A stretch of DNA of 61,565 bases, counting the filler, from Hausera hauseri (lineage: Eukaryota), in the NCBI GenBank assembly GCA_046269625.1. It is 11 parts of 11 records of this genome, joined end to end, with 100 filler letters (N's around TTAATTAATTAA, not from the genome) between each part and the next. Parts side by side here need not be neighbours in the genome. Positions count along the whole stretch, not along the records: positions 21,173 to 26,107 come from JBJURY010386702.1; positions 26,208 to 32,238 come from JBJURY010150422.1; 9 more parts are not named here. One strand, written 5' to 3'. The notes beneath the pieces are model-generated. The model did no database searches, had not been told where the DNA came from, and saw only the letters and a list, made by a program, of their open reading frames with translations. Shown here piece by piece: positions 1 to 61,565 of this stretch. The stretch's first letter is position 1. The number at the start of each line of letters is the position of its first letter. Position numbers and translations under genes: made by a program.

Positions 1-347
1 AGGATGTGGTATAATCGATTAAGCAGGCGTAGAATCTGATGTAGATTGAAGTATCTAATTGACATATCTTAAATGTGTTAACGATGATAGTTCAACTCAA
101 TTCATAACTCATACCATGTGTACAATTAGCCTCATGTGTACAATCCTATGTACATTATGAGGATTGTGATTTTACATTTATTTTCAGGGATTATTTATTT
201 TAATTTTGTTCTTGATTTCCCTTTTATCAAGCCAAGTATTAATTTTCTGGTTTTTTTTCTTTTTTTTCTTATTTATCATTATCAAGTAAACATTCTCTCC
301 AGAATTTTGTCATTATATTGTTTTCAGAATTGTATAATCTGTTTTAG

Positions 348-527
348 TTTGATGTAATGGTTACTGGAAGCCCTGCCAAGAAAATTCTGCTAATAGTCCA
401 TGAGAAAAGTGGCAGGATATGCAGCAGGCAAGTGAAAAGCTCGAAAAAGATGCCATGGCTGTTTGCTCACCACCACCTCCGTTGTCATCGCCTCTTGTAT
501 GCCATGTCAATTCAGCAACAGCAGTTG
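348..527 (+). CDS. PNPLA6: Exon of a diverged PNPLA6/7 (neuropathy target esterase / swiss cheese)-like gene
   Basis: ttttag| acceptor and |gtaatt donor, phase 0. Encodes FDVMVTGSPAKKILLIVHEKSG...WLFAHHHLRCHRLLY, resembling NTE ALKQLVLLHREEG...WCSGHLHLRCPRRLF. Confidence 0.6.
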
Positions 528-639
528 GTAATTTCTTATAATGATCTTATATGTCTAACTCGATTGTATTTGCCTTAACTGACTTATTAACCAATCAATT
601 TGTTTTTGCTTTTGAGTTGATGTGTCAGTCTTTATTTTA

Positions 640-1060
640 TATATACAGCACATGGACTTTCACAGTTGCATCTGGAGACAGAACAGTCAAAGAAGCGAGT
701 TTTGCTTTTTTGTGACCACAAGCAGCATGACCATTGCAATGAATTGGCTGAAAACATGGAATATCTCGCAAGTGACTCAGTGAGTATGCTCTGCAGTCTG
801 TGAAGAAGACCAGGTTGCAGACAGTCATTTTCATACCAGGCCATGCAGGGGAGAGAGGGGTCTGTCTGCTGACAGACCGCCGAGTAAAACTAATGTTCCA
901 GTGGAAGAGCAATGGATAACAAATTTTCTGGACTTTCTGAACGCCCTTAAGAAGACAAGCCTGTCAGAGAATTCATGGTATACTAAGATTCTGTGTCAAT
1001 GTTATGAATGCAGGGATTCAGAGTGAAATATGGGCTTGTATGGGGAATGGAGGAAGATTA
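640..1060 (+). mobile_element. Decayed RNase H-type retroelement (non-LTR-like) remnant in an intron
   Basis: Frameshifted fragments AWTFTVASGDRTVKEAS, TTSSMT, SDSVSML and IFIPGHAG match RNase H motifs (DS.S.L; W/FIPGHAG). Confidence 0.5.
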
Positions 1061-1556
1061 ATTATAAAAAGCAAAACTGAAAATGATGCTCGCCCTATGA
1101 TGGTGACATTTGAATACCTAGTTACAGAACTTGTCCGGTGCGCTCTAATGATGATCTGATTAACTAAATAATAGCTGGCTGACACACAAATGAGCAAATA
1201 CATTTATTTGCCAGCGTTCATTTCATTCAGCCATACACATAAATCTCCATCTTTCTCAGCATATACACATTCACACTATGTGTAAACCAAGTCATACTGG
1301 GTGAAATAAAATTAGAAAATTAGGTTCGCTGTAAATACCAGTACAGAAGGCAAGCACACTGATCTGACAAGATACAACAAGAGTTATGTCATCTAAAGTA
1401 TGATGAAAAACGGAGTGCATTATGTGTGAATGAGCATAAGCACATATCCATTCATATATCTGGTGACAGATGTCACAAAGTAACACAAAGTCATAAAATG
1501 ACTTGCGGTCAATAATTAATAATTTAGTAGTTAGAAAACTTATTATGTCTTTGCAG

Positions 1557-1675
1557 CATGACCTGTACAAAAGGACTGCCCAGACAAAACCTGATGAAAT
1601 GTCAGGCACCTCACGCCTAGCACGAATGTTAACAGGAAATACCATAGGCTTTGAGCTAGGTGGAGGTGGTGCCAT
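1557..1675 (+). CDS. PNPLA6: Exon of PNPLA6/7-like gene containing the patatin glycine-rich oxyanion motif
   Basis: tttgcag| acceptor. HDLYKRTAQTKPDEMSGTSRLARMLTGNTIGFELGGGGA matches NTE [24 protein letters not shown]. Probable donor gt at 1676. Confidence 0.7.
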
Positions 1676-2159
1676 GTTACAGTCAGTACTAAACTAAGCG
1701 TAGATGGAACAATACATATTAATTCCCCCACACATTGATGACGGTTGATTAATGATAGGCATGATGACCTCGCCTGTATCAGAGTGACCATCTGTAGCAA
1801 AGACTAGAAGATACCACAGAAATCGACATAGAAGCCTGTCAAGCAGCAGCGATAATATTATTCTGGATACAAGCTGGGAAGACGACAAACGAAATATTTC
1901 AGAACAATGGTAATACATTTGTCAAATTTAAAGACATTGAGGTTGTGAAAGCACACTGATCGTTGATTATCGAAAATAAAATGCCAAGCGCAGCTTTTCG
2001 ACGCTGAGAAATAATTATAATTATCGGAAGCCCGAGTGGTAACAAGCAAGAATGTTAGAAACCAGCAGACAAACAGCGCCACATATTTCAAGAACGTTAT
2101 GACAAAAGTAGAGTAAGAAATACAATGATGGGAAAATGAAATATGAGCCAGGCTGACAA

Positions 2160-2500
2160 GATATTGGATTGGATGGATTGGATGTTGATCTCATCATCGA
2201 GCGCCAGCCCTTGTGATGGGCCCTGAGCAAGGGCCGTAGTCCTAAAAAGAACTACAAGAGTGGTATTGTTGAGCATTTCTTCTGTCCCGGTGGAATCTAG
2301 TAGGGTGGACCGGGGTCCTCCAGGCTTGAGTGCTATGCTTGGCCTCCTAGGAGTGATCCACTTCTCAACGTGGGGACTGTGGGCGATCCTTGCATCGTTA
2401 GCCAGAGTTGCCTCTGTTTCCAGGACGGACCACGCGGAGGTGATGCAAGGTCTTGGCCAGTATGTTGGTGCCTGGCCCTGACGAGATCGCAAAGCGATCT
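2160..2500 (-). mobile_element. 3' remnant of an RTE/CR1-like LINE with (ATCCA)n-like tail
   Basis: GGPRSTLLD (cf. GRPRxTWxD) and ..GWRSMM motifs, followed by a catccaatccatccaatcc tail. Confidence 0.35.
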
Positions 2501-3449
2501 CACTTCTCACCATCCCGGCTGACAAGATAAGAGTGACCTTATTGGGGAAAGCTATTTTTCATTCAGAGGAATGAATATAACAATATTTTTCAAAAGGGAG
2601 CGGGGCATGATCGGAGTTACAAAACCCTACCATCCAGGATGAATTGGAGGGGTCATCCAAACTATATGAATGTATGGAGAATGAATGACATGAACAAATG
2701 AGTCAAGTGCGGGATTTAAAGGGATTACAGTAAACCACAAGAGTTGATGTCCATCAAGGATAAATGAATACAGTGAGATTGAGAAAGAAAGTGATAGTTG
2801 GAACTGTTGAGTTTTTTTTTTATTATTGTTGTTATTATTTTTACAAGTGTGAATGCGATTAGTAGATAAGAAATTGTATCTGCTAGAAAGCAGAAAACAA
2901 TTGTCCATTTTGCAGGAAGGGAACATGATTGTGGCAGCAATTACCCACCCTTAGCAAAGAAGGTAAACAAGGGAATGCTGGGAAAAACTACAGCATTGGT
3001 TTGGTTCACGATTGTGAGGCTAAGCCACATGTGTTCTGACATAAGTTTGAAAAGAAGGACAGTGAGTCACTGGTCTTTGCGTTGTGAAAACCAAGTTGTA
3101 AAAAATGGAGAAGATGTATTCTTTATCAGCTGTTGTTTGTTATTAAAGAAAGAATCCTGAGTCTTCACAGAAAAAAAAAGCCTGTACCTGAGAATGAATT
3201 CAAGATAACAAAGAGAAGGTTTGAATTCAAGATAACAAAAAGAAGGTTGGTTAGAATATGATTTCATATGTTGAAATAATATTTCATATTTCCCATGACC
3301 CGCTAATCATTATCAACGTGAGTACAGTAAATTTAGATGATAGCTTGATGTGACTTGTACATGGTGAATTGTGGTTACTATTAACGACTCACAACTGTTT
3401 AATGCAACTTTCTGTACATATATTCGGCAAACTTGTTCACTTTTGCTGA

Positions 3450-4138
3450 AACACTTGGTATATGAGAATCACTGAACCATACTGCTTTGTATCCACAACA
3501 TGGTGTGGAAATGTTTACATATCTATAATAACAAAATTGCAGAAAGAGGCTCAAGTGAGTACTTTACATGTGTTTTACTTTACTGACGACTTCTTTTTCA
3601 CTGCTGGCCCGAGAATAAATTACTATGAAGGTTATTGCATTTTAAGAGGAGCTAGGAAGTGTCTACTAAAATACAGCAGGCATACTGCCAAACACAGGCT
3701 AAAGTTGAAGTAGAGTATTCATTGGAAAGCTCGAGGCATAAGAGACAGTATTGAGACAAAACAAACGAGCATTTACCCTACTGTGAAGAGAGAATATATG
3801 TATATGAACTTACTAGTTATATTTCACGGTCATGGCATGTTTATACTAAATATATACTGGCATGACACTATCAGCAACCCTGACCTCTGGCAGAAAACAA
3901 ACCAACACCCAGTTGATGAAGATATTGCAAGAACACATTGGAGATAGATAGAACATGCGCTCCAAAAACCCCAGACAAATTGTACTGGACAGGCACTAAC
4001 CTGGAATTCCCTGGGAATCAGAAATGTAGGAAGAAATATGAGCTACACCTGGAACCAGATGGAAAGAAAAGCCCAAGACAGGAACGGTTGGAGAGCTCTT
4101 GTAGACGACCTATGGTCCACAAAGGGGTCGCATGGATA
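3450..4138 (+). repeat. Direct duplication, copy 1 (~690 bp)
   Basis: Near-identical to 5472-6159 by direct comparison. Confidence 0.95.
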
Positions 4139-4142
4139 AGTA
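3855..4142 (+). mobile_element. RTE-clade LINE 3' end remnant (duplicated at ~5877-6159)
   Basis: WHDTISNPDLWQKTNQHPVDEDIARTHWR*IEH...QALTWN...TWNQMERKAQDR..WRALVDDL, the typical RTE RT C-terminus. Confidence 0.75.
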
Positions 4143-4212
4143 AAAACTGGCTCTTTAAAGAAACTTTTGAATCGGCATCATTTTTCAAGATATGAGAGCT
4201 TGCCAGGCTTGC

Positions 4213-4326
4213 AGGATGTGGTATAATCGATTAAGCAGGCGTAGAATCTGATGTAGATTGAAGTATCTAATTGACATATCTTAAATGTGATAATGATGAT
4301 AGTTCAACTCAATTCATAACTCATAC
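4213..4326 (+). repeat. ~113-bp direct repeat of window positions 1-113
   Basis: aggatgtggtataatcgattaagcaggcgtag...cataactcatac is present at both positions. Confidence 0.9.
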
Positions 4327-4441
4327 ATCACAACAACAACAACATATATATATATAGAATGGGCAAACAAATTCTGAATATATAATTTAGAAATGTATAA
4401 TTATTTGTTTCATTTAATAAATTGACTGTCTGGCTTTGCAG

Positions 4442-4594
4442 ATTCCATCATGGGTCAATATCCAGAAGCAGCTATCCTGCTTTTCGTCCATACAGCAGAT
4501 GAAGTCTGTGAAACAGTTAGAAAATGTTCTTTTATTAATACCACCAGTGAAACAGTACGGTCTATTCGAGTTCAGTAAATGTGATGTCATCATG
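4442..4594 (+). CDS. PNPLA6: Exon of PNPLA6/7-like gene (end of patatin region)
   Basis: tttgcag| acceptor and |gtgagt donor, 153 nt. IPSWVNIQKQLSCFSSIQQMKSVK...PPVKQYGLFEFSKCDVI resembles NTE [24 protein letters not shown]...PPIDCFKTMDFGKFDQI. Confidence 0.7.
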
Positions 4595-5471
4595 GTGAGT
4601 TTTGTCTTTGATGCTGCTTTTAATATTAAGATAGAAGGAATACCACAGAAAACAGTATCCCATGGTGTACTGGATTTGCACTAAGAAGAGGCAAGACAAG
4701 TACACATATCCCATATACAGGTACAAGTAGTATAGTAGAAGCAGACTGGGAAGAATGGAGTGGTGAGCACTCAAAACGGAAAAGTGACACACCTTTATAA
4801 TATTGTTTAATGGAGTCGTTTGACCGGTCCAAGGGTCAGTAACTGCCACAAGAGGAAAGAACCAAGCACTGAAGAGAACCGACAAGAAAATACGTCGGCA
4901 TCGCCAACGCGCAATGAGACGATGTCGCTAAGCGATGTCGTTAACTCGATCCATTCGAAAGTCACCAGTCCGACTGGAAGGAGCTACAGACCCTTACCAA
5001 CTCCATGTCAAGGGGATAGCTCAGTCATCGACATTGGTGTTTGCCAGCAGAACCATTTGTTGAATGCCCGCACATTTAGTTGGCATATTACTATGAACAT
5101 TTACGACACCAGAAGCTCGCCCACGAGCAAATGAGTAGTCCTTATCATTACCAATGCTCCAGTCTTACTTTGTGAGCATGAGACTGTACGCGTGTTGAAG
5201 ACAAGAACGACCAACCAACACCTTCATCGAAGCCAACCCATAACCGGTTTACGAAGTGCGATAAAGACTTCATTATCACACCGCGTGGAGACCAAAGTAT
5301 AGACTGTCCAACTACAGACGTGTGAGATCCGTTCAACAGAAAGACTCTTGACCATTGGAACGACCCTTATCAATTCCTTGGAAGTCATTGTGTAACAGTG
5401 AAGCAAGCACGTCACAGAAAGTCGGCGGCAGGACTACAATTATTAGTTAGTATTTGCATATTAAATTCATT

Positions 5472-6159
5472 AACACTTGGTATATGAGAATCACTGAACC
5501 ATACTGCTTTGTATCCACAACATAGTGTGGAAATGTTTACATATCTATAATAACAAAATTGCATAAAGAGGCTCAAGTGAGTACTTTACATGTGTTTTAC
5601 TTTACTGACGACTTCTTTTTCACTGCTGGCCCAAGAATAAAATTACTATGAAGGTTATTGGATTTTAAGAGGAGCTAGGAAGTGTCTACTAAAATACAGC
5701 AGGCATATTGCCAAACACAGGCTAAAGTTGAAGTAGAGTATTCATTGGAAAGCTCGAGGCATAAGAGACAGTATTGCGACAAAACAAACGAGCATTTACC
5801 CTACTGTGAAGAGAGAATATATGTATATGAACTTACTAATTATTTCACGGTCATGGCATGTTTATACTAAATATTTACTGGCATGACACTGTCAGCAACC
5901 CTGACCTCTGGCAGAAAACAAACCAACACCCAGTTGATGAAGATACTGCAAGAACACATTGGAGATAGATAGAACATACGCTCCAAAAACCCCAGACAAA
6001 TTGTACTAGACAGGCACTAACCTGGAATTCCCTGGGAATCAGAAATGTAGGAAGAAATATGAGCTACACCTGGAACCAGATAGAAAGAAAAGCCCAAGAC
6101 AGGAACGGTTGGAGAGCTCTTGTAGACGACCTATGGTCCACAAAGGGGTCGCATGGATA
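5472..6159 (+). repeat. Direct duplication, copy 2 (truncated by linker)
   Basis: Near-identical to 3450-4138. Confidence 0.95.
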
Positions 6160-6259
6160 NNNNNNNNNNNNNNNNNNNNNNNNNNNNNNNNNNNNNNNNN
6201 NNNTTAATTAATTAANNNNNNNNNNNNNNNNNNNNNNNNNNNNNNNNNNNNNNNNNNNN
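6160..6259. other. Assembly linker (44N-TTAATTAATTAA-44N); identical linkers at 11161-11260, 15873-15972, 21073-21172, 26108-26207, 32239-32338, 40611-40710, 45032-45131, 49396-49495 and 54812-54911; plain 10-N gap at 59303-59312
   Basis: Seen directly. The 12-mer places stop codons in all six frames. Confidence 0.98.
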
Positions 6260-7831
6260 AAGCCCAGTGGAAGATAACTTTAGTTTGCTACTTGTGTGCA
6301 AGAGCATTTACCACTGGCAATCACAAAGTTCGGGATCACTGCCATGTCACTGGAAGATACCGTGGTCCTACATGCAATTCATGCAATCTCCGCTGTCCCG
6401 TTATATTTCATAATTTAAGCGGATATGATCCACATTTTATTATCAGGAAACTTGGGAATGTGATTGGAAAATTGATGTAATTCCCCATAGTAAAGAAAAA
6501 TATATTACTTTTACTGTGCATTTTGGAACCATGCAGCTGCGTTTCGTAGACAGCTTAAAATTTATGAGCAGCCGTTTGGCTCAACTTGTGAAAAATCTTC
6601 CAGAGAATGAATTAATGGAAACCAAAAGATATTTCCAGGATGATAAATTCCATCTAGTGAAAAGAAAATGTGTTTTTCCATATGACTACGTCACTTCATG
6701 GAAAAAATGGATGAAACTAACATACCAGCTCTGGAAAGTTTTTATAACAAATTTTCGGATTCGGAGATTAGCGAAGAAGATTATTCACATGCTCAAACTG
6801 TATGGAGCTCATTCAACTGTAAGACACTGTGTGATTACAGTGATGTCTACCTATTGACTGATGTGCTTTTTCTAGCTAATGTATTTGAGAGTTTCCGAAA
6901 TGTGACAGTGGCAAGCCATAAAGTTGATTCTGCTCATTTCTTCACAGCTCCTGGAATAACATGGTCGGCATTGTTAAAATTCACGGGAGTTCAGATGCAA
7001 TGGTTGAAGGACTACGACATGATATTAATGTTGGAAAGGAGAATACGAGAGGGAATATGCCAAGTAGTCCATCGGTACGCTGAATCCAATAACAAGTACA
7101 TGAGTGACTATAATTCAAAGAAACCAGCATCTTCCGTAATGTACCTTGATGCAAATAATTTCTATTGATGGGTGATGAGTTTCAGTTTACCATATGGAAA
7201 ATTTCAATGGGTCGATAATCCCAGTCAAAGTGATATCATGGATATTCCACCAGATTCAGAAACAGGATACATTTTGGAGGTCGACATAGTTTACCCTGCA
7301 TCCCTACATGATGCACATGATCAGCTGCCATTCCTGCCTGAATCAAAAATATTACCAAATGGCAAATTTAAAAAATTACTACTACATTTGGATAATCGGA
7401 AACGATATATCGGTCATTATATTGCTTTGCAACAGGCAGTGATAAATGGTGTATATATTACAAAGATCCACCGAGCCTTGCAACTAAGTCAGTCAAAATG
7501 GCTTTAGCCGTACATACAACTTAATACTGACCTGAAAATTGCTGCAAAATGATTTTTAAAAGGACCAATTCAAGTTGTATAATAATTCGGTTTTTTGTAA
7601 GACTATGGAAAATGTCTAAAATCGCAAATGTATTGCATTGGTTAATGATTGGAGTGGAGCAAGGAAATTAATTGCAAAGCCTCATTTCCTACATAGTGAC
7701 ATATACACCGTAAACCTGGTGAGTATTTGCATGGCGAAAACGGCACTCAAGTTTGACAAACCAATCTACATCGGAATGAGCATTTTGGACCTGTCGAAAA
7801 CTGTCATGTATGATTTCCATTACAATGTAAT
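6260..7831 (+). pseudogene. Polinton/Maverick protein-primed family B DNA polymerase (pPolB), decayed, interrupted by LTR insertion
   Basis: RDHCHVTGRYRG..CNL, FHNLSGYD, DSLKF, FPYDY, YLDANNFY, FK...NNSVF..TMEN and KPIYIGMSILDLSK motifs, with frameshifts and stops. Confidence 0.9.
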
Positions 7832-8564
7832 TGTGAGAAAATTGTTAAACAACTTGGATTAAATGATTGTGAATGCGAAATTTATGTAATGTAGAAATTA
7901 TTGTAAATCATTATTAGTTAAATTTAATTAAAACAAACCAGCTGTGGATTTCTAGACAAATAAACCATTTGTAAATAATAGAGTCAGTTACGTGAACAGA
8001 AGAAATTGAATTTATTGCAAATTTAATGTCACATCAACATAAGAAATTGAAATTAATTGAAAGTGAATGTTGTATAAACATGAGAGTTGGAGAACCAGCA
8101 CTATATAAACAAACTAGATTAGCGAAAGAGGCAGAAGCGAAAACTGACTTTAGAGTTAGAAAATCAATTGATCAAATTTACTATTGACGTTATTCTTCCA
8201 GTGATTTATTCTTCCTTTTAGTGATTTGAAGGTGTTACTTTTTGGTGAGTTGAATAAAGGTTATTATTTAACTTGACTGTCTGTTAAAATCCTTAATATA
8301 GTTTTGCATCGTCTCTTAAAGGCGATTAGCCTACCCTAAGGATAAAATCAACTTAAACTACATAGATAAGACTAGAATTTTTAATTTAAGACACGCATTG
8401 TTATTGCAAGCAGTACCAGCATTACTGTATAATTTCAATTAAAATCTTAAGGCACAAACAGACTATTCGAGAACGAATAGTCCTAACCTGCTAATTCGAA
8501 GACTAAATTCAAGAGAAAACATTGTTATAGTGGGAGACGGTAAGGGCCACCCCCAACTGTAACA
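7832..8564 (+). repeat. 5' LTR of Env-bearing Ty3/Gypsy element (family A)
   Basis: Begins TGT where pPolB homology stops (start approximate) and ends TGTAACA just before the PBS. TATATAA at ~8102, AATAAA at ~8253. Confidence 0.7.
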
Positions 8565-8568
8565 TATT

Positions 8569-8584
8569 TGGCGATCCTAGCAGG
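8569..8584 (+). promoter_or_regulatory. Primer-binding site, tRNA-Arg(ACG)-like
   Basis: TGGCGATCCTAGCAGG, versus the complement of the invertebrate tRNA-Arg(ACG) 3' end TGGCGATCCTGCCAGG (recalled). Confidence 0.7.
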
Positions 8585-8940
8585 GCAGTTTGTGCCTCGC
8601 TAGACATTACTTTTGAGAGTCAATTAACAACATACAAGCCAATAGCGCCATTTACACCAAATAATTGTTATACGAGTTTAGAGTGTAAAATTGGGAACAT
8701 AAGTGGTTAGAAGGGAAATAAGTAAAGATTAATTTGAGAGCAAACATTGATAGGTTTAACTCGTGTCAAAACCTATTAGTAAACGGTATAGAGAAACGTA
8801 ATCCAAGGGAAACTCGAAATAAACTTTATATCAAAGATAAGGTAATTGATAAGCGCTGTTTAGCCGACACTGAACTAGCCTCTGTTAAAGAATTCAAAGC
8901 TCCTCCTAGAATTAAAGTAGACAAACCGAATAAATTAAAG

Positions 8941-9985
8941 ATGGCAGCAGATAACCCAGCCATAGCTCAAAAACTGGATATATTTACGTTTGATTCCTTG
9001 AACTTACCGGCATATGATAGTGACCCGGACGGGCTAAACGACTTTTTAAGCACTTATAAATTACATGCAGAAGGTGCCAGTCTTGCGCCCGAAGTTATGA
9101 TTCAACGACTGTCATTATACTTACAAAACTTGGCTGCAGACGCCTACAGTGAACTTATTAACGAAGAGAAGAAATCATGGTCATCCGTAGTATGAGCCCT
9201 GAACCGTATACTATTGCCAACGGTGACGCCACAGCAAAAGCTTATGGCCTTCCAGAATAGAACGTAACAAAAAGGTGAGTCGGTTACTCAATTCGCATTC
9301 GCACTAAAGAAGCTTGCTAATAGTTACGTGAGTACGCTAAGGATAGCTAATGCGACAAAGGCAAAGAGAGACGCAGAACGCGAAGCGGCAGAAAAGGCGA
9401 GTCCGCCAGATTTAGATGTCATGATGACAACTCAGTTAATAAACGGTATATGGTCCATAGATTTAGTTAAGCAACTAATTTTAGCTCGACCAGACAATTT
9501 ATAGGCAGCATTACAATTATCTCAGAACTTAGAAATGGTGTTAGATAGATACGCTAGACAGAGTGTTAGGTATGACCGAAATAATGATCGCGATAACCGG
9601 GATAGGAATCGAAACAATAGAAGATTTAACGATAATAATAAGGACCGAGGATGAGAATAGAGCTCAAAATGCCTCTAATCGCAGCACGAGATATGGCAAT
9701 AGGAACTTTAATGATAATCGGAATACATAATCCTTATAACAAAACAGGTTATATTTCGGATAGAAATCAAAATAATGACCGAAGCAATAAGAACCGATAT
9801 ATAGATAATCCGAGTTTTGAAAACACAAAGAACGGAATCGAGAAGCAAGCTCAAAACAAGACAATAGCTATGCCCAAATCACCAGTGAATGAAGATGGAC
9901 GACAAAAGATCGGCCGAGACGGAAATCGGATTTGTTATTTATGTGGTAAGGAAGGACATATAGCTAGATCATGCCCTAATCCACG
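8941..9985 (+). pseudogene. gag: Gag with MHR-like motif and CCHC zinc knuckle
   Basis: LPAYDSDP..LNDFL, YLQNLAADAY, R.*QKGESVTQF, CYLCGKEGHIARSC; internal stops. Confidence 0.85.
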
Positions 9986-11160
9986 GAGCGTATCATTTTC
10001 AGAGACTAGTAAAGCTAGCACGATAAAAGATAATTTGGAAGGGATCTATGGAAAACGAGGTGATGTAAGCATGATTATCGAGATGCAAGACTTAAGAAGG
10101 TATGTAAGAAATATGGGCAAATCTAATAATCCATAAGTAATCAAGGCTAGGAAGGAATATGAAGAAAAGCTGCACCAAATGGAAGTTTACCATGGGTTAA
10201 GAGAGCCAAAAACAGTACGAAAAAGTTAAGCACCTAGGAATACTAACATGGCCAGGAAGAAAAACCTAAATCAAGCAACAAAAGAGGAGAAAGAAGAAAA
10301 GCCTACTACGTCGTCAAGTGTTGACGTGGACGCAGATACCGAAATCGTGTCACAAAATAAGGATAAAACAACAGATGAGGTCGAGAGTGAATTCATTGGG
10401 CCATTAATACTTAAGATAACCAAGAATAGAGGTAGAAGCCCTTCTCTTAGAAGAAGGTCAGGAACTCGTTCACGATCCCCTATTAAAAGGATTTAGAAAA
10501 GAAGGAAGACTTCACCATCACTTTAAGAGATGAAGCGGAGTTACATACTCATGTTTTAATCCAAAACGTTCCGGAAATAAAAGATATTTCGAATATCGAT
10601 GAAATTAATGAAATATGTCCGTTACCACTTAGTGAAGAGGAATCAGAAGAGGAAAAATCTACTAAATTTAGGAAGATTAGAAAATCTTGGAAAAATGCAA
10701 GCGAACTAACCAAAATGAGAGACGCACTGAATGATCCCGAAAGGCTACAGGACAGCTTACAAAAACTCCAGCAGATGAGCAAACAGTTGGATATCTCCGG
10801 AAAAAACAACAATTCACAGAAAAGCTATATAAAAAGCTTAAACCCGGTTCTCAGAGAAAGGAAGAAAACACACCTTACGAACTGCAGGAAACGCCGCAAG
10901 ACTTGATAGAAAGTTGGCAAAATAAATTAGAACTGTGGACAAGGAGTGGGATTGATTTTACGAAAATATGGTGGAACAGAAACGAGCCATTTCTCGAGCA
11001 AGTTAATCAAGCACGCGGACTATTAAACACACTAAAGGATAACCCAAAATTGAAACGCGTAAGACGTAATTTAGAAGGATTGATATATGAGATCGAAGAA
11101 GCAATAATTTCTTATCTTCATAATAAGCCAGTATACGAACTGACTAATGCCGACTTAGAG
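9986..11160 (+). pseudogene. Post-Gag extension region X (N-terminal part), unknown function
   Basis: Continues in the knuckle frame (ORFs 9651 and 10248 share a frame). Homologous to 24830-26030 (e.g. PLILKITKNRG.SPSL, NPKLKR..RNL). Confidence 0.75.
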
Positions 11161-11412
11161 NNNNNNNNNNNNNNNNNNNNNNNNNNNNNNNNNNNNNNNN
11201 NNNNTTAATTAATTAANNNNNNNNNNNNNNNNNNNNNNNNNNNNNNNNNNNNNNNNNNNNGGAGAGATTCTAGAAATTTGCCTCGAGAAGTAAATTGATC
11301 TAAACTATTTGAAAAAGAAGAACATTAGAATAGACCATCCTCTAGCAATGGCAATAACAGACTCGAAGATGTAGTACGAAACTTAACCCGTAATAACCGA
11401 TGAAACAAATCG

Positions 11413-13035
11413 AATTGGCTAATTAACTTCCTAACCTTGATGATGTTAGTAAAGTGAATTGGAGCTGTTACGGTATACCACCGCGACAATTCAAACTTGG
11501 CCAAAAATATTCACTGATGGATTTATAAACATGGGAAGTCCCAAGGCCACACAAATTAGAAACAAAAGAAAATGACTACGTATTATATCAACAGCATGAT
11601 CTAACTTCTTTAGACGGAATAAAATGTATGTTTCGTAGATCTCGTAGTATTTTCCATTGTGAATAAATGCATGGACATAAAATAATAAAACCAACAACTC
11701 CACCAATCCCAATGAACCTAGAAAGACAACCCTGTAAACAGGCTAGAGAAACTGGTAGATTAAAATGGGATGGTATGGGACTAGAAATAAAACAAGGAAA
11801 ATAATTATATCATTTAAAGCAGCAGTCGGAAAATTAGATATGCATACCGAAATAAGCAACGGAGCCGAATACGACACTGGAAAAGGAATAGGAGGCGTAG
11901 TAGTTGTTGAATTTTATAAAATCGAAATGCGGATGTTTCATAGCGTTACTAAACTCTGTACTGAAAATCAAAAGTGTCATATACAGGACGGCATTTGCGC
12001 TTATAGAAGTTCAGTCGTAAATTTGGGAACCTCCAACTAAAACTGAATGTAACTTTATCAAATTTAACGAACCAAAGTTTAACGAAACGTCAGAAAAATG
12101 TTATGTAAACAGTATGAATCTGGTTCGAAAACGCGAGAAGACGTAGCAGTACAACCTACGCCAACCATATTAGTTTCCTATACTCACGGGTTAAAATATA
12201 TGAGAAAGGATGTACTCACACGTTGCGACGCAATGATGTATGCCATTAATTACAAAACATTTTTCGTAGCCAAAACTGAAATAAATATCAAGACGTTCAA
12301 ACTCGAAGCACACGTACGAATTGAAGATTGCTTGAAAAATAGAGATGTCTATTTCTTTTACAAAGGACAAGCCGGAATAACCGAACTATGTCATAAATTG
12401 TAATCACTGATTGCAAATTAGACTTTGAAATTACGAGAACTAAACTGGCTTTAATATAAGCTAATCCCTAGTTAGCATCACCAATAATTCCAATGAAGGA
12501 AGGTGTCGTTTTTCGAGTTACTGGTGAAATTTTATTAACTTATGAATGCGAAAAAAGAGATTTACCCATAAATGTAGAAGAAAAAAGATGAATTCAAGAA
12601 TTTCCAGTACTATACCGGAATATTCCGAGATTGGCGACGACAATTACTAGAGTTTTACCAGCAAACTCAACTAAACCAAGAATTTTGAAAGAATGTAAGA
12701 CGTGTCTAGGAGAACCAATGTTCAGACGTAACGAAACTGACTGGATAAGTTTACCAAATGAAAGCGTAACTACCCCGCACAGCAAATTAACGGGAACTAA
12801 CTTTGTAAAAGGAATAACGGACGACAAATTTCAAGACACCGCGATTAAAGTATTTACAAACCGAAGGAAGTTGAAGCACAGAACGAATGAAATACGATCA
12901 ACGTTTTCGAGAGACCGAGAAATGTAGGCTTTCAGAAACGCAGAATCGCAGCCAATAACTAGAAATCAAGAAACTGAAACCGTCAATTATGTAAATAATG
13001 AACTATATCCAAATGGAGAATTCAGACAGTTAGTT
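11413..13035 (+). pseudogene. env: Env: chuvirus/herpes-gB-like glycoprotein ectodomain preceded by an internal signal peptide; decayed, TM absent
   Basis: NWLINFLTLMMLVK*IGA|VTVY, KYSLMDL, IFHC, DGICAYRSSVV, RCDAMMYA, GEILLTYEC, EFPV, C...W pattern. Confidence 0.75.
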
Positions 13036-13139
13036 GATCATCCAGTTACAACTCCGAAATTAGAATAAATGGATACAATGTGTCAGTAATCCAGCATCCT
13101 AAAGTGGCACCAAATAGCTATGGTACAATAATTAAAGGA

Positions 13140-13440
13140 TGACCCTTCACTAAAATTCAAATAAAATGTTGGGAAGTCTATGAACTAATAGACACGGAAT
13201 CCCAAATATCACTAACAAAACACGACTCAATACTACAGGTTTTATGAAAACAATTATATCCACCACCAGCAACAGATCCAGGAACTGTTGGAGCTCTGTA
13301 TAGTCATCGAGATGTAAATACAGATGGAAGCCTGAAATATACATGATGGGAAAATCATTTCATCACGAATCCTCAATAATAAAACAATTAACTGATAATG
13401 TTGTGTTAGGAGACGATTTAGTGAAACAATTGTCAAATGT
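13140..13440 (+). pseudogene. pro: Retropepsin (aspartic protease), degenerate
   Basis: PFTKIQIKCWEVYELIDTESQISL (DTG degraded to DTE); downstream *CCVRRRFS-like remnant at the C-terminal LG.D position. Confidence 0.6.
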
Positions 13441-13769
13441 GGATTCCGCTGGAAAAAAGCAATCCTCCTAGAATACAGATGTTGATTTATGCACAATTCC
13501 GTCAAGATGATGATCAGCCAGTGTACTTTGAACCAAAAGAAACGCTAAATCCAAGCACCGTACACAGGGTATCGTCAGGCCGTGTGCCGATTAGATTAGT
13601 AAAAATGCGCCAATTCCAATTAAACTTTACGGTAATACTACAGTGGGTCATACGTATAAAGTGTCATCGATAACTATCGAGGAAAAACCTTATAAACGCT
13701 CTCAATTTCAATCTCATGTTGAGAATAAATTTTCACCTGAGTTTTACTGTCGCTTTTATGACCTGTTAT

Positions 13770-14740
13770 AAATCGATTATTGATGAAAATAAAGATATTG
13801 GTAGAACTAAAACTCCAAGGTTAACAATTCTGCTTAAGAGAAAGCCAGGTTCAAATGACTCAATAAATCTAGAAGATCAGAAGATGCCAAAATAGTATCC
13901 TATGCCTCATTTATTAATACTTGAAATAAGAAAAATTGAAAGAATGCTTAAAGCCGATATCATTAGACCGAGCTATAGATCTTGGTATTCACTTATACTT
14001 ATGATTAAAAAGAAAGGTTCCACAAAACATCAATTTTGTATCGATTATAGAGCGCTGAGCAATCTTATGATGAAAGATTCTTTTTCATTACCATCTGTAA
14101 AGGAAGCTTTAGATAGACTCTCAGGAGCAAAATGGTTTACCACTTTAGATTTGCAATCCGGATAGTGGCAAATAAAAATAGAAGATAAAGACCGTTACCA
14201 GATAGCATTTAAAACTCACGATGGTATATGCGAGTTTAATATCATGTCATTTGGTATTACAACCGGACCAGCTATTTTTCCCCGAATGAATAAAATATTG
14301 ATGGGATTAGAACATGCATTTGCATATTTAGATGGTGTAATGATAGTGTCATGAACGGAAGATGAGCATGTAAAGGATATCGAAAATACACTTACGAGAT
14401 TAGAACAGGCAGGATTAAATCTAGATCATACGAAATATAAATGAGCTCAGAATGCGGTATCCTATCTCGGACATATAGTTGGAGAAGGAGGATCGAAACT
14501 TGATAAGTCATTGTTAAACAAAATATCAGACTGTATGGAACCACAGAACCAAAAAGAATTAAGACATTAGTAAGGCTTGTATGGATATTATGCGACTTAT
14601 GTGCCAGAATAATGAAAATTAAATGCACCATTGTATCGTTTACTTAAAAAAGGAATCAAGTGGAAATGGACAGACGTCGAACAAAAGGCCTTCAACGAGA
14701 TGAAGACAATTTTAACCAGCGACCCAGTAATTCATTACGT
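13770..14740 (+). pseudogene. pol: Ty3/Gypsy reverse transcriptase, decayed, truncated before RNase H
   Basis: IIRPS.RSWYS, FCIDYRALS, WFTTLDLQSG*WQI, MSFGITTGPA, YLDG (YLDD), YLGH, AFNEMKTILTSDPV. Confidence 0.9.
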
Positions 14741-17700
14741 TTGACGCATATCGAAAAATCACTTTCTTGTAACACTTTCTTTTGCATTTCTCGGCTTCTC
14801 TTGAATAATATCGTGTTTTATTTTCGTCCACGCATTCATCCCGACATTCTCCATTAACCTATACCAATTTCCTGAATGTTGCTCAACATTTCTGGTTTGT
14901 CTTCAAGTTGATTTCTTTCTTCCACCATGTATTTTGCATTCGTTCTGACTTCACCGTTCGACTCACACAAATACCGACATTCGGAAACCATCATGGACTG
15001 GCTTGACCAACTTCCACTTCTGCTCCACAGACCCATGCTGGATCTTTGCCACTTTTGATTGATTACCCCGCTTGTGGCATTCACCCCTACCCACTCTATC
15101 CCATATCATTCGAACGCCCATAACCCAAACAACAAATTATCTCATCAATTACTGCTCAAATTTGGCTTCCGGAAGAAGTCGATTTGATTGCATTTCCTGA
15201 TTTCCCCTAGGGTTATACAGCCTCGCAGTGTGCACCATTGAATTCGCCGTACTCGAATTGTCCAAAAACCACTCATTGTCCAACAGCACCTGTTCCATTT
15301 CCCGTGTTCCTTTCTCCTCCAGGCCGACATCCAGAATATCTACCTCCTTTTACCTTTATGTAGAATTTAACTTTTTGTGTTAATGACTTAGCCTACTTGT
15401 GTTTTGGTTGTCAACGCTTTATTTAGTGGGAAAGGAAATTAGAATTACTTAAACAAAAAGAAAATAGACTAAGCAAAAATTATTTAACTTTTACTGAAAG
15501 GATGATTTCTTCGCTAGTAACTGTTCCGAACGAGGTTAGTGAATATATTTTTCTTATGCTTTTCCGAAAAATTGATTATTCCTTTGGTATATCGAACGGA
15601 TGTTAAGAGTTGAATCCAATTTCTCTACATAACCTTTAGCCACCGGGCGGTTAGACAATACAATTTCACCGTCATTTTTTAATTCTTCTATTATTAGTCG
15701 TTTATTCCTCATGGAATCACTAGATTCTTTGGAATTTTCGTTATATTTCAAAGGATTTTGTTCAGCCTTCTTGACAGTATTGCGAATTTCGCTCTCTTGA
15801 TAATCTTTTATCTCTTTTGACATTCGCTGTTTAATTTTCTCGAAATCCTTAACACGACTATCAACTCCTTGTNNNNNNNNNNNNNNNNNNNNNNNNNNNN
15901 NNNNNNNNNNNNNNNNTTAATTAATTAANNNNNNNNNNNNNNNNNNNNNNNNNNNNNNNNNNNNNNNNNNNNAACAATTATCTCCTTCACTCATTAAATG
16001 ATTCTTCTTTTTATCCTTTTTTGAATTTCCTGACTTTATATTGGCTGTTTATTGATTCAACTTTGAATTGAATTAAACATTAATATTCGTTTAAATTCCT
16101 CCTCACAATTACAATAAAAGAAACAAGGCCTTTTAATTTTATAGTATTTTAATTTATTTTAATTATAATGTAATACATTTAAAAAATGTTTATTTATTTC
16201 GTTTTAATTAGCAAGGTTTTACAGTAGCGCATTCCATCATAATAAAATTGATATATGTACATGATTGACCACAAATTATATTCGAGTGATATTTTTTATT
16301 TCGTCAGAGCACAAAGGAAACGACATAAATTGAATATTAAACGAAGATTTATTTAAAATGCAAATTTTAAATAAATCTTCGCTTCATGTGTTTATAAATG
16401 TCATAAAATGTCAAGTTGAGGAATACTACCTCATTGATAATTGGTTGTTTTGTGGCAATGAAAATTGAAATTAAATCTAAAAATTCAAATAACTGTAACT
16501 TATAAAAATGGTTATTCGTAAAACAACTATAAATGGTACTTCCAACAATTTAACTGCATGAATAAGTGTATTTCTGTTTTTTTATCAACATTTTACGAAC
16601 AGTTAGCACAAAGAAAAAAATTTACATACTAATATTTATAAATATGTTTACATGAAACGAAACATATTTTAACGAAAATAAATCAAAACTTTGAAATTAA
16701 TTTTGCATAAAATCTGAAAACTTGTTAAAAATCAAATAAACGTACTTGAGTTTTAAATCATCACGATAATTGCAAATTATGATTTCAACCACTATTACAA
16801 CTTTATATTAACAGAGTACACAACAAATGTCAATGTTGACTTTATTCGGTTATCGATTGTCCCATTATTGCTATAATAATAATTTGTAACTGATCGCCTA
16901 AAGTTGGTCAGTGTTTATCAATCGAAATGTGTGTTAAATAGACCAAACCTAATACGTACATCCTGATTATTGAAATTTACAACTTTGAAATGTACTTTGA
17001 AGTGTTCCACCGTTTGTTATAATTTGACAAATCATTCCATCTTCAATTATTGTATCAGTTACGCGTGTAATATTTATAACTGTTTTTACTGGATGTGTTG
17101 TCTGTCAGAACATTGTTTTTAAATCAAGGTTCGAATTAAGATTATTTTTGTTCAATATGCAATTCACACACCGAGAAAGTCTAAAAGATATTTTATGTAC
17201 ATTTTTATTTTACTGAGGCAAACAAAAGCACTGATCACGTGACTATCACGTAACTGATCACATGATGCGTGAGTGGACCCCTTTTCCCTTTGGTCCAGAA
17301 CCATTTTTTTACCCTACTTATTCGGACTTATTTGTTTTGCTGAAATGCCGATTCACTTAGCCAACCTATTACACTCAATGAATTCATTTTAAAACTTGAG
17401 TCATTCAACCAGCCCACCGTATTAAACTTATTTTAAAGTTTGAGTCACTGGTGGTGCTAATGCGTTTAAATTTAATGCGTTTTTAATGAAAAGCATTAAT
17501 CTTTGTAACAGTTATCAAATTGCAAAATAAATTAGATTTTTTTGTAAAAGTAGTCGAATTACTAAAGCAAAGTTCATTTACTCTATGTGAAAATATATTT
17601 ACTGAATTTTATTCTAAAACAATTTACACTGTTTACAATTGGGTATTTACCCATGTGAAATCAACATTCACCATTTTTACTTTTTGGATTATCATTTCAT

Positions 17701-18621
17701 GTAAGTTAATTTTGTTTTTCTTTCGTTTTGAAGTAACGCCAAATTTTTTGCAACATTTTTTGTACCGTTGAATGATAATTTTAGGAATATTAATTTTTTA
17801 TTTGATTTTCCTAGTTGTATATTTGGTGAAAAAACGGTAAACGGCAATTACATTGAACAGAGAATGTTTGTTTTATGTTTCTATTGTGATTTTTAACATT
17901 AAACAAAAATCAATTCAATTTTATTTGTCGTAACGACAGAATTAAAGCACAATTTTTCAAATTTAATTGTCAGATAATATATTTTATATATTGCGCTAAT
18001 TTTATTCGCACTGCGCAATCGCCGAATATCGTTATTCCGACGGATGTGTAACAGTTGACAGTGTAATCTGACTCATTTTTACGTGCAGATTTTCATCAGT
18101 GCGCGATGCACGAATGATCGGTGAGTGACGGCTGGTGAATTGCTTTGTTAGCGTGACTTGTTTCATCGATAGATTTTAACAATTGAAATTTGCCGTTGTG
18201 TGAATGTTTTGTTATCGTTCTGAATTACGACCAGTACATACACACCCACACATTATAATGGAACAATATTCAACGGGATAGCACCAATTTCCTGCTGTGC
18301 CATTTTACCTTTTGTTTACCTTTTTTTTGGACTAAGAAAAGTCGTAAAGGGAATTTTTTTCACTGTAGCAAGTTGACTATGAATGATTTTATTATTTATC
18401 TATTCACTGCTAATAGGGGAGGTAGCAGAATGCGACACTCCGAGCGGCACTTTGGTGGGATAGTAAAATAAGGCGATGAATTGTATGTGGAGACACGGGT
18501 GGTTCACAAGACAGACTTCTGGTCATTAAAGATAACTTCTTACTTAATGGAACTTGAATGACGTCTCTCATGATGTTGGACAACCAGTGGCGTAGCAAGC
18601 TTTAGTGATGCTTGAGATGGT

Positions 18622-18910
18622 GCCCCTTCCTCCACCCCCTTCCTCCCCCTTCCTTTACTCCCTTCCTCCGCCCCTTCCTCCACCCCCTTCCTCCATCCCT
18701 TCCTCCACCTCCTTCCTCCCCCTTCCTTTACTCCCTTTCTCCACCCCCTTCCTCCACCTCCTTCCTCCCCCTTCCTTTACTCCCTTCCTCCACCCCCTTC
18801 CTCTGCCCCTTCCTCCACCCCCTTCCTCCATCCCTTCCTCAGCCCCTTCCTCCACCTTCTTCCTCCGCCCCTTTCTGAACCCCCTTCCTCCACCCCCTTC
18901 CTCCGCCCCC
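18622..18910 (+). repeat. Pyrimidine-rich degenerate minisatellite (CCTTCCTCCACC-like units)
   Basis: Seen directly. It generates the Pro-rich and Gly/Glu-rich ORFs in the track. Confidence 0.95.
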
Positions 18911-19439
18911 ATTTACGTTTATCTGTGTTTAAATCTATATATAGCATGTCGAAAGAGGGGATGGGTTGGAGGTTAAACCTTCTATGGGATCTGACTCCAA
19001 ACATTTTTGTTTATAGGATCTGTTATGTTTCGGTGGACCACATCGAGTACAAAATATGCTATCGGTCAACCAAAAATCTAATTTCTCTGAAATCTAAGTT
19101 GTGCTCCAACTAAACAAAATCTGGGATATTTATGAATTCTGTCTATTTTAATTTGAGTTATTACATCGAGAAATTTCCGGCAAATAACCCCCGTAAACCG
19201 CCTCAGAATGGATCGATCTCAATAAGTTTTTGTAGCAAATTTTGTCTAGTTTCCAAATATAATGGTTTTTCTCAAGATTTTGATTAGAAAAAATTTCCCG
19301 TTTACGGATGTCGCGATATTTTCTCTCTTTAATTATTTGTATTTATTACACAAAAAACTAACACAACAAAAAGAAACTTGAAAACGAAGAGTTTACTGAA
19401 GCATTTTATCACTAACTGACCATAAAATGTCAATACACA

Positions 19440-19945
19440 TCCAATGAATTTGTGAATGTGGATAAATGGACCGAGATGTGCTACCATAGCATGAATAAAT
19501 CGACTAGCACCGAATCCACCAGTATCTTCAATGCATTTAGCGAACTTTACCGTTTGGCAGCAGTCTTTTGTAGATGAATGAAGGTCGGCACATGTAAGAC
19601 AAGAAGCGAATCTGTCAGAGAAATTTGTTTCAACCCTTGACACCATTGCAGACCAATGTTTAAATTCGCACAAAGCAAAAGGATCCTGTCCGATGCGTTT
19701 CTTCCGGACAAAAGGCATCCCAGTTCAGGTAAAACAGAACATAATCGCTTTATATCACATCCGTGAAACTTTGCATAGATAACTTGTTCTGCTTTCCTAT
19801 CTGCATCCAAATGCTTTTCTTTGAAAAAATATTGAATGTCAAGAAAATCATCATTCAATTTTTGCAAGGGCTCAAATAAAATGTTTCCGATCTTGATTTT
19901 TGTGTAATATAGAAGAAACAACGTTTTTTCGCGGGACCACAAGAA
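19440..19945 (-). pseudogene. Possible Ulp1/SENP-like (C48) cysteine protease remnant, probably transposon-borne
   Basis: Across frameshifts: KLNDDFLD, RILLLCA..KHWSAMV, QISLTDSL, then IEDTGGF. Order fits WLND...HW...DSL...Q..DCG, but the catalytic Cys is not seen. Confidence 0.4.
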
Positions 19946-21172
19946 GATCGCTTTTTGGAATCAACTTTCGTTTTCTAATTTGTTTCTCAATGTCCGGGCA
20001 TGTCTCGGTTCTCTCTTCGTACTTTTGGAAGTCAATCAAGTCGAAGTTTGTCAATTTTCCTGCTTCAAATCGCTTGGAGCACCCAAAAGTCATTCCACAC
20101 GCAAAACCAAAATTGGTGCTTAAAATGCCAAGTCACCGCCCAAGGAGATTTTGTAGCCGGCTTTCAAAAGAGCATCATACGGCGTTTCGATTTTCTTGGC
20201 TCTCAAACTCGAATAGGAATCGGATTCCTCCCAACATAAGACAGACAGACAATTTTAGTATAACGAGGGCCTTTGATGAAATACAAAGGCGACAGTTGCA
20301 GCAACTCTTCCACGACCTTTATCCAAAGCAAAACGTTTCCTTGTTCTTCGTTTAATCTAAGTCGTTTTTTTCCTTTCTTCTACAACTTTTTTTATGCCCA
20401 TGAGAGTCACAACTCGTTTTCATCGCTTTCATAACGAATAATAGTCTCAAATTTCTTTCTGGTCTGATACAAGGAACGTTTTAGAGAAATAACAGAGCCA
20501 ATCGAGTTTTGAAAGAAACGGTTCATCTTCGTTAGTGCTGCATTCGACATCCTTGAGCTCCGTTTCAATCCTAAAAGTTTTGAGGGTGTAGAGATGCATT
20601 TCTTAGAAATTGATGATCCTCGAAATCAACTTCCTTTTGTTTTTTGTTACACAGAGAGTCCAAACGAGAATATCTCAATGCTTCGATCAAAATTTCCTTT
20701 GCCGTTGATTTATTCTTTTTGAGCATACGAGCATTTTTCAAATGTTTTTCTTGGTCTTTAGGTTCGATCAAATTTGTCCCACTCTTTGATCCGCTTGGTA
20801 TCGGTTTTTTCGGTGCCTTGATTCTCCTCACAGAGCCACTCCTCAAAACGTGTCGCTTCTTTGGATTGTTCTGGATTCCTTTCTTGAGATTGTTGATTCC
20901 CCCTTTGTTGTCTCTCGAACAACGAGCCATTTCAAATAATTTATTATTTGAATAATTTTGCTTTTATGTAGATATTTTTTGAAACTATACATGTGTTTTA
21001 GAGGACAATAATGTTGCAAGATTCGAACGTTCTAATATTTCGATCTTACTAAGATCTTCATCAGAGAGCATCNNNNNNNNNNNNNNNNNNNNNNNNNNNN
21101 NNNNNNNNNNNNNNNNTTAATTAATTAANNNNNNNNNNNNNNNNNNNNNNNNNNNNNNNNNNNNNNNNNNNN

Positions 21173-22245
21173 ATTGGCGTAGATTAGAGCTAATTTAGTT
21201 CTCATAATTTCCAAGTCTAATTTACAATCGTTTGTTATCATCTTGTGATGCAATTTTGCTATTCCGGCTTGTCCTTTATAGTAAAAATAATCGTCTCTGT
21301 TCTTCACATAGTCCTCAATTCGGATATCTTGAGTCTCGAGTTGAACTTTCGTACATTTATCTCAATCTCGGCTACAAAAAACGCTTCGTAGTTGGTAGCA
21401 TACATTATTACGTCGCATCGGGTGAGCATGGTTTTCTTTACGAATTGTAATCCATGCGTATCCGAAATCAATATAGTAGGTGTGGACTGTTCGGCCACAT
21501 CTTCTCGTGTTTAAGAGTTGGTCTCTGTATTAGTTATGTACCGCTTTCCGGTCGTCTCGTAAAATTTTAATTCTTTGATCCTAATGAAGTTACAATCAGT
21601 CTTAGCTGGTGGTTCCCAGATCACTACTGAGCTTCGAAACGGACAAATGCCATCCTGGATGTTACATTTGTGGTTTTCGGTATAGAACTTGGTAACGCTA
21701 TGGAACATTACTTTCTGTATACGCATTTCGGTTTCATAAAAATCCACTACCACAACGCTCGGCTCTAATCCTTTTCCCGTATCATATTCTATACCTGGGC
21801 AATGTCCAGTGTGCATATCCAGTCGTCCTGCTGCCACCTTATATACTCTAATTATTTTTCCTTGTTGCATCTCCAATTCCATGCCATCCCACTTTATCCT
21901 TCTAGTTTCTCTGGCTTGTTTACAATGTTGACGCTCTAAATTCATTGGAATTAAAGGAATGGTTAGCTTGATTATTGACAAGTGTCCATGTATTAATCCA
22001 CAGTGAAAAATGCTTCGAGATCGTCTTCACATACACTCTACTCCATCTAATGCAATTAGTTCGCGTTGTTGATATAACACGTAATTTTTTCCTTTGTTTC
22101 CAGTTTGTGCGGCCTCGCATTTTTGCACATTTCCAAGTCCATTAGGGAGTATTTCTGGCCAAGCCTAAATCTATCACAATCATATACAGTGACGGCACCT
22201 ATCTGCCTTATTAGCATCATGATGGTCAAGAGGTTGATTAGCCAA
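21173..22245 (-). pseudogene. env: Env N-terminal half (gB/chuvirus-G-like) with internal signal peptide
   Basis: WLINLLTIMMLIRQIGA|VTVYDCDRFRLGQKYSLMDLEMC ... RSIFHCGLIHGH ... CKQA ... CNIQDGIC..RSSVVIW ... DCKLD. Confidence 0.8.
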
Positions 22246-25200
22246 TTCGATTCGTTTCCTCTGCGGTTTCCGGTTACGTTTCGTAGCAGGTCACCGAGCC
22301 TGTTGTTGTCGAAAAAGAATTCTCCTTTATGTTCTTCTTCCTTTTCGAAAAACTTCGACCAATTTACTTCTCGAGGTATTTTTCTGCCAGCCTTCCTTGC
22401 TAAGCTAGTAGCCTTATTAAATTCATTTTCGCGGTTCGGGTTGGTCTTTATGGCTAGATATAACATCACTTTCCTCAATTCCTCTACGGTATTTTCCATC
22501 ATAATCTTCTCAATCGTTGCTTCATCGCTTAAGGTACTTTTGGATAATTTATACCGGAGTCCTTTCATGGCTTTGGCAGCATTTAATATGGTCTTTTCTT
22601 TTTCATCTAACACATCGCCGTTCAAACTGGAGTGGTTCACTTTTCGTATCAGATCTTTCATTAGTTCATTCAGTTCCTCACTGTCTGCACTAAAGGTTGG
22701 TATGGACATCTGTCTCAGCTCTCTGATCAAATCTTCATTATAGTCGATTTCTTCTCTTACCTTCCGTGGCCTACCAATAGGTCGCTTCTGTTTCGTTACG
22801 ACAGGTATACCAACATTAATCGGTACTAAATTTTTATCGTATTGTTCATGATCTTCGTCTCTCTGTAAATACTCAATGTACACTACCGCGTTTCGGACTC
22901 CTATTATTCGTCCTACTGGCTGTTCGGCCTTTGCCTTCCTTATAGCCTCTTCTTTTGTCTCATCGTTAGCGATAGTTACCACTAACTGGTTTACCTCGTC
23001 CGGAATGATTCCAACCTCTATTAATAGTTCCGACTCGTCGAGCATTCTCCCTCTAAAATATAATCTATAGTTCACCTCTTGGTTGTAACCATTATTCTTT
23101 ATACATAATAATACATCCTTCACGGATGAATGTGTGGTGAATTCTTGCTCTTTTTCATCCATCCAATCTGCCGTTATTTTAACTTTAATTCCCTCGTCGA
23201 GCTGGTCCTTGGAAATTTGGCATATTCTTTGATTAGAAGTTTTGGCGCGGCATTGTAAACTGTCCCTTCGCCGGCTAATTTGGTTAAAGTGGGAACCCAC
23301 CATCTTAATTGTTTTTCAGTGAGGTTCACATTGATTAACCTAAATAGTTCCTTTTCAGTTTGTACCGGATCTAATAGCATTTCTACACAGAATTTCTGTT
23401 CTGGCGAGCATATCTCCGTTTCGTTTAAGTGTACTGGAGTTTTCGGGGTTTCGGCTATTATGGCATCCAGATATGCCTCCCAATCTGGTTCATTTTCATT
23501 ATCCGGTAGTGTATAACTTCTTGGTAGTGTATCAGTCGACTCTCTTGCACCCGTCATCTCTACGGTTGCTCTAAGTTCACGTAGCTTCTGTTGCATTATA
23601 ACCATTTGGGTGGGTCGGAAGCAGCGACCATTTCCTGAACTTCGATGTAGTACCGTTAGCAGCTGGCATAATTCCTCGGCTGATATAAGTCCCTTTTCCT
23701 GGTAATTAGTTAACTCGGAGGCTACGTCTCATTGCCACCTTTGTACAAATTGCGACTTGTCAGCCTTCTCTGCTTCGGTAAGAGCATATTTAACTTTACA
23801 TGGTTCGAGTTCTTTGGCGAGCTCGTCCAATCTCGTCGCTCTCTGTTTGGTTTTGATATTAGTATCTTCCACTTGCTGTATCTGGGGCAGCAGCTGTCTT
23901 AATTTCTCATCGCTGATTTCGGCCATAACTTTGGAGTCGGGGTCTATCTCGTCCCGTAGCCTTTTTATGAACTTGTCTTCTTCAAATTCCAAATATTGCT
24001 CATTTCTCATTTTAGTTAGTTCGGTATGATACCTTTGATCGACTCCAGGCATTCCTTCCTGTGGTTGATGTAAAAATGCCACTATCTCTTCGAGGGTCGA
24101 CCTGTGATTAGGACAAACGTCTAATGCCTTAAGGTCACGTACGGATATTTCTTTTATGGGCTTGGTGGCCAATTTTTGAATCCCTTCTAGACGGACTTTT
24201 CATAATTTCGAATAAAGGTCGTGCATCCGATTCCGTTTTTGCGCAAAGTTTGTTTCTTCAATCGTTTTGTATATATCCCCAAGTATCATCATTTCTTGTT
24301 CCTTGTCCATAAAATCCACTGAGCGTAAGGATTCGAATTTCGTTCGGATATCAATTTCTGCTTTCATCGTATCTAAATTTTGGGCGCCTTCTTCCAACCG
24401 CCTCTTCACTCTGAATTCGCTTTGCGGAAATTCATTCATCCGGCTACTTGTTAGTTTGCCCAACCTTGCTATTACTTTCGACCACTCATTCATTTGATTC
24501 TTGATGTCTGACTTTGCTAATATTGCTTTGTTTAACATCTTATTGGCATCTTCCAGTTCTTCATCTGGGCCTTTGAGGAAATCAATGATCTTACAGGCAT
24601 AGTCGAACTCATCTTTATATTCATCAAATTCGAGGATACAAGCTATAATTATTCTCTGTGTTTCATCGTTATTTGGGTACATAATTCTATTCTTTAGACT
24701 ATTTATCTGCGACCGTTTTTCGGCTTCGAGTTTGATACGACTTTCCAGGTTAGTGTATTGCCTTGTCGCATTAGAGGCGATTTTTATCATTTCCATTAAA
24801 GGTGGAATATCTATGGGGTCTATACCCAACACTTCCAAATCCGTTTCAGTCCTTTTTTGAACCGGTTTCTTTTTTATTTGCTCAACTATGATAAATCTAA
24901 TTTCGTCCATTACACGCTTTAAATTTCGTACCGCTCGCTTTAATTTCGGGTTTGCTTCTAATATTGCTAGCAGCGACTGAGCCTGATTCACTTTAGTTTC
25001 TATGTCTTGTGTGGTCTTATACCACATCTCTAAGTTTTTCGTCTCAACCTTCGTCCAGTGTTCTAATTCACTCTTCCATTGTGCTAACATTTCTTTTGCA
25101 ACTTCATCGGGTTGATCCAAATCTATGGCTTCATTTAACTTCCCTTCACTATACAGTTTCACCTTTTTATACAGTCTCTCGACAAACTGCTGTTCTTTGC

Positions 25201-26045
25201 CAGAAATATCCACTTGTTCACTTATCGCTTTGAGTTTCTCTAAATTCTGTTGTAATACCTCCGGGTCGTGACAATTTTCCCTCATTCTTTTTAACTCCTC
25301 GGCATTTTTCCACGAGCGCCTGATTTCCCACTTTTAGGGATCAAGTTTCTTTTCTTGTTCGGTTTCCTCTTCACTAGTAGGTATCGGACATACATCGTTT
25401 ATTTCATCCGCAAATTTTATCAATCCTTCTATTTCTCCGTGCGTGACTAAACTAACTTCTGGACAATTTGAGGCGTACTCGATGTGGCTTTCTGGTGCGA
25501 TTTTGATCTCTTTCTTTGTGCTTTACTTGCGCATGGGAGATCTTAATCTATCTTTGCCTTTTCGCTTCAACGAGGGACTAGGGCCTCTGTTTTTAGTAAT
25601 TTTAAGTATAAGCGGCTCTAGGAATTCTTCCTTCTCTTCAGCGTCTATTTCCTTAGTTATCTTTTTCATAGTATGCTCGGGCTCTACCTCTATAGTTACT
25701 TTATCCGGAGTCTCAGAATTTTCCATTTCGTCTGACTCTTTGCTTGTCCTAGAGAGGTTCTTCTGCCGTGCCATATCAGTAAGCCTTGGCGGGGCGATAG
25801 AACGTTTATATACCGTTTTTTGTTCATGATAAACTTCCATTAGTCTTAATTTGTGCTCATATTCATTTCTAGCTACTAAGAATTTAGGGTCACCAGTATC
25901 AGGCTGATTTTTCAAAAAACGCCTTAAATCTTGTATCTCAATAATCATGCCTGTGTTTCGACAAATGCCATATATTGCTTCTAGATTTTCGTTTCTAATT
26001 ACGTTAGTTTTACTAGGTTCCACGAACGAAACGCTTCGCGGATTC
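22246..26045 (-). pseudogene. Region X (~1,250 aa): RS/basic patch, helical/coiled segments with SAM-like repeats, ubiquitin-like domain, AT-hook
   Basis: Long co-framed ORFs. Ubl-like YRLYFRGRMLDESELLIEVGI; AT-hook KRPIGRPRK. Confidence 0.7.
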
Positions 26046-26414
26046 GGACAAGACCTCGCTATATGTCCTTCTTGTCCACATGTAAAACAGACTAAATTGC
26101 CATTTCTNNNNNNNNNNNNNNNNNNNNNNNNNNNNNNNNNNNNNNNNNNNNTTAATTAATTAANNNNNNNNNNNNNNNNNNNNNNNNNNNNNNNNNNNNN
26201 NNNNNNNGTCAGATTATTAATACGTGTCTGAAATTCACTTTTTCTCTCTAATGAATTTAAAATTGTAATATTTTTGATCAAATCTTTATGTATAAGATTA
26301 GGAAATCTCCAGACGTTTGAATTTTTGAGGATATGACAATTCGTGGGGAATCCACTTATCCATCTTTTTCACCTTTCAAATTTTATTAAGGTAACGACAT
26401 CGTTACTATGGATA

Positions 26415-27672
26415 ATAACTGAGCAAGAAGTAGAGGCACAAAATTCAAAACGCAATATAATGGAAACAGATAATTATTAGTATAATATAACTTAAACCGC
26501 CAGGGATTCGTCCTTAGCGCACACTCGTAGATTTTTTCGAAAGGCCTTGAAAAGGTTTTTTCCACATATTTGGCGATTTTTATCGACAGCGGTTTCCAAA
26601 TTCGCGTTATCTGGGCAACCGTTGATCCATTTTGCTTCTGATGATGGTACTCGGTCTTACATAACGCCAAAAGCGTTCGATAAGTCGGCATTGAGGTAGA
26701 TTAGGGGGATTCTCGGCCTTGGGTACGAATTGGATTCCAGCATCCGCAAATTTATCGGTAACAATGCGTGCGTAGTGGGCTGTGGCAAGATCAGGCCAAA
26801 AGAGAATCGGTTGAGGACCCTTCTTCTTTTCCAGGAGCGGCAATAACCTTTTTCCAATGCACTCAATCTTGTAGATCTCCACGTTGATGGTCCTTTGAGT
26901 GACAAAAGGTTCCGACACATCTCCGTCCTCCGCATTCGCTTGCCATATCATAAGTTTTTATTCAAATTTGCCGGTCTGCACGACAGTTTTTTCAAGTGGA
27001 ATTTCCTCTCCGGGAACATCATTGTAATATGCTGGTTGTGCGACCTGGGTGGGATTTGTTGGAACGTAAGTTTTATCGTGCAACACAAAAAAATTTTCCT
27101 TCCGGATTTGACGCTCAACTTATAAAGTTTTGCGCACCACTGCATGCAACGGACAATTTGGTTCGAAACGTACTTCGGTTTGAGACTCTTCTTTCTCCGT
27201 TTGATCCCGACCGACTTCTTGATGACTCGCAATGTTGACTTCTTGAGATCACGTTTACAAGCACGCACCTTGTTTGACAGCGTTGTGTTCTTTACGCAGT
27301 CGCTGATGACTCTAGCCTGTTACCTTAATGTGTTAATAACAGACTGTCGTCCCGGAATTAGCTTGAACAAAGCAGTGCCATTTCGTAGAAATGGTGAAAT
27401 GACATTATGGATGGTCCTGGAAATCCCTGAGTCACAAAATGTCGAACAATCATTTTACGATCTTCTCCATACTTCAGGACAAAATAGACTATTGACTGGG
27501 CCTTGAATTGGTTTTGCTGCCGGATCATGGTTGCATAAGAACGTGATTGATTTGACAGTTAATGAGATGTAGCTAACAAACTTTCAAACAAAATGTAAAT
27601 TTGAACCGTATCTATTAGAGAGCGTGCACAATAGCTCTTTAAATTTTGTGCCTCTACTTCCTGCTCAGTTAT
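26415..27672 (-). mobile_element. Tc1/mariner superfamily DD37E (ITmD37E-like) transposon with decayed transposase
   Basis: ~35-bp TIRs ataactgagcaagaagtagaggcacaaaattcaaa / tttaaattttgtgcctctacttcctgctcagttat, TA on both flanks. FWPDLATAHY...NPPNLPQCRLIERFW has exactly 37 residues between D and E. Confidence 0.9.
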
Positions 27673-30042
27673 TACGTCTAACTTATCTGCAAGGCACTGT
27701 AACGTAGTTGATGAATTATGTTCGACTTCCATCAGCAGTTCGTGGTCATCAACTGCCGTCTTCCTCGTGGAGCGTCTTCCAAGTTAAAATTACGTTTCTT
27801 GAGATTCAAAAACCAACGCCTTACTGTTCTCTCATTACAGGCATTTCGTCCAAATGCTTCATTAATTTCTAGTAGTTGTCGTTGCATTTAAGCCTTTTTT
27901 GAATTGAAAAAGGAAAATGACGCGAAAATCTCTTTTCGAAAGCATATCTATTGGAACATAAAACAAGTTGAATTAAGCATCTCAGAAAAAGAAATTGAAA
28001 TAAATCAGTTATTACATACCTATTTTAAAGATAAAAACACGTCCTTTCACTACAGGTGTATAATCGAGACTGATGACTTATTAGTTACTACGCATTAAAA
28101 CGGACGTTTCATGTGTAAACACCTGATACGAAATAGAAACTAACCCAGAAAGATGCTATTCGAATGGATTATGATGTTCGCTAAATTTAGATTTTAACAC
28201 TCGTAAACTTTCATCTGAATTGATATTTCGAAAATTTTGTCAAAATAGTGATAAACTTGTCCAGTTTAGCTTATTCATCTTATTGATAACTGAATTATTC
28301 TCATCTTCGAAAAATTGTGGATGATTCATGACAACCGCAACTGGCAAATGCTTTCCGTTAAAAGCGCCCAGACATAAAATAATTTTTAAATAATTATCAC
28401 AGGGTAAAACTTCGTGAAAATTTCCTTTTATCATAGCAAATGAAAAATAAAATTTTCTAGGCGGAGCTTTATTCGGGCCACATTTGTCGGTTGCGGTTTT
28501 TACGATGAGCCAACTTATGAAAAACACAAATTTTATTCGAGCAATACACTCAAAAAACCAAAAATGGCAATGCTGTAGTATCAAATTTTTCTATAAAATA
28601 GCGATTGCCAGCCAATAGAAAAACAGCCACCAAGGCCAAAACATAGAAACATACACACAAAAAGTCTTTAAAAGGTAGGGGTCCATAGAAGTCTATCGGA
28701 GACCTGGTAGAATGTGTGGCATGACGTACGCACGTGACCACATGTTTGTTGGGTTTTTTGCTGAAGTAATGTAGGGAATGGCGAGGGTGGTATTTGGGTG
28801 AGCAAGGGAGCCATGTTGAAGTCGGGATTTGATGTTTTCGGCGTCGTCTTATATTGGGGCCAGAAGTTAACCTTGGATGAGTCGGAGTAGATCCTTGTGT
28901 AAGGTTTGGCCAGAAGCATGGGCCATAAAGTGGCAAGCCATTCGAAACAGAAGATTGGTCGGTTATCCAGTTTTATGTTATTTTAATGTTTAACAAAATC
29001 ATATTTGACATAAAACTGTTAATGAATAATGCTACATTTCTGTGGTACATTTTTAGAGTAAAACTTTATATGAAAACTGCGAAAGCATTTTGCGAAATCA
29101 TGATGAACAAAAGTTTTACCTAGCAATAAACATGTCTAATTATTTCTTTTGTGCCTTGAATTAAAATTTTACCTTTAAATTAAACTAATAATGAAATATG
29201 ATTGCACCTTCAGAGTAACGAAAAATTTTAATGCGATTGCCCAACTTAGATATTGATTTGAAAATTACGGTACTTCTATGTGAAATCGTTTAAATTAAGG
29301 TGTACCTTATTTAACGTACGTATGTTGCAATTTTGCCATCATTAACACAGTTTAACCAATTTAATGCAAAATTGTATTTTTTTACAAAATTGTTCATGTT
29401 TTTAATTTCAAACTCCTACAAAAATTTGTAAAGAACTGCAACAATGATTACTTTTTCAATATGCCCAGTTCTTCTACATTATATATCTATTATTTTGTGC
29501 ACTCCGAGTCACATGGTTATGTGTCAGTGGCCTAAAAAGTTCTATGTTCCAATATTGGAACATGACAGAAAATGGGTTAAAGTCCTAATGTTAATAAATC
29601 TGATTGGACTATTTTGATGTAAATTAAAAATTTAAATTTTAATGTTTGAAACCATTTATACACATTCCATTGGTGTTTTTGTAAAATGATAATTTGTTAA
29701 TATATTCAATAAATGTACAAGTTGAATCATAGTATACAATGTCGATATTAACTGTGATTTTTGAATTATGGGTAGGAGTTCGTTAATAATAAAACATATT
29801 TTAAACGTGTGTATGGTGCTTTGTCCAAAAAACAACAACAACGTCCTTTTTCATTTATTGAATTTAATAGTCAAATTTCAAACACACATGAACGAAGAAC
29901 GTGTGACTCATTTTTATTGTATTGTATTCGTTCATTAAACTTACGCAGAAAAATATTTCGTAGATGAGAAAATAGTTTTAATTTGCAAAAATCGTACTCA
30001 CTAATTTCGGTCGTGGTATGGTAATGGAACAATAAGATGTTC

Positions 30043-30180
30043 TGAGTGGATAGAAGTGTCAGTTCGTTACCACTTTCAAAAATTCTTTCCATATCGGTTT
30101 TCTATATAATTTCCCCACATATCATGCTATAACGAACATTTCACTAAAATTTTTGGATGACCCCCCCCCCCGGTGGTAAA
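30043..30180 (+). repeat. Polinton left terminal inverted repeat (diverged)
   Basis: tgagtggatagaagtg...tttccccac...aacatttca...gatgacccc resembles the reverse complement of 38670-38805. Confidence 0.6.
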
Positions 30181-31019
30181 AGCGTTGGACATCGGACCGA
30201 TTCAAATCGGTAGAGCTCGACAAGGCGAGCAAAAGTTTGTAGCGCGGGTAAGTCCCCAAATGTAAGGGAGAGGAGCCAGAAGACGAAAAAGAAAAACAGG
30301 AAATGCATCACCAGAAACGCGTAACACATTCATGGCGTACTAATACAATGGGCATACGTCAAATCGATATCGGCGAGTCGAATGGACACACTTTCAACGT
30401 TTTTCGCACATGGGAACATGGGGAAAAATCGATGGGAAAAATTCAAACTCTAAAAATTTCCCATTGCTCAAGTCCAACGGCGACGAAAATTCAATGAGCA
30501 CGTAGCCCGTGACGAGAAGCACATTTCATATTATAAGCACCTCACTATTAGACGATTGCAAGTTGGTGAAAAATAACGCGAAAAGGCGTTGTTAAAATCT
30601 AAAGTTTTATTTTGTGTTTGTCGTGTCGTGTCGTGTCGTACAATAATCGAAATGGAAATTTTCAAAATCATCAGCGACATTATTATCGTCATCATTCTCA
30701 AACCATGAGCATGTAACCAGGTACTACCACTATCTCTTCTCACCGTGAACAAGAGGTGCGAGAAGGTGATTGACAATAACCGACCTGCCTGGCTGCATGC
30801 CTGTGTGAATGAAACTGTTTGCTGCAACAACTGCGCAAAATAAAAAGTTGTCGCGCCAAACAAAATATTTCTGCGTGCGCGTGCTTTTAGCAAAAGTGCT
30901 GGGAAAAATAACACGCACATGGATAACAAAATACTGTATTTTTCAAAATGAACACAAAGTAAATAAGTCAGTAAGTAGTAGAGTAGTAGTGTTCAAAACA
31001 TGATAATGATGATCAATGT

Positions 31020-31400
31020 TCATCCAAGTGTCTGTAATGTAAGCCACAATAAGTAGTAATGTCCACACAGTATAGTACTTGGATGTTGACAATGAAGTCT
31101 GTTATATTCAACGCAATATGACGATTGTCTTTCAATTTGAGAAACTAACGATGACGGATAGTAAAATACGAGCGGATCGGATATGTTTACGGCGAAGTTC
31201 GTAGGATGTATGTACACAGCAATCCAATGTTCGCCGGGTAACGATGACGTGTGTGTATTGACAATGAAGCCGCCAACACAGTCAATTTGTCGTATGTCGC
31301 GCGGTACACGGTCCAGCGGAAACAGACTGCGAAATTTCTCGCCCATGAGCAGTTTTCCGTAGCAATTGAGCTCGATGGAGCTAAATGTAAAACATGGGAT
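31020..31400 (-). pseudogene. Polinton adenain-like cysteine protease
   Basis: GGFIVNTHTSSLPGEHWIAVY...DPL...QHPSTILCGHY (H, D, Q and C catalytic pattern). Confidence 0.85.
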
Positions 31401-31478
31401 TAAAGCATAACAATATTAATAATCAATTACTTCATATTTTTGAGTAGTAATATGGCAAGAGTGATGCATTAAATTTAT

Positions 31479-32238
31479 TTATACAATGGCGGTTCCGCTT
31501 TTTGTTATTTTCAACTCGGCATTAAATACACCGTAAATATGCATCACGGTAAACTGTTGCAGCGCTTTGCCAAAGTGAACCTCTAATCGAAGGTTTTCCT
31601 CTTGACGTAATTAAGGCTTCTCAACACCATAGTCCGGGGACAGGACAAATGTGAAGAATGCGTAGGTGGACTTGAGCAAATCCATCGATATGCCATTGTT
31701 GATGTCTTTCTTGAGCAAACCTATGTTGCACACGACGGATTGTATATATGTGCAAACATAATCATTATATTCAAAGTTTTGTTTGTACGCCTCAACAAAA
31801 TCCGCATACCGACCCAAACAGATGTTATTCACATTGCTATGGGTAAACGTTTTCTAATCGGTCGTATAACTGCCCGTTTGTTGAACAGTAACGAGCACAA
31901 ATTTGGGCAATCGCATGTCGCCAAACAGGGCGTCCTTATAAAACGTAGATGAACCTTTGGGTATCGTGTAAAAGACGAGTTCTGTGCGTTGTATCTGGTA
32001 ACAGGCATTTTGTGTTTCCAAGCCCAATCGATGTCCCATGAGCACAGATGGTTCTATCTTTACAACACGTACGTATAATAGTGCCTCGGTAATTTTTAGT
32101 GTGGGTTTCAGATTTGCAACTGCGGTTTTCAAACAAAAGACATTGTCGCTTCGTTTGAGCTGAATCATGGCTTTAACACCGGGCAGTAGGTATTTCGGCT
32201 GATCGAAAAAGTCAAAGTACAGCGGTCCACACATTGTA
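31479..32238 (-). pseudogene. Polinton major capsid protein, C-terminal part
   Basis: GPLYFDFFDQPKYLLPGV, LYVRVVKI, RLPKFVLV, NLRLEVHF. Close homolog of 55535-56766. Confidence 0.85.
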
Positions 32239-32339
32239 NNNNNNNNNNNNNNNNNNNNNNNNNNNNNNNNNNNNNNNNNNNNTTAATTAATTAANNNNNN
32301 NNNNNNNNNNNNNNNNNNNNNNNNNNNNNNNNNNNNNNA

Positions 32340-32726
32340 CTTGATAGTGAACTGGTTGCGAGAGGAGCAGGTAATTTTGAATTTAAAGAAGATTTAGTAT
32401 CAATAGCATTGATTACAACAGATTGCATCTCTATAGAAAATCTAATTATTGTGTTAAATCAAGTGTACATTCACCGATTGTATGACACAAATTACTTTAA
32501 TACTATTGAAAAGGTACGCTGTGAATTAACGAACTTGAAAGCGAAAATAATGGACAAAGTACGAGACTGTTAGTTTATGTATGTACTATGTAAACAAAGA
32601 AAAGTGGTTACGGTCTTCTTAATGTGCAGCCATCTTGTTGTTTGTCAAATTTGTTCCACCAAAGTAACCCACCAATATCCAGAATGTGAATGTGCTGTAA
32701 GGGAAATTGTACACATTTATTACTAA
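32340..32726 (+). pseudogene. IAP-like C-terminus (UBA-like + C3HC4 RING)
   Basis: One frame with a single stop: ..NFEFKEDLVSIAL..IENLIIVL.. then YVLCKQRKVVTVFLMCSHLVVCQICSTKVTHQYPECECAVREIVHIYY*. Confidence 0.7.
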
Positions 32727-33649
32727 TGACTTCTACAATAACGGAACATGGGCTTCAATGACGTGGAGGTAATTTGTATCATTGTGATATGAGACAATAT
32801 TCACAAAGTAAATGTCTATTGTTTACAATGAAAACACACCTTTGATATAAATAGAGATGCAATTTCATTTCACGTTTATATTATTTAAAAAATGTCTTTG
32901 GAAAACAATTCAGCAGGTGACAATCTCTCAAAAAAAGCCACGGTACAGCGAATATTCGCTCAGAAATTCCCGATTGTATAATGGATACAACTTACATTAT
33001 CTGCACAACGCTATTCAATTGCCAATGACGCAAACGGTCAAAATCAAACCGGTGAAATATGGTCTATTGGTGAAAAATATCAGCGTCGATGATTTGGATA
33101 CAATGGAAGACAATTAGAAAAGTTAACAGTGATTTGGCGTTGAGTAACGATATCCGAGATACATCGTCGATTTTTCTCAAAGGAAATATAGCGAAAATTG
33201 TCAGTGCACATAGCGGAGAAACAGCAGCAGGAGCAGCAGCAGTTTTGTCACCGGAAGAAGTTAAAGGCTACCTGACACTGAAACTCAAAGGATTCAAGGA
33301 AAGGAGCGGCGTAAAATCACCAATATGGAAAATGGGGAAGTTTACTATGATTTAACGGACTTTGTGTATTTTTGTGATTTTAGTTTTTCTCCGATCAATA
33401 AATAAATGTATTCGTGTTACATATTTTCTTTTCACTTGCAAGGTTATTGTTTTACTTTTACTTCTATCTTATTTAATAATAGGTTAAGTAGGTAACCGAA
33501 AGCAAAACACAAAAGACACTGAACAAAATACGTTATTGAAATATAAAAAACAATATACATCGGATAATTGTCAATGATTATCACAGTAACTGAACTGAAC
33601 TGAACTGATTTGTCTGAACCTACAGATCACAGATTGTTTGGACGTGCAT

Positions 33650-36600
33650 TTATTTCAGCCGCCAATATCCGTACGCCCAACTCTTATTTCGCCCCATCCA
33701 CTTTCGCTTATCATCGTTATATGACAAAGCGACTTTCGCACTAGTTATTGTGTACAGGCGGTGCTCAATTGATCGGATGATAGTTTAAAACACAACAGCC
33801 ACTGATTGTTCTCCTTCTGCTGCTGGTGCTTCATATATACGACGATAATCACCGTTGCCGATTTCCATCTGCTTCAGTTGGATGCCTTTTTCTTGTATTT
33901 TCGGTCCACAATCCATCAGAAGACTGCAGCACTTTGAGCGTAGGAATATCCATTTCCGGTACTGAACCCGACCTTCACTTTCATCTTTGAAGCAGCCGAT
34001 TTTGTTGGTTATAGCGCTGCTGTACAACGCATGATCCGGTGGGTAGTTGGACGTGTCCAGTAATCCATTTGACTGCATTTGCTGACGTAGCTGTTCGCGA
34101 TTGACTTTTTTCAGCGCTGGAAAAAACTGTCAGTGTCACCTGCAATTATACTAATGTCACAGCCGTCAAACATTTTCCGGTAACGTGCCAAGTCGCGATA
34201 CAGTAGCTCATACATCCGAAACTTGCTCAGGTTCAATACCATTTGTCAGATGTAACTTGACTAGACCAGAACGACTTCTTCTATGTTTAACAGCACTACA
34301 ACCAATCCATCGGCAATGTGTATTGACGCCGAAACTGCGCATTATTCGTGTACGTAACCAACCGCTTTTAACTATTGCATAGGCGTACATTAAGCCGCTT
34401 TTTCAGATTCTCAACTATTTTGCCATACAGGGAATTGTTTTTCAGCTTATAATAGTTCTTTTCGAACTTTGTACAAGCTGTGGCTCGTTTCTCCAAATTT
34501 CGACCTATGTTCGCCTTGAATATCGGAGATTGAGCAAGTCGGATTGCACGATGTAGCTGTGCAACGCGAACACCGAGTTGCGTGTAGAGCTGTAGTGGAC
34601 GCCAATAGACTACGTAATTCAGCTTCGGTTCATTCGTCATGAGCAGTTTCTTCACTTTTGAGCCTGGTGGACATTAGTTAAATGGTGCGACCGGAAAATC
34701 GTCCAAAACGTCATGCAGCTCATCTGGTATCTCGAGATCATCCTCCATCAGGTATCCAATTAAGCTTGCCATGTCTGTTCGTGGTAGGTTGGCCATTATG
34801 TCGTCCAGACCTTGTCTGTCGATTACCCATTCAAGTGAACCGAACGGCAAGGGTTGCGAAAGCGCCCAGCCGTACAGGTTATTAATATCATTATACAGCA
34901 GTGATGTGGTATCGGTAGCACTGATCTGATGCTTTTTGACAAATGTCATGCCACCTCGAATACCAACATCAAACAGTCGGTACATTTCCGGGTCTTGCAG
35001 CAGCTCAATGTCTCGATTCAATGACATTAGAGCTGACGCCAAACTCATTACCGGTATGGAATAAAAATTGAGTGGCTCCAGCCTATCTTCAGTCAACGCT
35101 TTAGCTTGAAATGTCTAAAACACATCGGCTAATAAGTACACGTCCAGTTTCAGATACTGAAGCATGTACTCCAACATGTTTCTACAGCCGAGTTCTGTCC
35201 AACACCTCTGTGATTTCTGGTATTCATCCTCTGCGATACCTGTCCATCTCGGAAGTAATTCCCCTGCTGTTCGGTGTCTCTCATATAATGTTTCAAAGCC
35301 ATACGGGAATAATATACCTTTGCTACGAGCAGTATGTGTGGGAAATTACATCAATGTCATCGGCACATCCTGCAAGGCATTTACGAGCCTTCCTAGAGAC
35401 GCATTGAAAAATTGCTATGAGTCGAGGAAGAGTACTTGGAACGGGTTTATGCGTGCTTATAGGGACAGGTATTTTCTCATTGTTGTTGGGATTACTGGCA
35501 GTTCCCAGTGGGTAAATCCATTAATGGTCCATTTCAGTATATGGTGACAATCATAACCTGGAAAATTATGAAAGATCACCGGTAAAAATGGCCGCACACG
35601 CCTTGCCAAATTGCAAGAATTATATGCTGCTCCGAGATATTGAGCAGTCAAATGATCGTGATCCGGTACGAGCTATTCCAGTGCGCCAAACGGTAATTTT
35701 TGTGGCACAGGTAACATTCATCTGTGACTGCAAGCGTCATGCGTTCATCATCATTTGTCAACATCAATGGTTTATTGCTTTTTCTACTGTGCCACAGTTC
35801 GATTTCAGTTTTCACTATGGTTTGCAACTGCTGCTGGAAATCACGTACACAGTTCCAGCCGTGAAAGGCGTAATATGGAGGTTGGCCGACCGCTTTTATT
35901 GGGACAATCAACATAACAACGGCGATAGGAACGTGCTTTTGATCATACACGTTGTGCAGTGGTAGAATTGCATCAATATCGTCATATACCACATATGCTG
36001 GATTGGCCGTTTTCGACCAGTCACTGAATCGGAGTTCCTTTTTGAGTGGCATGACGTACATGGTTGTTCCCGCTAAATTCTGCTTGCACAGCATCACATG
36101 TTTCTCCAATGTTGTTTTGACCTGAATCCATGCAGACATACGGGACACCATTTGCATCGTATTTGCTTTTTGATGAACTGGTCATGCTCCATGTTGAACA
36201 GTCTATTCAGATTTGTCACTGCCACGTAATGAAAATTTTCACCCTGCTCCAACAAAAACAAATTTACCGAGTGTCCATTCGGGTTTCAATAGCGATAAAT
36301 TATGTTTACATGGGGTTTTGTAAAAATTTCTTCGTCTTCCGGTATTTCTATTATTGTGTTGTACCGGAAAACGTTGACTGACAACATCGGATTACGCCGT
36401 TCAAAAGCCGGAATGGTTTTCAGTTTCATCGGCATCCAGCATTCATCAAATTTCAATTTGGAAAAATACTGCCGATACTGATTTGGACGATTTGCATGAT
36501 ATCTGTTTACTTCGCTGTACTTCAATACAGCCAGAATGCTGTACAGAAAGCAGTATTAGTCGTCATTATTTTGTACATTCACTACCTCCAAAGACTGCTT

Positions 36601-37150
36601 TAAAGATGCAGGTGTTGGTATGAGTGACAATCAAGACAAATATACTACGTCACTCGACTTTGTTATGATATAGCCGAGTGTGACAATTCGTATAATTCGC
36701 CATCCACTACCCTTTTCGGTATAGTTGGCGATTTTCTCATTCAACTTTTCGCCTACATCGGCAATAAAATCTTCCGAATACGGTACGGCTCGATATGACA
36801 GGTACCATTGTTTCCTGTCACCTTCAACATTTTCATATTCTGCAAGTGCATAATATTGCACTTTCGAGTTGTTGTGTTTAAATTTCTCCACCTCTAATTC
36901 TAACCGGTTGCACACACTGGACCGAATATGTCTCAGCTCTAGTGTTGTTGTCCCTGACATGTTTACTTTCATGTCCACGTACAATTTGTTTAGATTGTAC
37001 TTGACAGTAATGGAAGGTTTCTGCTGTTGCATCTGATTCTGTTTGGTACTGTTTCGCATGTATTCGTCAAGACTTGTTGAGGCCTGACGTTCCTGCTTGT
37101 TGAGGGGATATTGGTTTTTCTTGTCGCCGTCACTATTTCCTTTGTGGACC
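33650..37150 (-). pseudogene. Polinton pPolB with N-terminal extension, decayed
   Basis: GSGW, CFLYSILA, FHNFPGYD, GIRGG, YNDINNLYGWALSQPLP, KLKNNSLYGK, GDTDS, IGCFKDE, LSYNDDKR..AYGYW. Confidence 0.92.
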
Positions 37151-38669
37151 ACTGAAACTGGTTGAAGTGGTCCTTGTGCTGGTTATAAAATTGTTCATAG
37201 TTGATTTCATCAACCGTCGAACAACCGGAACAAACGTAGGCCCGTTTACGGTGCACCGTTCTGACACTATAGTACTGCTCCATTACACTATGGTAACCAT
37301 CAATGTCATGCACTTTACTACTAGAGTATCGCGGGTATGTTGAGCAATGCACAACTATCATCTTTTCACGCGTAAACGGGCCAAGATGATACTTGTGCAT
37401 CGCATGAAAGTCAAGGTGTGGACAAGGAGTCGAAATTTTACCTCACGTTGGGCACAAATATGAGTCCGTGCTAACGGTGTAATATTTAGCCATTTGCCGA
37501 TGGCACTGCTCCTGCTCCGCATGTATGCGCGAGACGCAGTACATGGGATAATTAGTATACTTCTGAGTGGGAAACAAAATAAAATAAATATTTTATATTA
37601 ACTTATAAATACTGTAAATTGAAATATGACAACTTATTTGTCGGTCGTGAGAAAAAAAGTCTCCTTGTTCTCTTATAAACAATTTTTCTAAATGCTGCAA
37701 TAACAACAACAACAACAACAACTAAAAATCACATGGAACAGTACACTGAAAGCGAGATTAAGAAATTGACCGATGACATTTTGACTGGACATGTGTTTCA
37801 TGTTCAGTTTTTGTGTGAGCTCACAGAAACCAGAATAATTAGCCGACGGGAATATATTGAATTAATTCTCAGCCATCTATTCATACAACGTATCAAAGAT
37901 GAAATGAGATGAAAACGGCAAAGGATTAATATCCTTATTTGACTCACAATTTCCGTTTCATTTTGTATTGTATTCAAGAAACTGATTGACCATATTTGAA
38001 TATTTCGCTATACGTTTGTTTTTATGTGTCAATTACATTTATTTTGTTTCTTTTCGTTACACTGCTGTATAAATACTAGTGCTTCTTCGTTCCTGTATGA
38101 TTATAAAATGTGTCATTTAACACAACTCATTCGTCCGCATCACTCCTTTGATGGTCTCCGGAGTCATCTTTACAACCTTGATCGACCTTTACAATGTGCT
38201 TGGTATTCGTCTCTTGAAACGATACTGCTAAGTGCTGAAGACAATTGGAAATCACAGGAACTCTATAGACGTCATATGAAGCAGACTGTTGGTGACATGG
38301 ACGTGATATTCAGTCAGATTTTTCGCACATGACAGAAATTGGCGGATACCTATGCACTGTGTTATAACAGTCCATGTCAAATGCAATTTGTGGATGATTT
38401 TGTCCAAAGCGACCAGATGATAATGGATTACGTTCCCATGTGGCAATCGTAGCAATCCGTTCGACTTGCCAACATCAATTTTACCTCTGTACAAAATTTC
38501 GGTATACCAACAACATGTGTTGCGTTGCCGGTTGCACATTGCCCATTTTTCTTCTTCCGCCTCCTGTGCCGCCGGGTTACATTTTTCGGCTTCGCGGCGC
38601 TGTTGACTTTTGTTCGCCTTGTCCAGCTCGACCGATTGGTCTCTATCCAAAGTTCATTCCCCGACCTTC

Positions 38670-38805
38670 TTCTGCCCCTGGGGGGTCTCCAACCACCAAA
38701 TATGAAATGCTCAGTATCGCGAAGGAGGTGGGGGAAACTAGTTTTCAAGTCGATCTGAGCACTTTTGGGGAAGTGGTTAGGAGAGGGCACTTCTACCTAC
38801 TCACT
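38670..38805 (+). repeat. Polinton right terminal inverted repeat ending ...CTACCTACTCACT
   Basis: The terminus reads AGTGAGTAGGTAG on the minus strand (AG/AGT-type Polinton end). Homologous to 57915-58047. Confidence 0.8.
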
Positions 38806-39576
38806 TAATCAACAAAACCTTTAAATTTACAAGTAAAATATTTTCAATATGTACTAAATGGTGATTACTAAACCATTTCTAAAGCAGAAAATATTTGTTA
38901 AAATTTATTTGAAGCACTCGGCTTTTCAGATAAATTTTAACAAAAATTGTGGTTTCAAGCAGAATTTATTAGAAACATCCCATTTTATGTATATTGGTCT
39001 TTCGTTTTTCAAACCGATAGTCCGTAACCAAAACTATGCTTTGGAAATCGTTGAACACACACTAGAATTACTAAGTAGTAAGTCTGACAAATGGTCAATT
39101 ACACACTATATATTCAATTTCTACAGAGCGTAGTTACATAATGGGAGACGGTAGTTGTTTCCTTGTTCTTTTCCGTGGATTCTCGACGGTCAGACGAGTT
39201 GTCTGCAAATATAAACTGTTTCAATATGACTCCTGATTAGGACCTTCGGATTACCAATCCAATCATCACTTTTCATAATCGGATATTGCCAATTCTCAAT
39301 ATTAAAATCTATTCATACATAAAATAATCATGTTATTTTTTGTGGGTGCACTTGTACATGTATCACCTCCTCCACCTTTGGTCATTATTCACTACCCAAT
39401 AGGTATTTATATAGAGGGTGATCAGCAAAAATCAAGTAATCGTTTGTTCGTTTCAGAAAAAAACATTAAACTCGTCTGCTAATTTTAAATTTGTCACGTT
39501 CTACCAATATGACAGTTCTGACAGTGGCGCCCGCCATTAGACTGAAATATTTTAATAACTTTGACAGTGGCGCCAA

Positions 39577-40407
39577 TGTCACATATATATATATATATAT
39601 ATAGATGTATACTGCAATAACTCTCAGAGACATAGATTACAGATTGTTGATTTTTAAAGGTAAAAATAAAATTGTTACAGTCTTCTATGAGTAAGTGTAT
39701 TTTTATGAAAATGTTGTTTTTATGTTGATTATCATTATTCGTGGTAACGTTTTGTACGTAATAAACGTGAATAAATATTATCGTTTTGGAAAGTGTCTTA
39801 TCTGATTAAGAAACCACGCGTGTGCAGTCTGATAATTGAGGTTAAAAAAATTACTGAATATAACAGTTTTGTCCCAGCGACATTACTGACCAATTTTTGT
39901 ATTTCTAAAGTTAATAAAATCACCTAATAAAGGGTTTTGTCCTAGAGACATTACTCACCAAAATTCAACATAAATTTCACGATAAAGGTTCTGCTCTGGT
40001 AGCACTACCTACCAACTTCTTATTTTAATTCGATTTTTGATATTTAAAGCTGAATAACTCCATTGTTGGACTGCATTCGCGAAGTAAGTAAATAAAATCT
40101 CGTAATCTCAGGTTCTATCCTTGTGGTATTACCTGAAGACGGGTTGTCAAGTCGCTTCTTGACGACTCACTAAAATCTCAAACCCCAAATAATTCCACAG
40201 ATAATCAAAACATTTATTCAAATTGTGATTCGCATTTGCATCGCCTCCTCGGTAATACTCTTGCATAGATAGACCCTTCCTTGATAATAAACCGATTGAT
40301 TAATACCTGTCTAGTTTGAGAACTCACTATAAGGCTAAGACTAGCCCGACCTTCCAGTCTGTTAAAGGCAAACTACAGAATAATAAATAAAGAAGCAAAA
40401 ATTAACA
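39577..40407 (+). repeat. Putative 5' LTR of a second Ty3/Gypsy element
   Basis: TGTCACA...TTAACA ends, AATAAA signals; immediately followed by a PBS and gag start. Start position inferred. Confidence 0.5.
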
Positions 40408-40408
40408 C

Positions 40409-40425
40409 TGGTGCCCCGAATTAGG
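40409..40425 (+). promoter_or_regulatory. Primer-binding site, elongator tRNA-Met-like
   Basis: TGGTGCCCCGAATTAGG versus recalled complement TGGTGCCCCGTGTGAGG. Confidence 0.55.
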
Positions 40426-40476
40426 CATATTTAAATCTTAAAGCTGACTAGATCAGGAAAATCATACAAGAAAACA

Positions 40477-40610
40477 ATGTCGCTCTCTAATCAGGATGAC
40501 GAAGTAATTCCCTTACAACCCAGTAATATGATCCTACCTATGAAGAAATTCGGAGGTGATACTACAGAAGACCTCCAGGACTTTTTAGAAGAATATGAAA
40601 TATATTCAAA
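40477..40610 (+). CDS. gag: Gag N-terminus (truncated by linker)
   Basis: LPMKKFGGDTTEDLQDFLEEYE is the typical Ty3/Gypsy Gag F.G...ED...FL..F/YE motif. Confidence 0.7.
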
Positions 40611-41559
40611 NNNNNNNNNNNNNNNNNNNNNNNNNNNNNNNNNNNNNNNNNNNNTTAATTAATTAANNNNNNNNNNNNNNNNNNNNNNNNNNNNNNNNNN
40701 NNNNNNNNNNGGCAATATGACTTTAAGCAAATTCATTGAACAATGAACAATCCTTAATATAATGTCCGTGTATGTATAACTGTACATGAATATAGAACAT
40801 TTCTGATTACATTCTGAAAAAGAGGTCGGCAAATTTGACGAAAAAATTCCTCTATGTACTCAACAAGCTCTACATATGGATCTGAAGATAGTATCACATT
40901 TCTGATTATTTGTTGTAAAAATCCCTGTGACAATAATAAATGTTCCTTTGTAAGATAAATTGTGACACTATAAGATTCAACTGTTTCATTTTTTCAGAAT
41001 CCTGAGGGGTAAACAATTCGTGATTTTCAATAACATTCTGGACTTATTCAGCCATAAATTTGAGCAGATGAAAACTGTCTTAAACTATCGAGCGTATAGA
41101 AAGCTTTGTTTGAATTATAACTGAAATGTAATATCAATTATTTGGTGTTTGCGATAAAGCTTATAAAAACGATTACAATGTATACTAAACATAAAAATGG
41201 AACCAAGTGGGTTAAAGACGTCTATAAATGACACAACATGCTCAAAGAACAGAATAAAACGATTGACATCTTGACTCTAGTTTGTTAAATTCTAAATCAA
41301 TCATTTTATATTACTCCTGTAAGATATCCTCCACTAGTGGATCTTTGTAATCGCTTTGTCTTGCATTTCGTTGGTTATCTTTGTTAATTGTTTGAACAAT
41401 CATACTTATCAGTTGTTCTGTATCCATTATGCGTTTCTTTCGTGTTTTTAGGTATGCTTGGATGAACTTTCTGCGAATAATATGCATTCAGATCCTGCAT
41501 GTTGTCGTAATCAAAGTTAAAATGATCATTATAGTCTTGATCGATATCACTTTCTTGAA

Positions 41560-42900
41560 GTCTTGACAAGAAATCCGCATTAGCGTTTGCTTTTCCTTGC
41601 CGACATTTTATCGAGATTTCTAGATCCTGGATTTCTGCAGCCCATTTCATTAATTTTCGACTGGTATCCCGTTGCTTCATCAACCATTGCAAAGGTTTTT
41701 GATCCGTATATAGTATTGTTTTTCGTCCGGTAATGTAATACTTAAAATATTCACTTAAAATATTTCACTTAAGGTTTTACTGAGACATGCTATTATTCCT
41801 TCGCGTGGTCTATCAGGAACTGATTGTCCTAAGACTGCTCCTATCGCATAACCACTGGCATCAGTCATAATTATATAGGGATAATTAGGATCAGGAAACT
41901 GTAATATCGGTGTGGAAGTTAAGACTTGTTTTAAGACTTCGAATGATCTCTGATGTGTCTCTTCTCAATTCCATGTTGTTCCTTTCTTGGTTAGTTCCAC
42001 TAGTGGTTTAACTATACATGCAAAATTATATACAAACTTTCTATAGTAATTAGCCATTCCTAACAGTCTCTGCAATTCCTTGAGATATTTAGGTGGTTTT
42101 AACTTCATAAGTTTTTCTACATTTCTAGGATCAGATTGAATACCTTTACTCGAAACTATATGTCCAAGAAAAGTAACTGTGTTTTTCGCAAACTTACATT
42201 TCTTCATTTTAATCTTTAAGTTGGCTTGTTTCAATCTATCAATCTATTTTAAATGTTGTTCGAAGTTTTTAGAAAATATTATTACGTCGTCTATATATAC
42301 CATGCAGTGAGTTAATCCTTGTAATACAAAATCCATACATCTTTGAAATGTAGCAGGTGTATGTTAGTCCAAAAGGCATAACATTAAATTCCCATAATCC
42401 AGTTCCTGTGGAGAAGGCTGTTTTTTGTTTATCCTCCTCAGCTACTTCTACTTACCAAAATCCGCATTGTAAATCCAAGGTGGTGAATATTGTAGAGTTT
42501 TGCAAGGCCTTTAACATTTCATCTATTTTTGGTAATGGGTAATTGTCTTTCTTTGTAACATTATTTACTGCTCTAAAATCCACACAAAATCGTTGAGTTC
42601 CATCCTTTTTCTGTACCAATACTACTGGAGATGTCCACGGTGAGAAGCTTGGTCTGATAATACCGTGCTCTACCATTTGTGCTATTTGTCTGTCACATTC
42701 TTCTTTCTTAACTTCAGCCATTCTATACGGATTTTGTTTAATAGGACAGATATTCTCTGTAATTATGTGATGTTGAATGACATTACTTTTACCAATATCA
42801 TTATCGTTCATAGCTATTATATCTCGATTCTTGTGAAATATTTGTAACAATTTCTTTAGTTGATATGGGGTTAAATCACCATATTTAAATTTGATATTCT
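41560..42900 (-). pseudogene. pol: Reverse transcriptase and RNase H
   Basis: IIRPSFSPWTSPVVLV.KKDG..RFCVDFR, LDLQCGFW, MPFGL, YIDD, FLGH, TDASGYAIGAVL, TDQKPL, NANADFLSR. Confidence 0.93.
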
Positions 42901-43269
42901 CGTCTTCTACGAGAAACGTTGCTGCACATACCTTGACAAATTGTAATTATCCTAAATTGAGATTTTGTCCCAATCTGATTTCCTTCTTATTAATGCTTTC
43001 TATTGGCAACTCCAAACGTTGTACTTCTTTTGGCACAAATAAAGGTATTGCAAGATCTTACATTTTTCGTTGTTATACAAATTTGGTTCGAACATACAAG
43101 TTTGCTTGAGATTTCCAGATGGTATCGTTAACATTACCACTATCTGATGTTGTGGTTTGATGACGATATTATGGGTCAAGGTCATATTAATTTCTTCTAT
43201 TGGTAGATTGGTCATCGTATATTTGAGAGTTTTGGTCGATATATCCATTGAAAGGTCCGATATCTGGAA

Positions 43270-43555
43270 AAATACATCCATTCCTATTACTAAGGGTGCT
43301 GGCAATATTTTATCATCCACTAAAAATAAAGTGATCGTATGTGAGTTATCATCAATTCTTATTTTAATGTTTATTTTTCCCAAAAATTGCACCTGCATGG
43401 AATTAGCTGCTGCTATTACTATATCACTTGGCATGATTTCTCCCTTTTGTTGGTCGGTTAGATACGAATATCGAATCATCGAAACGGACGCACCGGTATC
43501 TAATAGTGCCATTATATTTACTCCAATAAATCGCACTGGAACATAAGGGTTATTT
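43270..43555 (-). CDS. pro: Retropepsin protease domain within ORF 43000-44058
   Basis: PYVPVRFIGVNIMALLDTGASVSMI...LVIGMDVF. Confidence 0.9.
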
Positions 43556-44039
43556 CCTGTTGTTAAAGTGGTTTGTGTCATGAAGATGAATTTTGTATTG
43601 TTCCATCTAGCATCCGCAATATTGTATTGTCGAAGTACACTTGGTGGATAAGCAGAACTCGGTAAGCAAGTATATTCATCTAAATGTCTTGCCATTGGAA
43701 GATCATGCATAGACGTGACTTTCCTTTCTCTATATTCAGGATATTCTGTAAATTCATCGATAGGTTCGGGTTTATAGTATGTTTGTACTTCTGGCTCAGA
43801 GTGTTGTCTAGCTTTCTTTCTTAATAATTTATATTTAACTAGATATTCCTCCACTGCTAACTTAATAAAAGCTTGTAACTGTTGTTCTAGTTCTGGGGCT
43901 AAACGAAGTTCTTTTCTTAATTTGTCAAGTTCCTTTGCATGCAAATACATTAGTGGTGATTGAGCCATAGAGGGAAAACATTTCAGCATAATTTGCCATG
44001 TACAACCACGTACTTTCTTTATATTTCCGTCGGCTCCTA

Positions 44040-45031
44040 TTTGACTTAATATAACCATTATGGTGGTAGTTATAACATATATACCGAAAACTCCAGATAT
44101 AACCTGACAAAAAATAATGAACTTATTCCAAAAGTCCTAAAGGATCTTTTTAGCTGTTCTCTCTAAATGGTCATTTGGAAATAACATTCCATAATTAGGT
44201 ACACCATCTGATCCTTTTATAACAGTATATTCGAATTCTGTGATGACTTTTTCTCGTATATTCTGAAATAATACTTGTTTTTTTACTGCTTCCAGGTCTG
44301 TTAAAGAATATAATCCACTGGTGGGAAGTTCTCTGTTCACTTTAAACTTTATATCTTTATCCAGTGGTAGTAATCCAATTGTCTGTGGTATATTCATCAT
44401 AGTTGGTGGGTGCGTTTTGGTCCATCTTCCGTCATTAAGTTTAAAAGCTGGATAGAAGTCTTTGTAACATGGTGCAAAGTTAATTTCAGTAGGCAACAAT
44501 AATTTTTGAGTCATAGGGTTTACAGATCCGGTTCTAGTTATCTTTTTATCATTATAATGAACCACTAATTCGCTTGTACAATTTTTTCTTGTGCTTGTTA
44601 TTGGGGTTACTTCTATTGGAGGACACTGATACACATGGAGTATTTCACCTTGTACTGTATTACATGTTCCAGGGCGATATCCCATAATTAAGGCGATATG
44701 TTCTGGGAATTCTCTGGCTAGTATCAAGTCGTGCTGGTTCATTTTTTGAGTGATTTTACAGTCTCTTAGTACCATCATGTTATATAACTCAACTAAATCT
44801 ATTTTTGCGGTGTAAAAAATATAATTTATCTTGTTATTCGTGTATAGGTAACACTTTATATTTTCACTCAGTAGCTTTTCTGTATTTGCAAGAGTTACGT
44901 TTGTTACATACAGTTCTTCATAAGATATAGAATAAACGACATTTGATCCACAAGTCGATACTGCTCCTTTGCGTGCCAGTATGATTTCATCTTTGTCACT
45001 GGATGACATTAAGACTTTTAAAGAAGTGGTT
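44040..45031 (-). pseudogene. env: Env C-terminal half plus transmembrane anchor (gB/chuvirus-G-like)
   Basis: YTNNKINY..LVELY...DC..LILAREFPE, PG..QGEILHVYQC, CTSELVV, SGLYSLTDL..VLFQ. One TAG (44137-44139), then DFWNKFIIFCQVISGVFGIYVITTTIMVIL (TM), in frame with the protease. Confidence 0.8.
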
Positions 45032-45739
45032 NNNNNNNNNNNNNNNNNNNNNNNNNNNNNNNNNNNNNNNNNNNNTTAATTAATTAANNNNNNNNNNNNN
45101 NNNNNNNNNNNNNNNNNNNNNNNNNNNNNNNGTACGTTTAGACCTGGGTGATTTGCTTAAAAACGGGTTGCTCATTGCGATGACGGAAATTTGAAAATGA
45201 ATTAAAAGTTTCGATATTTGTGATACCAATATACAAAACTTTACATCACCTCAAAAGTCTGCTAAAATAGGAATAAATTCCACATCTTTCAAAATTCACC
45301 ATAATGTATTTCTGTATTTTAAACAAAATCAAAATTTTTAACAAAACAAGTTCCGCATACAGATCACCGATTCGGTGAATGTGGGGGCCACATCACCCCC
45401 CCTTTGCAAAGGCAGTTTTGCCAGGCGGGACTAAACGTGAGTCTTCTAATGACCAACACGTCGGTGGATTGTAACCGAGAAAAAGAAATACGTTCGGCAG
45501 GAATTCTTCGACTTCTCCCCGATAGGACAATGCAATGTCGATGAAGCTGGCAATGGCAGCGCCGTATATTTCGGTTCCGCCGCGCGATGCAATACCCGTG
45601 GTTAAAAATAGTGCACGATACTTTTCCGTCCAATTGATTTGGAGATATTGTGAATACCTATATAATGAACTCTGGGTATAGACCGCAAAAATGTTCCATA
45701 ATTCCTCCTTGGATGATTTTACAAAGTGTTTTGATCAAA

Positions 45740-46327
45740 TCACAACCCGATTTCAGCCGAGTGTGTGTGTGCATTGGATCCTTCAATATCCCGACAAATA
45801 TAATCTGGTGAGTAAGTACAATGAGAATTGATTGAACAATTGTCCGTTTTTAGTATTTTATTCGGTGGTCGATCGAACCACGAATCACTATTATCACAAT
45901 CGGATTCACGAGAACGTTTGTGAGATTTGTGAGGAGGCAAATCGTTTGGGCTATGAGATTTGTGAAAGAGACCTGTTTGTCTAAGTTGTGATGGGTTGGA
46001 TTTCTTAGAATCATTCAAATCAACGTTAGCAGCACCGCAAGTATCTGATGTATCGACTGCGTCGCCGACGGAGAAATAAAATAACTCGTGGATTTTGCAG
46101 TGATGCACATATGGAATGTAAAACTCGAATTGATGTTCTTGGACTATGAGGCAACCAGTCCCTTCTGGGTCAACTGGTTGATACAGAACTGTCGATCCTA
46201 ATGGATCTGTGACCGCTATGGAATATTGAACGTCTTCGCACTGTATAATGACTGTATATAGGAGTGGTCTTCTGACACCAATTGTAGATTGCTCAGTAAT
46301 CACATATGAAATTCCTGGACCATTCAT
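45740..46327 (-). CDS. Hypothetical 195-aa protein, no recognised family
   Basis: ATG-initiated open ORF in AT-rich DNA; beta-rich-looking N-half and low-complexity C-half. Confidence 0.3.
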   Translation of the reverse strand: MNGPGISYVITEQSTIGVRRPLLYTVIIQCEDVQYSIAVTDPLGSTVLYQPVDPEGTGCLIVQEHQFEFYIPYVHHCKIHELFYFSVGDAVDTSDTCGAANVDLNDSKKSNPSQLRQTGLFHKSHSPNDLPPHKSHKRSRESDCDNSDSWFDRPPNKILKTDNCSINSHCTYSPDYICRDIEGSNAHTHSAEIGL

Positions 46328-49300
46328 TTAACATATAATGATTGTTGCAATAAACTCAAACAACAACATGAAACAGGAACAACTTAAAAGTCAATAAAAT
46401 TATTGTATTTGTAAAACTTTATAAACTTCGCGTATACTACAATGCTTATTTAAACAACAAACAAAATGTCCATATAAATTTGTTTCTTCCTATTGGGTGA
46501 ATGTGGACACCACACTAGACGTTGTACTTTGTCGAAGTTTTGTTCTCTACTTTACTTACTGAAAGTAACTCTGCGTATTGTGCTTGCGTATTTTGTGTTT
46601 GCTTGCCGAGGTGCTAGTTGCGGAAGAAAAATGTCGGATTGTGTCTGTGGTGCCCACATCGACCGGCGCCTTCTGGCCCATTCGGTTGAACACGGCCGGG
46701 CTTCCGCTGCTGACGCGTCGAGCACATAGGCGGGCCCCGATTTTCTGCCTCGAAACCGCACAATGCGATAACATTAAGTTTCCTGTCAGTTGCCAAAGGT
46801 TACAATCTCATTTCAAAGCCATGCAAACTAATCCATTTGTTCGAACGGAATTCATTCAGATATAACTTTGATTGTTGCTTGTATCGCTCAAATTCCGTAG
46901 GCTTTTATTTTCTCGCTGGACTATTGAAAATATGACGAAATGACAATCTAATTGTAAAACATTCGAGGTTTCATCGTGACCGTTACGTCAAACAGAAAGA
47001 TACACTGAGCAATATAAATCTGAGAATTCGGCCACGTATTCGAGTGTTATTAGCGGATGTCAAAAAGAAAATGACAATTTTCGACTTACATCCAATCAAG
47101 CATCTTCAATAAACGACGAAATAAGACAAAAAAGGAAAAATTGTAAATCGAGTAATGATCAGAGAAAATCATCGAACAACTGCAAAGCTAAACCAATTGC
47201 TCCGAACAATTTCAACGTTAATTGCTACCTTAATTCAGTCATTTAAAGTTTATCTTCATGTCCCGATGTTATGTCATCCATGGAAAAACTTGCAGAAACG
47301 TACAGTAGTTTGCAAAAACTGTCTCTTCTGGTCGACCTTTTAAATTCCATGACAACACATGACAGTCAGACCTCACAAAATATTTATCTTCATCCGGTGT
47401 TCAGCAACTGGAATAAGAAAAGCATCAACACACAAATCCAATCCAGTCAAGTCCTATCGTTATCATTGTCAGTCGTTCTCATCAGTTTCTCCATTAATCC
47501 ATTCAAGTAAGCATTTGCGCAGCCGCTAGTTCTGTCATTATTATTGTTGAATGCGTGTAAATAATCTTAGTACTTTGCAATATGGCGGTTATCAATTTGC
47601 ATCTCTACACATACACGTATTCGTACGTCACATCGTGTCAATGTCATTTTCAGCATCATTTGTTGTCTGTCCATTGTCATTTTATACGAATATCAACGTA
47701 CGTAATTGTGTATATATGTGTACGTAAATCTCCTTTATTGTCACAATATTTCTACTATCGATGAGATTGCATTTAGTTATTTTGCACATCACCATTATTG
47801 TTTGTTTTATCCTACATCTGTCTATTTCCATTGATTGTACGAATGACTGTCATTTTCCTTCTACTGCTGCTGTTATTCACGGAGGATAATTTATCGGCGA
47901 CCCATTATTTTATGGCCCTCTACAACAGATATACATTCATTTGCCGGTGACCATCTTTGTCACTGTCAGTCTCTCACTCAACTATTATTGTTCCATAATC
48001 AGTATATTGTCATGCGCCGATCATCCGCCCTTTGTTTGTTTGTCTATTTGTATCATACTGCGCTACTGTTGTTGTTTTGTGCTATCCAACAACATTATAT
48101 AGTCACTCGGATATTCTGCGATTTTAAAGAATTTTCAAGCACTTTGTTTTTTTTTTACTTTTCAAATTATGTTAATACAAAAATTATATTTGTATTGTTA
48201 TTTTCATTCGACAGTAATTTAATTTGTCAGTTTGACATTGGTATTCCCGCAATCAACTTTTGTGCACTAATTAAATATTTAAACAAAACTATTTACGGCT
48301 AGTTGGTTATTGAGTGCATTTCTCGCAAATGTGAAATGTATCATTATAATGTTATTTTATTTAGATAGATGAGGTATCAATAATTGAAACAAGCGTTTAC
48401 TGAAAATCTAAATTTTATAAAGTATGCTCAAATTACCCTCGACATGCACGCACAACCTCTACATACACACAAATTTACCATATCCAATATGCCATACTTG
48501 TCAATTATTATAATTTTCTCAAAGTTATATAATTTTCATCAACTGCATTTAATATCAAAATGCTACACACAACTTTATAACAAAAATTAATAAATTAGAG
48601 GCGTTCGGAAGAACCATCCAATGCCATGCAATGACTACCACAAATATGACCTTGAGATAATAAAACTAAACTGAAATGTGTATTATTGTTTGGAAATGTA
48701 CTTCTGAATAATTGTAAAACAATATTCTGTTGATATGGAAAATTATTGACTTATGATCATTATTATCGGGTTGAAATAAGTGAAAAGAGAGATCGCGCAC
48801 TCATTTATTTCAATATCAGAAGAGAAAATTATCTCAAAAATGGAACTAATTTACAAAAGTCAGTGGTGGTGCATTGCACCTCATCAAATCATCATTTTCA
48901 CAGTCATCAAAAAAACATGGAACAAATCAGTCATTAGTCCACTCATTCAGTTACGACCGACGGACTCACACACGTCCAATTACACACGAATAGACGACAG
49001 GAAAATACAAACCTCCAGCACACACATGATAGGTAGAAAGAATACACAAAAAAATTAGTCAAATAATCTTCAAAAATTTAATTACAAAAATGTCATAAAA
49101 ACGCGTTCCAAATTTATCTGAAATGGAAAATAAGAGATTATTCATCGTCGTCATTTTTATCGGCGGCAGGTCGGTCGGTTGCAACGACAAATCATTTAAC
49201 AACAGTCCATAATGCTGTACACATGCATACTACGGCATCATTACCATTATTCATAAATGCACGCACACACACACACACACAATCGCATGCACACAATCAA

Positions 49301-49497
49301 TCAATCAGTACTGTTGTTGTTGGCGTGTGTTGCTGTCGGCCGGACCACGACGGCTACGGTCGCGTAATACTGATGAAACAGTGTCGGGGGCGCGGNNNNN
49401 NNNNNNNNNNNNNNNNNNNNNNNNNNNNNNNNNNNNNNNTTAATTAATTAANNNNNNNNNNNNNNNNNNNNNNNNNNNNNNNNNNNNNNNNNNNNCA

Positions 49498-50035
49498 GGG
49501 CTGACTGGTAGTGGTAAAACAGTATTCATGCACAAATTTCTGGCGCATCTCCCGGACATGGTCATTCCCATCCCAGAGGTGAGTGGGAACCAATATATGA
49601 AAACATGAAAGACGTCAAATTTAATGAAGGTATTCCCGACGTGGAGCAATGGCGAGGAGACAAGAGACGTTTAATTTTCATTTACGATCTGATGGTTGAT
49701 AACGATGACAGAGTCACTAAATTATTTACCAAAGGCAGCCACCATAAGAACCTCAGCGTCGTGTACATTGTCCAAAACCTCTTTGGAAAAAATAAGGAAT
49801 AATGGACCATAAGCTTAAATTCCCATTACACTGTTCTTACCTGGGACGCTTCGCAGATTACCAGCTTGGCCAAACAAATCTACCCAGGTCATGGTACATA
49901 TGTACAAGAAAGTTTTAAGGACGTGACTGCCAACCTCACGGTTATTTATTACTTGATCAGGAAACACCAGACCATTTGCGATTATGCAGTGCTATATTTC
50001 CTCACAAACATCAAATTGTTTACATCCCAAAATAA
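49498..50035 (+). pseudogene. Polinton packaging ATPase (A32-like)
   Basis: Walker A GLTGSGKT, degraded Walker B LIFIYDLM, LFTKGSHHKNLSVVYIVQNLF. Confidence 0.88.
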
Positions 50036-50036
50036 C

Positions 50037-50355
50037 ATGGCAGACAACATGAATAAACACACTGAAATGTTGCAATTCGTGAGCGAGGTGAGTCCGGCCA
50101 CCGTCAAGACTGTTCTGAAATCGGCATCCCTGAATCTCGGTTGCCTCTCTTTGTGAATGTTGTTACAATGTGTTAAAAGGTAACGTTCTGCTCAGTCAGG
50201 ACCAGAAGCGTCATTTGCGTCGTTACAAAACGGGTCTGCGAGCCCTCACCAAAAAGAAGCTTTCAGTCGAAAAGCAGAAACAGATACAAGGCGGATTCAT
50301 AGGTGCTTTATTGGGTCCTATAGTAAACGTGCTGAAAGGCATGTTGGGGTTTTAA
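50037..50355 (+). pseudogene. Polinton small conserved protein ending in QGG|FIGALLGPIVNVLKGMLGF
   Basis: CEC..NVLKGNV.L...K..L.RYK..LR.L pattern and terminal amphipathic helix, typical of Polinton small virion proteins. Confidence 0.65.
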
Positions 50356-50769
50356 CTAAAAGCAATACGTGCCGCCCGACGCCGTGAGCGATAACTTGCA
50401 ATCTTTAGACAATGAAAAACAACATATTTTAGAAAGAGACGATTTACCGCCACATGACAAAGCCAGACTTTATCAACAAACTTTACCGCATTGTTTGAAT
50501 AGACTAGAACATCACAGACACAAATCTCTAGGGATAGTGGACATCAAGGAACCAACGCCGCTTCCCTAACCATTGAGGACATTTCACGACTGAATTTAAA
50601 GACAAAGTCTCTGAAATAAATCTGCAATCCCCGACGACTATTACCAAAATCTCTCAATCGTCGACGACCGTTACCAAAAGGCCGCAATCGCCGACGATCA
50701 CTACTGAAATATTACAGAAGGGGATCGTGCCCGCCTCAGCCAAACCAGACAGAATTTTTAAAAAGACTA

Positions 50770-51048
50770 CACTCCCTCATGGACAGAAAAGCTGTTTACA
50801 GTGTCTCGTATAAACCGAACGATTTCCATGACTTATGTGCTCAAAGATGACGCAGGTGAAGAACTGTTAGGTTCGTTTTAAAAGAAGAAATCCAAAAAGT
50901 AGGAGAGAAGGCAGTTTACAGAATCGAAAGCATTATACAAGAAAGGTGAATGGTACACGGTAAAGAATATTTAGTCAAATGGTTCGGTTTTAATTCCTCA
51001 TTCAACAATTGGATTTCGGGCAAACACATTTTGAGATATAACAACTAA
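50770..51048 (+). pseudogene. Polinton integrase C-terminal remnant with chromodomain
   Basis: LPSWTEKLFTV...TYVLKD..GEELLGSF*KEEIQKV...YRIESII...EYLVKWFGFNSSFNNWI. Catalytic core deleted. Confidence 0.8.
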
Positions 51049-51319
51049 TATGCCTGAAGAAGAAGGCACGACGGAAACTACAGTTTTTGATGTAGAGTGA
51101 AGAGAGAGAGACCAGTCTCATTGTGGTTTGCTAAACTAATTCCACGTGTAGAGGTCATCTCATCTCTCAGCTTTTGGTTATATTCATCGTCATCGGTGTG
51201 TCGCTATTCAATCTGACCAGAGGAAGTGGTGACTCACACGAAGGAAATTTGTGGATTGTCCTGCTGTTGAGTTGTCTGGACTATATGTTACCTAATTCAA
51301 AGACAAGACAGCAATAATA

Positions 51320-52073
51320 ATGAGTTTTTATGTGACGCTACCTAGCAATGAATCCATGTTGACTTTTCCAGATAACGAAGCCGGTCACTTTTACGTGAAA
51401 CAACCACAAACCATAGACTTAATTTCCAATTACGAAGTAGGATTGGCCGAAATTGAATTCCCAAATAGTTATTTTAATGTCTTAGAAGACGAAGTATGGA
51501 GAACTACTTGCCACACAAGAACAGTAACAAGCAATCATTTAAAATTACATTGAGTCCTGGTCAATACCATACCCATGATGCTCTTTTTGACGAATTAAAC
51601 AGACTGTTTCTCTTACCTGTAACAGGCAACAAACTGGCGGCATTGAACATCCATTATCTCAACGCTCAGAAAAAATATTTTATTGGAATGATTCGAGTTG
51701 GGTGCAGACATTATTATTAGCGGAAAGTTGAAAAATATACTGGGATTACCAAAAACCCATATAACAGCCAGTGACTCCCTTCTACTAGGTAAGGTGCAGG
51801 TGAATCTGGACAGTGATATGCGTAATGTTTATGTGCACTGCGGTTTAGTGCAGGAGATGTGATCCCTTTGTTATGCACGGTTCCAAATTTGGACAGAACT
51901 TTGACATCTGTATTTTGAATTTACGACAAACCTCACTACTTGCCTTTAAACCAGTGTTCTGTCGATACGGTAGAAGTACTTTTAACTAACGAGTAAGGTA
52001 AATATATTTCATTTACGAGCAGGACATCGGTGGTGACGTTACCTTTTTCGGGGACACTTTTCGATTTCCAATA
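51320..52073 (+). pseudogene. Polinton minor capsid (penton) protein
   Basis: MSFYVTLPSN.S...FPDN...HF.V..P..IDL..NYEVGLAEI.FP; later VYVHC, PLL.TVP and KPHYLPL. Confidence 0.85.
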
Positions 52074-52076
52074 AAG

Positions 52077-52508
52077 ATGGTCAGACACACCCCTTTACAT
52101 TGAAACGCCGAGGTATACGTAGACTTTTACCGCAGTCAAGCTGGAGATGGGATTCCCGTTTTTGTCGGTAGTAGACATCAAAGGGGGACAGGGATTGGGA
52201 GTTACTCAAATGGTTTATGCCGAATGGTCCTCCCGTGGCTAAAGACTGAAAGCAAAGCCTTACTCAGGGGAGGCGTTGGTATGGGCTTGCAAGTCACCCA
52301 GAACGTTTTAGCTGGTAGAAATGTAGGAGAATCCTTTAAAGACCGAACCAAAGCAGTGGGACAGAGACTGCTATAATGAGCGGTGGACCATGTGGCAAGC
52401 AACCAATCGGGTGATGGCATGCACCGTAAAAGAAAAGTCACCCCACCTGGCGAGCCCGTTAGTAAAAGAATAAAACAAAGAAAGAAACAGAAGATGGAAG
52501 TATTCTGA
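52077..52508 (+). pseudogene. Polinton basic core-like protein with repeated QxGxG motifs
   Basis: FYRSQAGDGIPVFVGSRHQRGTGIGS...QSGDGMHRKRK. Confidence 0.7.
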
Positions 52509-52525
52509 TATTTTTTATTTAGGAC

Positions 52526-53567
52526 GTGGCTTTGATTCACCCCAGCTCGTGTCAATGTCTCCATTCTGGTTTGGATTTATTTAGCGTACACAAACAGCTG
52601 TAGATGAAGGAAATTTGTAGAAATTCACCAACTCGCTTCTCTCACACGTGGGGCGCCCATAGAAGTTGCAACATCTGGAAGTGGCGAAAATTATTTTGAT
52701 TTGTTTAATACGTTTTTACACGTGAGCCAAAGTCACTCTAGCCAACAGCAACAACATACCTGACGATGCAGCCATCGCCCCAGTCAATAATTACCACAAG
52801 TGGACCTAGCCTGAACGACACGTTAATCATGCCATGCAAAAACACGTAACCTTACAGATCTTACCTCGACGCCACTTTAAATTATGGTCAGGAAGCCAAA
52901 AAGGTCACCTGATAGTGGTGTTTTTTTTACAATGACACACACCAAAGTTTTTCGAGATGCAAAAGTGATTCTAACATCAGACTAAAAACGCGTCGGGAGT
53001 TGGTCGGAGGTAGTCAAGAAATGGATATGATGGGAAAGCTATGCTCTGACATTTGTGCTCAAGACCAAAACTTGCTAAACTGGGTGGACGTGAAAATCAA
53101 ACTGACCCCGTCCAATGACGCGTTAAACCTTATAGCCGGCAATCCAGCAATCGCTTATAAATCAGTTATAATGTACGCCGTCCTGGTGGTCAGGAAAGTC
53201 AAATTAAATCCACCATCTCTCTAGCCCATGAAAAGACATTAACTACTGGCAAACCGTTAATCGCGGATTTTGAACATAACCGTTACGCCCGAGCGTTTTT
53301 TTTGAACCAATCTAGCTATGGGTCTGATCGGTAAGAATGCCGGTTGCGATGTTGACTACAGAAATTTTAAAAATGGTTACGCTTTTGATTTAAGTCCGTC
53401 TTTTGGATGGCGACCAGTTTTAACTCGTGAAAATTGGACTTCTTTCATTAGAGTTTAAACTTTTCTCCACGACGCCTGATCCCTTACAAGTCATGGTGTA
53501 CGCCAAACAAGATTCTATAATTGAAATTTCCAAGACTCGTCAAGTGTTACTGGATTACATCGATTAA
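52526..53567 (+). pseudogene. Polinton major capsid protein, decayed with deletions
   Basis: IHPSSCQCLHSGLDLF, GAPIE, YFDLFNTFLHV, YRSYLDATLNYG, GKLCSDI, VRKVKLNP, FDLSP. Confidence 0.85.
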
Positions 53568-53569
53568 AA

Positions 53570-54028
53570 CTGAACACTGAACAAATATGTAACATTTTTG
53601 CAATCTGACATTTTCGTTTGCCGACATCTCATCAAAGTCTTACCCTGCAATATGCTACCAAAATCCGTCGACCCAGCAAAGTCAGCAACCTTCATCGTAA
53701 ATACAGATTCCAGCAATCGTCCAAGAATGCATTGTACTATAACGGTGCTAGCACGTTTCACTGTTTCGATTCACTTGGGTTTCCACCGCTGCAAGCATAT
53801 ATTGCAGATTTTATTAAACGTAACACTGACAGATGGCATAATGTGCGACCATCACAATACATGTTTAGTAACACATGTGGACTCTATGTCATTTATTTCA
53901 TCCTAATTAAAGCCAGAGGGGAATCCATGCAACGCGTCATCATGCCTTTTACATCTACAAGAGAGCATGCCAACATAATTGTTTGGCTCCTCGTGCGACC
54001 TTGCTACGTAAAGACAATTTTGAAATAG
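53570..54028 (+). pseudogene. Polinton adenain-like protease
   Basis: FIVNTDSSNRPRMH, FDSLG, QYMFSNTCGLYV. Confidence 0.8.
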
Positions 54029-54143
54029 TTCTATAAATAACTATGACGTAATAAAAACCGGCTTGTAATGGTATCTAAGTAACTCAAACGCCCAGGGGTC
54101 TTTTTGTTTCAAAATTTTTACGCACTTTGATAACAACGTTTAC

Positions 54144-54677
54144 ATGACCGGTGATGCCGTCCTAGTAAAACCCATAGGGATGGCGAAATTGATTACGGTT
54201 TCCCCGTATAGAAACAGAGTATTGGTGCAAATTATGAGAAACTTTGCTGAAAACGACAAAAAGTGACGGACGAAAACAGCCATCTCGCTAACCCACAAAG
54301 AGTTTGAATAACTCACCGCCTTACAGAGTGACGTTTTATCCACCATAATTTACAAAAAGACAAAAGCAAACGATGTTCCAGAACGAGAACTGTTAACTGA
54401 TGCCTACACCGAAATCGAACCTCTACAGAACAGTATGGCGTTGGTTGACACTTCCAGGGAAATCCACCCATTACATAACTTTGAAGAAACTACGCAAAAT
54501 CCATCGAACACTTACAGAACTTTGTTTCGTCCTTTGATCGCTCAGGACAAAGCACATCTGATGAACAGCTACATATACCATCCCGCGATGAAGCCGAGCG
54601 TCAGCCCTACAATTGAGAGACCCTCAAAAAAGACCAACAAAAACAGCAGAAGGAACTCAGACAAAAACAGGACCTAG
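54144..54677 (+). pseudogene. PC4/Sub1-like ssDNA-binding domain protein
   Basis: IGMAKLITVSPYRNRVLVQIMRNF...*RTKTAISLTHKEFE*L resembles PC4 [23 protein letters not shown]...PGRKGISLNPEQWSQL; in frame with ORF 54435. Confidence 0.55.
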
Positions 54678-54913
54678 TGCCAAGTCCAGTATTACTACCG
54701 AATCTAACGTCTTGTCTTGTCTCGTCTTTGATCCACAGTCATCGAGCATCAGCTCCTATTGACTTTGATGACAATATGTGGTACTGTGCAGTTTTAATAA
54801 GCTGCTGTGGGNNNNNNNNNNNNNNNNNNNNNNNNNNNNNNNNNNNNNNNNNNNNTTAATTAATTAANNNNNNNNNNNNNNNNNNNNNNNNNNNNNNNNN
54901 NNNNNNNNNNNAG

Positions 54914-55153
54914 ATTTTTGTTGGTGGAGTACGTGTACCGCTACTCCGTGGAACTTATCCTGAAAGCAGAAAGTATACTGCTGGTGACAATGTCACTGCC
55001 AAGCTTGATAATCCAATGTACTTATATGTGGCATTTACATCTATAAACAATGTTAAAGTGAATATCCGATGTGACGTGGGCTACCTTATTGAATTTCCGT
55101 ACGGTACCACAACCAGTCTAACTCCTCATTTCTGTCGAATCCAAAATGATTGA
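54914..55153 (+). CDS. Minor capsid C-terminus
   Basis: FVGGVRVPLLR...NPMYLYV..INNVKVNIR..G.LIEFPYG...PHF. Confidence 0.75.
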   Translation: MFVGGVRVPLLRGTYPESRKYTAGDNVTAKLDNPMYLYVAFTSINNVKVNIRCDVGYLIEFPYGTTTSLTPHFCRIQND

Positions 55154-55515
55154 TTTCAAAATCGTTACCATTTACAGTAATCCCAAGCAAGGCGGTGAAC
55201 TGCCGTATTTCGTTGGTAAACAGTATGGCTTTCAATGGTTGCGTACAATGGCACGTTTAGCATTTCTGTTGTTGAAGCGTATGTGTGATGTGGAAGAAAA
55301 AACAGCACAGGATGTACTATATAAAAACAAATCGATTTTACCATCAGTGAAGGAGCACACCTTGTCGCAAATAAAAGTCGCTGCACCGAGAGTCGTTGAA
55401 TCAGTCAAAAAACAATTATTTGGTAGTGGCTTGACGAGAAAACGTGGATGTGGTAGATCAGCTAGCTTTTCAACTATAAACAAACATCGTCGGCGTACGA
55501 TTTTCGATCGATTGA
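55146..55515 (+). CDS. Polinton basic core-like protein
   Basis: KQGGELPYFVGKQYG..WLRTMARLAF...LFGSGLTRKR. The ORF track reads through to 55703, overlapping the major capsid start. Confidence 0.65.
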
Positions 55516-55534
55516 TTGACAGACGGACAGACAA

Positions 55535-56766
55535 ATGGCATCTACAAAATCTGAATTGTGTATATTTGACAAAGGCGCGACACAAGTTGTTATTGACAAT
55601 GCAGCATTTGAAGAAATCTAACCAGTTGATTCGGTTTCAACAGACGATAACATTGACATTTAATTCAACATTATGGCATCGGACAATGAATACCTGGATT
55701 TAAACGACACGCTACTCTATGTATAAGTCATTGTTAGAAAGGATGCATCAACGGTTCTCGCTGCAACAGACACTGTCACACCGGCCAATTACCTTTTCCT
55801 CGCACTGTTCCAGGAGGCTTCACTGACTCTAAACAGCGTCAAAATTGAAGGCAACACCAGTCTATACAGTATCAAAGCTCTCATTGAAACGGCTCTGAAT
55901 TACAGTACTGACACGAAAACGACTCATTTGACGAAAACCGTCGGATATGACGCCACTGTAGCAAACCGTCAGTCATGGGTGGCAAAGTCAAAAGCGCTTA
56001 CAATGTGTGGACCGCAGTACTTTGACTTTTTCGATCAGCCGAAATACCTACTGCCTGGTGTTAAAGCCATGATTCGGCTCAAACACAGCGACAATATCCT
56101 TATGTTTGAAAATCGCAGTTACAAATCTCAAACCCATACTGAAAATTACCGAGGCATGATTATACGTACGTCGTGTAAAGGTAGAACCATGTGCGCTCAT
56201 GGGATATCGATTGGGCTTGGAAACACAAAATTCCTGTTACCCATTACAACGCACAGAACTCGCCTTTTACACCATACCCAAATTTCGATAACGTTTTACA
56301 AAGACGCACTGTTTGGCGACATGCGATTGCCGAAATTTGTGCTCGTTACATTTCAAACGACTGCTCAACAAACGGGCAGTTATACCAGGGATTCGGAAAC
56401 GTTTACCCACAGCAATGTGAATTACATCAGTTTGAGTCGGAATGCGGATTTCGTTGAGACACAAGCCGGATTTCGAGACCGGCGATTATGTTTGCACATA
56501 TATGTGATCAATCGTGCGCAACATTGGTTTGCTGAACAAAAATGTCAACAATGGCATCGATGGATTTATTCAAGTCCACCTATCCATTCTTCACCTTTGT
56601 TCTGGCTCCACAATATGACGTTGAACAGACTCAACTAACTACGCAGAGAAACCTGAGACCGGAGGTTCACTTTGCTAAAGCGTTGGAGCAATCTACCATG
56701 ATGTACATTTACGGTGCATTTGATGCCGAAGTTGAAACAACGAAAAACGGAACCATCATTGTATAA
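55535..56766 (+). pseudogene. Polinton major capsid protein
   Basis: MASTKSELCIFD..TQVVID, EYLDLNDTLLYV, DFFDQPKYLLPGV, RLPKFVLV, NLRPEVHFAKAL. Confidence 0.88.
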
Positions 56767-56837
56767 ATAAATAAAATCCTCTGTGTCGTTGTCGTCGTCT
56801 TTGTCTTACTATGAAGTAATTTATTTTGATTACTATT

Positions 56838-57212
56838 ATGCTTAAATCACATTTTACATTTAGCTTCACTGGGCTGAGTCACTACAGAAAGCTGCTCTTG
56901 GGCGCGAAATTTAGTGATGTTTCCACTGGACTGTGTGCCGCGTGATTTACGACAAACTGGTGGCTTTATTGTCAATACAACACTTCATCGTTGCCGTGCG
57001 AACATTGGACTGCTGTGTACGTTCATCCGACCGTCGTCGAGGTATTCGATTCGCTCATATTTTACTACCCGTCATCGTTAGTTTCTCAAATTGAACGGCA
57101 ATCATTATCATCATACCGCGTTGAATACAATCGATTTCATTATGAACATCCAATGACTATACTGTGTGGATATTACTGATTATTGTGGCTCACATTACAA
57201 TCACTTTTGTGA
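56838..57212 (+). pseudogene. Polinton adenain-like protease
   Basis: GFIVNT, PCEHWTAVY, EVFDS, TILCGYY. Confidence 0.8.
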
Positions 57213-57914
57213 AATATGTATTATTTTGTTGCTGTTGTTTTTTGTGAACCGAAGAGCGAACAAATCGTGAGAAATAATATGGTATTTTCATTAATGTTAG
57301 CTTCAAATTTGGTGGTAGTCATTAGTTTGTAGGCAGACTGTCACCACCATCACCTCCTTGTGAGTAGTAGCAGTACTCAATTATGAGCTCGTGGTAATTT
57401 GTGCGTCATCATACAAAATAAAATTCACGATTTTTCTACAAAAAACGAACTCATTTACAACGATGATGATTTCGATTTTTTAACAATGCGTTTTTTCGGT
57501 CGGTCGGTTGCATTTTTCACCCGGATCCTTTCGTCTGATCGTGAGGCGGCTATAATATGAAATGCTCAACTACTGATGGGCTTCGTGCTCAACCCATTTC
57601 CACAACCAGCAGACTTGAACAATGGGAAATTTTTAGAGTTTGAAATTTTTCCATCAATTTTCCCCATGTTCCTATGGTCAGACGAAGTTGAAATTGTGCG
57701 CATTCGATTCCCAGACATTGATTTGACATTTACACCAAACATTGTGCAATTCGTAATTTGTGTCTCGTTTCGTAAAACATTTCCTGTTTTGCTTCTTTTG
57801 CTTCTAGCGCCGTCCAGTAAAATTTTTGACTCTCACCGCGCTATAAAATTTTTCTCGCCTCATCGAGCTCTACCGATTTAAGTCCGTGACATGTGCGACA
57901 CATGACATGTGCTT

Positions 57915-58047
57915 CCGACCACGAGGGGTCTTCCGACGATGAGACATGAAATGATCAGAATTGCGAGATAGGTGGGGAAAACTTGGTCCCAGGTCGATCT
58001 GAGCACTTTTAGGATTTGGGGTGAAGAATACAGTTCTACCTACTCAC
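57915..58047 (+). repeat. Polinton terminal inverted repeat
   Basis: ggggtc...atgaaatgatcag...ggtggggaaa...gtcgatctgagcacttt...ttctacctactcac matches 38670-38805. Confidence 0.8.
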
Positions 58048-58744
58048 AAATAGTTCGCACTTTTTATCAGAACATGGTAATCATCTTTCATAGCCAATGA
58101 TAAACCATATTCTACATCAATTTCTGTTCCTGCTGCTATAGCTATATTGTCACTAGAACTTCCTACAGCTGCTTCGTCATTTTTGTCCTGATCTATGGAA
58201 TTTTTTATGATGCAAAACTTTTACTACCGAAAATGGATTCCATGTACCAAATATCTTTGATGATCTGGATATATTTCAATGCCAAATTTAACCATAATGA
58301 ACGTATCATCAGTTGTACAAAAGCATTCGTTTAAACAACAAAATGCACTTAATAATAGTAAAATAATATCGGAAGTGATAAACTTGAAAATTAGTCTGAA
58401 GTTAGTAAAATACGTACTTACTTTTATGATTTAAATTTACCGGCATAAAACTATTTACCGGTAATTTGTAGAAACTCATTTGTCGGTAAAATACCTGTAA
58501 AAATTTATCGGTTTTGACACCTGGTTGCAAGACGTCCAGCATTTTATGCGTATATGTACGATATCACCCTAACACGTATGGTAGATATTCACTTTATCTC
58601 CAATCCAAACATGACTGCATAAAAATTTCGGCAGTATGTTAGGTGGCAAGACTCCAAAAATGTGTTTGATTGTGGCAGGAAAGTTTGTATTATATCTTAA
58701 ATTGAATCCAAATCGACTTATGACTTAAATAAATAAGTAAAATT

Positions 58745-58867
58745 AATTCCGGTTAATCCGGAATTAATATGGGTAAAAAGGATTTCCGGAATAACCGTAT
58801 CCGGATTAACCAAATATTTTATTGTACAATCAGGATTAGGCGGATTGGGATTAACCGAAGTTTACTG
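58745..58867 (+). repeat. End of a pogo/Tigger-type element or MITE with CCGGATTAACC-type subterminal repeats
   Basis: Repeated ccgg(a/t)ttaa motifs, ending tttactg|TA. Confidence 0.5.
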
Positions 58868-58959
58868 TATCAACGAATTAAACCTAGAATCAAAATAAAA
58901 ATGACATTTGAAAAAATATAAATAATCTCCATTTTTAAAACCCACGTGGATTTTTGTAA

Positions 58960-60449
58960 ATGTCAAACTTTCATCCTTTTCTTCCTAACGCCGTAGTGCC
59001 TTCCAAGAAAACTAGAACAACGCTGTTGCTTGAAGACAAAATCCAAGTGTTGGATGTAGCAAAAGATAAAACAAATCCAATGGCAAAAATACTCCGTCAT
59101 TACTCCATTGGGTTGTCGACGTTTCACAAAATCAAAGCCAAAGAAAATGAGTTACACCAGGAATTTGAGACCAACAAGAAGCTTAAACTGAAACGGAAGA
59201 AAGGCAGTATATATAATGAATTGAATCAAGTACGGACGCATTGGTTTCATCAGGTGCGCGCTAGAAATGCAATTGTTGATGGACTTCTTGTGATGGAGAA
59301 ATNNNNNNNNNNTTTAGATCTGCTGGAGAAGTACAGTCAGACCTGGGCCCTGACAGCAAACACTGATCAATCGAAAATCATCATATTCATAAATAAATAA
59401 GTAAATAGAACGGGATGCAAGTGGAATTCAACATGATATAAAATAAAAAGGTTCAACATGCAGTGATGGAAGGAAGGAAAAAACATCATTTTTCAGTTAG
59501 TCCAAGGTGAGAAGGTAGAATCTGATGCTCTGCAGCTAAATAATAGGTTAAGAGCGTATTTCCTGCTATCGTTTCAGGATATGAAAAACGCAACATTTAC
59601 AACATTATGCCGATGAGAGCGGCATCTTCTACAAAGCGCGTCCAAAGGGAACTTTCTCAATCTACGGTGATCAGTCTACATCAGAGAAGCTTCAAAATGA
59701 GCGTATTACGGCGCTGATTTTTGCAATAATGACGGCTCAGACAAGCAGTTGTTCATTATAGGCAAAAGCACGTCACAACGTTGCTTTAAAAATATCCGTA
59801 GACCACCATTGCCATACTATAGCAACAAGAAAGCGTAGATGACCTGCAGCATATAGGCCGAAATTTTAGTCAATTTTGACAAGAAACTAAAACAGGAGAA
59901 ACGGAACATTCTCCTCTTTGTGGACAATGCGGCAAAATGGTAAGTATTGATTTGACTGATATTAAGATTGTCTTTCTTCCACCAAATACAACCTGCATGA
60001 TCCAGCCATTGGACCAAAGTATCATCAAGAATGCAAAGGTCTATTATGGGCAGCAGCTACTACCTAAATAACTTGTAATCATAAATAGCGGTCAATCATT
60101 AGCCGGAGACCCCTCGAAAACTATCTTGATATGAAATTATTACAGCCCTTGCAACTCTGCATGCATACTATGATGCTGAATTCGGAAAGGATTTTCAGGA
60201 CCTCCATACTGTTGGAAATCGAGTGATAGAACGTATTCACTATCGACTATTGCAACCAAAGATCACAGATTATTTTCATTGGTTTTTGCACGTGTCATCG
60301 TGCTGCAGAATATTATTAAATTTTAAATCAATTAAAGTAGTCCTTATTATATTTTGAGGATGATCAGTACACCCCGTATGTAAGAGAAACTCGGATGTAA
60401 GAAACAATTATCAATTCCCGATGCGGTCTCTCACATCCGAGTTTAACTG
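58960..60449 (+). mobile_element. pogo/Tigger transposon, decayed CENP-B-type transposase with 3' TIR
   Basis: HTH region LEDKIQVL...WFHQVRARNAIVDG, ADESGIFY, ERIT, IIGKS, NKKA*MT, LLFVDNA, FLPPNTT..IQPLDQ; ends ...ccgagtttaactg|TA. Confidence 0.88.
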
Positions 60450-61565
60450 TACTTCGTCTTTAGTGTGTTGTAGTTGTTCATGGAACTTAATATAATCCAT
60501 AAATAATCGGTCGTTAAATGGATCATTGTTCAAATGCAAATTTCTTTTGTTCACGCACGACATCACATCGGGGACTGAATATTAAGGGAACATTTTTTTG
60601 CTTCAAGGAACAGCTATCGCCACAATTGTAAAATATGAAAAACGTATGAAACTATGTACGTATGATGTTTATACGGGAGATAAAGTGAATAAGTACCATA
60701 CGTTTTTGGATGATGCTGTACAAGCACGTAGAAAATACGGAACATCTGGCAACCATATTTTATGCTCATATGTTAATCGGATACGTATTTTCCTGGTTCA
60801 TTTATCGTTTGTTTCAGCAACCTTGTGTGTTATAAAAACAATTTATTACTGTCTTTTTATTTGTCACAGAGACAATTGTATGCGCCCGAAAAAGCATTGT
60901 ACATCAACCATTCTACTGTTCGTTCGCTTTTGTATTATTATGTTTTCAATTGTTTAAAAATGATGTAAATGGTAATTTGTATTGTCGAAAAGGGTAGAAT
61001 TGATCATTCAGACCAATATCTGTCTTATTTCAATATACAACAGCAAATTCGAAAATGGTACAATAAATTGGATTTCTACCTGATTAATTACGGGTTATTA
61101 AATGCGTGCAAAATTAATTCGTTCTATTAATCGAACAAAATAAATTAAAAGTGAATTAAATGATTTCCATTTTCCTATATTTTTCTCCAACAATTTGTGT
61201 TTATCATCGTTTTTATCACCATCCTCCCGTCTCCTCTCCTCCCGGCAGAGACAAGCGGTGGAGAGACGGGCAGAGACCGGCCCGGACCTGGCAGAACTGA
61301 GGAGGAGGAGGACCGGGACGTCTGTAGGTTAAGAGAGCAACGAGCGGACGACTTAGTGGTGAAGAGGTGTAAATAAGGCAGAGAGAGAGACGAGTGCACC
61401 GGGATGATTCTGATTGGCAACTGGTGTGAGTGATGAGTGGCTGGGGAGACAGGCCGAAGAGTGGGTGAAGAACGGCGGGGAACAGAGAAACACAATGAGC
61501 AGAAAAGTAAATGGTAAATTATCTGTACTTGTACAGCACCTTTCTGTCTTATAAAGACACTCAAA

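Follow-up and report, generated by a model that had tools for sequence, protein, structure and literature searches.

At positions 21173-26107 lies what is probably a degraded member of a Ty3/gypsy-type LTR element family with many copies, arranged Gag-cargo-gB-type Env-Pol, and the region between Gag and Env, which we call X, would likely have been the cargo of a former Burro-like polyprotein of ~3,400 residues. The evidence consists of the gene order, the coding-type divergence of X, three breaks private to this copy and a one-ORF layout in two relatives. The window, that is, the whole 61,565-nt stretch of Hausera hauseri DNA analysed, strings together 11 distinct contigs, with an artificial N44-TTAATTAATTAA-N44 spacer between each and the next. 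The assembly is fragmented into contigs of 4-8 kb, and the element family is highly repeated. The window also holds a Cse1-like piece, which is a pseudogene.

On the 4,935-bp contig at 21173-26107 (minus strand), a CCHC knuckle, X and a gB-type (PF24664) Env follow one another in that order. The minus-strand frame starting at 26107 contains the knuckle and extends for 977 codons, to 23174, with stops at 25523-25, 25334-36, 24200-02 and 23729-31. Its first 964 codons, from 26107 to 23216, contain 4 stops, against 91 and 81 for the two remaining minus-strand frames; 1,000 shuffles contain 66 on average and never fewer than 40. A frame change near 23215-23200, where two open frames overlap (23174..23315), leads into a stop-free frame of 419 codons (23315-22056). 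Near 22090, next to a run of A, a second frame change opens the Env frame (PF24664 E 2e-14). Altogether, the stretch from the knuckle to Env holds 4 stops and 2 frame changes; within Env come 2 additional stops and, near 21360, a further frame change. The initial annotation had placed the ORFs starting at 26023, 25285, 24172 and 23605 in the knuckle frame, with two frameshifts (~23215 and a poly-A at ~22090) before Env and a region of ~1,250 aa in between. All four starts do lie in the 26107 frame, both frame changes were found again, and X measures ~1,264 codons (26038 to 22247).

The Gag knuckle lies at 26048..26089 (Pfam zf-CCHC E 1.1e-7; this and the following features are on the minus strand). 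Next comes an RSVSF motif (26024..26038), which fits the RVxF PP1-docking consensus and is a candidate docking site. An RVxF-like motif also closes the Gag tail in the second copy and in two ENA proteins described below, P0044 (at 300) and P0047 (at 401). X part 1 (25523..26023) is a charged linker with a basic, R/S-rich end that runs into the stop at 25523-25525; its identity to the second copy is 51%. X part 2 (23216..25522) has ~770 codons and the stops 25334-36, 24200-02 and 23729-31. It is rich in E/K/Q/R, poor in Pro and Gly and contains no hydrophobic segment, a composition that suggests a likely helical or coiled-coil protein. Pfam returned only sub-threshold coiled-coil matches for it, and among 1.84 billion database representatives its sole homologue was P0003, at 34-37% identity. 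Further downstream are a likely ubiquitin-like domain that ends without a C-terminal GG (22950..23189), a basic motif with a GRP core that we take to be AT-hook-like (22761..22787), a pre-Env helical domain (22302..22718; six predicted helices, pLDDT 48) and the sole hydrophobic segment of X (22185..22247; Kyte-Doolittle peak 1.78). P0047 has one AT-hook-like motif at the same position, and P0044 a lysine run only. The hydrophobic segment is kept in the second copy, and P0044 and P0047 each have one at the same position; it likely serves Env as an internal signal peptide or as a membrane anchor. The N-terminal half of a gB-type (Monjiviricetes-like) Env ectodomain follows (21173..22184; PF24664; tblastn with P0047 E 6e-36), beginning at YDC and cut by the contig end. 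No Pfam match to MATH, BIR, ankyrin, midasin or dUTPase was found in X or in the Pol pieces, which are decayed and incomplete copies.

The identity of the two domains before Env was examined by several searches. In the ESM Atlas, 22950..23189 scored 0.92 for ubiquitin and 0.91 for Rad60-SLD (PF11976 matched), while no entry scored above 0.76 when the whole 383-aa frame was queried. It aligned over its full length with the Pfam-ubiquitin domain of P0047, and 0 of 500 shuffles scored as high; weaker matches were to UBX (E 0.088) and ubiquilin-2 (E 1.2). Each signal is moderate or weak and all agree, so that a ubiquitin-like domain is the likely assignment. It sits before the Bcl-2 slot, as the Ubi2/SUMO-like domain does in Burro/GYPSM1. 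Because no GG follows the domain in the 21173-26107 copy, the idea that it acts there as a ubiquitin-style signal for cleavage was not retained.

The helical domain (22302..22718) occupies the slot of the Bcl-2-like domain in P0044, P0047 and Burro. Sequence searches gave no Bcl-2 signal for it, and 154 of 500 shuffles fitted the profile of the relatives' domain at least as well. AlphaFold and Foldseek had been proposed for parsing the domains of X. The models, both single-sequence and poor, had pLDDT 39 and 48, and with such low-confidence models Foldseek found no match at E 0.001. A wide fold search with the pLDDT 48 model of the helical domain gave no Z of 5 or more; the best chains, at Z 4.5, were unrelated, and Bak ranked 37 and 43, among ties. 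The helical domains of P0047 and P0044 retain a BH2-like W..GGW motif, and their Pfam Bcl-2 matches (E 0.0055 and 0.11, respectively) stay under the curated cut-off. A Death-domain identity of the P0044 domain (Pfam E 0.05, PDB E 0.06) was set aside, since the aligned P0047 domain matches Bcl-2 only.

A second, diverged copy had been reported at 9986-11160 and 11261-12480. It does support that X belongs to the element; nevertheless, what we call copy 2 comprises two separate contigs, 6260-11160 and 11261-15872, whose joining as one insertion is assumed by the label only, and it covers only the ends of X. A single continuous copy at 9986-12480 was rejected because the artificial spacer separates the two contigs. 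They match only 26107-24833 and 22396-21173 of the main copy, leaving the middle of X (~2.4 kb) without a second copy in the window. On the plus strand, copy 2 starts with a TAACA LTR-end-like site before a primer-binding site (8569..8584) that matches the last 10 listed bases of tRNA-Arg(ACG), the tRNA ends being taken from supplementary file 1 of PMC13524379; no 3' LTR was found within the window. A broken Gag capsid region with a knuckle follows at 8941..9974 (tblastn with P0047 Gag E 9e-8; zf-CCHC), without a Pfam Gag match; one CCHC knuckle is thus seen in each copy. The 5' part of X (9986..11160) matches 26036-24833 and is cut by the contig end. The separate contig carries, also on the plus strand, the broken 3' end of X with the hydrophobic segment and Env (11261..12843), and then a reverse transcriptase (13896..14738; RVT_1 E 7e-21), which places Env between Gag and Pol. 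A decayed protease-like motif near 13190-13250 was seen by eye, with tblastn at only E 4.8. RVT_1 and RT_RNaseH_2 matches among the Pol pieces of the window indicate a Ty3/gypsy-type PR-RT-RNase H Pol. On the contig 40711-45031, a different family at 41543..45030 (minus strand) has an Env C-half in frame, with one stop, with an aspartyl protease, followed by RT and RNase H (PF24664 E 2e-42, RVP E 5e-5, RVT_1, RT_RNaseH); its Env is 62% identical to that of P0044.

Two ENA proteins, P0044 and P0047, are stop-free relatives of the element. P0047 (4,057 aa; 5 members at 99.6% identity) is a stop-free ORF with the order Gag-CCHC-Ubl-Bcl2-like-Env-Ank-PR-RT-RH-IN, and its best PDB match is Ty3 Gag-Pol (E 6e-129). 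P0044 (1,963 aa) is a stop-free ORF of Gag tail, cargo and Env. Both share, in one ORF, a skeleton of RVxF-like motif, variable cargo, Ubl, helical (weakly Bcl-2-like) domain, hydrophobic segment and Env. The main copy has the same features, namely the RVxF-like motif after the Gag tail, the Ubl, the basic patch, the helical domain, the hydrophobic segment and the YDC-type start of Env. The cargo, on the other hand, is 830 aa in P0047 and 1,036 aa in P0044, compared with 1,264 in the main copy; outside the Ubl it could not be aligned, and X part 2 gave no alignment with either. Ankyrin repeats were found in P0047 alone, where they follow Env; downstream of its integrase P0047 encodes a membrane protein. 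Among 16 RT matches P0047 was the closest to copy 2 (42%); in an RT tree of 18 rows the two were grouped in 6% of bootstrap trees, a grouping that was not rejected (p-AU 0.32). For 23207-22059, no homologue was found in the 672-2,000 aa size range. Viral contigs and JGI metagenome contigs yielded no related locus, a weak blank because the search needs exact short peptide matches. The giant Gag-X-Env(-Pol) polyprotein of the initial annotation holds in that X lies between Gag and Env, Pol lies downstream and the stop-free relatives have one ORF; it is weakened by a frame change near 23200 that is mixed among copies, and by the search for an intact member of the main copy's own family, which found none among the 1.84 billion representatives or the JGI metagenome contigs.

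The divergence between copies indicates that X evolved as a protein in the frame named above. In all four X blocks compared, differences between the main copy and copy 2 were most frequent at codon position 3, then 1, then 2 (for example, 60/45/92 at positions 1/2/3 in a block of 159 codons). Other copies were checked in the contig sets X1, X2 and X3 (12,797, 1,747 and 684 contigs on the stretch, respectively), which covered 30 of 30 bins, with 0-3% of contigs continuing into unlike DNA. The stop at 25334 is missing from copy 2 and from 1,491.7/1,529.5, 150/150 and 60/60 of the depth in X1-X3; the stop at 23729 is missing from P0003 and from 28,077/28,544, 201/206 and 127/127 of the depth. Copy 2, P0044 and P0047 all pass the site near 22090 without a frame change; near 22086, only 89/3,302 (X1) and 22.3/47.8 (X2) of the depth differ from the main copy. 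The stops at 25334 and 23729 and the frame change into Env near 22090 are private to the main copy. The frame change near 23200 is mixed among other copies, the depth differing from the main copy being 496.5/2,982 (X1), 28.8/47.8 (X2) and 40.1/40.2 (X3). The sharing of breaks across copies, taken beforehand as a mark of separate genes, is, at the four sites compared, absent at three and partial at one. One uninterrupted frame from Gag to Pol is present in P0047; in copy 2 the frame joining Env to the protease is unreadable; the main copy has 6 breaks between the knuckle and the start of Env, of which at least 3 are private. The longest X1-X3 piece among those listed is at most 363 nt, and therefore the reads leave X unlinked to Gag or Env. 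In X1, 828 of 12,797 contigs reach 99% or more; many contigs are divergent, and all are too short to show an intact copy.

Some of these breaks could instead be regulated: Gag with ~175 residues would end near 25523, or a programmed frameshift near 23200 would be family-wide, with X-Env-Pol made at a lower level by readthrough or frameshifting. A one-to-one ratio of Gag, Env and Pol is unusual for retroelements, breaks occur near the 25523 site in the main copy and copy 2 alike, and most X1 depth agrees with the main copy near 23200. However, the breaks near 25523 differ in kind: copy 2 shifts frame within ~40 nt of the matching site, in a poor alignment. By a hand count, copy 2 has 8 breaks within 2.2 kb, so a near coincidence is not rare. 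Near 23200, the X2 and X3 depth is mostly unlike the main copy, and P0044, P0047 and Burro as published are unbroken in the corresponding region. We thus regard regulated breaks as unlikely.

It is more improbable still that X part 2 is a recently captured fragment of a host coiled-coil gene, serving as an in-frame spacer with no accessory function. Its helix-rich, low-information sequence with no family match and the unlike cargo of the three families would fit such an origin, but no host homologue was found among the 1.84 billion representatives, and the identities of 34-37% to P0003 and 37-54% to copy 2, with third-position-biased change, point to long retention. That the contig is a chimera of different elements, misassembled within a repeat family, is very hard to credit. 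Although the family is highly repeated, the contigs are 4-8 kb and the window offers a single copy of the middle of X, the knuckle-X and X-Env junctions both occur again in the 70%-identical copy 2, a single frame spans 977 codons, and the domains that close X come in the same order as in the two stop-free relatives.

The preferred reading, a decayed Gag-cargo-Env-Pol element, has a published precedent. Planarian Burro/GYPSM1 is described as a single Gag-CCHC-Smc-Ubl-BCL2-Env-Pol polyprotein with a mononegavirus-like Env in frame between Gag and Pol (Arkhipova and Yushenova 2019, PMC6431247, section 7; also Grohme 2018 and Jurka 2007, as cited there), so that the novelty implied by the initial annotation, which had called the accessory module absent from standard Ty3/Gypsy elements, lacks support. 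According to that section, its ORF is 4,873-5,140 aa, its internal region reaches 25 kb, it has two or three CCHC knuckles, MATH, BIR or midasin-like cargo lies within or ahead of the polyprotein, and ankyrin repeats and dUTPase occur; interference with host ubiquitin and cell-death systems is proposed for Burro-type accessory domains. Shared with the present element are Gag with CCHC, a stretch that is likely coiled-coil here and Smc-like in Burro, a likely Ubi/SUMO-like domain (PF11976), a helical domain and Env between Gag and Pol. In contrast, the main family is smaller (~3,400 aa, estimated from pieces), shows one knuckle, has a pre-Env domain with no detectable Bcl-2 signal, and gave no MATH, BIR, ankyrin or midasin match in X. 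We call the element Burro-like by layout, from the published description rather than Burro sequence, and claim no membership. The GAG-ENV-POL order is also catalogued, in a collection of 1,512 elements, for errantiviruses with HSV/gB-type Env from nematodes, bryozoans and flatworms (Chary and Hayashi, PMC13524379; Sacco 2022, as cited there). These share the Ty3/gypsy Pol, the gB-type Env after a signal/TM segment and before Pol, the tRNA primer site and many copies. Among the 19 bryozoan and flatworm entries, 14 span ~8.3-8.9 kb of ORFs, 4 span 10.9-12.0 kb and 1 lies at a contig edge, if the span is read, as we do, as the coordinates minus 6 kb of flanks; the four long entries are from bryozoans and Schmidtea. 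The words 'accessory', 'ubiquitin', 'Bcl' and 'Burro' are absent from the main text of PMC13524379, and the cargo of the long entries is therefore not described there. Literature searches for an account of such a cargo slot returned only PMC6431247 and PMC13524379; Sacco 2022, Grohme 2018 and the figures of PMC13524379 may add to it.

We infer that the precursor was made from one reading frame. Gag and X, which together make up all that precedes the hydrophobic segment starting at 22247, would remain cytosolic or nuclear, and the segment itself would be an internal signal that directs Env into the ER; release of the individual products, namely Gag, the modules of X, Env and Pol, would fall to signal peptidase and the element's own protease. 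X may then have been a host-modulating accessory protein, with possible PP1 docking at the RVxF-like motif, a long helical scaffold in part 2, the ubiquitin-like domain as an integral interaction domain, an AT-hook-like or nuclear-targeting patch at 22761..22787 and a helical domain, anchored in the membrane, that takes the place of the relatives' Bcl-2-like domain. A bolder version is offered tentatively, with a small chance of being right: Gag-Env-Pol elements would share a fixed but swappable cargo slot, bounded by the RVxF-like motif on one side and by a Ubl-basic-helical-signal unit on the other. The signal segment of Env would double as tail anchor of the helical domain, a single signal-peptidase cut would yield Env and a membrane-anchored death regulator of Bcl-2 fold, and the Gag tail would recruit PP1. 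The slot would here hold a 950-residue protein of a novel type, and the Bcl-2 fold would have drifted beyond sequence recognition.

The layout, in gene order and as a fused polyprotein, is known, since it is published for planarian Burro/GYPSM1 (PMC6431247, section 7) and the GAG-ENV-POL order is catalogued (PMC13524379). As judged from sequence, what is new is ~950 apparently helix-rich cargo residues with one database homologue, which cannot be aligned to the relatives' cargo, and a predicted pre-Env helical domain without a Bcl-2 signal. The Burro layout extends beyond one giant oddity, with three more families that combine the skeleton with cargo of their own; in two of these the ORF is intact. 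The compact, stop-free P0047 and the conserved Ubl-helical-signal unit would make the question of host interference easier to approach domain by domain, and the 950 orphan residues of the cargo may represent an accessory protein not described before.

The studied feature is one entire contig (21173-26107, minus strand), and the window around it consists of 11 unrelated contigs, 4-8 kb each, with an artificial spacer between them. Its coding matter is spread over three frames. The first runs from the contig start through the Gag CCHC knuckle for a total of 977 codons and contains four stops, far under chance expectation (minimum of 40 among 1,000 shuffles). The second (23315-22056) comprises 419 codons without a stop and includes the Env start, and the third carries the bulk of the Env piece (PF24664). 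Measured from the knuckle end to the hydrophobic segment, the region X between Gag and Env is about 1,264 codons long.

The initial annotation held that a second diverged copy confirmed this region as part of the element. Two contigs (6260-11160 and 11261-15872; copy 2) indeed match, but they cover only the first 1.27 kb of X, its final 0.2 kb and Env. In each of the four X blocks, and likewise in Env, third codon positions bear most of the substitutions between copy 2 and the studied contig; the pattern in the X blocks implies that X evolved in this frame as a protein. The frame shows six breaks in total, and their conservation across copies had been named as the sign of separate genes. To compare them, we used copy 2, the database protein P0003 and three public sequencing runs (X1, X2 and X3), which yielded 12,797, 1,747 and 684 short contigs of the family at 80-100% identity in 30 of 30 bins; X1 is possibly the source sample, and the runs are not necessarily independent. 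Of the four breaks that the comparison covered, three proved private to the studied copy and one mixed; stops 25523 and 24200 make up the six. Stops 25334 and 23729 are both missing from almost all contig depth of X1-X3, the former also from copy 2 and the latter also from P0003. The frame change near 22090 is not in copy 2, where a separate break lies 90 nt earlier, and few public-run contigs differ from the studied copy there. Near 23200, most depth differs from the studied copy in X2 and X3, but only 17% does so in X1. Copy 2, too, has a break near the site of stop 25523, so a regulated Gag end stays as a less likely rival there: Gag may terminate near 25523 by regulation instead of continuing in a plain single open reading frame. 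All in all, we regard the reading of the element as one polyprotein as probable.

The order Gag, X, Env, Pol proposed earlier was borne out by the copy 2 contigs and a third contig from another family. In copy 2, a primer site at 8569 matches the ends of tRNA-Arg(ACG), Gag is on the first contig, and Env followed by reverse transcriptase (RT) is on the next (11261-15872). In the third contig (40711-45031), Env is in frame with the protease except for one stop, followed by RT and RNase H. The summed pieces give an estimated element size of roughly 3,400 residues. Compared with P0047, a related database protein, copy 2 seemingly lacks the C-terminal part of Env including the membrane anchor (12843-13190).

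A phmmer search with the 977-residue frame against 1.84 billion representatives returned 42 matches. The knuckle was the best stretch in 41 of them, and X in the remaining one, P0003 (E 8e-14). P0044, found via the Env of the third contig, is a 1,963-aa reading frame without stops that contains a Gag tail, a 1,036-aa cargo and Env. P0047, the closest of 16 long proteins matching the copy 2 RT, belongs to a family of five near-identical members; its 4,057-aa frame, also without stops, encodes Gag, two knuckles, a Pfam-ubiquitin domain, Env, ankyrins, protease, RT, RNase H and integrase. In the RT tree, the third contig joins P0047 (87/86) and copy 2 is placed without resolution. Between the studied element, P0044 and P0047, the cargo showed no alignment except for a ubiquitin-like domain (Ubl). 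Its borders are common to all three families: the Gag tail is followed by an R-V-x-F motif, and the cargo closes with the Ubl, then a basic patch and a helical domain, before the hydrophobic segment and a YDC Env start. P0047 has further features. A possible second Ubl was seen by eye at 553-632 and gained no score in comparison; a DTAS protease-like stretch (1950-2050) and ankyrin repeats (2120-2340) separate Env from the Pfam-matched protease; and residues 3590-4057, after the integrase, comprise an ectodomain that bears a Thr/Ser-rich stalk and is flanked by two hydrophobic segments, followed by a tail that ends in ESSV, which we take to fit the PDZ-binding consensus.

Within X, positions 23189-22950 (80 residues) probably encode a ubiquitin-like domain. 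It matches the P0047 ubiquitin domain over its full length, scoring above 500 of 500 shuffles, and shows weak UBX and ubiquilin-2 matches. In the ESM Atlas it matched ubiquitin (0.92) and Rad60-SLD (0.91) clusters, with 160-161 shared features, slightly below the guide of 170. A weak Bcl-2 likeness marks the helical domain that precedes Env in P0047 (E 0.0055) and in P0044 (E 0.11, alongside numerous Bcl-2 chains of the PDB at E 0.15-1.5), both under the curated cut-off. The same slot of the studied element has six predicted helices, and searches with the sequence and with a low-confidence structure model gave no Bcl-2 signal there. The first 950 residues of X are charged, mostly poor in Pro/Gly and free of membrane segments; composition and sub-threshold Pfam matches suggest coiled-coil character.

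Outside the studied contig, the window carries debris of Polinton-like elements and transposons along with one Cse1-like pseudogene, which suggests an animal genome in a fragmented assembly as the source. Decayed Polinton/adintovirus-like pieces (6260-7800, 30200-32238, 34368-37442 and 55122-57900) include DNA polymerase B (PF03175, E 2e-13), an adenain-like protease (E 0.087) and a presumably capsid-like frame at 55727-56638. The Cse1 (exportin-2)-like fragment (45396-45850, minus strand; Pfam E 2e-4) is broken and intronless. A Tc1/mariner-like remnant (26413-27674) has 37-nt inverted repeats (26413-26449 and 27638-27674) and what we assume to be a transposase, which has no Pfam match. A 690-bp direct repeat (3450-4138 and 5472-6159; 97.7% identity, 2 kb spacing), with segment 1-114 recurring at 4213-4326, possibly represents LTRs of a short element. 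A C-rich minisatellite of period 12-13 nt lies at 18610-18915.

GAG-ENV-POL elements have been catalogued in nematodes, bryozoans and flatworms (PMC13524379). In the portions of that catalogue consulted, four of the 19 bryozoan and flatworm entries are 2-3 kb longer than the others, the nematode comparison covers 15 of 36 rows, and the Env studied here resembles, by eye, the Schmidtea rows of the supplement. By layout the studied element acts like a small Burro, the giant planarian gypsy-like element (PMC6431247), to which we liken it without placing it there. A limited literature search found no paper comparing the cargo slot across families. The feature is real and of a kind already known, and its cargo is an orphan.

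On this anatomy, the Gag and X parts of a single precursor would remain on the cytosolic side, the sole hydrophobic segment would thread Env into the ER, and, once past the Env anchor, the chain would come back to the cytosolic side for Pol. Cleavage of the precursor would fall to signal peptidase and the element's own protease. We are much less sure of the functions of single X domains than of the one-polyprotein reading; X may give rise to accessory proteins acting on host regulation, as has been proposed for Burro.

Follow-up and report, generated by a model that had tools for sequence, protein, structure and literature searches.

A predicted internal signal peptide ahead of a chuvirus/gB-type Env in decayed copies of a GAG-ENV-POL retroelement from Hausera hauseri

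Retroelements with an envelope gene between gag and pol

The closest described systems are Burro and GYPSM1, giant gypsy-like elements of planarians, Burro being over 30 kb long, in which env lies in frame between gag and pol (PMC6431247). The Burro ORF is described as carrying Gag, zinc knuckles, Smc-like, Ubi/SUMO-like and BCL2-like domains, a mononegavirus-like Env and then protease-RT-RH-IN, and that description names no signal peptide or processing route (PMC6431247). GAG-ENV-POL errantiviruses with an HSV/gB-type Env have been reported from nematodes, bryozoans and flatworms, with the Env ectodomain flanked either by a signal peptide and a TM or by two TMs (PMC13524379). The main text of that paper contains zero occurrences of 'signal peptidase', 'in-frame', 'polyprotein', 'fused' and 'splic', and its Figure 5A may show the layout. 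In the BEL/Pao group, Atlas belpaovirus encodes Gag, Pol and Env as a single polyprotein in which TMs lie internally and host cleavage sites are predicted (PMC9094657), and Anakin is an LTR element that captured a chuvirus-type glycoprotein, the main text on which has 0 occurrences of signal peptide (PMC7642597). The gene layout is thus already known from planarian elements, and an earlier reading of the present DNA, made from the sequence only (hereafter the sequence-only reading), overrated its novelty, as env in frame between gag and pol had been described for Burro (PMC6431247) and a gB-type Env between gag and pol for errantiviruses (PMC13524379). No explicit signal-peptidase model for such elements was found in the literature searched. 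In flavivirus, hepacivirus and alphavirus structural polyproteins, a capsid is followed by an internal signal, a lumenal glycoprotein, a stop-transfer TM and cytosolic enzymes. The nematode-restricted NERVs, said to have been described by Sacco et al. in 2022, reportedly encode gag, env, pro and pol in one continuous ORF whose glycoprotein was captured from an RNA virus.

Broken copies of the element in the window

The whole stretch of DNA analyzed, here called the window, comprises 61,565 nt of ~5 kb contigs joined by N-linkers and carries decayed transposon fragments of types that suggest an animal host. By eye, these fragments include Polinton/Maverick-like ones at 6260-7700, 30196-32238, 33900-37200 and 53500-57900 with genes for DNA polymerase B, major capsid and adenovirus-type protease, a Tc1-like transposase remnant at 26600-27200 (-) and a Tigger/CENP-B-like remnant at 58960-59400 (+). 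Positions 31026-32238 and 55999-57206 are inverted copies (79% identical), 3450-4138 and 5472-6159 form a 690-bp direct repeat (98% identity), and 18621-18916 is a G-rich tandem repeat. The signal-like stretch under study is found on contig 21173-26107 (JBJURY010386702.1), minus strand, in what we call copy 2, which has the following features.

26042..26092 (-), Gag CCHC zinc knuckle (Pfam zf-CCHC, E 1.3e-7); the contig begins at 26107
23729..25333 (-), long charged X region, probably coiled-coil, which shares the Gag frame and is broken by stops (5 in this frame)
22959..23201 (-), ubiquitin-like domain common to relatives (profile of 9 relatives, 19.7 bits, E 1.7e-7)
22311..22763 (-), helical domain; a Bcl-2-like domain occupies this place in some relatives
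22248..22268 (-), weakly basic stretch before the core, by sequence reading; charge not conserved
22194..22244 (-), predicted internal signal peptide, h- and c-region, with the predicted cut after 22194
21173..22193 (-), N-terminal part of a chuvirus/gB-type Env ectodomain, in three frames, ending at the contig end

An ORF at 23315-22056 (-) encodes a 419-aa product, P0001, that reads NRRGNES at 22268-22248 and then N-WLINLLTIMMLI-RQIGA, with the W at 22244 and the last A (the -1 alanine) at 22196-22194; VTVYDC (22193-22176) is directly 3' of RQIGA. The stretch had been placed deep inside a long-open ORF, and this holds upstream, where the frame is open for 357 codons before the W at 22244. 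It does not hold further out: the frame closes ~40 codons past the predicted cut site, and the zinc knuckle upstream is in a different frame with 5 stops in 994 codons, so copy 2 is not a polyprotein ORF. The proposal that a chuvirus-like glycoprotein follows is borne out by a Pfam PF24664 match on the ORF after P0001 (E 4.7e-9), which backs the family; the labeling of YDC as its signature motif was the earlier reading's own. A profile of 16 relatives matches the copy 2 Env in three frames (22244-22059, 22098-21346 and 21385-21170), and the c-region is several residues shorter than in most relatives.

The domains upstream of the signal are less clearly assigned. The X region gave weak coiled-coil-type Pfam matches only (best E 0.0013). 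Atlas feature searches returned leads below 0.8 only, among them ubiquitin-like clusters at 0.76-0.77 for the 22959..23201 region, which count as a lead only. Predicted structures of the upstream domains are poor (pLDDT 38 and 43), too poor to speak against a diverged Bcl-2 fold, and a fold search with the low-confidence model of the helical domain gave no match at E 0.001. Bcl-2 identity for this domain is not supported, as a Bcl-2-like profile from four relatives scored it at -0.4 bits, below shuffles. Bcl-2, MATH, dUTPase, BIR and ankyrin domains, accessory domains of Burro, were not found among the window ORFs scanned, with the post-RT regions of family A lying outside the window. A GRP[RK]K motif, which we take to be AT-hook-like, occurs between the ubiquitin-like domain and the signal at 22761-22787 (-) in the window and in P0004-P0010.

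The window also holds further parts of this element (family A), including copy 1, and of a second family, B.

8878..9980 (+), family A Gag, a capsid-like region with a zinc knuckle, on the contig before that of the copy 1 Env
11416..11466 (+), signal-like stretch, copy 1; hydrophobic core and IGA-VTVY kept, with an in-frame stop
11467..12918 (+), broken Env ectodomain of copy 1, by the relatives' profile; C-terminal TM not found
13334..14738 (+), weak protease-like remnant and reverse transcriptase of copy 1, on the same contig after Env
41543..45030 (-), family B: C-terminal half of Env, TM, aspartic protease, RT, RNase H

The reported conservation in copy 1 extends to the core and IGA-VTVY, but one in-frame stop falls shortly before the core and a second in the c-region, the YDC cysteine is absent, and a frameshift comes just after the stretch. 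The copy 1 protease-like remnant scores 5.8 bits on its profile (E 0.006), and its RT is 40-47% identical to those of relatives. The Gag-like region at 8878..9980 matches the P0013 N-terminus (tblastn E 3e-16) and zf-CCHC (E 1.5e-6); the gag and env parts of copy 1 are on different contigs of the joined window. No intact form of family A was seen. Over local segments its Env has ~22-42% identity to relatives, and the family A RT sits on a long branch of an RT tree built from unnamed relatives with no named Ty3/gypsy references. A TM followed by a protease, part of the earlier proposal, is seen in family B (TM at ~44118-44041, aspartic protease at 43548-43255 (-)). Family B is nevertheless separate from family A, their RTs being 40% identical, and no TM was found between Env and the protease-like remnant in family A copy 1 (maximum KD19 0.61 versus 2.0-2.25). 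A gB/chuvirus-type Env between gag and pol is found in pieces, with copy 2 running from knuckle to Env and copy 1 and family B from Env to RT. The order within Pol is PR-RT-RH in family B and a weak PR followed by RT in family A; no integrase was seen for either family in the window. The best explanation is that the window element is a decayed GAG-ENV-POL Ty3/gypsy-type retroelement with a gB-type Env. The window copies are dead and cannot perform the processing proposed below, and because stops and frameshifts interrupt them, it is the relatives that carry the polyprotein claim.

Intact relatives and their membrane segments

Length-limited and whole-library homologue searches yielded 15 related proteins (P0003-P0017). 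P0001 itself found no homologue among longer proteins and one match, P0004, in the whole library. A scan of metagenome contigs confirmed 2 of 194 candidates (L001 and L002) and a scan of viral contigs 0 of 195. L001 encodes P0011 in a 3703-codon ORF, and L002 has a new 5'-open ORF of 3426 codons; this ORF and P0003-P0017 make up the 16 long relatives, and P0001 brings the set to 17 sequences. The searches covered long proteins only and would have missed any stand-alone Env. NCBI files P0014 under a Flavobacteriaceae MAG, which probably reflects eukaryotic contamination of that bin. There is no LTR pair within L001 or L002, and the window contigs are ~5 kb fragments. Contigs of two sequencing runs cover the element in 30 of 30 bins with 11410 and 1542 diverged pieces, which indicates a multi-copy family.

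The relatives have, in single ORFs, the order Gag-X, signal-like stretch, Cys-rich Env, TM and protease-RT-RNase H-integrase, and this order, its continuity in frame and the sequence features are direct observations. Gag to integrase is contained in one protein in P0006, P0011 and P0015 (by Pfam) and in P0013 and P0017 (by Gag similarity), and nine database relatives have the Pol order PR-RT-RH-IN. The hydrophobic stretch precedes [YF]DC in frame in 16/16 long relatives, 153-1365 residues from the ORF start, and in 16 of the 17 sequences no 12-mer anywhere upstream is as hydrophobic. In eight relatives the PF24664 match begins at profile columns 5-7 on the signal-like stretch, as expected of the Env family's own N-terminal signal. 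All 16 relatives have an Env ectodomain of 529-546 aa with exactly 14 Cys and 1-4 sequons, followed by a C-terminal TM; R-x-[KR]-R sites are absent from all 16 of these ectodomains. P0012, P0013 and P0017 have a second moderately hydrophobic segment after the Env TM (KD15 ~2.1), which would invert the downstream topology if it crossed the membrane. Captured domains elsewhere in the relatives include a weak death-domain match in P0003 (1202-1264, E 1.1), ankyrin repeats in P0010 (2588-2695) and C2H2 fingers in P0008 (1403-1497).

The stretch has a hydrophobic core of ~12-15 residues and then a polar c-region, as expected of a cleaved signal peptide, in which the core is 7-15 residues long. The small-residue site IGA before VTVYDC, pointed out in the sequence-only reading, is confirmed and extends to the relatives: at a fixed offset from YDC, position -1 is A, G, S or T (A in 12) and position -3 is small or aliphatic (T/I/V/S/A/G) in 17/17 sequences, which are kin (P0005 and P0007 are nearly identical here) and do not amount to 17 independent trials. 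The same -3/-1 pattern is found at 943 of 11222 upstream positions (8.4%), and the residues at both positions vary among kin within the allowed set. The same reading had a basic stretch followed by the core. NRRGNES and the core are indeed present at 22268-22194 (-), but the basic charge is weak and is not conserved, with a net charge before the core of -3 to +5 across the 17 sequences. No Met before the core is conserved; the nearest upstream Met in P0001 is 94 residues before the Y, and P0006 and P0012 have none within 120.

Further membrane segments follow Pol. Nine of the 10 RT-bearing relatives (P0005-P0007, P0011, P0013-P0015, P0017 and L002:2-10282) have a second signal-like core and C-terminal TM after the integrase, a property of the relatives only, as the window does not reach that region in family A. 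The ectodomains of these modules are ~110-390 residues long and for the most part do not resemble one another, although some look FN3-like by eye; that of L002 has no PDB or Pfam identity. A third signal-like/TM pair is visible by eye between protease domains at ~4700-5500 of L002, with no clear Pfam identity. P0004-P0013 have 2-4 aspartic protease domains per polyprotein, one of them after the integrase in several. A downstream ORF matches an RNase T-type exonuclease (L001:12085-13473 and L002:10617-12107), and DEDD exonucleases have a precedent in rotifer LTR elements (PMC5408684). Modules of the post-integrase kind were not encountered in the papers searched, PMC13524379 among them, by searches that were not aimed at them.

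A predicted signal-peptidase cut and its rivals

We consider it likely that the stretch is the captured glycoprotein's own signal peptide, retained within a single long ORF, and that host signal peptidase cleaves there, as predicted. Gag-X would be made in the cytosol, after which the stretch would target the ribosome to the ER and open translocation; both host and viral proteins are known in which an internal signal acts behind a very long cytosolic region. Signal peptidase would cut three residues before YDC, Env would fold in the lumen, and the Env TM would stop transfer and return protease-Pol to the cytosol. The topology proposed in the sequence-only reading, with cytosolic Gag-X, lumenal Env and cytosolic Pro-Pol, fits the order in the single ORFs of the intact relatives, a support that is comparative and predictive. 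Gag-X may stay membrane-anchored through the signal stub until trimmed by the element protease or a host intramembrane protease. Because the cut would sever Pol from Gag, Pol would have to enter particles as a cytosolic tail on Env and not as Gag-Pol. We speculate that the 2-4 protease domains of several relatives may suit such a membrane-tethered precursor.

Other readings of the stretch lead to different topologies. In one, most Env comes from a spliced or subgenomic RNA that places a start codon before the stretch, and the long ORF serves Gag and Pol. This has a parallel in Drosophila gypsy, whose env uses spliced RNA, and copy 2 does have a YAG 115 nt upstream of the Y codon, with 9/15 pyrimidines. 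However, the same site in copy 1 has 5/15 pyrimidines, the best acceptor candidates of L001 and L002 lie elsewhere, and a crude count in four DNA sequences made no shared acceptor evident. With Pol downstream in frame, full-length translation would have to cross the stretch and the TM anyway, and we find this reading unlikely. The stretch could instead be an uncleaved signal anchor, leaving Env as a lumenal loop on two membrane segments, which the element protease would release from the cytosolic side. With an anchor so close ahead of the first Cys, class III refolding would be hard to explain if that Cys corresponds to the first one of herpesvirus gB, which bonds to the membrane-distal crown. 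The core also spans only ~12-15 residues and leads into a polar linker with the conserved -3/-1 pattern, and so we regard an anchor as quite unlikely, even with the two predicted TMs that flank the gB-type ectodomains of some errantiviruses as described in PMC13524379.

A third origin, as the tail anchor of a captured Bcl-2-like domain that came to lie before Env only secondarily, draws on the position of BCL2 just before env in Burro as described (PMC6431247), on a sub-threshold Pfam Bcl-2 match shortly before the signal in P0010 (E 0.0015) and on BH1/BH2-like motifs seen by eye in P0003, P0011 and L002. The L002 segment gave no Bcl-2 match to Pfam or PDB sequences, so the label rests on the P0010 match and the by-eye motifs. 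Against this, the 12 relatives that lack the domain have the stretch all the same, in 3/4 of those with it the distance from the BH2-like W is ~55 residues, and it is with the start of the Pfam model for Env that the stretch aligns; the helical domain in the window failed to score on the Bcl-2-like profile. As an origin of the stretch, a Bcl-2 tail is highly improbable and largely refuted, and the stretch may still anchor that domain after cleavage. A chance hydrophobic run in a decayed repeat is scarcely credible. The 12-mer tops all 377 upstream residues of P0001 (KD 2.28 vs 1.82), and shuffles of P0001 match it anywhere in the ORF in 876/5000 cases but within the last 35 residues in only 60/5000, so it is notable by position and not by strength. 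The comparison with relatives refutes chance, as the stretch is in both window copies and 16/16 relatives.

Taking the stretch as a signal peptide cut by signal peptidase, the usual Gag-Pol packaging rule of LTR elements would be broken and Env-dependent assembly at the ER would be predicted. It is possible, at somewhat less than an even chance in our estimate, that the whole lineage makes a flavivirus-style multi-pass polyprotein from which signal peptidase frees two to three type I membrane proteins, the gB-like fusogen and fast-evolving partner ectodomains after the integrase and between proteases, with Gag membrane-anchored, Pol packaged as the Env tail, assembly at the ER and equimolar Gag, Env and Pol. 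The repeated signal-plus-TM modules of the relatives point to unrecognized partner glycoproteins for class III fusogens. No solved fusogen was among the 60 matches listed for the Env alignment profile, and class III status therefore rests on Pfam and PMC13524379.

Each of the known systems shares part of this arrangement. Like the errantiviruses described in PMC13524379, the element has a Ty3/gypsy-type Pol and a gB/chuvirus-type Env between gag and pol, with an ectodomain that in the relatives lies between a predicted signal peptide and a TM, and by eye the Schmidtea Env rows in supplement 2 of that paper resemble the relatives. As a retroelement polyprotein that includes Env and is predicted to be cleaved by the host, Atlas offers a precedent (PMC9094657), but it is a BEL/Pao element whose class II phlebovirus-like GN-GC is at the C-terminal end with Gag-Pol intact upstream. 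Anakin likewise has a chuvirus-type glycoprotein in an LTR element and differs in being BEL/Pao (PMC7642597). The flavivirus, hepacivirus and alphavirus polyproteins have the same working scheme as proposed here; they are unrelated and serve as an analogy only. The NERVs are reportedly similar in their continuous gag-env-pro-pol ORF and captured glycoprotein, and processing may already be discussed there. The likeness to Burro is judged by description and not by alignment: the window has a knuckle, charged X region, Ubl, Env and then RT, and a Ubi/SUMO-like domain before env was found there with the relatives' profile. The relatives show the whole domain series (P0010 also has ankyrin repeats) and a single ORF with env between gag and pol, where the window copies are broken. 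A BCL2-like motif before env was not found in the window (-0.4 bits). The element is Burro-like and is not assigned to Burro, given this Bcl-2 result. For GAG-ENV-POL elements such as Burro, the predicted cut would supply the missing processing step by which an Env encoded between cytosolic regions reaches the lumen.

Follow-up and report, generated by a model that had tools for sequence, protein, structure and literature searches.

The window analyzed here, 61,565 nucleotides of the Hausera hauseri assembly GCA_046269625.1, consists of short contigs chained by artificial N-spacers. The contig of interest is bounded by such spacers on either side and carries, in order along its minus strand, a CCHC zinc knuckle, an extension of Gag, a ubiquitin-like domain (Ubl), and a GRP motif; a helical stretch and a signal-like peptide come next, and the contig ends within a fusion glycoprotein (Table 1). 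A Pfam scan of the ~880-codon extension returned nothing at the cut-off, and its first half is 37 to 52% identical to a sister copy at 9915 to 11160. We take the GRP motif to resemble an AT-hook or a nuclear localization signal. The env region was matched in tblastn searches from 16 relatives. Decay of this copy is evident: the extension has four in-frame stops, the frame is broken between 23213 and 23189, and env is interrupted as well. With these stops and frame breaks, it cannot make the protein itself. Contigs from three public runs covered 30 of 30 bins of 21173 to 26107 (12,797 contigs in one run) and differed from the window at several of its break sites, which together indicate a high-copy family. 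The breaks look particular to this copy.

Table 1. Features of the Ubl-bearing contig and of the sister-copy contig, in window coordinates
Feature	Position	Strand	Basis
Middle of decayed GAG-ENV-POL Ty3/gypsy element, zinc knuckle into env	21173..26107	-	N-spacers; public-run contig coverage
Gag nucleocapsid CCHC zinc knuckle	26042..26092	-	Pfam PF00098, E = 1.1e-7
Gag extension of ~880 codons, four in-frame stops	23402..26041	-	ORF list and translation
Probable four-helix-bundle partner of the Ubl, read in the Gag-side frame	23213..23401	-	Relatives-only helix profile, weak (E = 0.25); abuts the Ubl as in relatives
Ubiquitin-like (beta-grasp) domain without C-terminal GG	22968..23189	-	Relatives' profile, model of a relative, mostly silent family variation
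Basic GRP motif	22761..22784	-	Shared with the spacers of P0001 to P0006 and with P0018
Hydrophobic stretch, likely internal Env signal peptide	22197..22247	-	Most hydrophobic 15-mer of the frame; aligns to the equivalent stretch of relatives
Start of fusion glycoprotein of the Monjiviricetes/herpes-gB type, disrupted here	21173..22196	-	Pfam PF24664, E = 4.7e-9 on 22026 to 21514
Sister-copy contig: pre-env, env, protease, and reverse transcriptase in order	11261..14789	+	Reverse transcriptase 37 to 44% identical to relatives

As a GAG-ENV-POL Ty3/gypsy errantivirus, the element belongs to a known kind. Its Gag, with a CCHC knuckle, is identified by the PF00098 match and, in the sister copy, by a match over the capsid region (8878 to 9375). 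That sister copy is spread over two contigs, 6260 to 11160 and 11261 to 15872, and comprises capsid, knuckle, env, protease, and reverse transcriptase. What the sequence-only reading had taken for an assembly gap of copy 1 is an N-spacer joining two separate contigs. A gB/chuvirus-type env lies ahead of pol, as seen from PF24664 and the sister contig 11261 to 15872; the Ubl's own contig stops within env. The pol order of protease, reverse transcriptase, RNase H, and integrase was read from relatives (P0005, P0007, P0009, P0012, and P0013), the window copies of this family ending short of integrase. Placement of the Ubl in a Ty3/Gypsy polyprotein was correct in outline and is refined here: the element carries an envelope and is of the GAG-ENV-POL type, with the Ubl between Gag and Env and not in Pol. 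The GAG-ENV-POL arrangement has been described for nematode, bryozoan, and flatworm errantiviruses of the Ty3/gypsy group, in the portion of that survey available (PMC13524379). Like the errantiviruses with HSV/gB-type env described there, our elements have the order gag, gB/chuvirus-like env, and pol and occur in many genomic copies. Unlike in that account, as far as the available portion goes, each relative here consists of a single reading frame, and many have two to four proteases and a second membrane protein past integrase.

Other mobile sequences were also seen in the window. A third, more distant element lies at 41500 to 45031 on the minus strand, with env, an in-frame protease, and then reverse transcriptase and RNase H, its Gag side falling beyond the contig end. 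Stretches at 6260 to 7850, 31854 to 32238, 34674 to 37442, and 55122 to 56638 are presumably Polinton/Maverick DNA polymerase B or major capsid gene look-alikes; those scanned had no Pfam hit. Two related Polinton/Maverick-like capsid copies form inverted repeats. A decayed stretch at 26600 to 27100 on the minus strand we take to resemble a Tc1/mariner-type DDE transposase.

The 74-residue Ubl peptide is encoded exactly where it had been reported, at 23189 to 22968 on the minus strand, as residues 43 to 116 of a stop-free frame of 419 amino acids (23315 to 22056). The protein probably does not include the initial ~40 residues of that frame, because the upstream partner domain sits in the neighboring frame. 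Taken by itself, the window Ubl is barely above chance. Pfam returned UBX (E = 0.071) and Rad60-SLD_2 (E = 0.21), and phmmer against PDB gave three matches, ubiquitin family throughout, at E values of 0.7 to 0.9. In the ESM Atlas, an archaeal ubiquitin cluster ranked top at 0.92, with 166 shared features against a guide value of 170. A single-sequence AlphaFold model of the window Ubl had a pLDDT of 48 and lacked a beta-grasp. The base composition of the Ubl is that of the rest of the element. Across 10 members, the Pfam ubiquitin-clan matches were to ubiquitin, Rad60-SLD, and UBX, with two members matching each, and all stayed below the curated cut-off, with a best E value of ~0.02.

Relatives changed this picture. 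The 419-aa frame found no direct homologue among longer proteins, and against all representatives it had one match, P0001, confined to the signal-peptide/env junction. The env region of P0001, used as a query, retrieved 17 polyproteins; since these relatives were collected via env, the set was not selected for the Ubl. Searched with P0001's own candidate stretch, 9 of the 17 (P0001, P0002, P0003, P0005, P0007, P0008, P0009, P0010, and P0012) carried a Ubl between knuckle and env, preceded in all nine by a conserved helical domain of ~70 residues. Five others with a full Gag-to-env region (P0013 to P0016 and the BEL-type P0017) lacked it, while P0004, P0006, and P0011 start too late to be scored. 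Profile searches added P0018 and L001 to L005, the latter being five contigs of a single metagenome record set, out of 118 pattern matches; none of 12 pattern matches among viral contigs proved to be a relative, and none was found in prokaryote genomes (0 of 72). P0012 is labeled in NCBI as a protein of a Flavobacteriaceae MAG, probably through eukaryotic contamination of the bin.

Pairwise identity across the Ubl ranges from 12 to 72% and is mostly 18 to 33%. A test profile built from 14 relative rows, with no window row, scored the window Ubl at 31.8 bits, compared to 9.0 or less for shuffles (987 scored of 1000) and −0.2 for the reversed sequence. The same relatives-only profile ranked the window Ubl first among 1476 stop-free window stretches (E = 1e-7; runner-up, 0.12). 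Set against the shuffles, and given the relatives, the Ubl is thus clearly above chance. When the relatives' profile was run against PDB, 57 of the best 60 matches bore ubiquitin-family names; the best single-domain match had an E value of 0.0016, lower values being summed polyubiquitin repeats. The Ubl occurs twice in P0007, and a second copy is found at the C terminus of P0005. A possible degenerate extra Ubl (partial, E ~0.08) lies ahead of the module in L001 at ~1930 to 2200 and likewise in L002, L003, and L005. Patchy presence and duplication suggest, at the level of sequence comparison, an accessory host-interaction module. Resolution was poor in trees of Env, reverse transcriptase, and the module, where the window sits on a long branch, and a single origin cannot be fixed from them. 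P0016, which is without the module, nests in a supported reverse transcriptase clade of module carriers, hinting at module loss. As for the proposal of a captured host domain, the domain is old and common to distant lineages and shows no sign of recent host capture.

Structure prediction on a relative fits this assignment. The modeled module of P0008 has the strand-strand-helix-strand-(helix)-strand fold and can be superimposed on ubiquitin and SUMO, which places it on the model within the superfamily, at an identity to ubiquitin-family structures of only 8 to 21%. The P0008 model applies to the window Ubl through the profile link (E = 1e-7), and we are nearly certain that the Ubl has a genuine, if predicted, ubiquitin fold. 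The beta-grasp prediction proposed as a check thus failed on the single window sequence and succeeded on P0008. In the same model, helices span residues 2 to 15, 21 to 33, 38 to 50, and 59 to 76, and a pTM of 0.85 suggests that helices and Ubl form one rigid unit. In the window, the relatives-only helix profile ranked 23213 to 23401 first of the 1476 stretches, weakly (E = 0.25); this stretch aligns with the helical domains of relatives, and the frame break of this copy lies between it and the Ubl. The helical domain had no usable match in the ESM Atlas, its profile reached E values of 0.3 or worse against PDB, and fold searches with the whole module gave matches taken up by the Ubl half. The helical domain may resemble the TFIIS N-terminal fold.

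A C-terminal di-glycine is present in none of the 10 aligned members, setting them apart from type I modifiers and bearing out the view of an integral, non-conjugatable Ubl. The surface through which ubiquitin binds proteasome and ESCRT receptors, the L8-I44-V70 patch with R42, is not kept: the Ile44 column reads K, V, W, T, T, T, E, E, Q, and Y, and R42 is retained in 2 of 10 members, its column being mostly L, I, or M. The window Ubl, with R42, F45, G47, and L50 kept and Tyr at position 44, is the most ubiquitin-like member. Conserved instead are the columns of ubiquitin D52, R54 (always E), D58 (as E), and N60 (always G), which make up an acidic face, along with the S57 column and one invariant Asn. 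Because the Ile44 patch varies across the family, plain ubiquitin mimicry appears doubtful for it. The conserved face may merely pack against the helical bundle.

Variation among related copies suggests constraint on the Ubl. Variable sites fell at third codon positions in 23 of 33 cases (P = 2e-5), and of 34 changes, 22 were silent and 12 were replacements, compared to 20 to 30% silent expected; no stops occurred and no indel was listed. Variant sites were taken from a thresholded contig table, and the silent-site test is indicative and not a formal dN/dS analysis.

Further cargo was observed in the relatives. Many of P0001 to P0013 have two to four aspartic protease domains per reading frame, one of them past integrase. 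A second signal-peptide-plus-transmembrane protein comes after the post-integrase protease in P0002, P0003, P0004, P0009, and P0013; P0007 has such a protein without the extra protease. P0005 contains C2H2 zinc fingers at residues 1403 to 1497, between two protease domains. A helical domain with a Bcl-2 BH2-like end precedes the env signal peptide in P0011 (1 to 123), P0007 (~1000 to 1150), L001 (3442 to 3858), and L003 (2586 to 3002). Just the BH2-like motif marks this candidate, with weak matches (Pfam, E = 0.2; Bcl-xL in PDB, E = 0.3), and its profile had no match in the window.

We propose that the Ubl and four-helix bundle form an accessory module between Gag and Env, putatively docking onto the host ubiquitin/SUMO system by a face other than that of Ile44, and we give this reading an even chance. 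The relatives would make one polyprotein, and whatever lies ahead of its internal signal peptide would remain in the cytosol. After cutting by the element's aspartic proteases, the module would stay attached to the Gag tail or the Env leader, or be set free, and its conserved acidic face would engage a partner in the host, with a ubiquitin/SUMO-system protein the most likely. Such binding might help particle assembly or blunt host control, with the module presumably neither conjugated nor serving as a cleavage signal.

A more direct role, which we consider unlikely, is that of a built-in ubiquitin at the late-domain position recruiting ubiquitin receptors of ESCRT, the proteasome, or p97. The Ubl does follow the nucleocapsid, and the window copy retains R42, F45, G47, and L50 with Tyr at 44. 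The late motifs PTAP, PPxY, and YPxL are found in none of 16 spacers, nor in the Ubl-to-env stretch of the window, but the four Ubl-less spacers are without them too, which makes the absence uninformative for the most part. Late domains can be replaced by ubiquitin fused to Gag, yet this budding requires L8 and I44, according to the available part of PMC2958808. In our family, the I44 column varies and R42 is mostly replaced by L, I, or M. It is rather improbable that the module instead has a structural role internal to the element, binding its own Gag, protease, integrase, or itself with no host partner. The single rigid unit suggested by the pTM of 0.85 and the tandem or repeated Ubl of P0007 and P0005 would agree with such a role, and coronavirus and USP-type Ubl domains often work within their own protein. 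However, four gypsy relatives (P0013 to P0016) have a complete gag-to-env region and no Ubl, which argues that the module is dispensable for the core cycle.

The order Ubl, GRP motif, and signal peptide in the window, P0001 to P0003, and P0005 recalls a long Env leader peptide like that of MMTV, acting in the nucleus, with the Ubl governing extraction or turnover and the GRP motif nuclear import or DNA binding. In the accessible part of PMC5371415, the MMTV signal peptide is extracted by p97 and acts in a Rev-like manner, but a UbL added to it led to degradation and not function. The GRP motif is, moreover, missing from the module carriers P0007 to P0010 and P0012, and we regard this alternative as improbable. 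Chance resemblance, or recent passive capture of a host ubiquitin fragment in one copy, would fit the sub-threshold outcome of every single-sequence test. This reading is contradicted by the shuffle control, the same-position homologues, and the fold model; the silent-site bias, the match in base composition between Ubl and element, and the 8 to 21% identity of P0008 to ubiquitin-family structures also speak against it, and we judge it very improbable.

Several known systems resemble the docking module that we favor. Type II integral Ubls (Ubiquilin/Dsk2, Rad23, Parkin, and the SUMO-like domains of Rad60) likewise have a beta-grasp without a terminal GG within a larger protein; unlike them, the module has variable Ile44-patch residues and a four-helix bundle ahead and is encoded by a retroelement. 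Ubiquitin and Ubl insertions of pestivirus (BVDV) and baculovirus and giant-virus ubiquitins, found as BFVD matches, also put a ubiquitin fold in a viral polyprotein or genome. The BVDV inserts are recent, near-identical host captures that end in GG and are cut by host proteases, whereas the Ubl here is 13 to 19% identical to them, is without GG, and is common to old lineages. Ddi1/DDI2 combines a UBL, a helical domain, and a retroviral-like aspartic protease. The elements similarly combine, in one chain, a Ubl with a helical domain and with retropepsin-type proteases (matching PF09668). In contrast to Ddi1, the order is helix-Ubl and Env separates the module from the proteases, so the arrangement is not Ddi1-like; no Ddi1 entry is among the best 60 PDB profile matches. 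Ginger, Mutator, and Helitron DNA transposons carry Ulp1 and OTU domains, as reported in the available portion of PMC2836005, and are thus likewise transposons with ubiquitin/SUMO-system domains. Theirs, as described in that portion, are deconjugating proteases in DNA transposons, whereas here a ubiquitin fold resides in an LTR element.

None of the titles listed in open full-text searches on retrotransposons and ubiquitin describes the helix-plus-Ubl module. The word "ubiquitin" occurs 0 times in the text and seven supplements of the errantivirus survey, as available (PMC13524379), and a rotifer paper on captured ORFs leaves ubiquitin unmentioned. The element type is known; the ubiquitin-fold module appears previously unremarked, and its function is proposed here by inference.

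Envelope-carrying gypsy elements have been described as gag, env, and pol only, and the module suggests that they have accessory genes comparable to those of complex retroviruses. It also ties LTR retrotransposons to the ubiquitin/SUMO system, a connection so far noted for the deconjugating proteases of DNA transposons. As a small foldable unit of 160 residues, the module is testable on its own, and it is usable as a lineage marker. A bolder extension, speculative and in our view unlikely, is that an ancient invertebrate lineage of enveloped, single-polyprotein Ty3/gypsy viruses carries an accessory protein of its own, a new-family four-helix bundle fused to a ubiquitin/SUMO mimic, as a decoy against ubiquitin/SUMO-dependent silencing, alongside other accessory cargo (the Bcl-2-like motif, extra proteases, and second membrane protein). 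If that were true, these elements would be an invertebrate counterpart of the complex retroviruses.

What the first reader, a model, noticed from the sequence alone, without database searches (positions are those of the whole stretch)
41384..45031. Second, divergent family with Env-TM fused in frame to the protease upstream of RT
Seen: ORFs 44137-45009 (ectodomain) and 43000-44058 (tail plus LLDTGAS protease) share a frame, separated by one TAG just before a TM segment (FWNKFIIFCQVISGVFGIYVITTTIMVIL). RT and RNase H follow in the same contig. This Env shares only its cysteine/motif skeleton with family A (GEILHVYQC vs GEILLTYEC). The env-before-pol layout is therefore an old lineage trait rather than a one-off rearrangement. 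It implies Pol is synthesised as the cytoplasmic tail of the fusogen and freed by the protease, which could couple enzyme packaging to envelope incorporation.
Basis: partly seen in the sequence, partly recalled or inferred. Interest (0 to 1): 0.88.

Follow-up and report, generated by a model that had tools for sequence, protein, structure and literature searches.

The report
Retrotransposon envelope protein fused to protease
This is a broken copy of a virus-like jumping gene, likely from a flatworm, whose membrane-fusion protein is written in one reading frame with its protease, a layout already published for planarian Burro elements; the copying enzymes are likely made as the fusion protein's inner tail and cut free later.

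Summary
Observation confirmed; layout already known. Contig 40711-45031 (minus strand) holds a decayed Ty3/gypsy element: class III Env (PF24664, E 8e-33), a TAG, the TM, a 181-residue linker and an aspartic protease in one frame, then broken RT and RNase H; it ends before integrase. The TAG is decay, not readthrough: 67% and 88% of sister-copy depth in two runs read another letter there, and the closest relative (62%) is open. Of 30 relatives with this TM block, 26 carry a protease in the same chain and 14 run on into RT; one contig holds a single 3,703-codon gag-env-pol ORF. Families A and B fall in one RT group of env-before-pol elements (97/91) but are not sisters. Env in frame between gag and protease was described for planarian Burro elements (PMC6431247), and GAG-ENV-POL gB-type elements in flatworms, nematodes and bryozoans (PMC13524379). 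Pol as the cytoplasmic tail of Env is a sound inference, untested. Against: the closest relative ends 34 residues after the TM. Not found in print by my searches: relatives carry extra protease domains and a second membrane protein after integrase, with a predicted fibronectin-III fold in the one folded; the window copy lacks that part.

The parts
44140..45030 (-). C-terminal half of a class III (gB/mononegavirus-type) Env ectodomain; cut by the contig end
   Evidence: PF24664 positions 249-514 of 653, E 8e-33; all 36 listed Foldseek rows are herpesvirus gB, best E 1.5e-3, weak
44137..44139 (-). TAG, a nonsense break of this copy
   Evidence: another letter in 2847 of 4219 (X1) and 361 of 408 (X2) summed contig depth; P0002 open here
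44047..44103 (-). Env transmembrane anchor
   Evidence: hydropathy peak 2.25; block conserved in relatives
43963..44007 (-). conserved, weakly hydrophobic helix behind the TM; likely lies on the membrane, not across it
   Evidence: seen in the 11 relatives printed; under the 1.7 threshold in the window, 1.71 in P0035; role inferred
43549..44046 (-). open linker from TM to protease (181 residues TM end to the DTG motif)
   Evidence: no stop; 115-188 residues in 10 relatives
43258..43548 (-). retropepsin-type aspartic protease, DTG at 43500
   Evidence: RVP E 8e-6; own profile
42896..43257 (-). spacer between protease and RT, with a frameshift near 43050 and a stop at 42949
   Evidence: aligns with relatives in two frames; no dUTPase Pfam hit
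41881..42895 (-). reverse transcriptase and connection, broken (stops 42454, 42246, 41967; frameshift near 42360)
   Evidence: RVT_1; YIDD at 42297; 48-55% to relatives
41402..41880 (-). RNase H with a frame break near 41760, and following linker; the element stops near 41300, before integrase
   Evidence: RT_RNaseH E 5e-9; depth of sister copies falls from 2297/113 to 7/0 at about 41290; no integrase match in the window
11490..14790 (+). family A copy on another contig: decayed Env, protease remnant, RT; no TM block detected
   Evidence: tblastn with relatives; profiles
21173..26107 (-). family A copy on another contig: CCHC knuckle, long spacer, signal-like segment, Env N-terminal half
   Evidence: zf-CCHC E 1e-7 and PF24664 E 5e-9

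Best explanation
The stretch is a decayed, truncated copy of a Ty3/gypsy element in which a class III Env, its membrane anchor and the protease share one reading frame, and the active element likely made Gag, Env and Pol as one polyprotein threaded through the ER membrane. Shown for the window: Env-TM-linker-protease in frame, RT and RNase H behind, TAG not shared by most sister copies. Shown for relatives: one ORF gag - hydrophobic signal - Env - TM - protease(s) - RT - RNase H - integrase. Inferred: Gag stays in the cytosol; the internal signal carries Env into the ER lumen and signal peptidase frees its N-terminus; the TM stops transfer, so the protease and Pol emerge as the cytoplasmic tail; Env trimers gather protease monomers, which dimerise and cut Pol free; Pol thus starts out tethered at the budding membrane.
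For: Frame and domains. TAG not conserved; three of the four pol stops likewise differ in about 99% of sister depth. No listed variant gives a stop behind the TAG in 37 of 37 codons checked, and 20 of 34 variable places in 43900-44136 are third positions; no indel listed in 43900-44180. 26 of 30 relatives with the TM block have a protease in the same chain, 14 of 30 RT as well; L001 is one 3,703-codon ORF, L002 at least 3,426. A hydrophobic run ending in small residues precedes the Env start in all 12 relatives printed. Hydrophobic segments in full-length relatives come as signal/anchor pairs that leave Gag and Pol on one side. RT tree group 97/91. Published parallel: PMC6431247 section 7.
Against: P0002, the closest relative (100/100 with B in the Env tree), ends 34 residues after the TM; whether by contig end, decay or a natural stop is unknown. 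Three more relatives lack a protease in the chain (P0098, P0101, P0102). The census is biased: the seeds came from a query that held the protease, and three pairs are members of one 90% cluster. Only 40 of 1,068 and 40 of 49 variant rows were shown, so 43060-43900 is thinly checked. The frameshift near 43050 is bridged by only 3 and 1 contigs (4% and 44% of depth). No RNA or protein evidence. One-to-one-to-one synthesis of Gag, Env and Pol is an odd ratio for a capsid and needs a control that is not seen here. Gag of family B is not in the contig.
Confidence: 0.75

Rival explanations
1. The frame is continuous, but most Pol (or most Gag) comes from a separate spliced or shortened message, so an Env-Pol precursor is minor and packaging is not coupled to Env.
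For: Established: single-ORF retroelements such as copia and Tf1 fix the Gag:Pol ratio by splicing or selective breakdown (recalled). The linker holds several Met codons.
Against: An open linker of similar length is kept across relatives at 25-30% identity, which needs translation through it. No RNA data either way.
Confidence: 0.15
2. The family B branch has a regulated stop or shift shortly behind the TM, giving mostly Gag-Env and a little Gag-Env-Pol; this copy happens to be open.
For: P0002 ends 34 residues after the TM; P0098 also ends near the TM.
Against: At the matching place none of the listed variants of sister copies makes a stop and no indel is listed (9 rows unseen). P0002 also lacks a capsid or knuckle match at its start, as a fragment or decayed copy would; P0098 ends in residues unlike the family's, as after a frame break.
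Confidence: 0.07
3. The TAG before the TM is a programmed readthrough site that yields a secreted Env beside the anchored form.
For: Its position one residue ahead of the TM block.
Against: Most sister depth reads another letter (67%, 88%), P0002 and all relatives printed are open, and the copy has four more stops. The remaining 33% and 12% of depth are not resolved by the table.
Confidence: 0.02
4. An integrated viral glycoprotein gene and a pol fragment were joined by chance or by the assembly.
For: The window is a chain of short repeat-rich contigs.
Against: 0 of 20,000 shuffles open; same order in relatives; sister contigs tile TM to protease in two runs.
Confidence: 0.01

Closest known systems
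Burro / GYPSM1 giant gypsy-like elements of planarians (Arkhipova and Yushenova 2019, PMC6431247; section 7 and passages read)
   Same: One polyprotein with env in frame between gag and protease; env hits mononegavirus fusion glycoproteins; a spacer between protease and RT; CCHC knuckles, ubiquitin-like and ankyrin domains in relatives; decaying copies with stops and shifts.
   Different: Family B is a separate branch (RT at most 57% to any row held) with one protease. Size, BCL2-like and MATH/BIR domains cannot be seen in this contig. The section does not mention membrane topology, extra proteases or a membrane protein after integrase. No direct sequence comparison with Burro was possible.
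GAG-ENV-POL errantiviruses with HSV/gB-type Env, flatworm group C1a (Chary and Hayashi, eLife 2026, PMC13524379; abstract, part 1 of sections 5 and 6, sections 14 and 22, passages, rows of supplements 1 and 2 read)
   Same: Gene order, gB-type Env; by eye the Env domains I-II of the relatives held here closely match the six Schmidtea mediterranea rows, far more than the bryozoan or the ten nematode rows shown.
   Different: The parts read speak of ORF order and do not say whether env and pol share a frame ('polyprotein', 'fused', 'frameshift': 0 hits). The paper finds the arrangement in several separate clades.
Nematode endogenous retroviruses (Sacco et al. 2022; not held; seen only as cited in PMC13524379; 'continuous gag-env-pro-pol ORF' is recalled)
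   Same: Env before pol; two named nematode proteins found here have Env, protease, RT and integrase in one chain (P0007, P0039).
   Different: They lie outside the 18-row RT group that holds A and B (long branches); by eye their Env is far more distant; no second membrane protein seen.
Anakin (BEL/Pao) and insect errantiviruses with chuvirus-like Env (PMC7642597, search listing only; passages in PMC12440569)
   Same: Same broad glycoprotein family, PF24664.
   Different: BEL/Pao backbone or gag-pol-env order with env as its own gene.

Membership tests
Ty3/gypsy (Metaviridae) | pol with protease, RT, RNase H in that order | tested here: met
Ty3/gypsy (Metaviridae) | integrase behind RNase H | tested here: inconclusive
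   the window copy stops before it; met in relatives
Ty3/gypsy (Metaviridae) | LTRs and primer-binding site | not testable with these tools
   contig ends inside Env; no long repeat in L001 or L002
Burro-like elements | env in frame directly ahead of the protease | tested here: met
Burro-like elements | gag with CCHC knuckles in the same ORF ahead of env | tested here: inconclusive
   not visible for family B; met in L001 and other relatives; P0002 has no knuckle
Burro-like elements | env related to mononegavirus fusion glycoproteins | tested here: met
   PF24664 E 8e-33
Burro-like elements | ubiquitin-like and BCL2-like domains ahead of env; dUTPase-like domain between protease and RT | tested here: inconclusive
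   ubiquitin E 0.003, under cut-off, in L001; no BCL2 support for P0002; spacer present without a dUTPase hit
Burro-like elements | giant size (ORF near 4,900-5,100 aa) and RT kinship with Burro itself | not testable with these tools
   no Burro sequence at hand; relatives with RT in the chain are 2,627-4,844 aa
GAG-ENV-POL gB-type errantiviruses (flatworm C1a) | HSV/gB-type Env fold | tested here: met
   PF24664; weak but uniform gB rows; gB first and second at Z 4.7 (rmsd 4.4, 104 aligned) and 4.6, within noise
GAG-ENV-POL gB-type errantiviruses (flatworm C1a) | domain I-II sequence and cysteine pattern of group C1a | tested here: inconclusive
   likeness by eye only, mostly through relatives; family B shows only the last 45 or so residues of that region
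Nematode ERVs (Sacco 2022) | RT within the nematode clade | tested here: not met
   the two nematode rows pair outside the group holding A and B; only two rows, both long branches

The most novel reading that the evidence does not exclude
These elements are enveloped viruses built like flaviviruses: one four-pass polyprotein yields membrane-anchored Gag, a gB-type fusogen carrying Pol as its tail, several protease domains, and, after integrase, a second surface protein of fibronectin-III domains on a mucin-like stalk that serves as the attachment partner of the fusogen. That would be a two-protein entry system in a retrotransposon, with family B a deep branch of it.
Probability: 0.35. Interest if true: 0.7.

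Novelty: new member of a known kind. Interest (0 to 1): 0.36.

Why it matters
The window copy itself is ordinary decay of a published layout. Its use is as a pointer: the lineage is broad (relatives at 25-30% Env identity keep the fusion) and abundant in two runs, so the question of how a retroelement makes capsid, fusogen and enzymes from one membrane-threaded chain can be asked of natural tissue. The second membrane protein after integrase and the multiplied proteases in relatives were not found in the papers searched and would, if real virion parts, show how a retrotransposon pairs a class III fusogen with an attachment protein.

Tried and rejected
No related loci in viral contigs (0 of 57 candidates) or genome contigs (0 of 40); 2 of 68 in metagenome contigs. 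No RNA holder listed. The RT-region search gave mostly multi-RT gene models of one pseudoscorpion and no named close host (120 of 2,313 hits listed); I used 26 of them as outgroup candidates, one dropped as short. BCL2-like domain in P0002, suspected by eye: no support from Pfam, PDB sequences or the Atlas. No PDB sequence match under E 0.7 for the family A spacer ORF. The wide fold search of the Env half gave no Z of 5 or more. Deep nodes of the Env tree are unresolved. Sacco 2022 and Grohme 2018 were not held. The published Schmidtea Env rows were compared by eye only. Figures and figure supplements of PMC13524379, and Fig. 2A of PMC6431247, could not be seen and may show frame continuity or extra domains. 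'Fibronectin' had 0 hits in the main text and 7 supplementary files of PMC13524379, and the search listed no paper on such a domain in these elements; this is no proof of absence from print. Earlier findings by words, place and sequence gave nothing on this layout.

Full report
What is there. The window is a chain of short contigs joined by a fixed spacer; the finding lies in contig 40711-45031. On the minus strand one frame runs from the contig end at 45030 to beyond the protease with a single stop, the TAG at 44139-44137. The part ahead of it matches the second half of PF24664, the Monjiviricetes fusion glycoprotein (E 8e-33). A model of it (pLDDT 65, pTM 0.30) gives no Foldseek match at E 0.001, but all 36 listed rows are herpesvirus gB; the wide search puts gB first at a Z within noise. 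Behind the TAG come the TM (44103-44047), a linker, and a retropepsin (RVP E 8e-6). The TM-to-protease stretch is open in 0 of 20,000 shuffles. RT and RNase H follow with four stops and three frame breaks, and the element stops near 41300, before integrase.

The TAG is decay. Two public runs hold many sister copies (15,520 and 1,884 contigs laid at 80% likeness). At 44137 another letter makes up 2847 of 4219 and 361 of 408 summed depth. Three of the four pol stops differ in about 99% of depth (the fourth is not among the 40 of 1,068 rows shown). The closest protein, P0002 (62% over 362 residues), is open there. Behind the TAG, none of 37 codons with a listed variant can form a stop, variants favour third positions (20 of 34), and no indel is listed in 43900-44180. 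Limits: 9 of 49 rows were not shown, and 43060-43900 is covered only by the few rows. The frameshift near 43050 is bridged by only 3 and 1 contigs, so its share in the family is poorly measured; relatives are unbroken from protease to RT.

The fusion is the rule in the lineage. A search with the TM-protease ORF gave 79 hits; I scanned 29, and 15 of those have PF24664 and a protease in one chain. A profile search gave 22 hits, 17 with both, 10 with RT and integrase too. Over all proteins held, 30 relatives carry the TM block; 26 have a protease behind it and 14 RT as well. The four exceptions are P0002 (ends 34 residues after the TM), P0098 (ends in unlike residues near the TM), and the distant P0101 and P0102. 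The census is not unbiased: seeds came from a protease-bearing query, the profile was built from ten of these rows, and three pairs belong to one cluster each. The linker is 115-188 residues in 10 relatives and 181 in the window. Locus L001 has one ORF of 3,703 codons with two CCHC knuckles, Env, two proteases, RT, RNase H and integrase; L002 has one of at least 3,426.

Families A and B. In an RT tree of 47 rows and 332 columns, A and B lie in a starred group with 16 env-before-pol relatives (97/91); two nematode rows join next (97/90); B branches first and A sits on a long branch near P0011 and P0097. Two rows (P0020, P0085) were labelled env-before-pol by inference from matching contig lengths, one row was dropped as short, and the 27 outgroup rows are a convenience sample without close env-less kin. 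In the Env tree (25 rows) B pairs with P0002 (100/100), several subgroups repeat those of the RT tree, and the deep nodes are open. So the layout is old within this group; one origin across animals is not shown, and PMC13524379 reports several clades. The family A copy at 11261-15872 shows Env, a protease remnant and RT, but no TM block, so it supports the order and not the TM fusion.

How it most likely works. In relatives a hydrophobic run ending in small residues precedes the Env start (12 of 12 printed), and hydrophobic segments come in signal/anchor pairs. By established rules of ER translocation this places Gag in the cytosol, Env in the lumen and, after the TM, protease and Pol in the cytosol again. 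Signal peptidase would free the Env N-terminus; the element's protease, brought together by Env trimers, would release Pol. All of this is inferred; nothing here shows RNA, protein or particles. The one-to-one ratio of Gag, Env and Pol needs some control, which keeps the rival of a separate message alive (0.15). P0002's early end keeps a regulated stop in branch B alive (0.07).

What is known. [quoted passage not shown] PMC13524379 lists GAG-ENV-POL gB-type elements in nematodes, bryozoans and flatworms; by eye the relatives' Env domains I-II match its six Schmidtea rows, which makes a flatworm host likely. Unchecked notes on this genome also suggest a flatworm, and one reports an F-type Env, which that paper did not find in flatworms. 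Sacco 2022 could not be read; its continuous ORF is recalled.

What may be new, outside the window. 12 of the 14 relatives with RT in the chain have two to five protease domains between TM and RT, and 9 of 14 have one or two after integrase; the window copy has one. 13 of 15 non-nematode proteins with integrase end in a signal-like segment, an ectodomain and a TM; the other two stop soon after integrase or its trailing protease. In the one folded (L001; mean pLDDT 48, about 70 over residues 151-240) that part matches fibronectin type III domains (Foldseek best E 9e-5, 43 matches at E 0.001; Z 10.3, rmsd 2.2, 85 aligned; Atlas lead at 0.85). Whether family B had it is unknown.

Verdict. Real, correctly described, and a new divergent member of a published kind. 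Interest 0.36.

Noticed in passing
L001:9988-11205; C-termini of P0003, P0011, P0020, P0082, P0084, P0087, P0088, P0090-P0093, P0095, P0097: A second type I membrane protein after integrase in the same ORF: signal-like segment, predicted fibronectin-III domain(s), Thr-rich stalk, TM and a Pro-rich tail. Not found in the papers searched.
   Followed up: partly
P0003, P0005, P0084, P0087-P0096, L002: Two to five protease domains between Env TM and RT, and often another after integrase; P0084 has seven, with ankyrin and C2H2 matches between them.
   Followed up: partly
L001:12085-13473; L002:10617-12107: Separate ORFs behind the polyprotein match the RNase_T exonuclease family (E 1e-3 and 1e-5).
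   Followed up: no
window 12920-13180 (+): The family A copy runs from Env into the linker without a detectable TM block and is about 480 bases shorter there than family B; probably a deletion in this copy.
   Followed up: partly
window 22900-23150 (-); P0002 residues 1025-1110 and 1195-1335: Ubiquitin-like and BCL2-like stretches ahead of the Env signal, seen by eye, as described for Burro; only a sub-threshold ubiquitin hit in L001 backs this.
   Followed up: partly
P0011 (HBK71150.1): A full Env-Pol polyprotein filed under a Flavobacteriaceae MAG on a 9-kb contig, most likely animal DNA binned into a bacterial genome.
   Followed up: no
window 3450-4119 and 5472-6140: Two copies of about 670 bases, 98% alike, 2 kb apart on one contig; could be the LTRs of a short non-autonomous element.
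   Followed up: no
window 6260-7770 (+): Decayed frames that look by eye like a Polinton-type family B DNA polymerase (label recalled; no Pfam hit for two pieces at E 0.01), directly ahead of a family A copy.
   Followed up: no
window 30421-32139 and 55122-57665: Related stretches on opposite strands of two contigs (75-89% alike), with ORFs of 193 and 303 codons that have no Pfam match.
   Followed up: no
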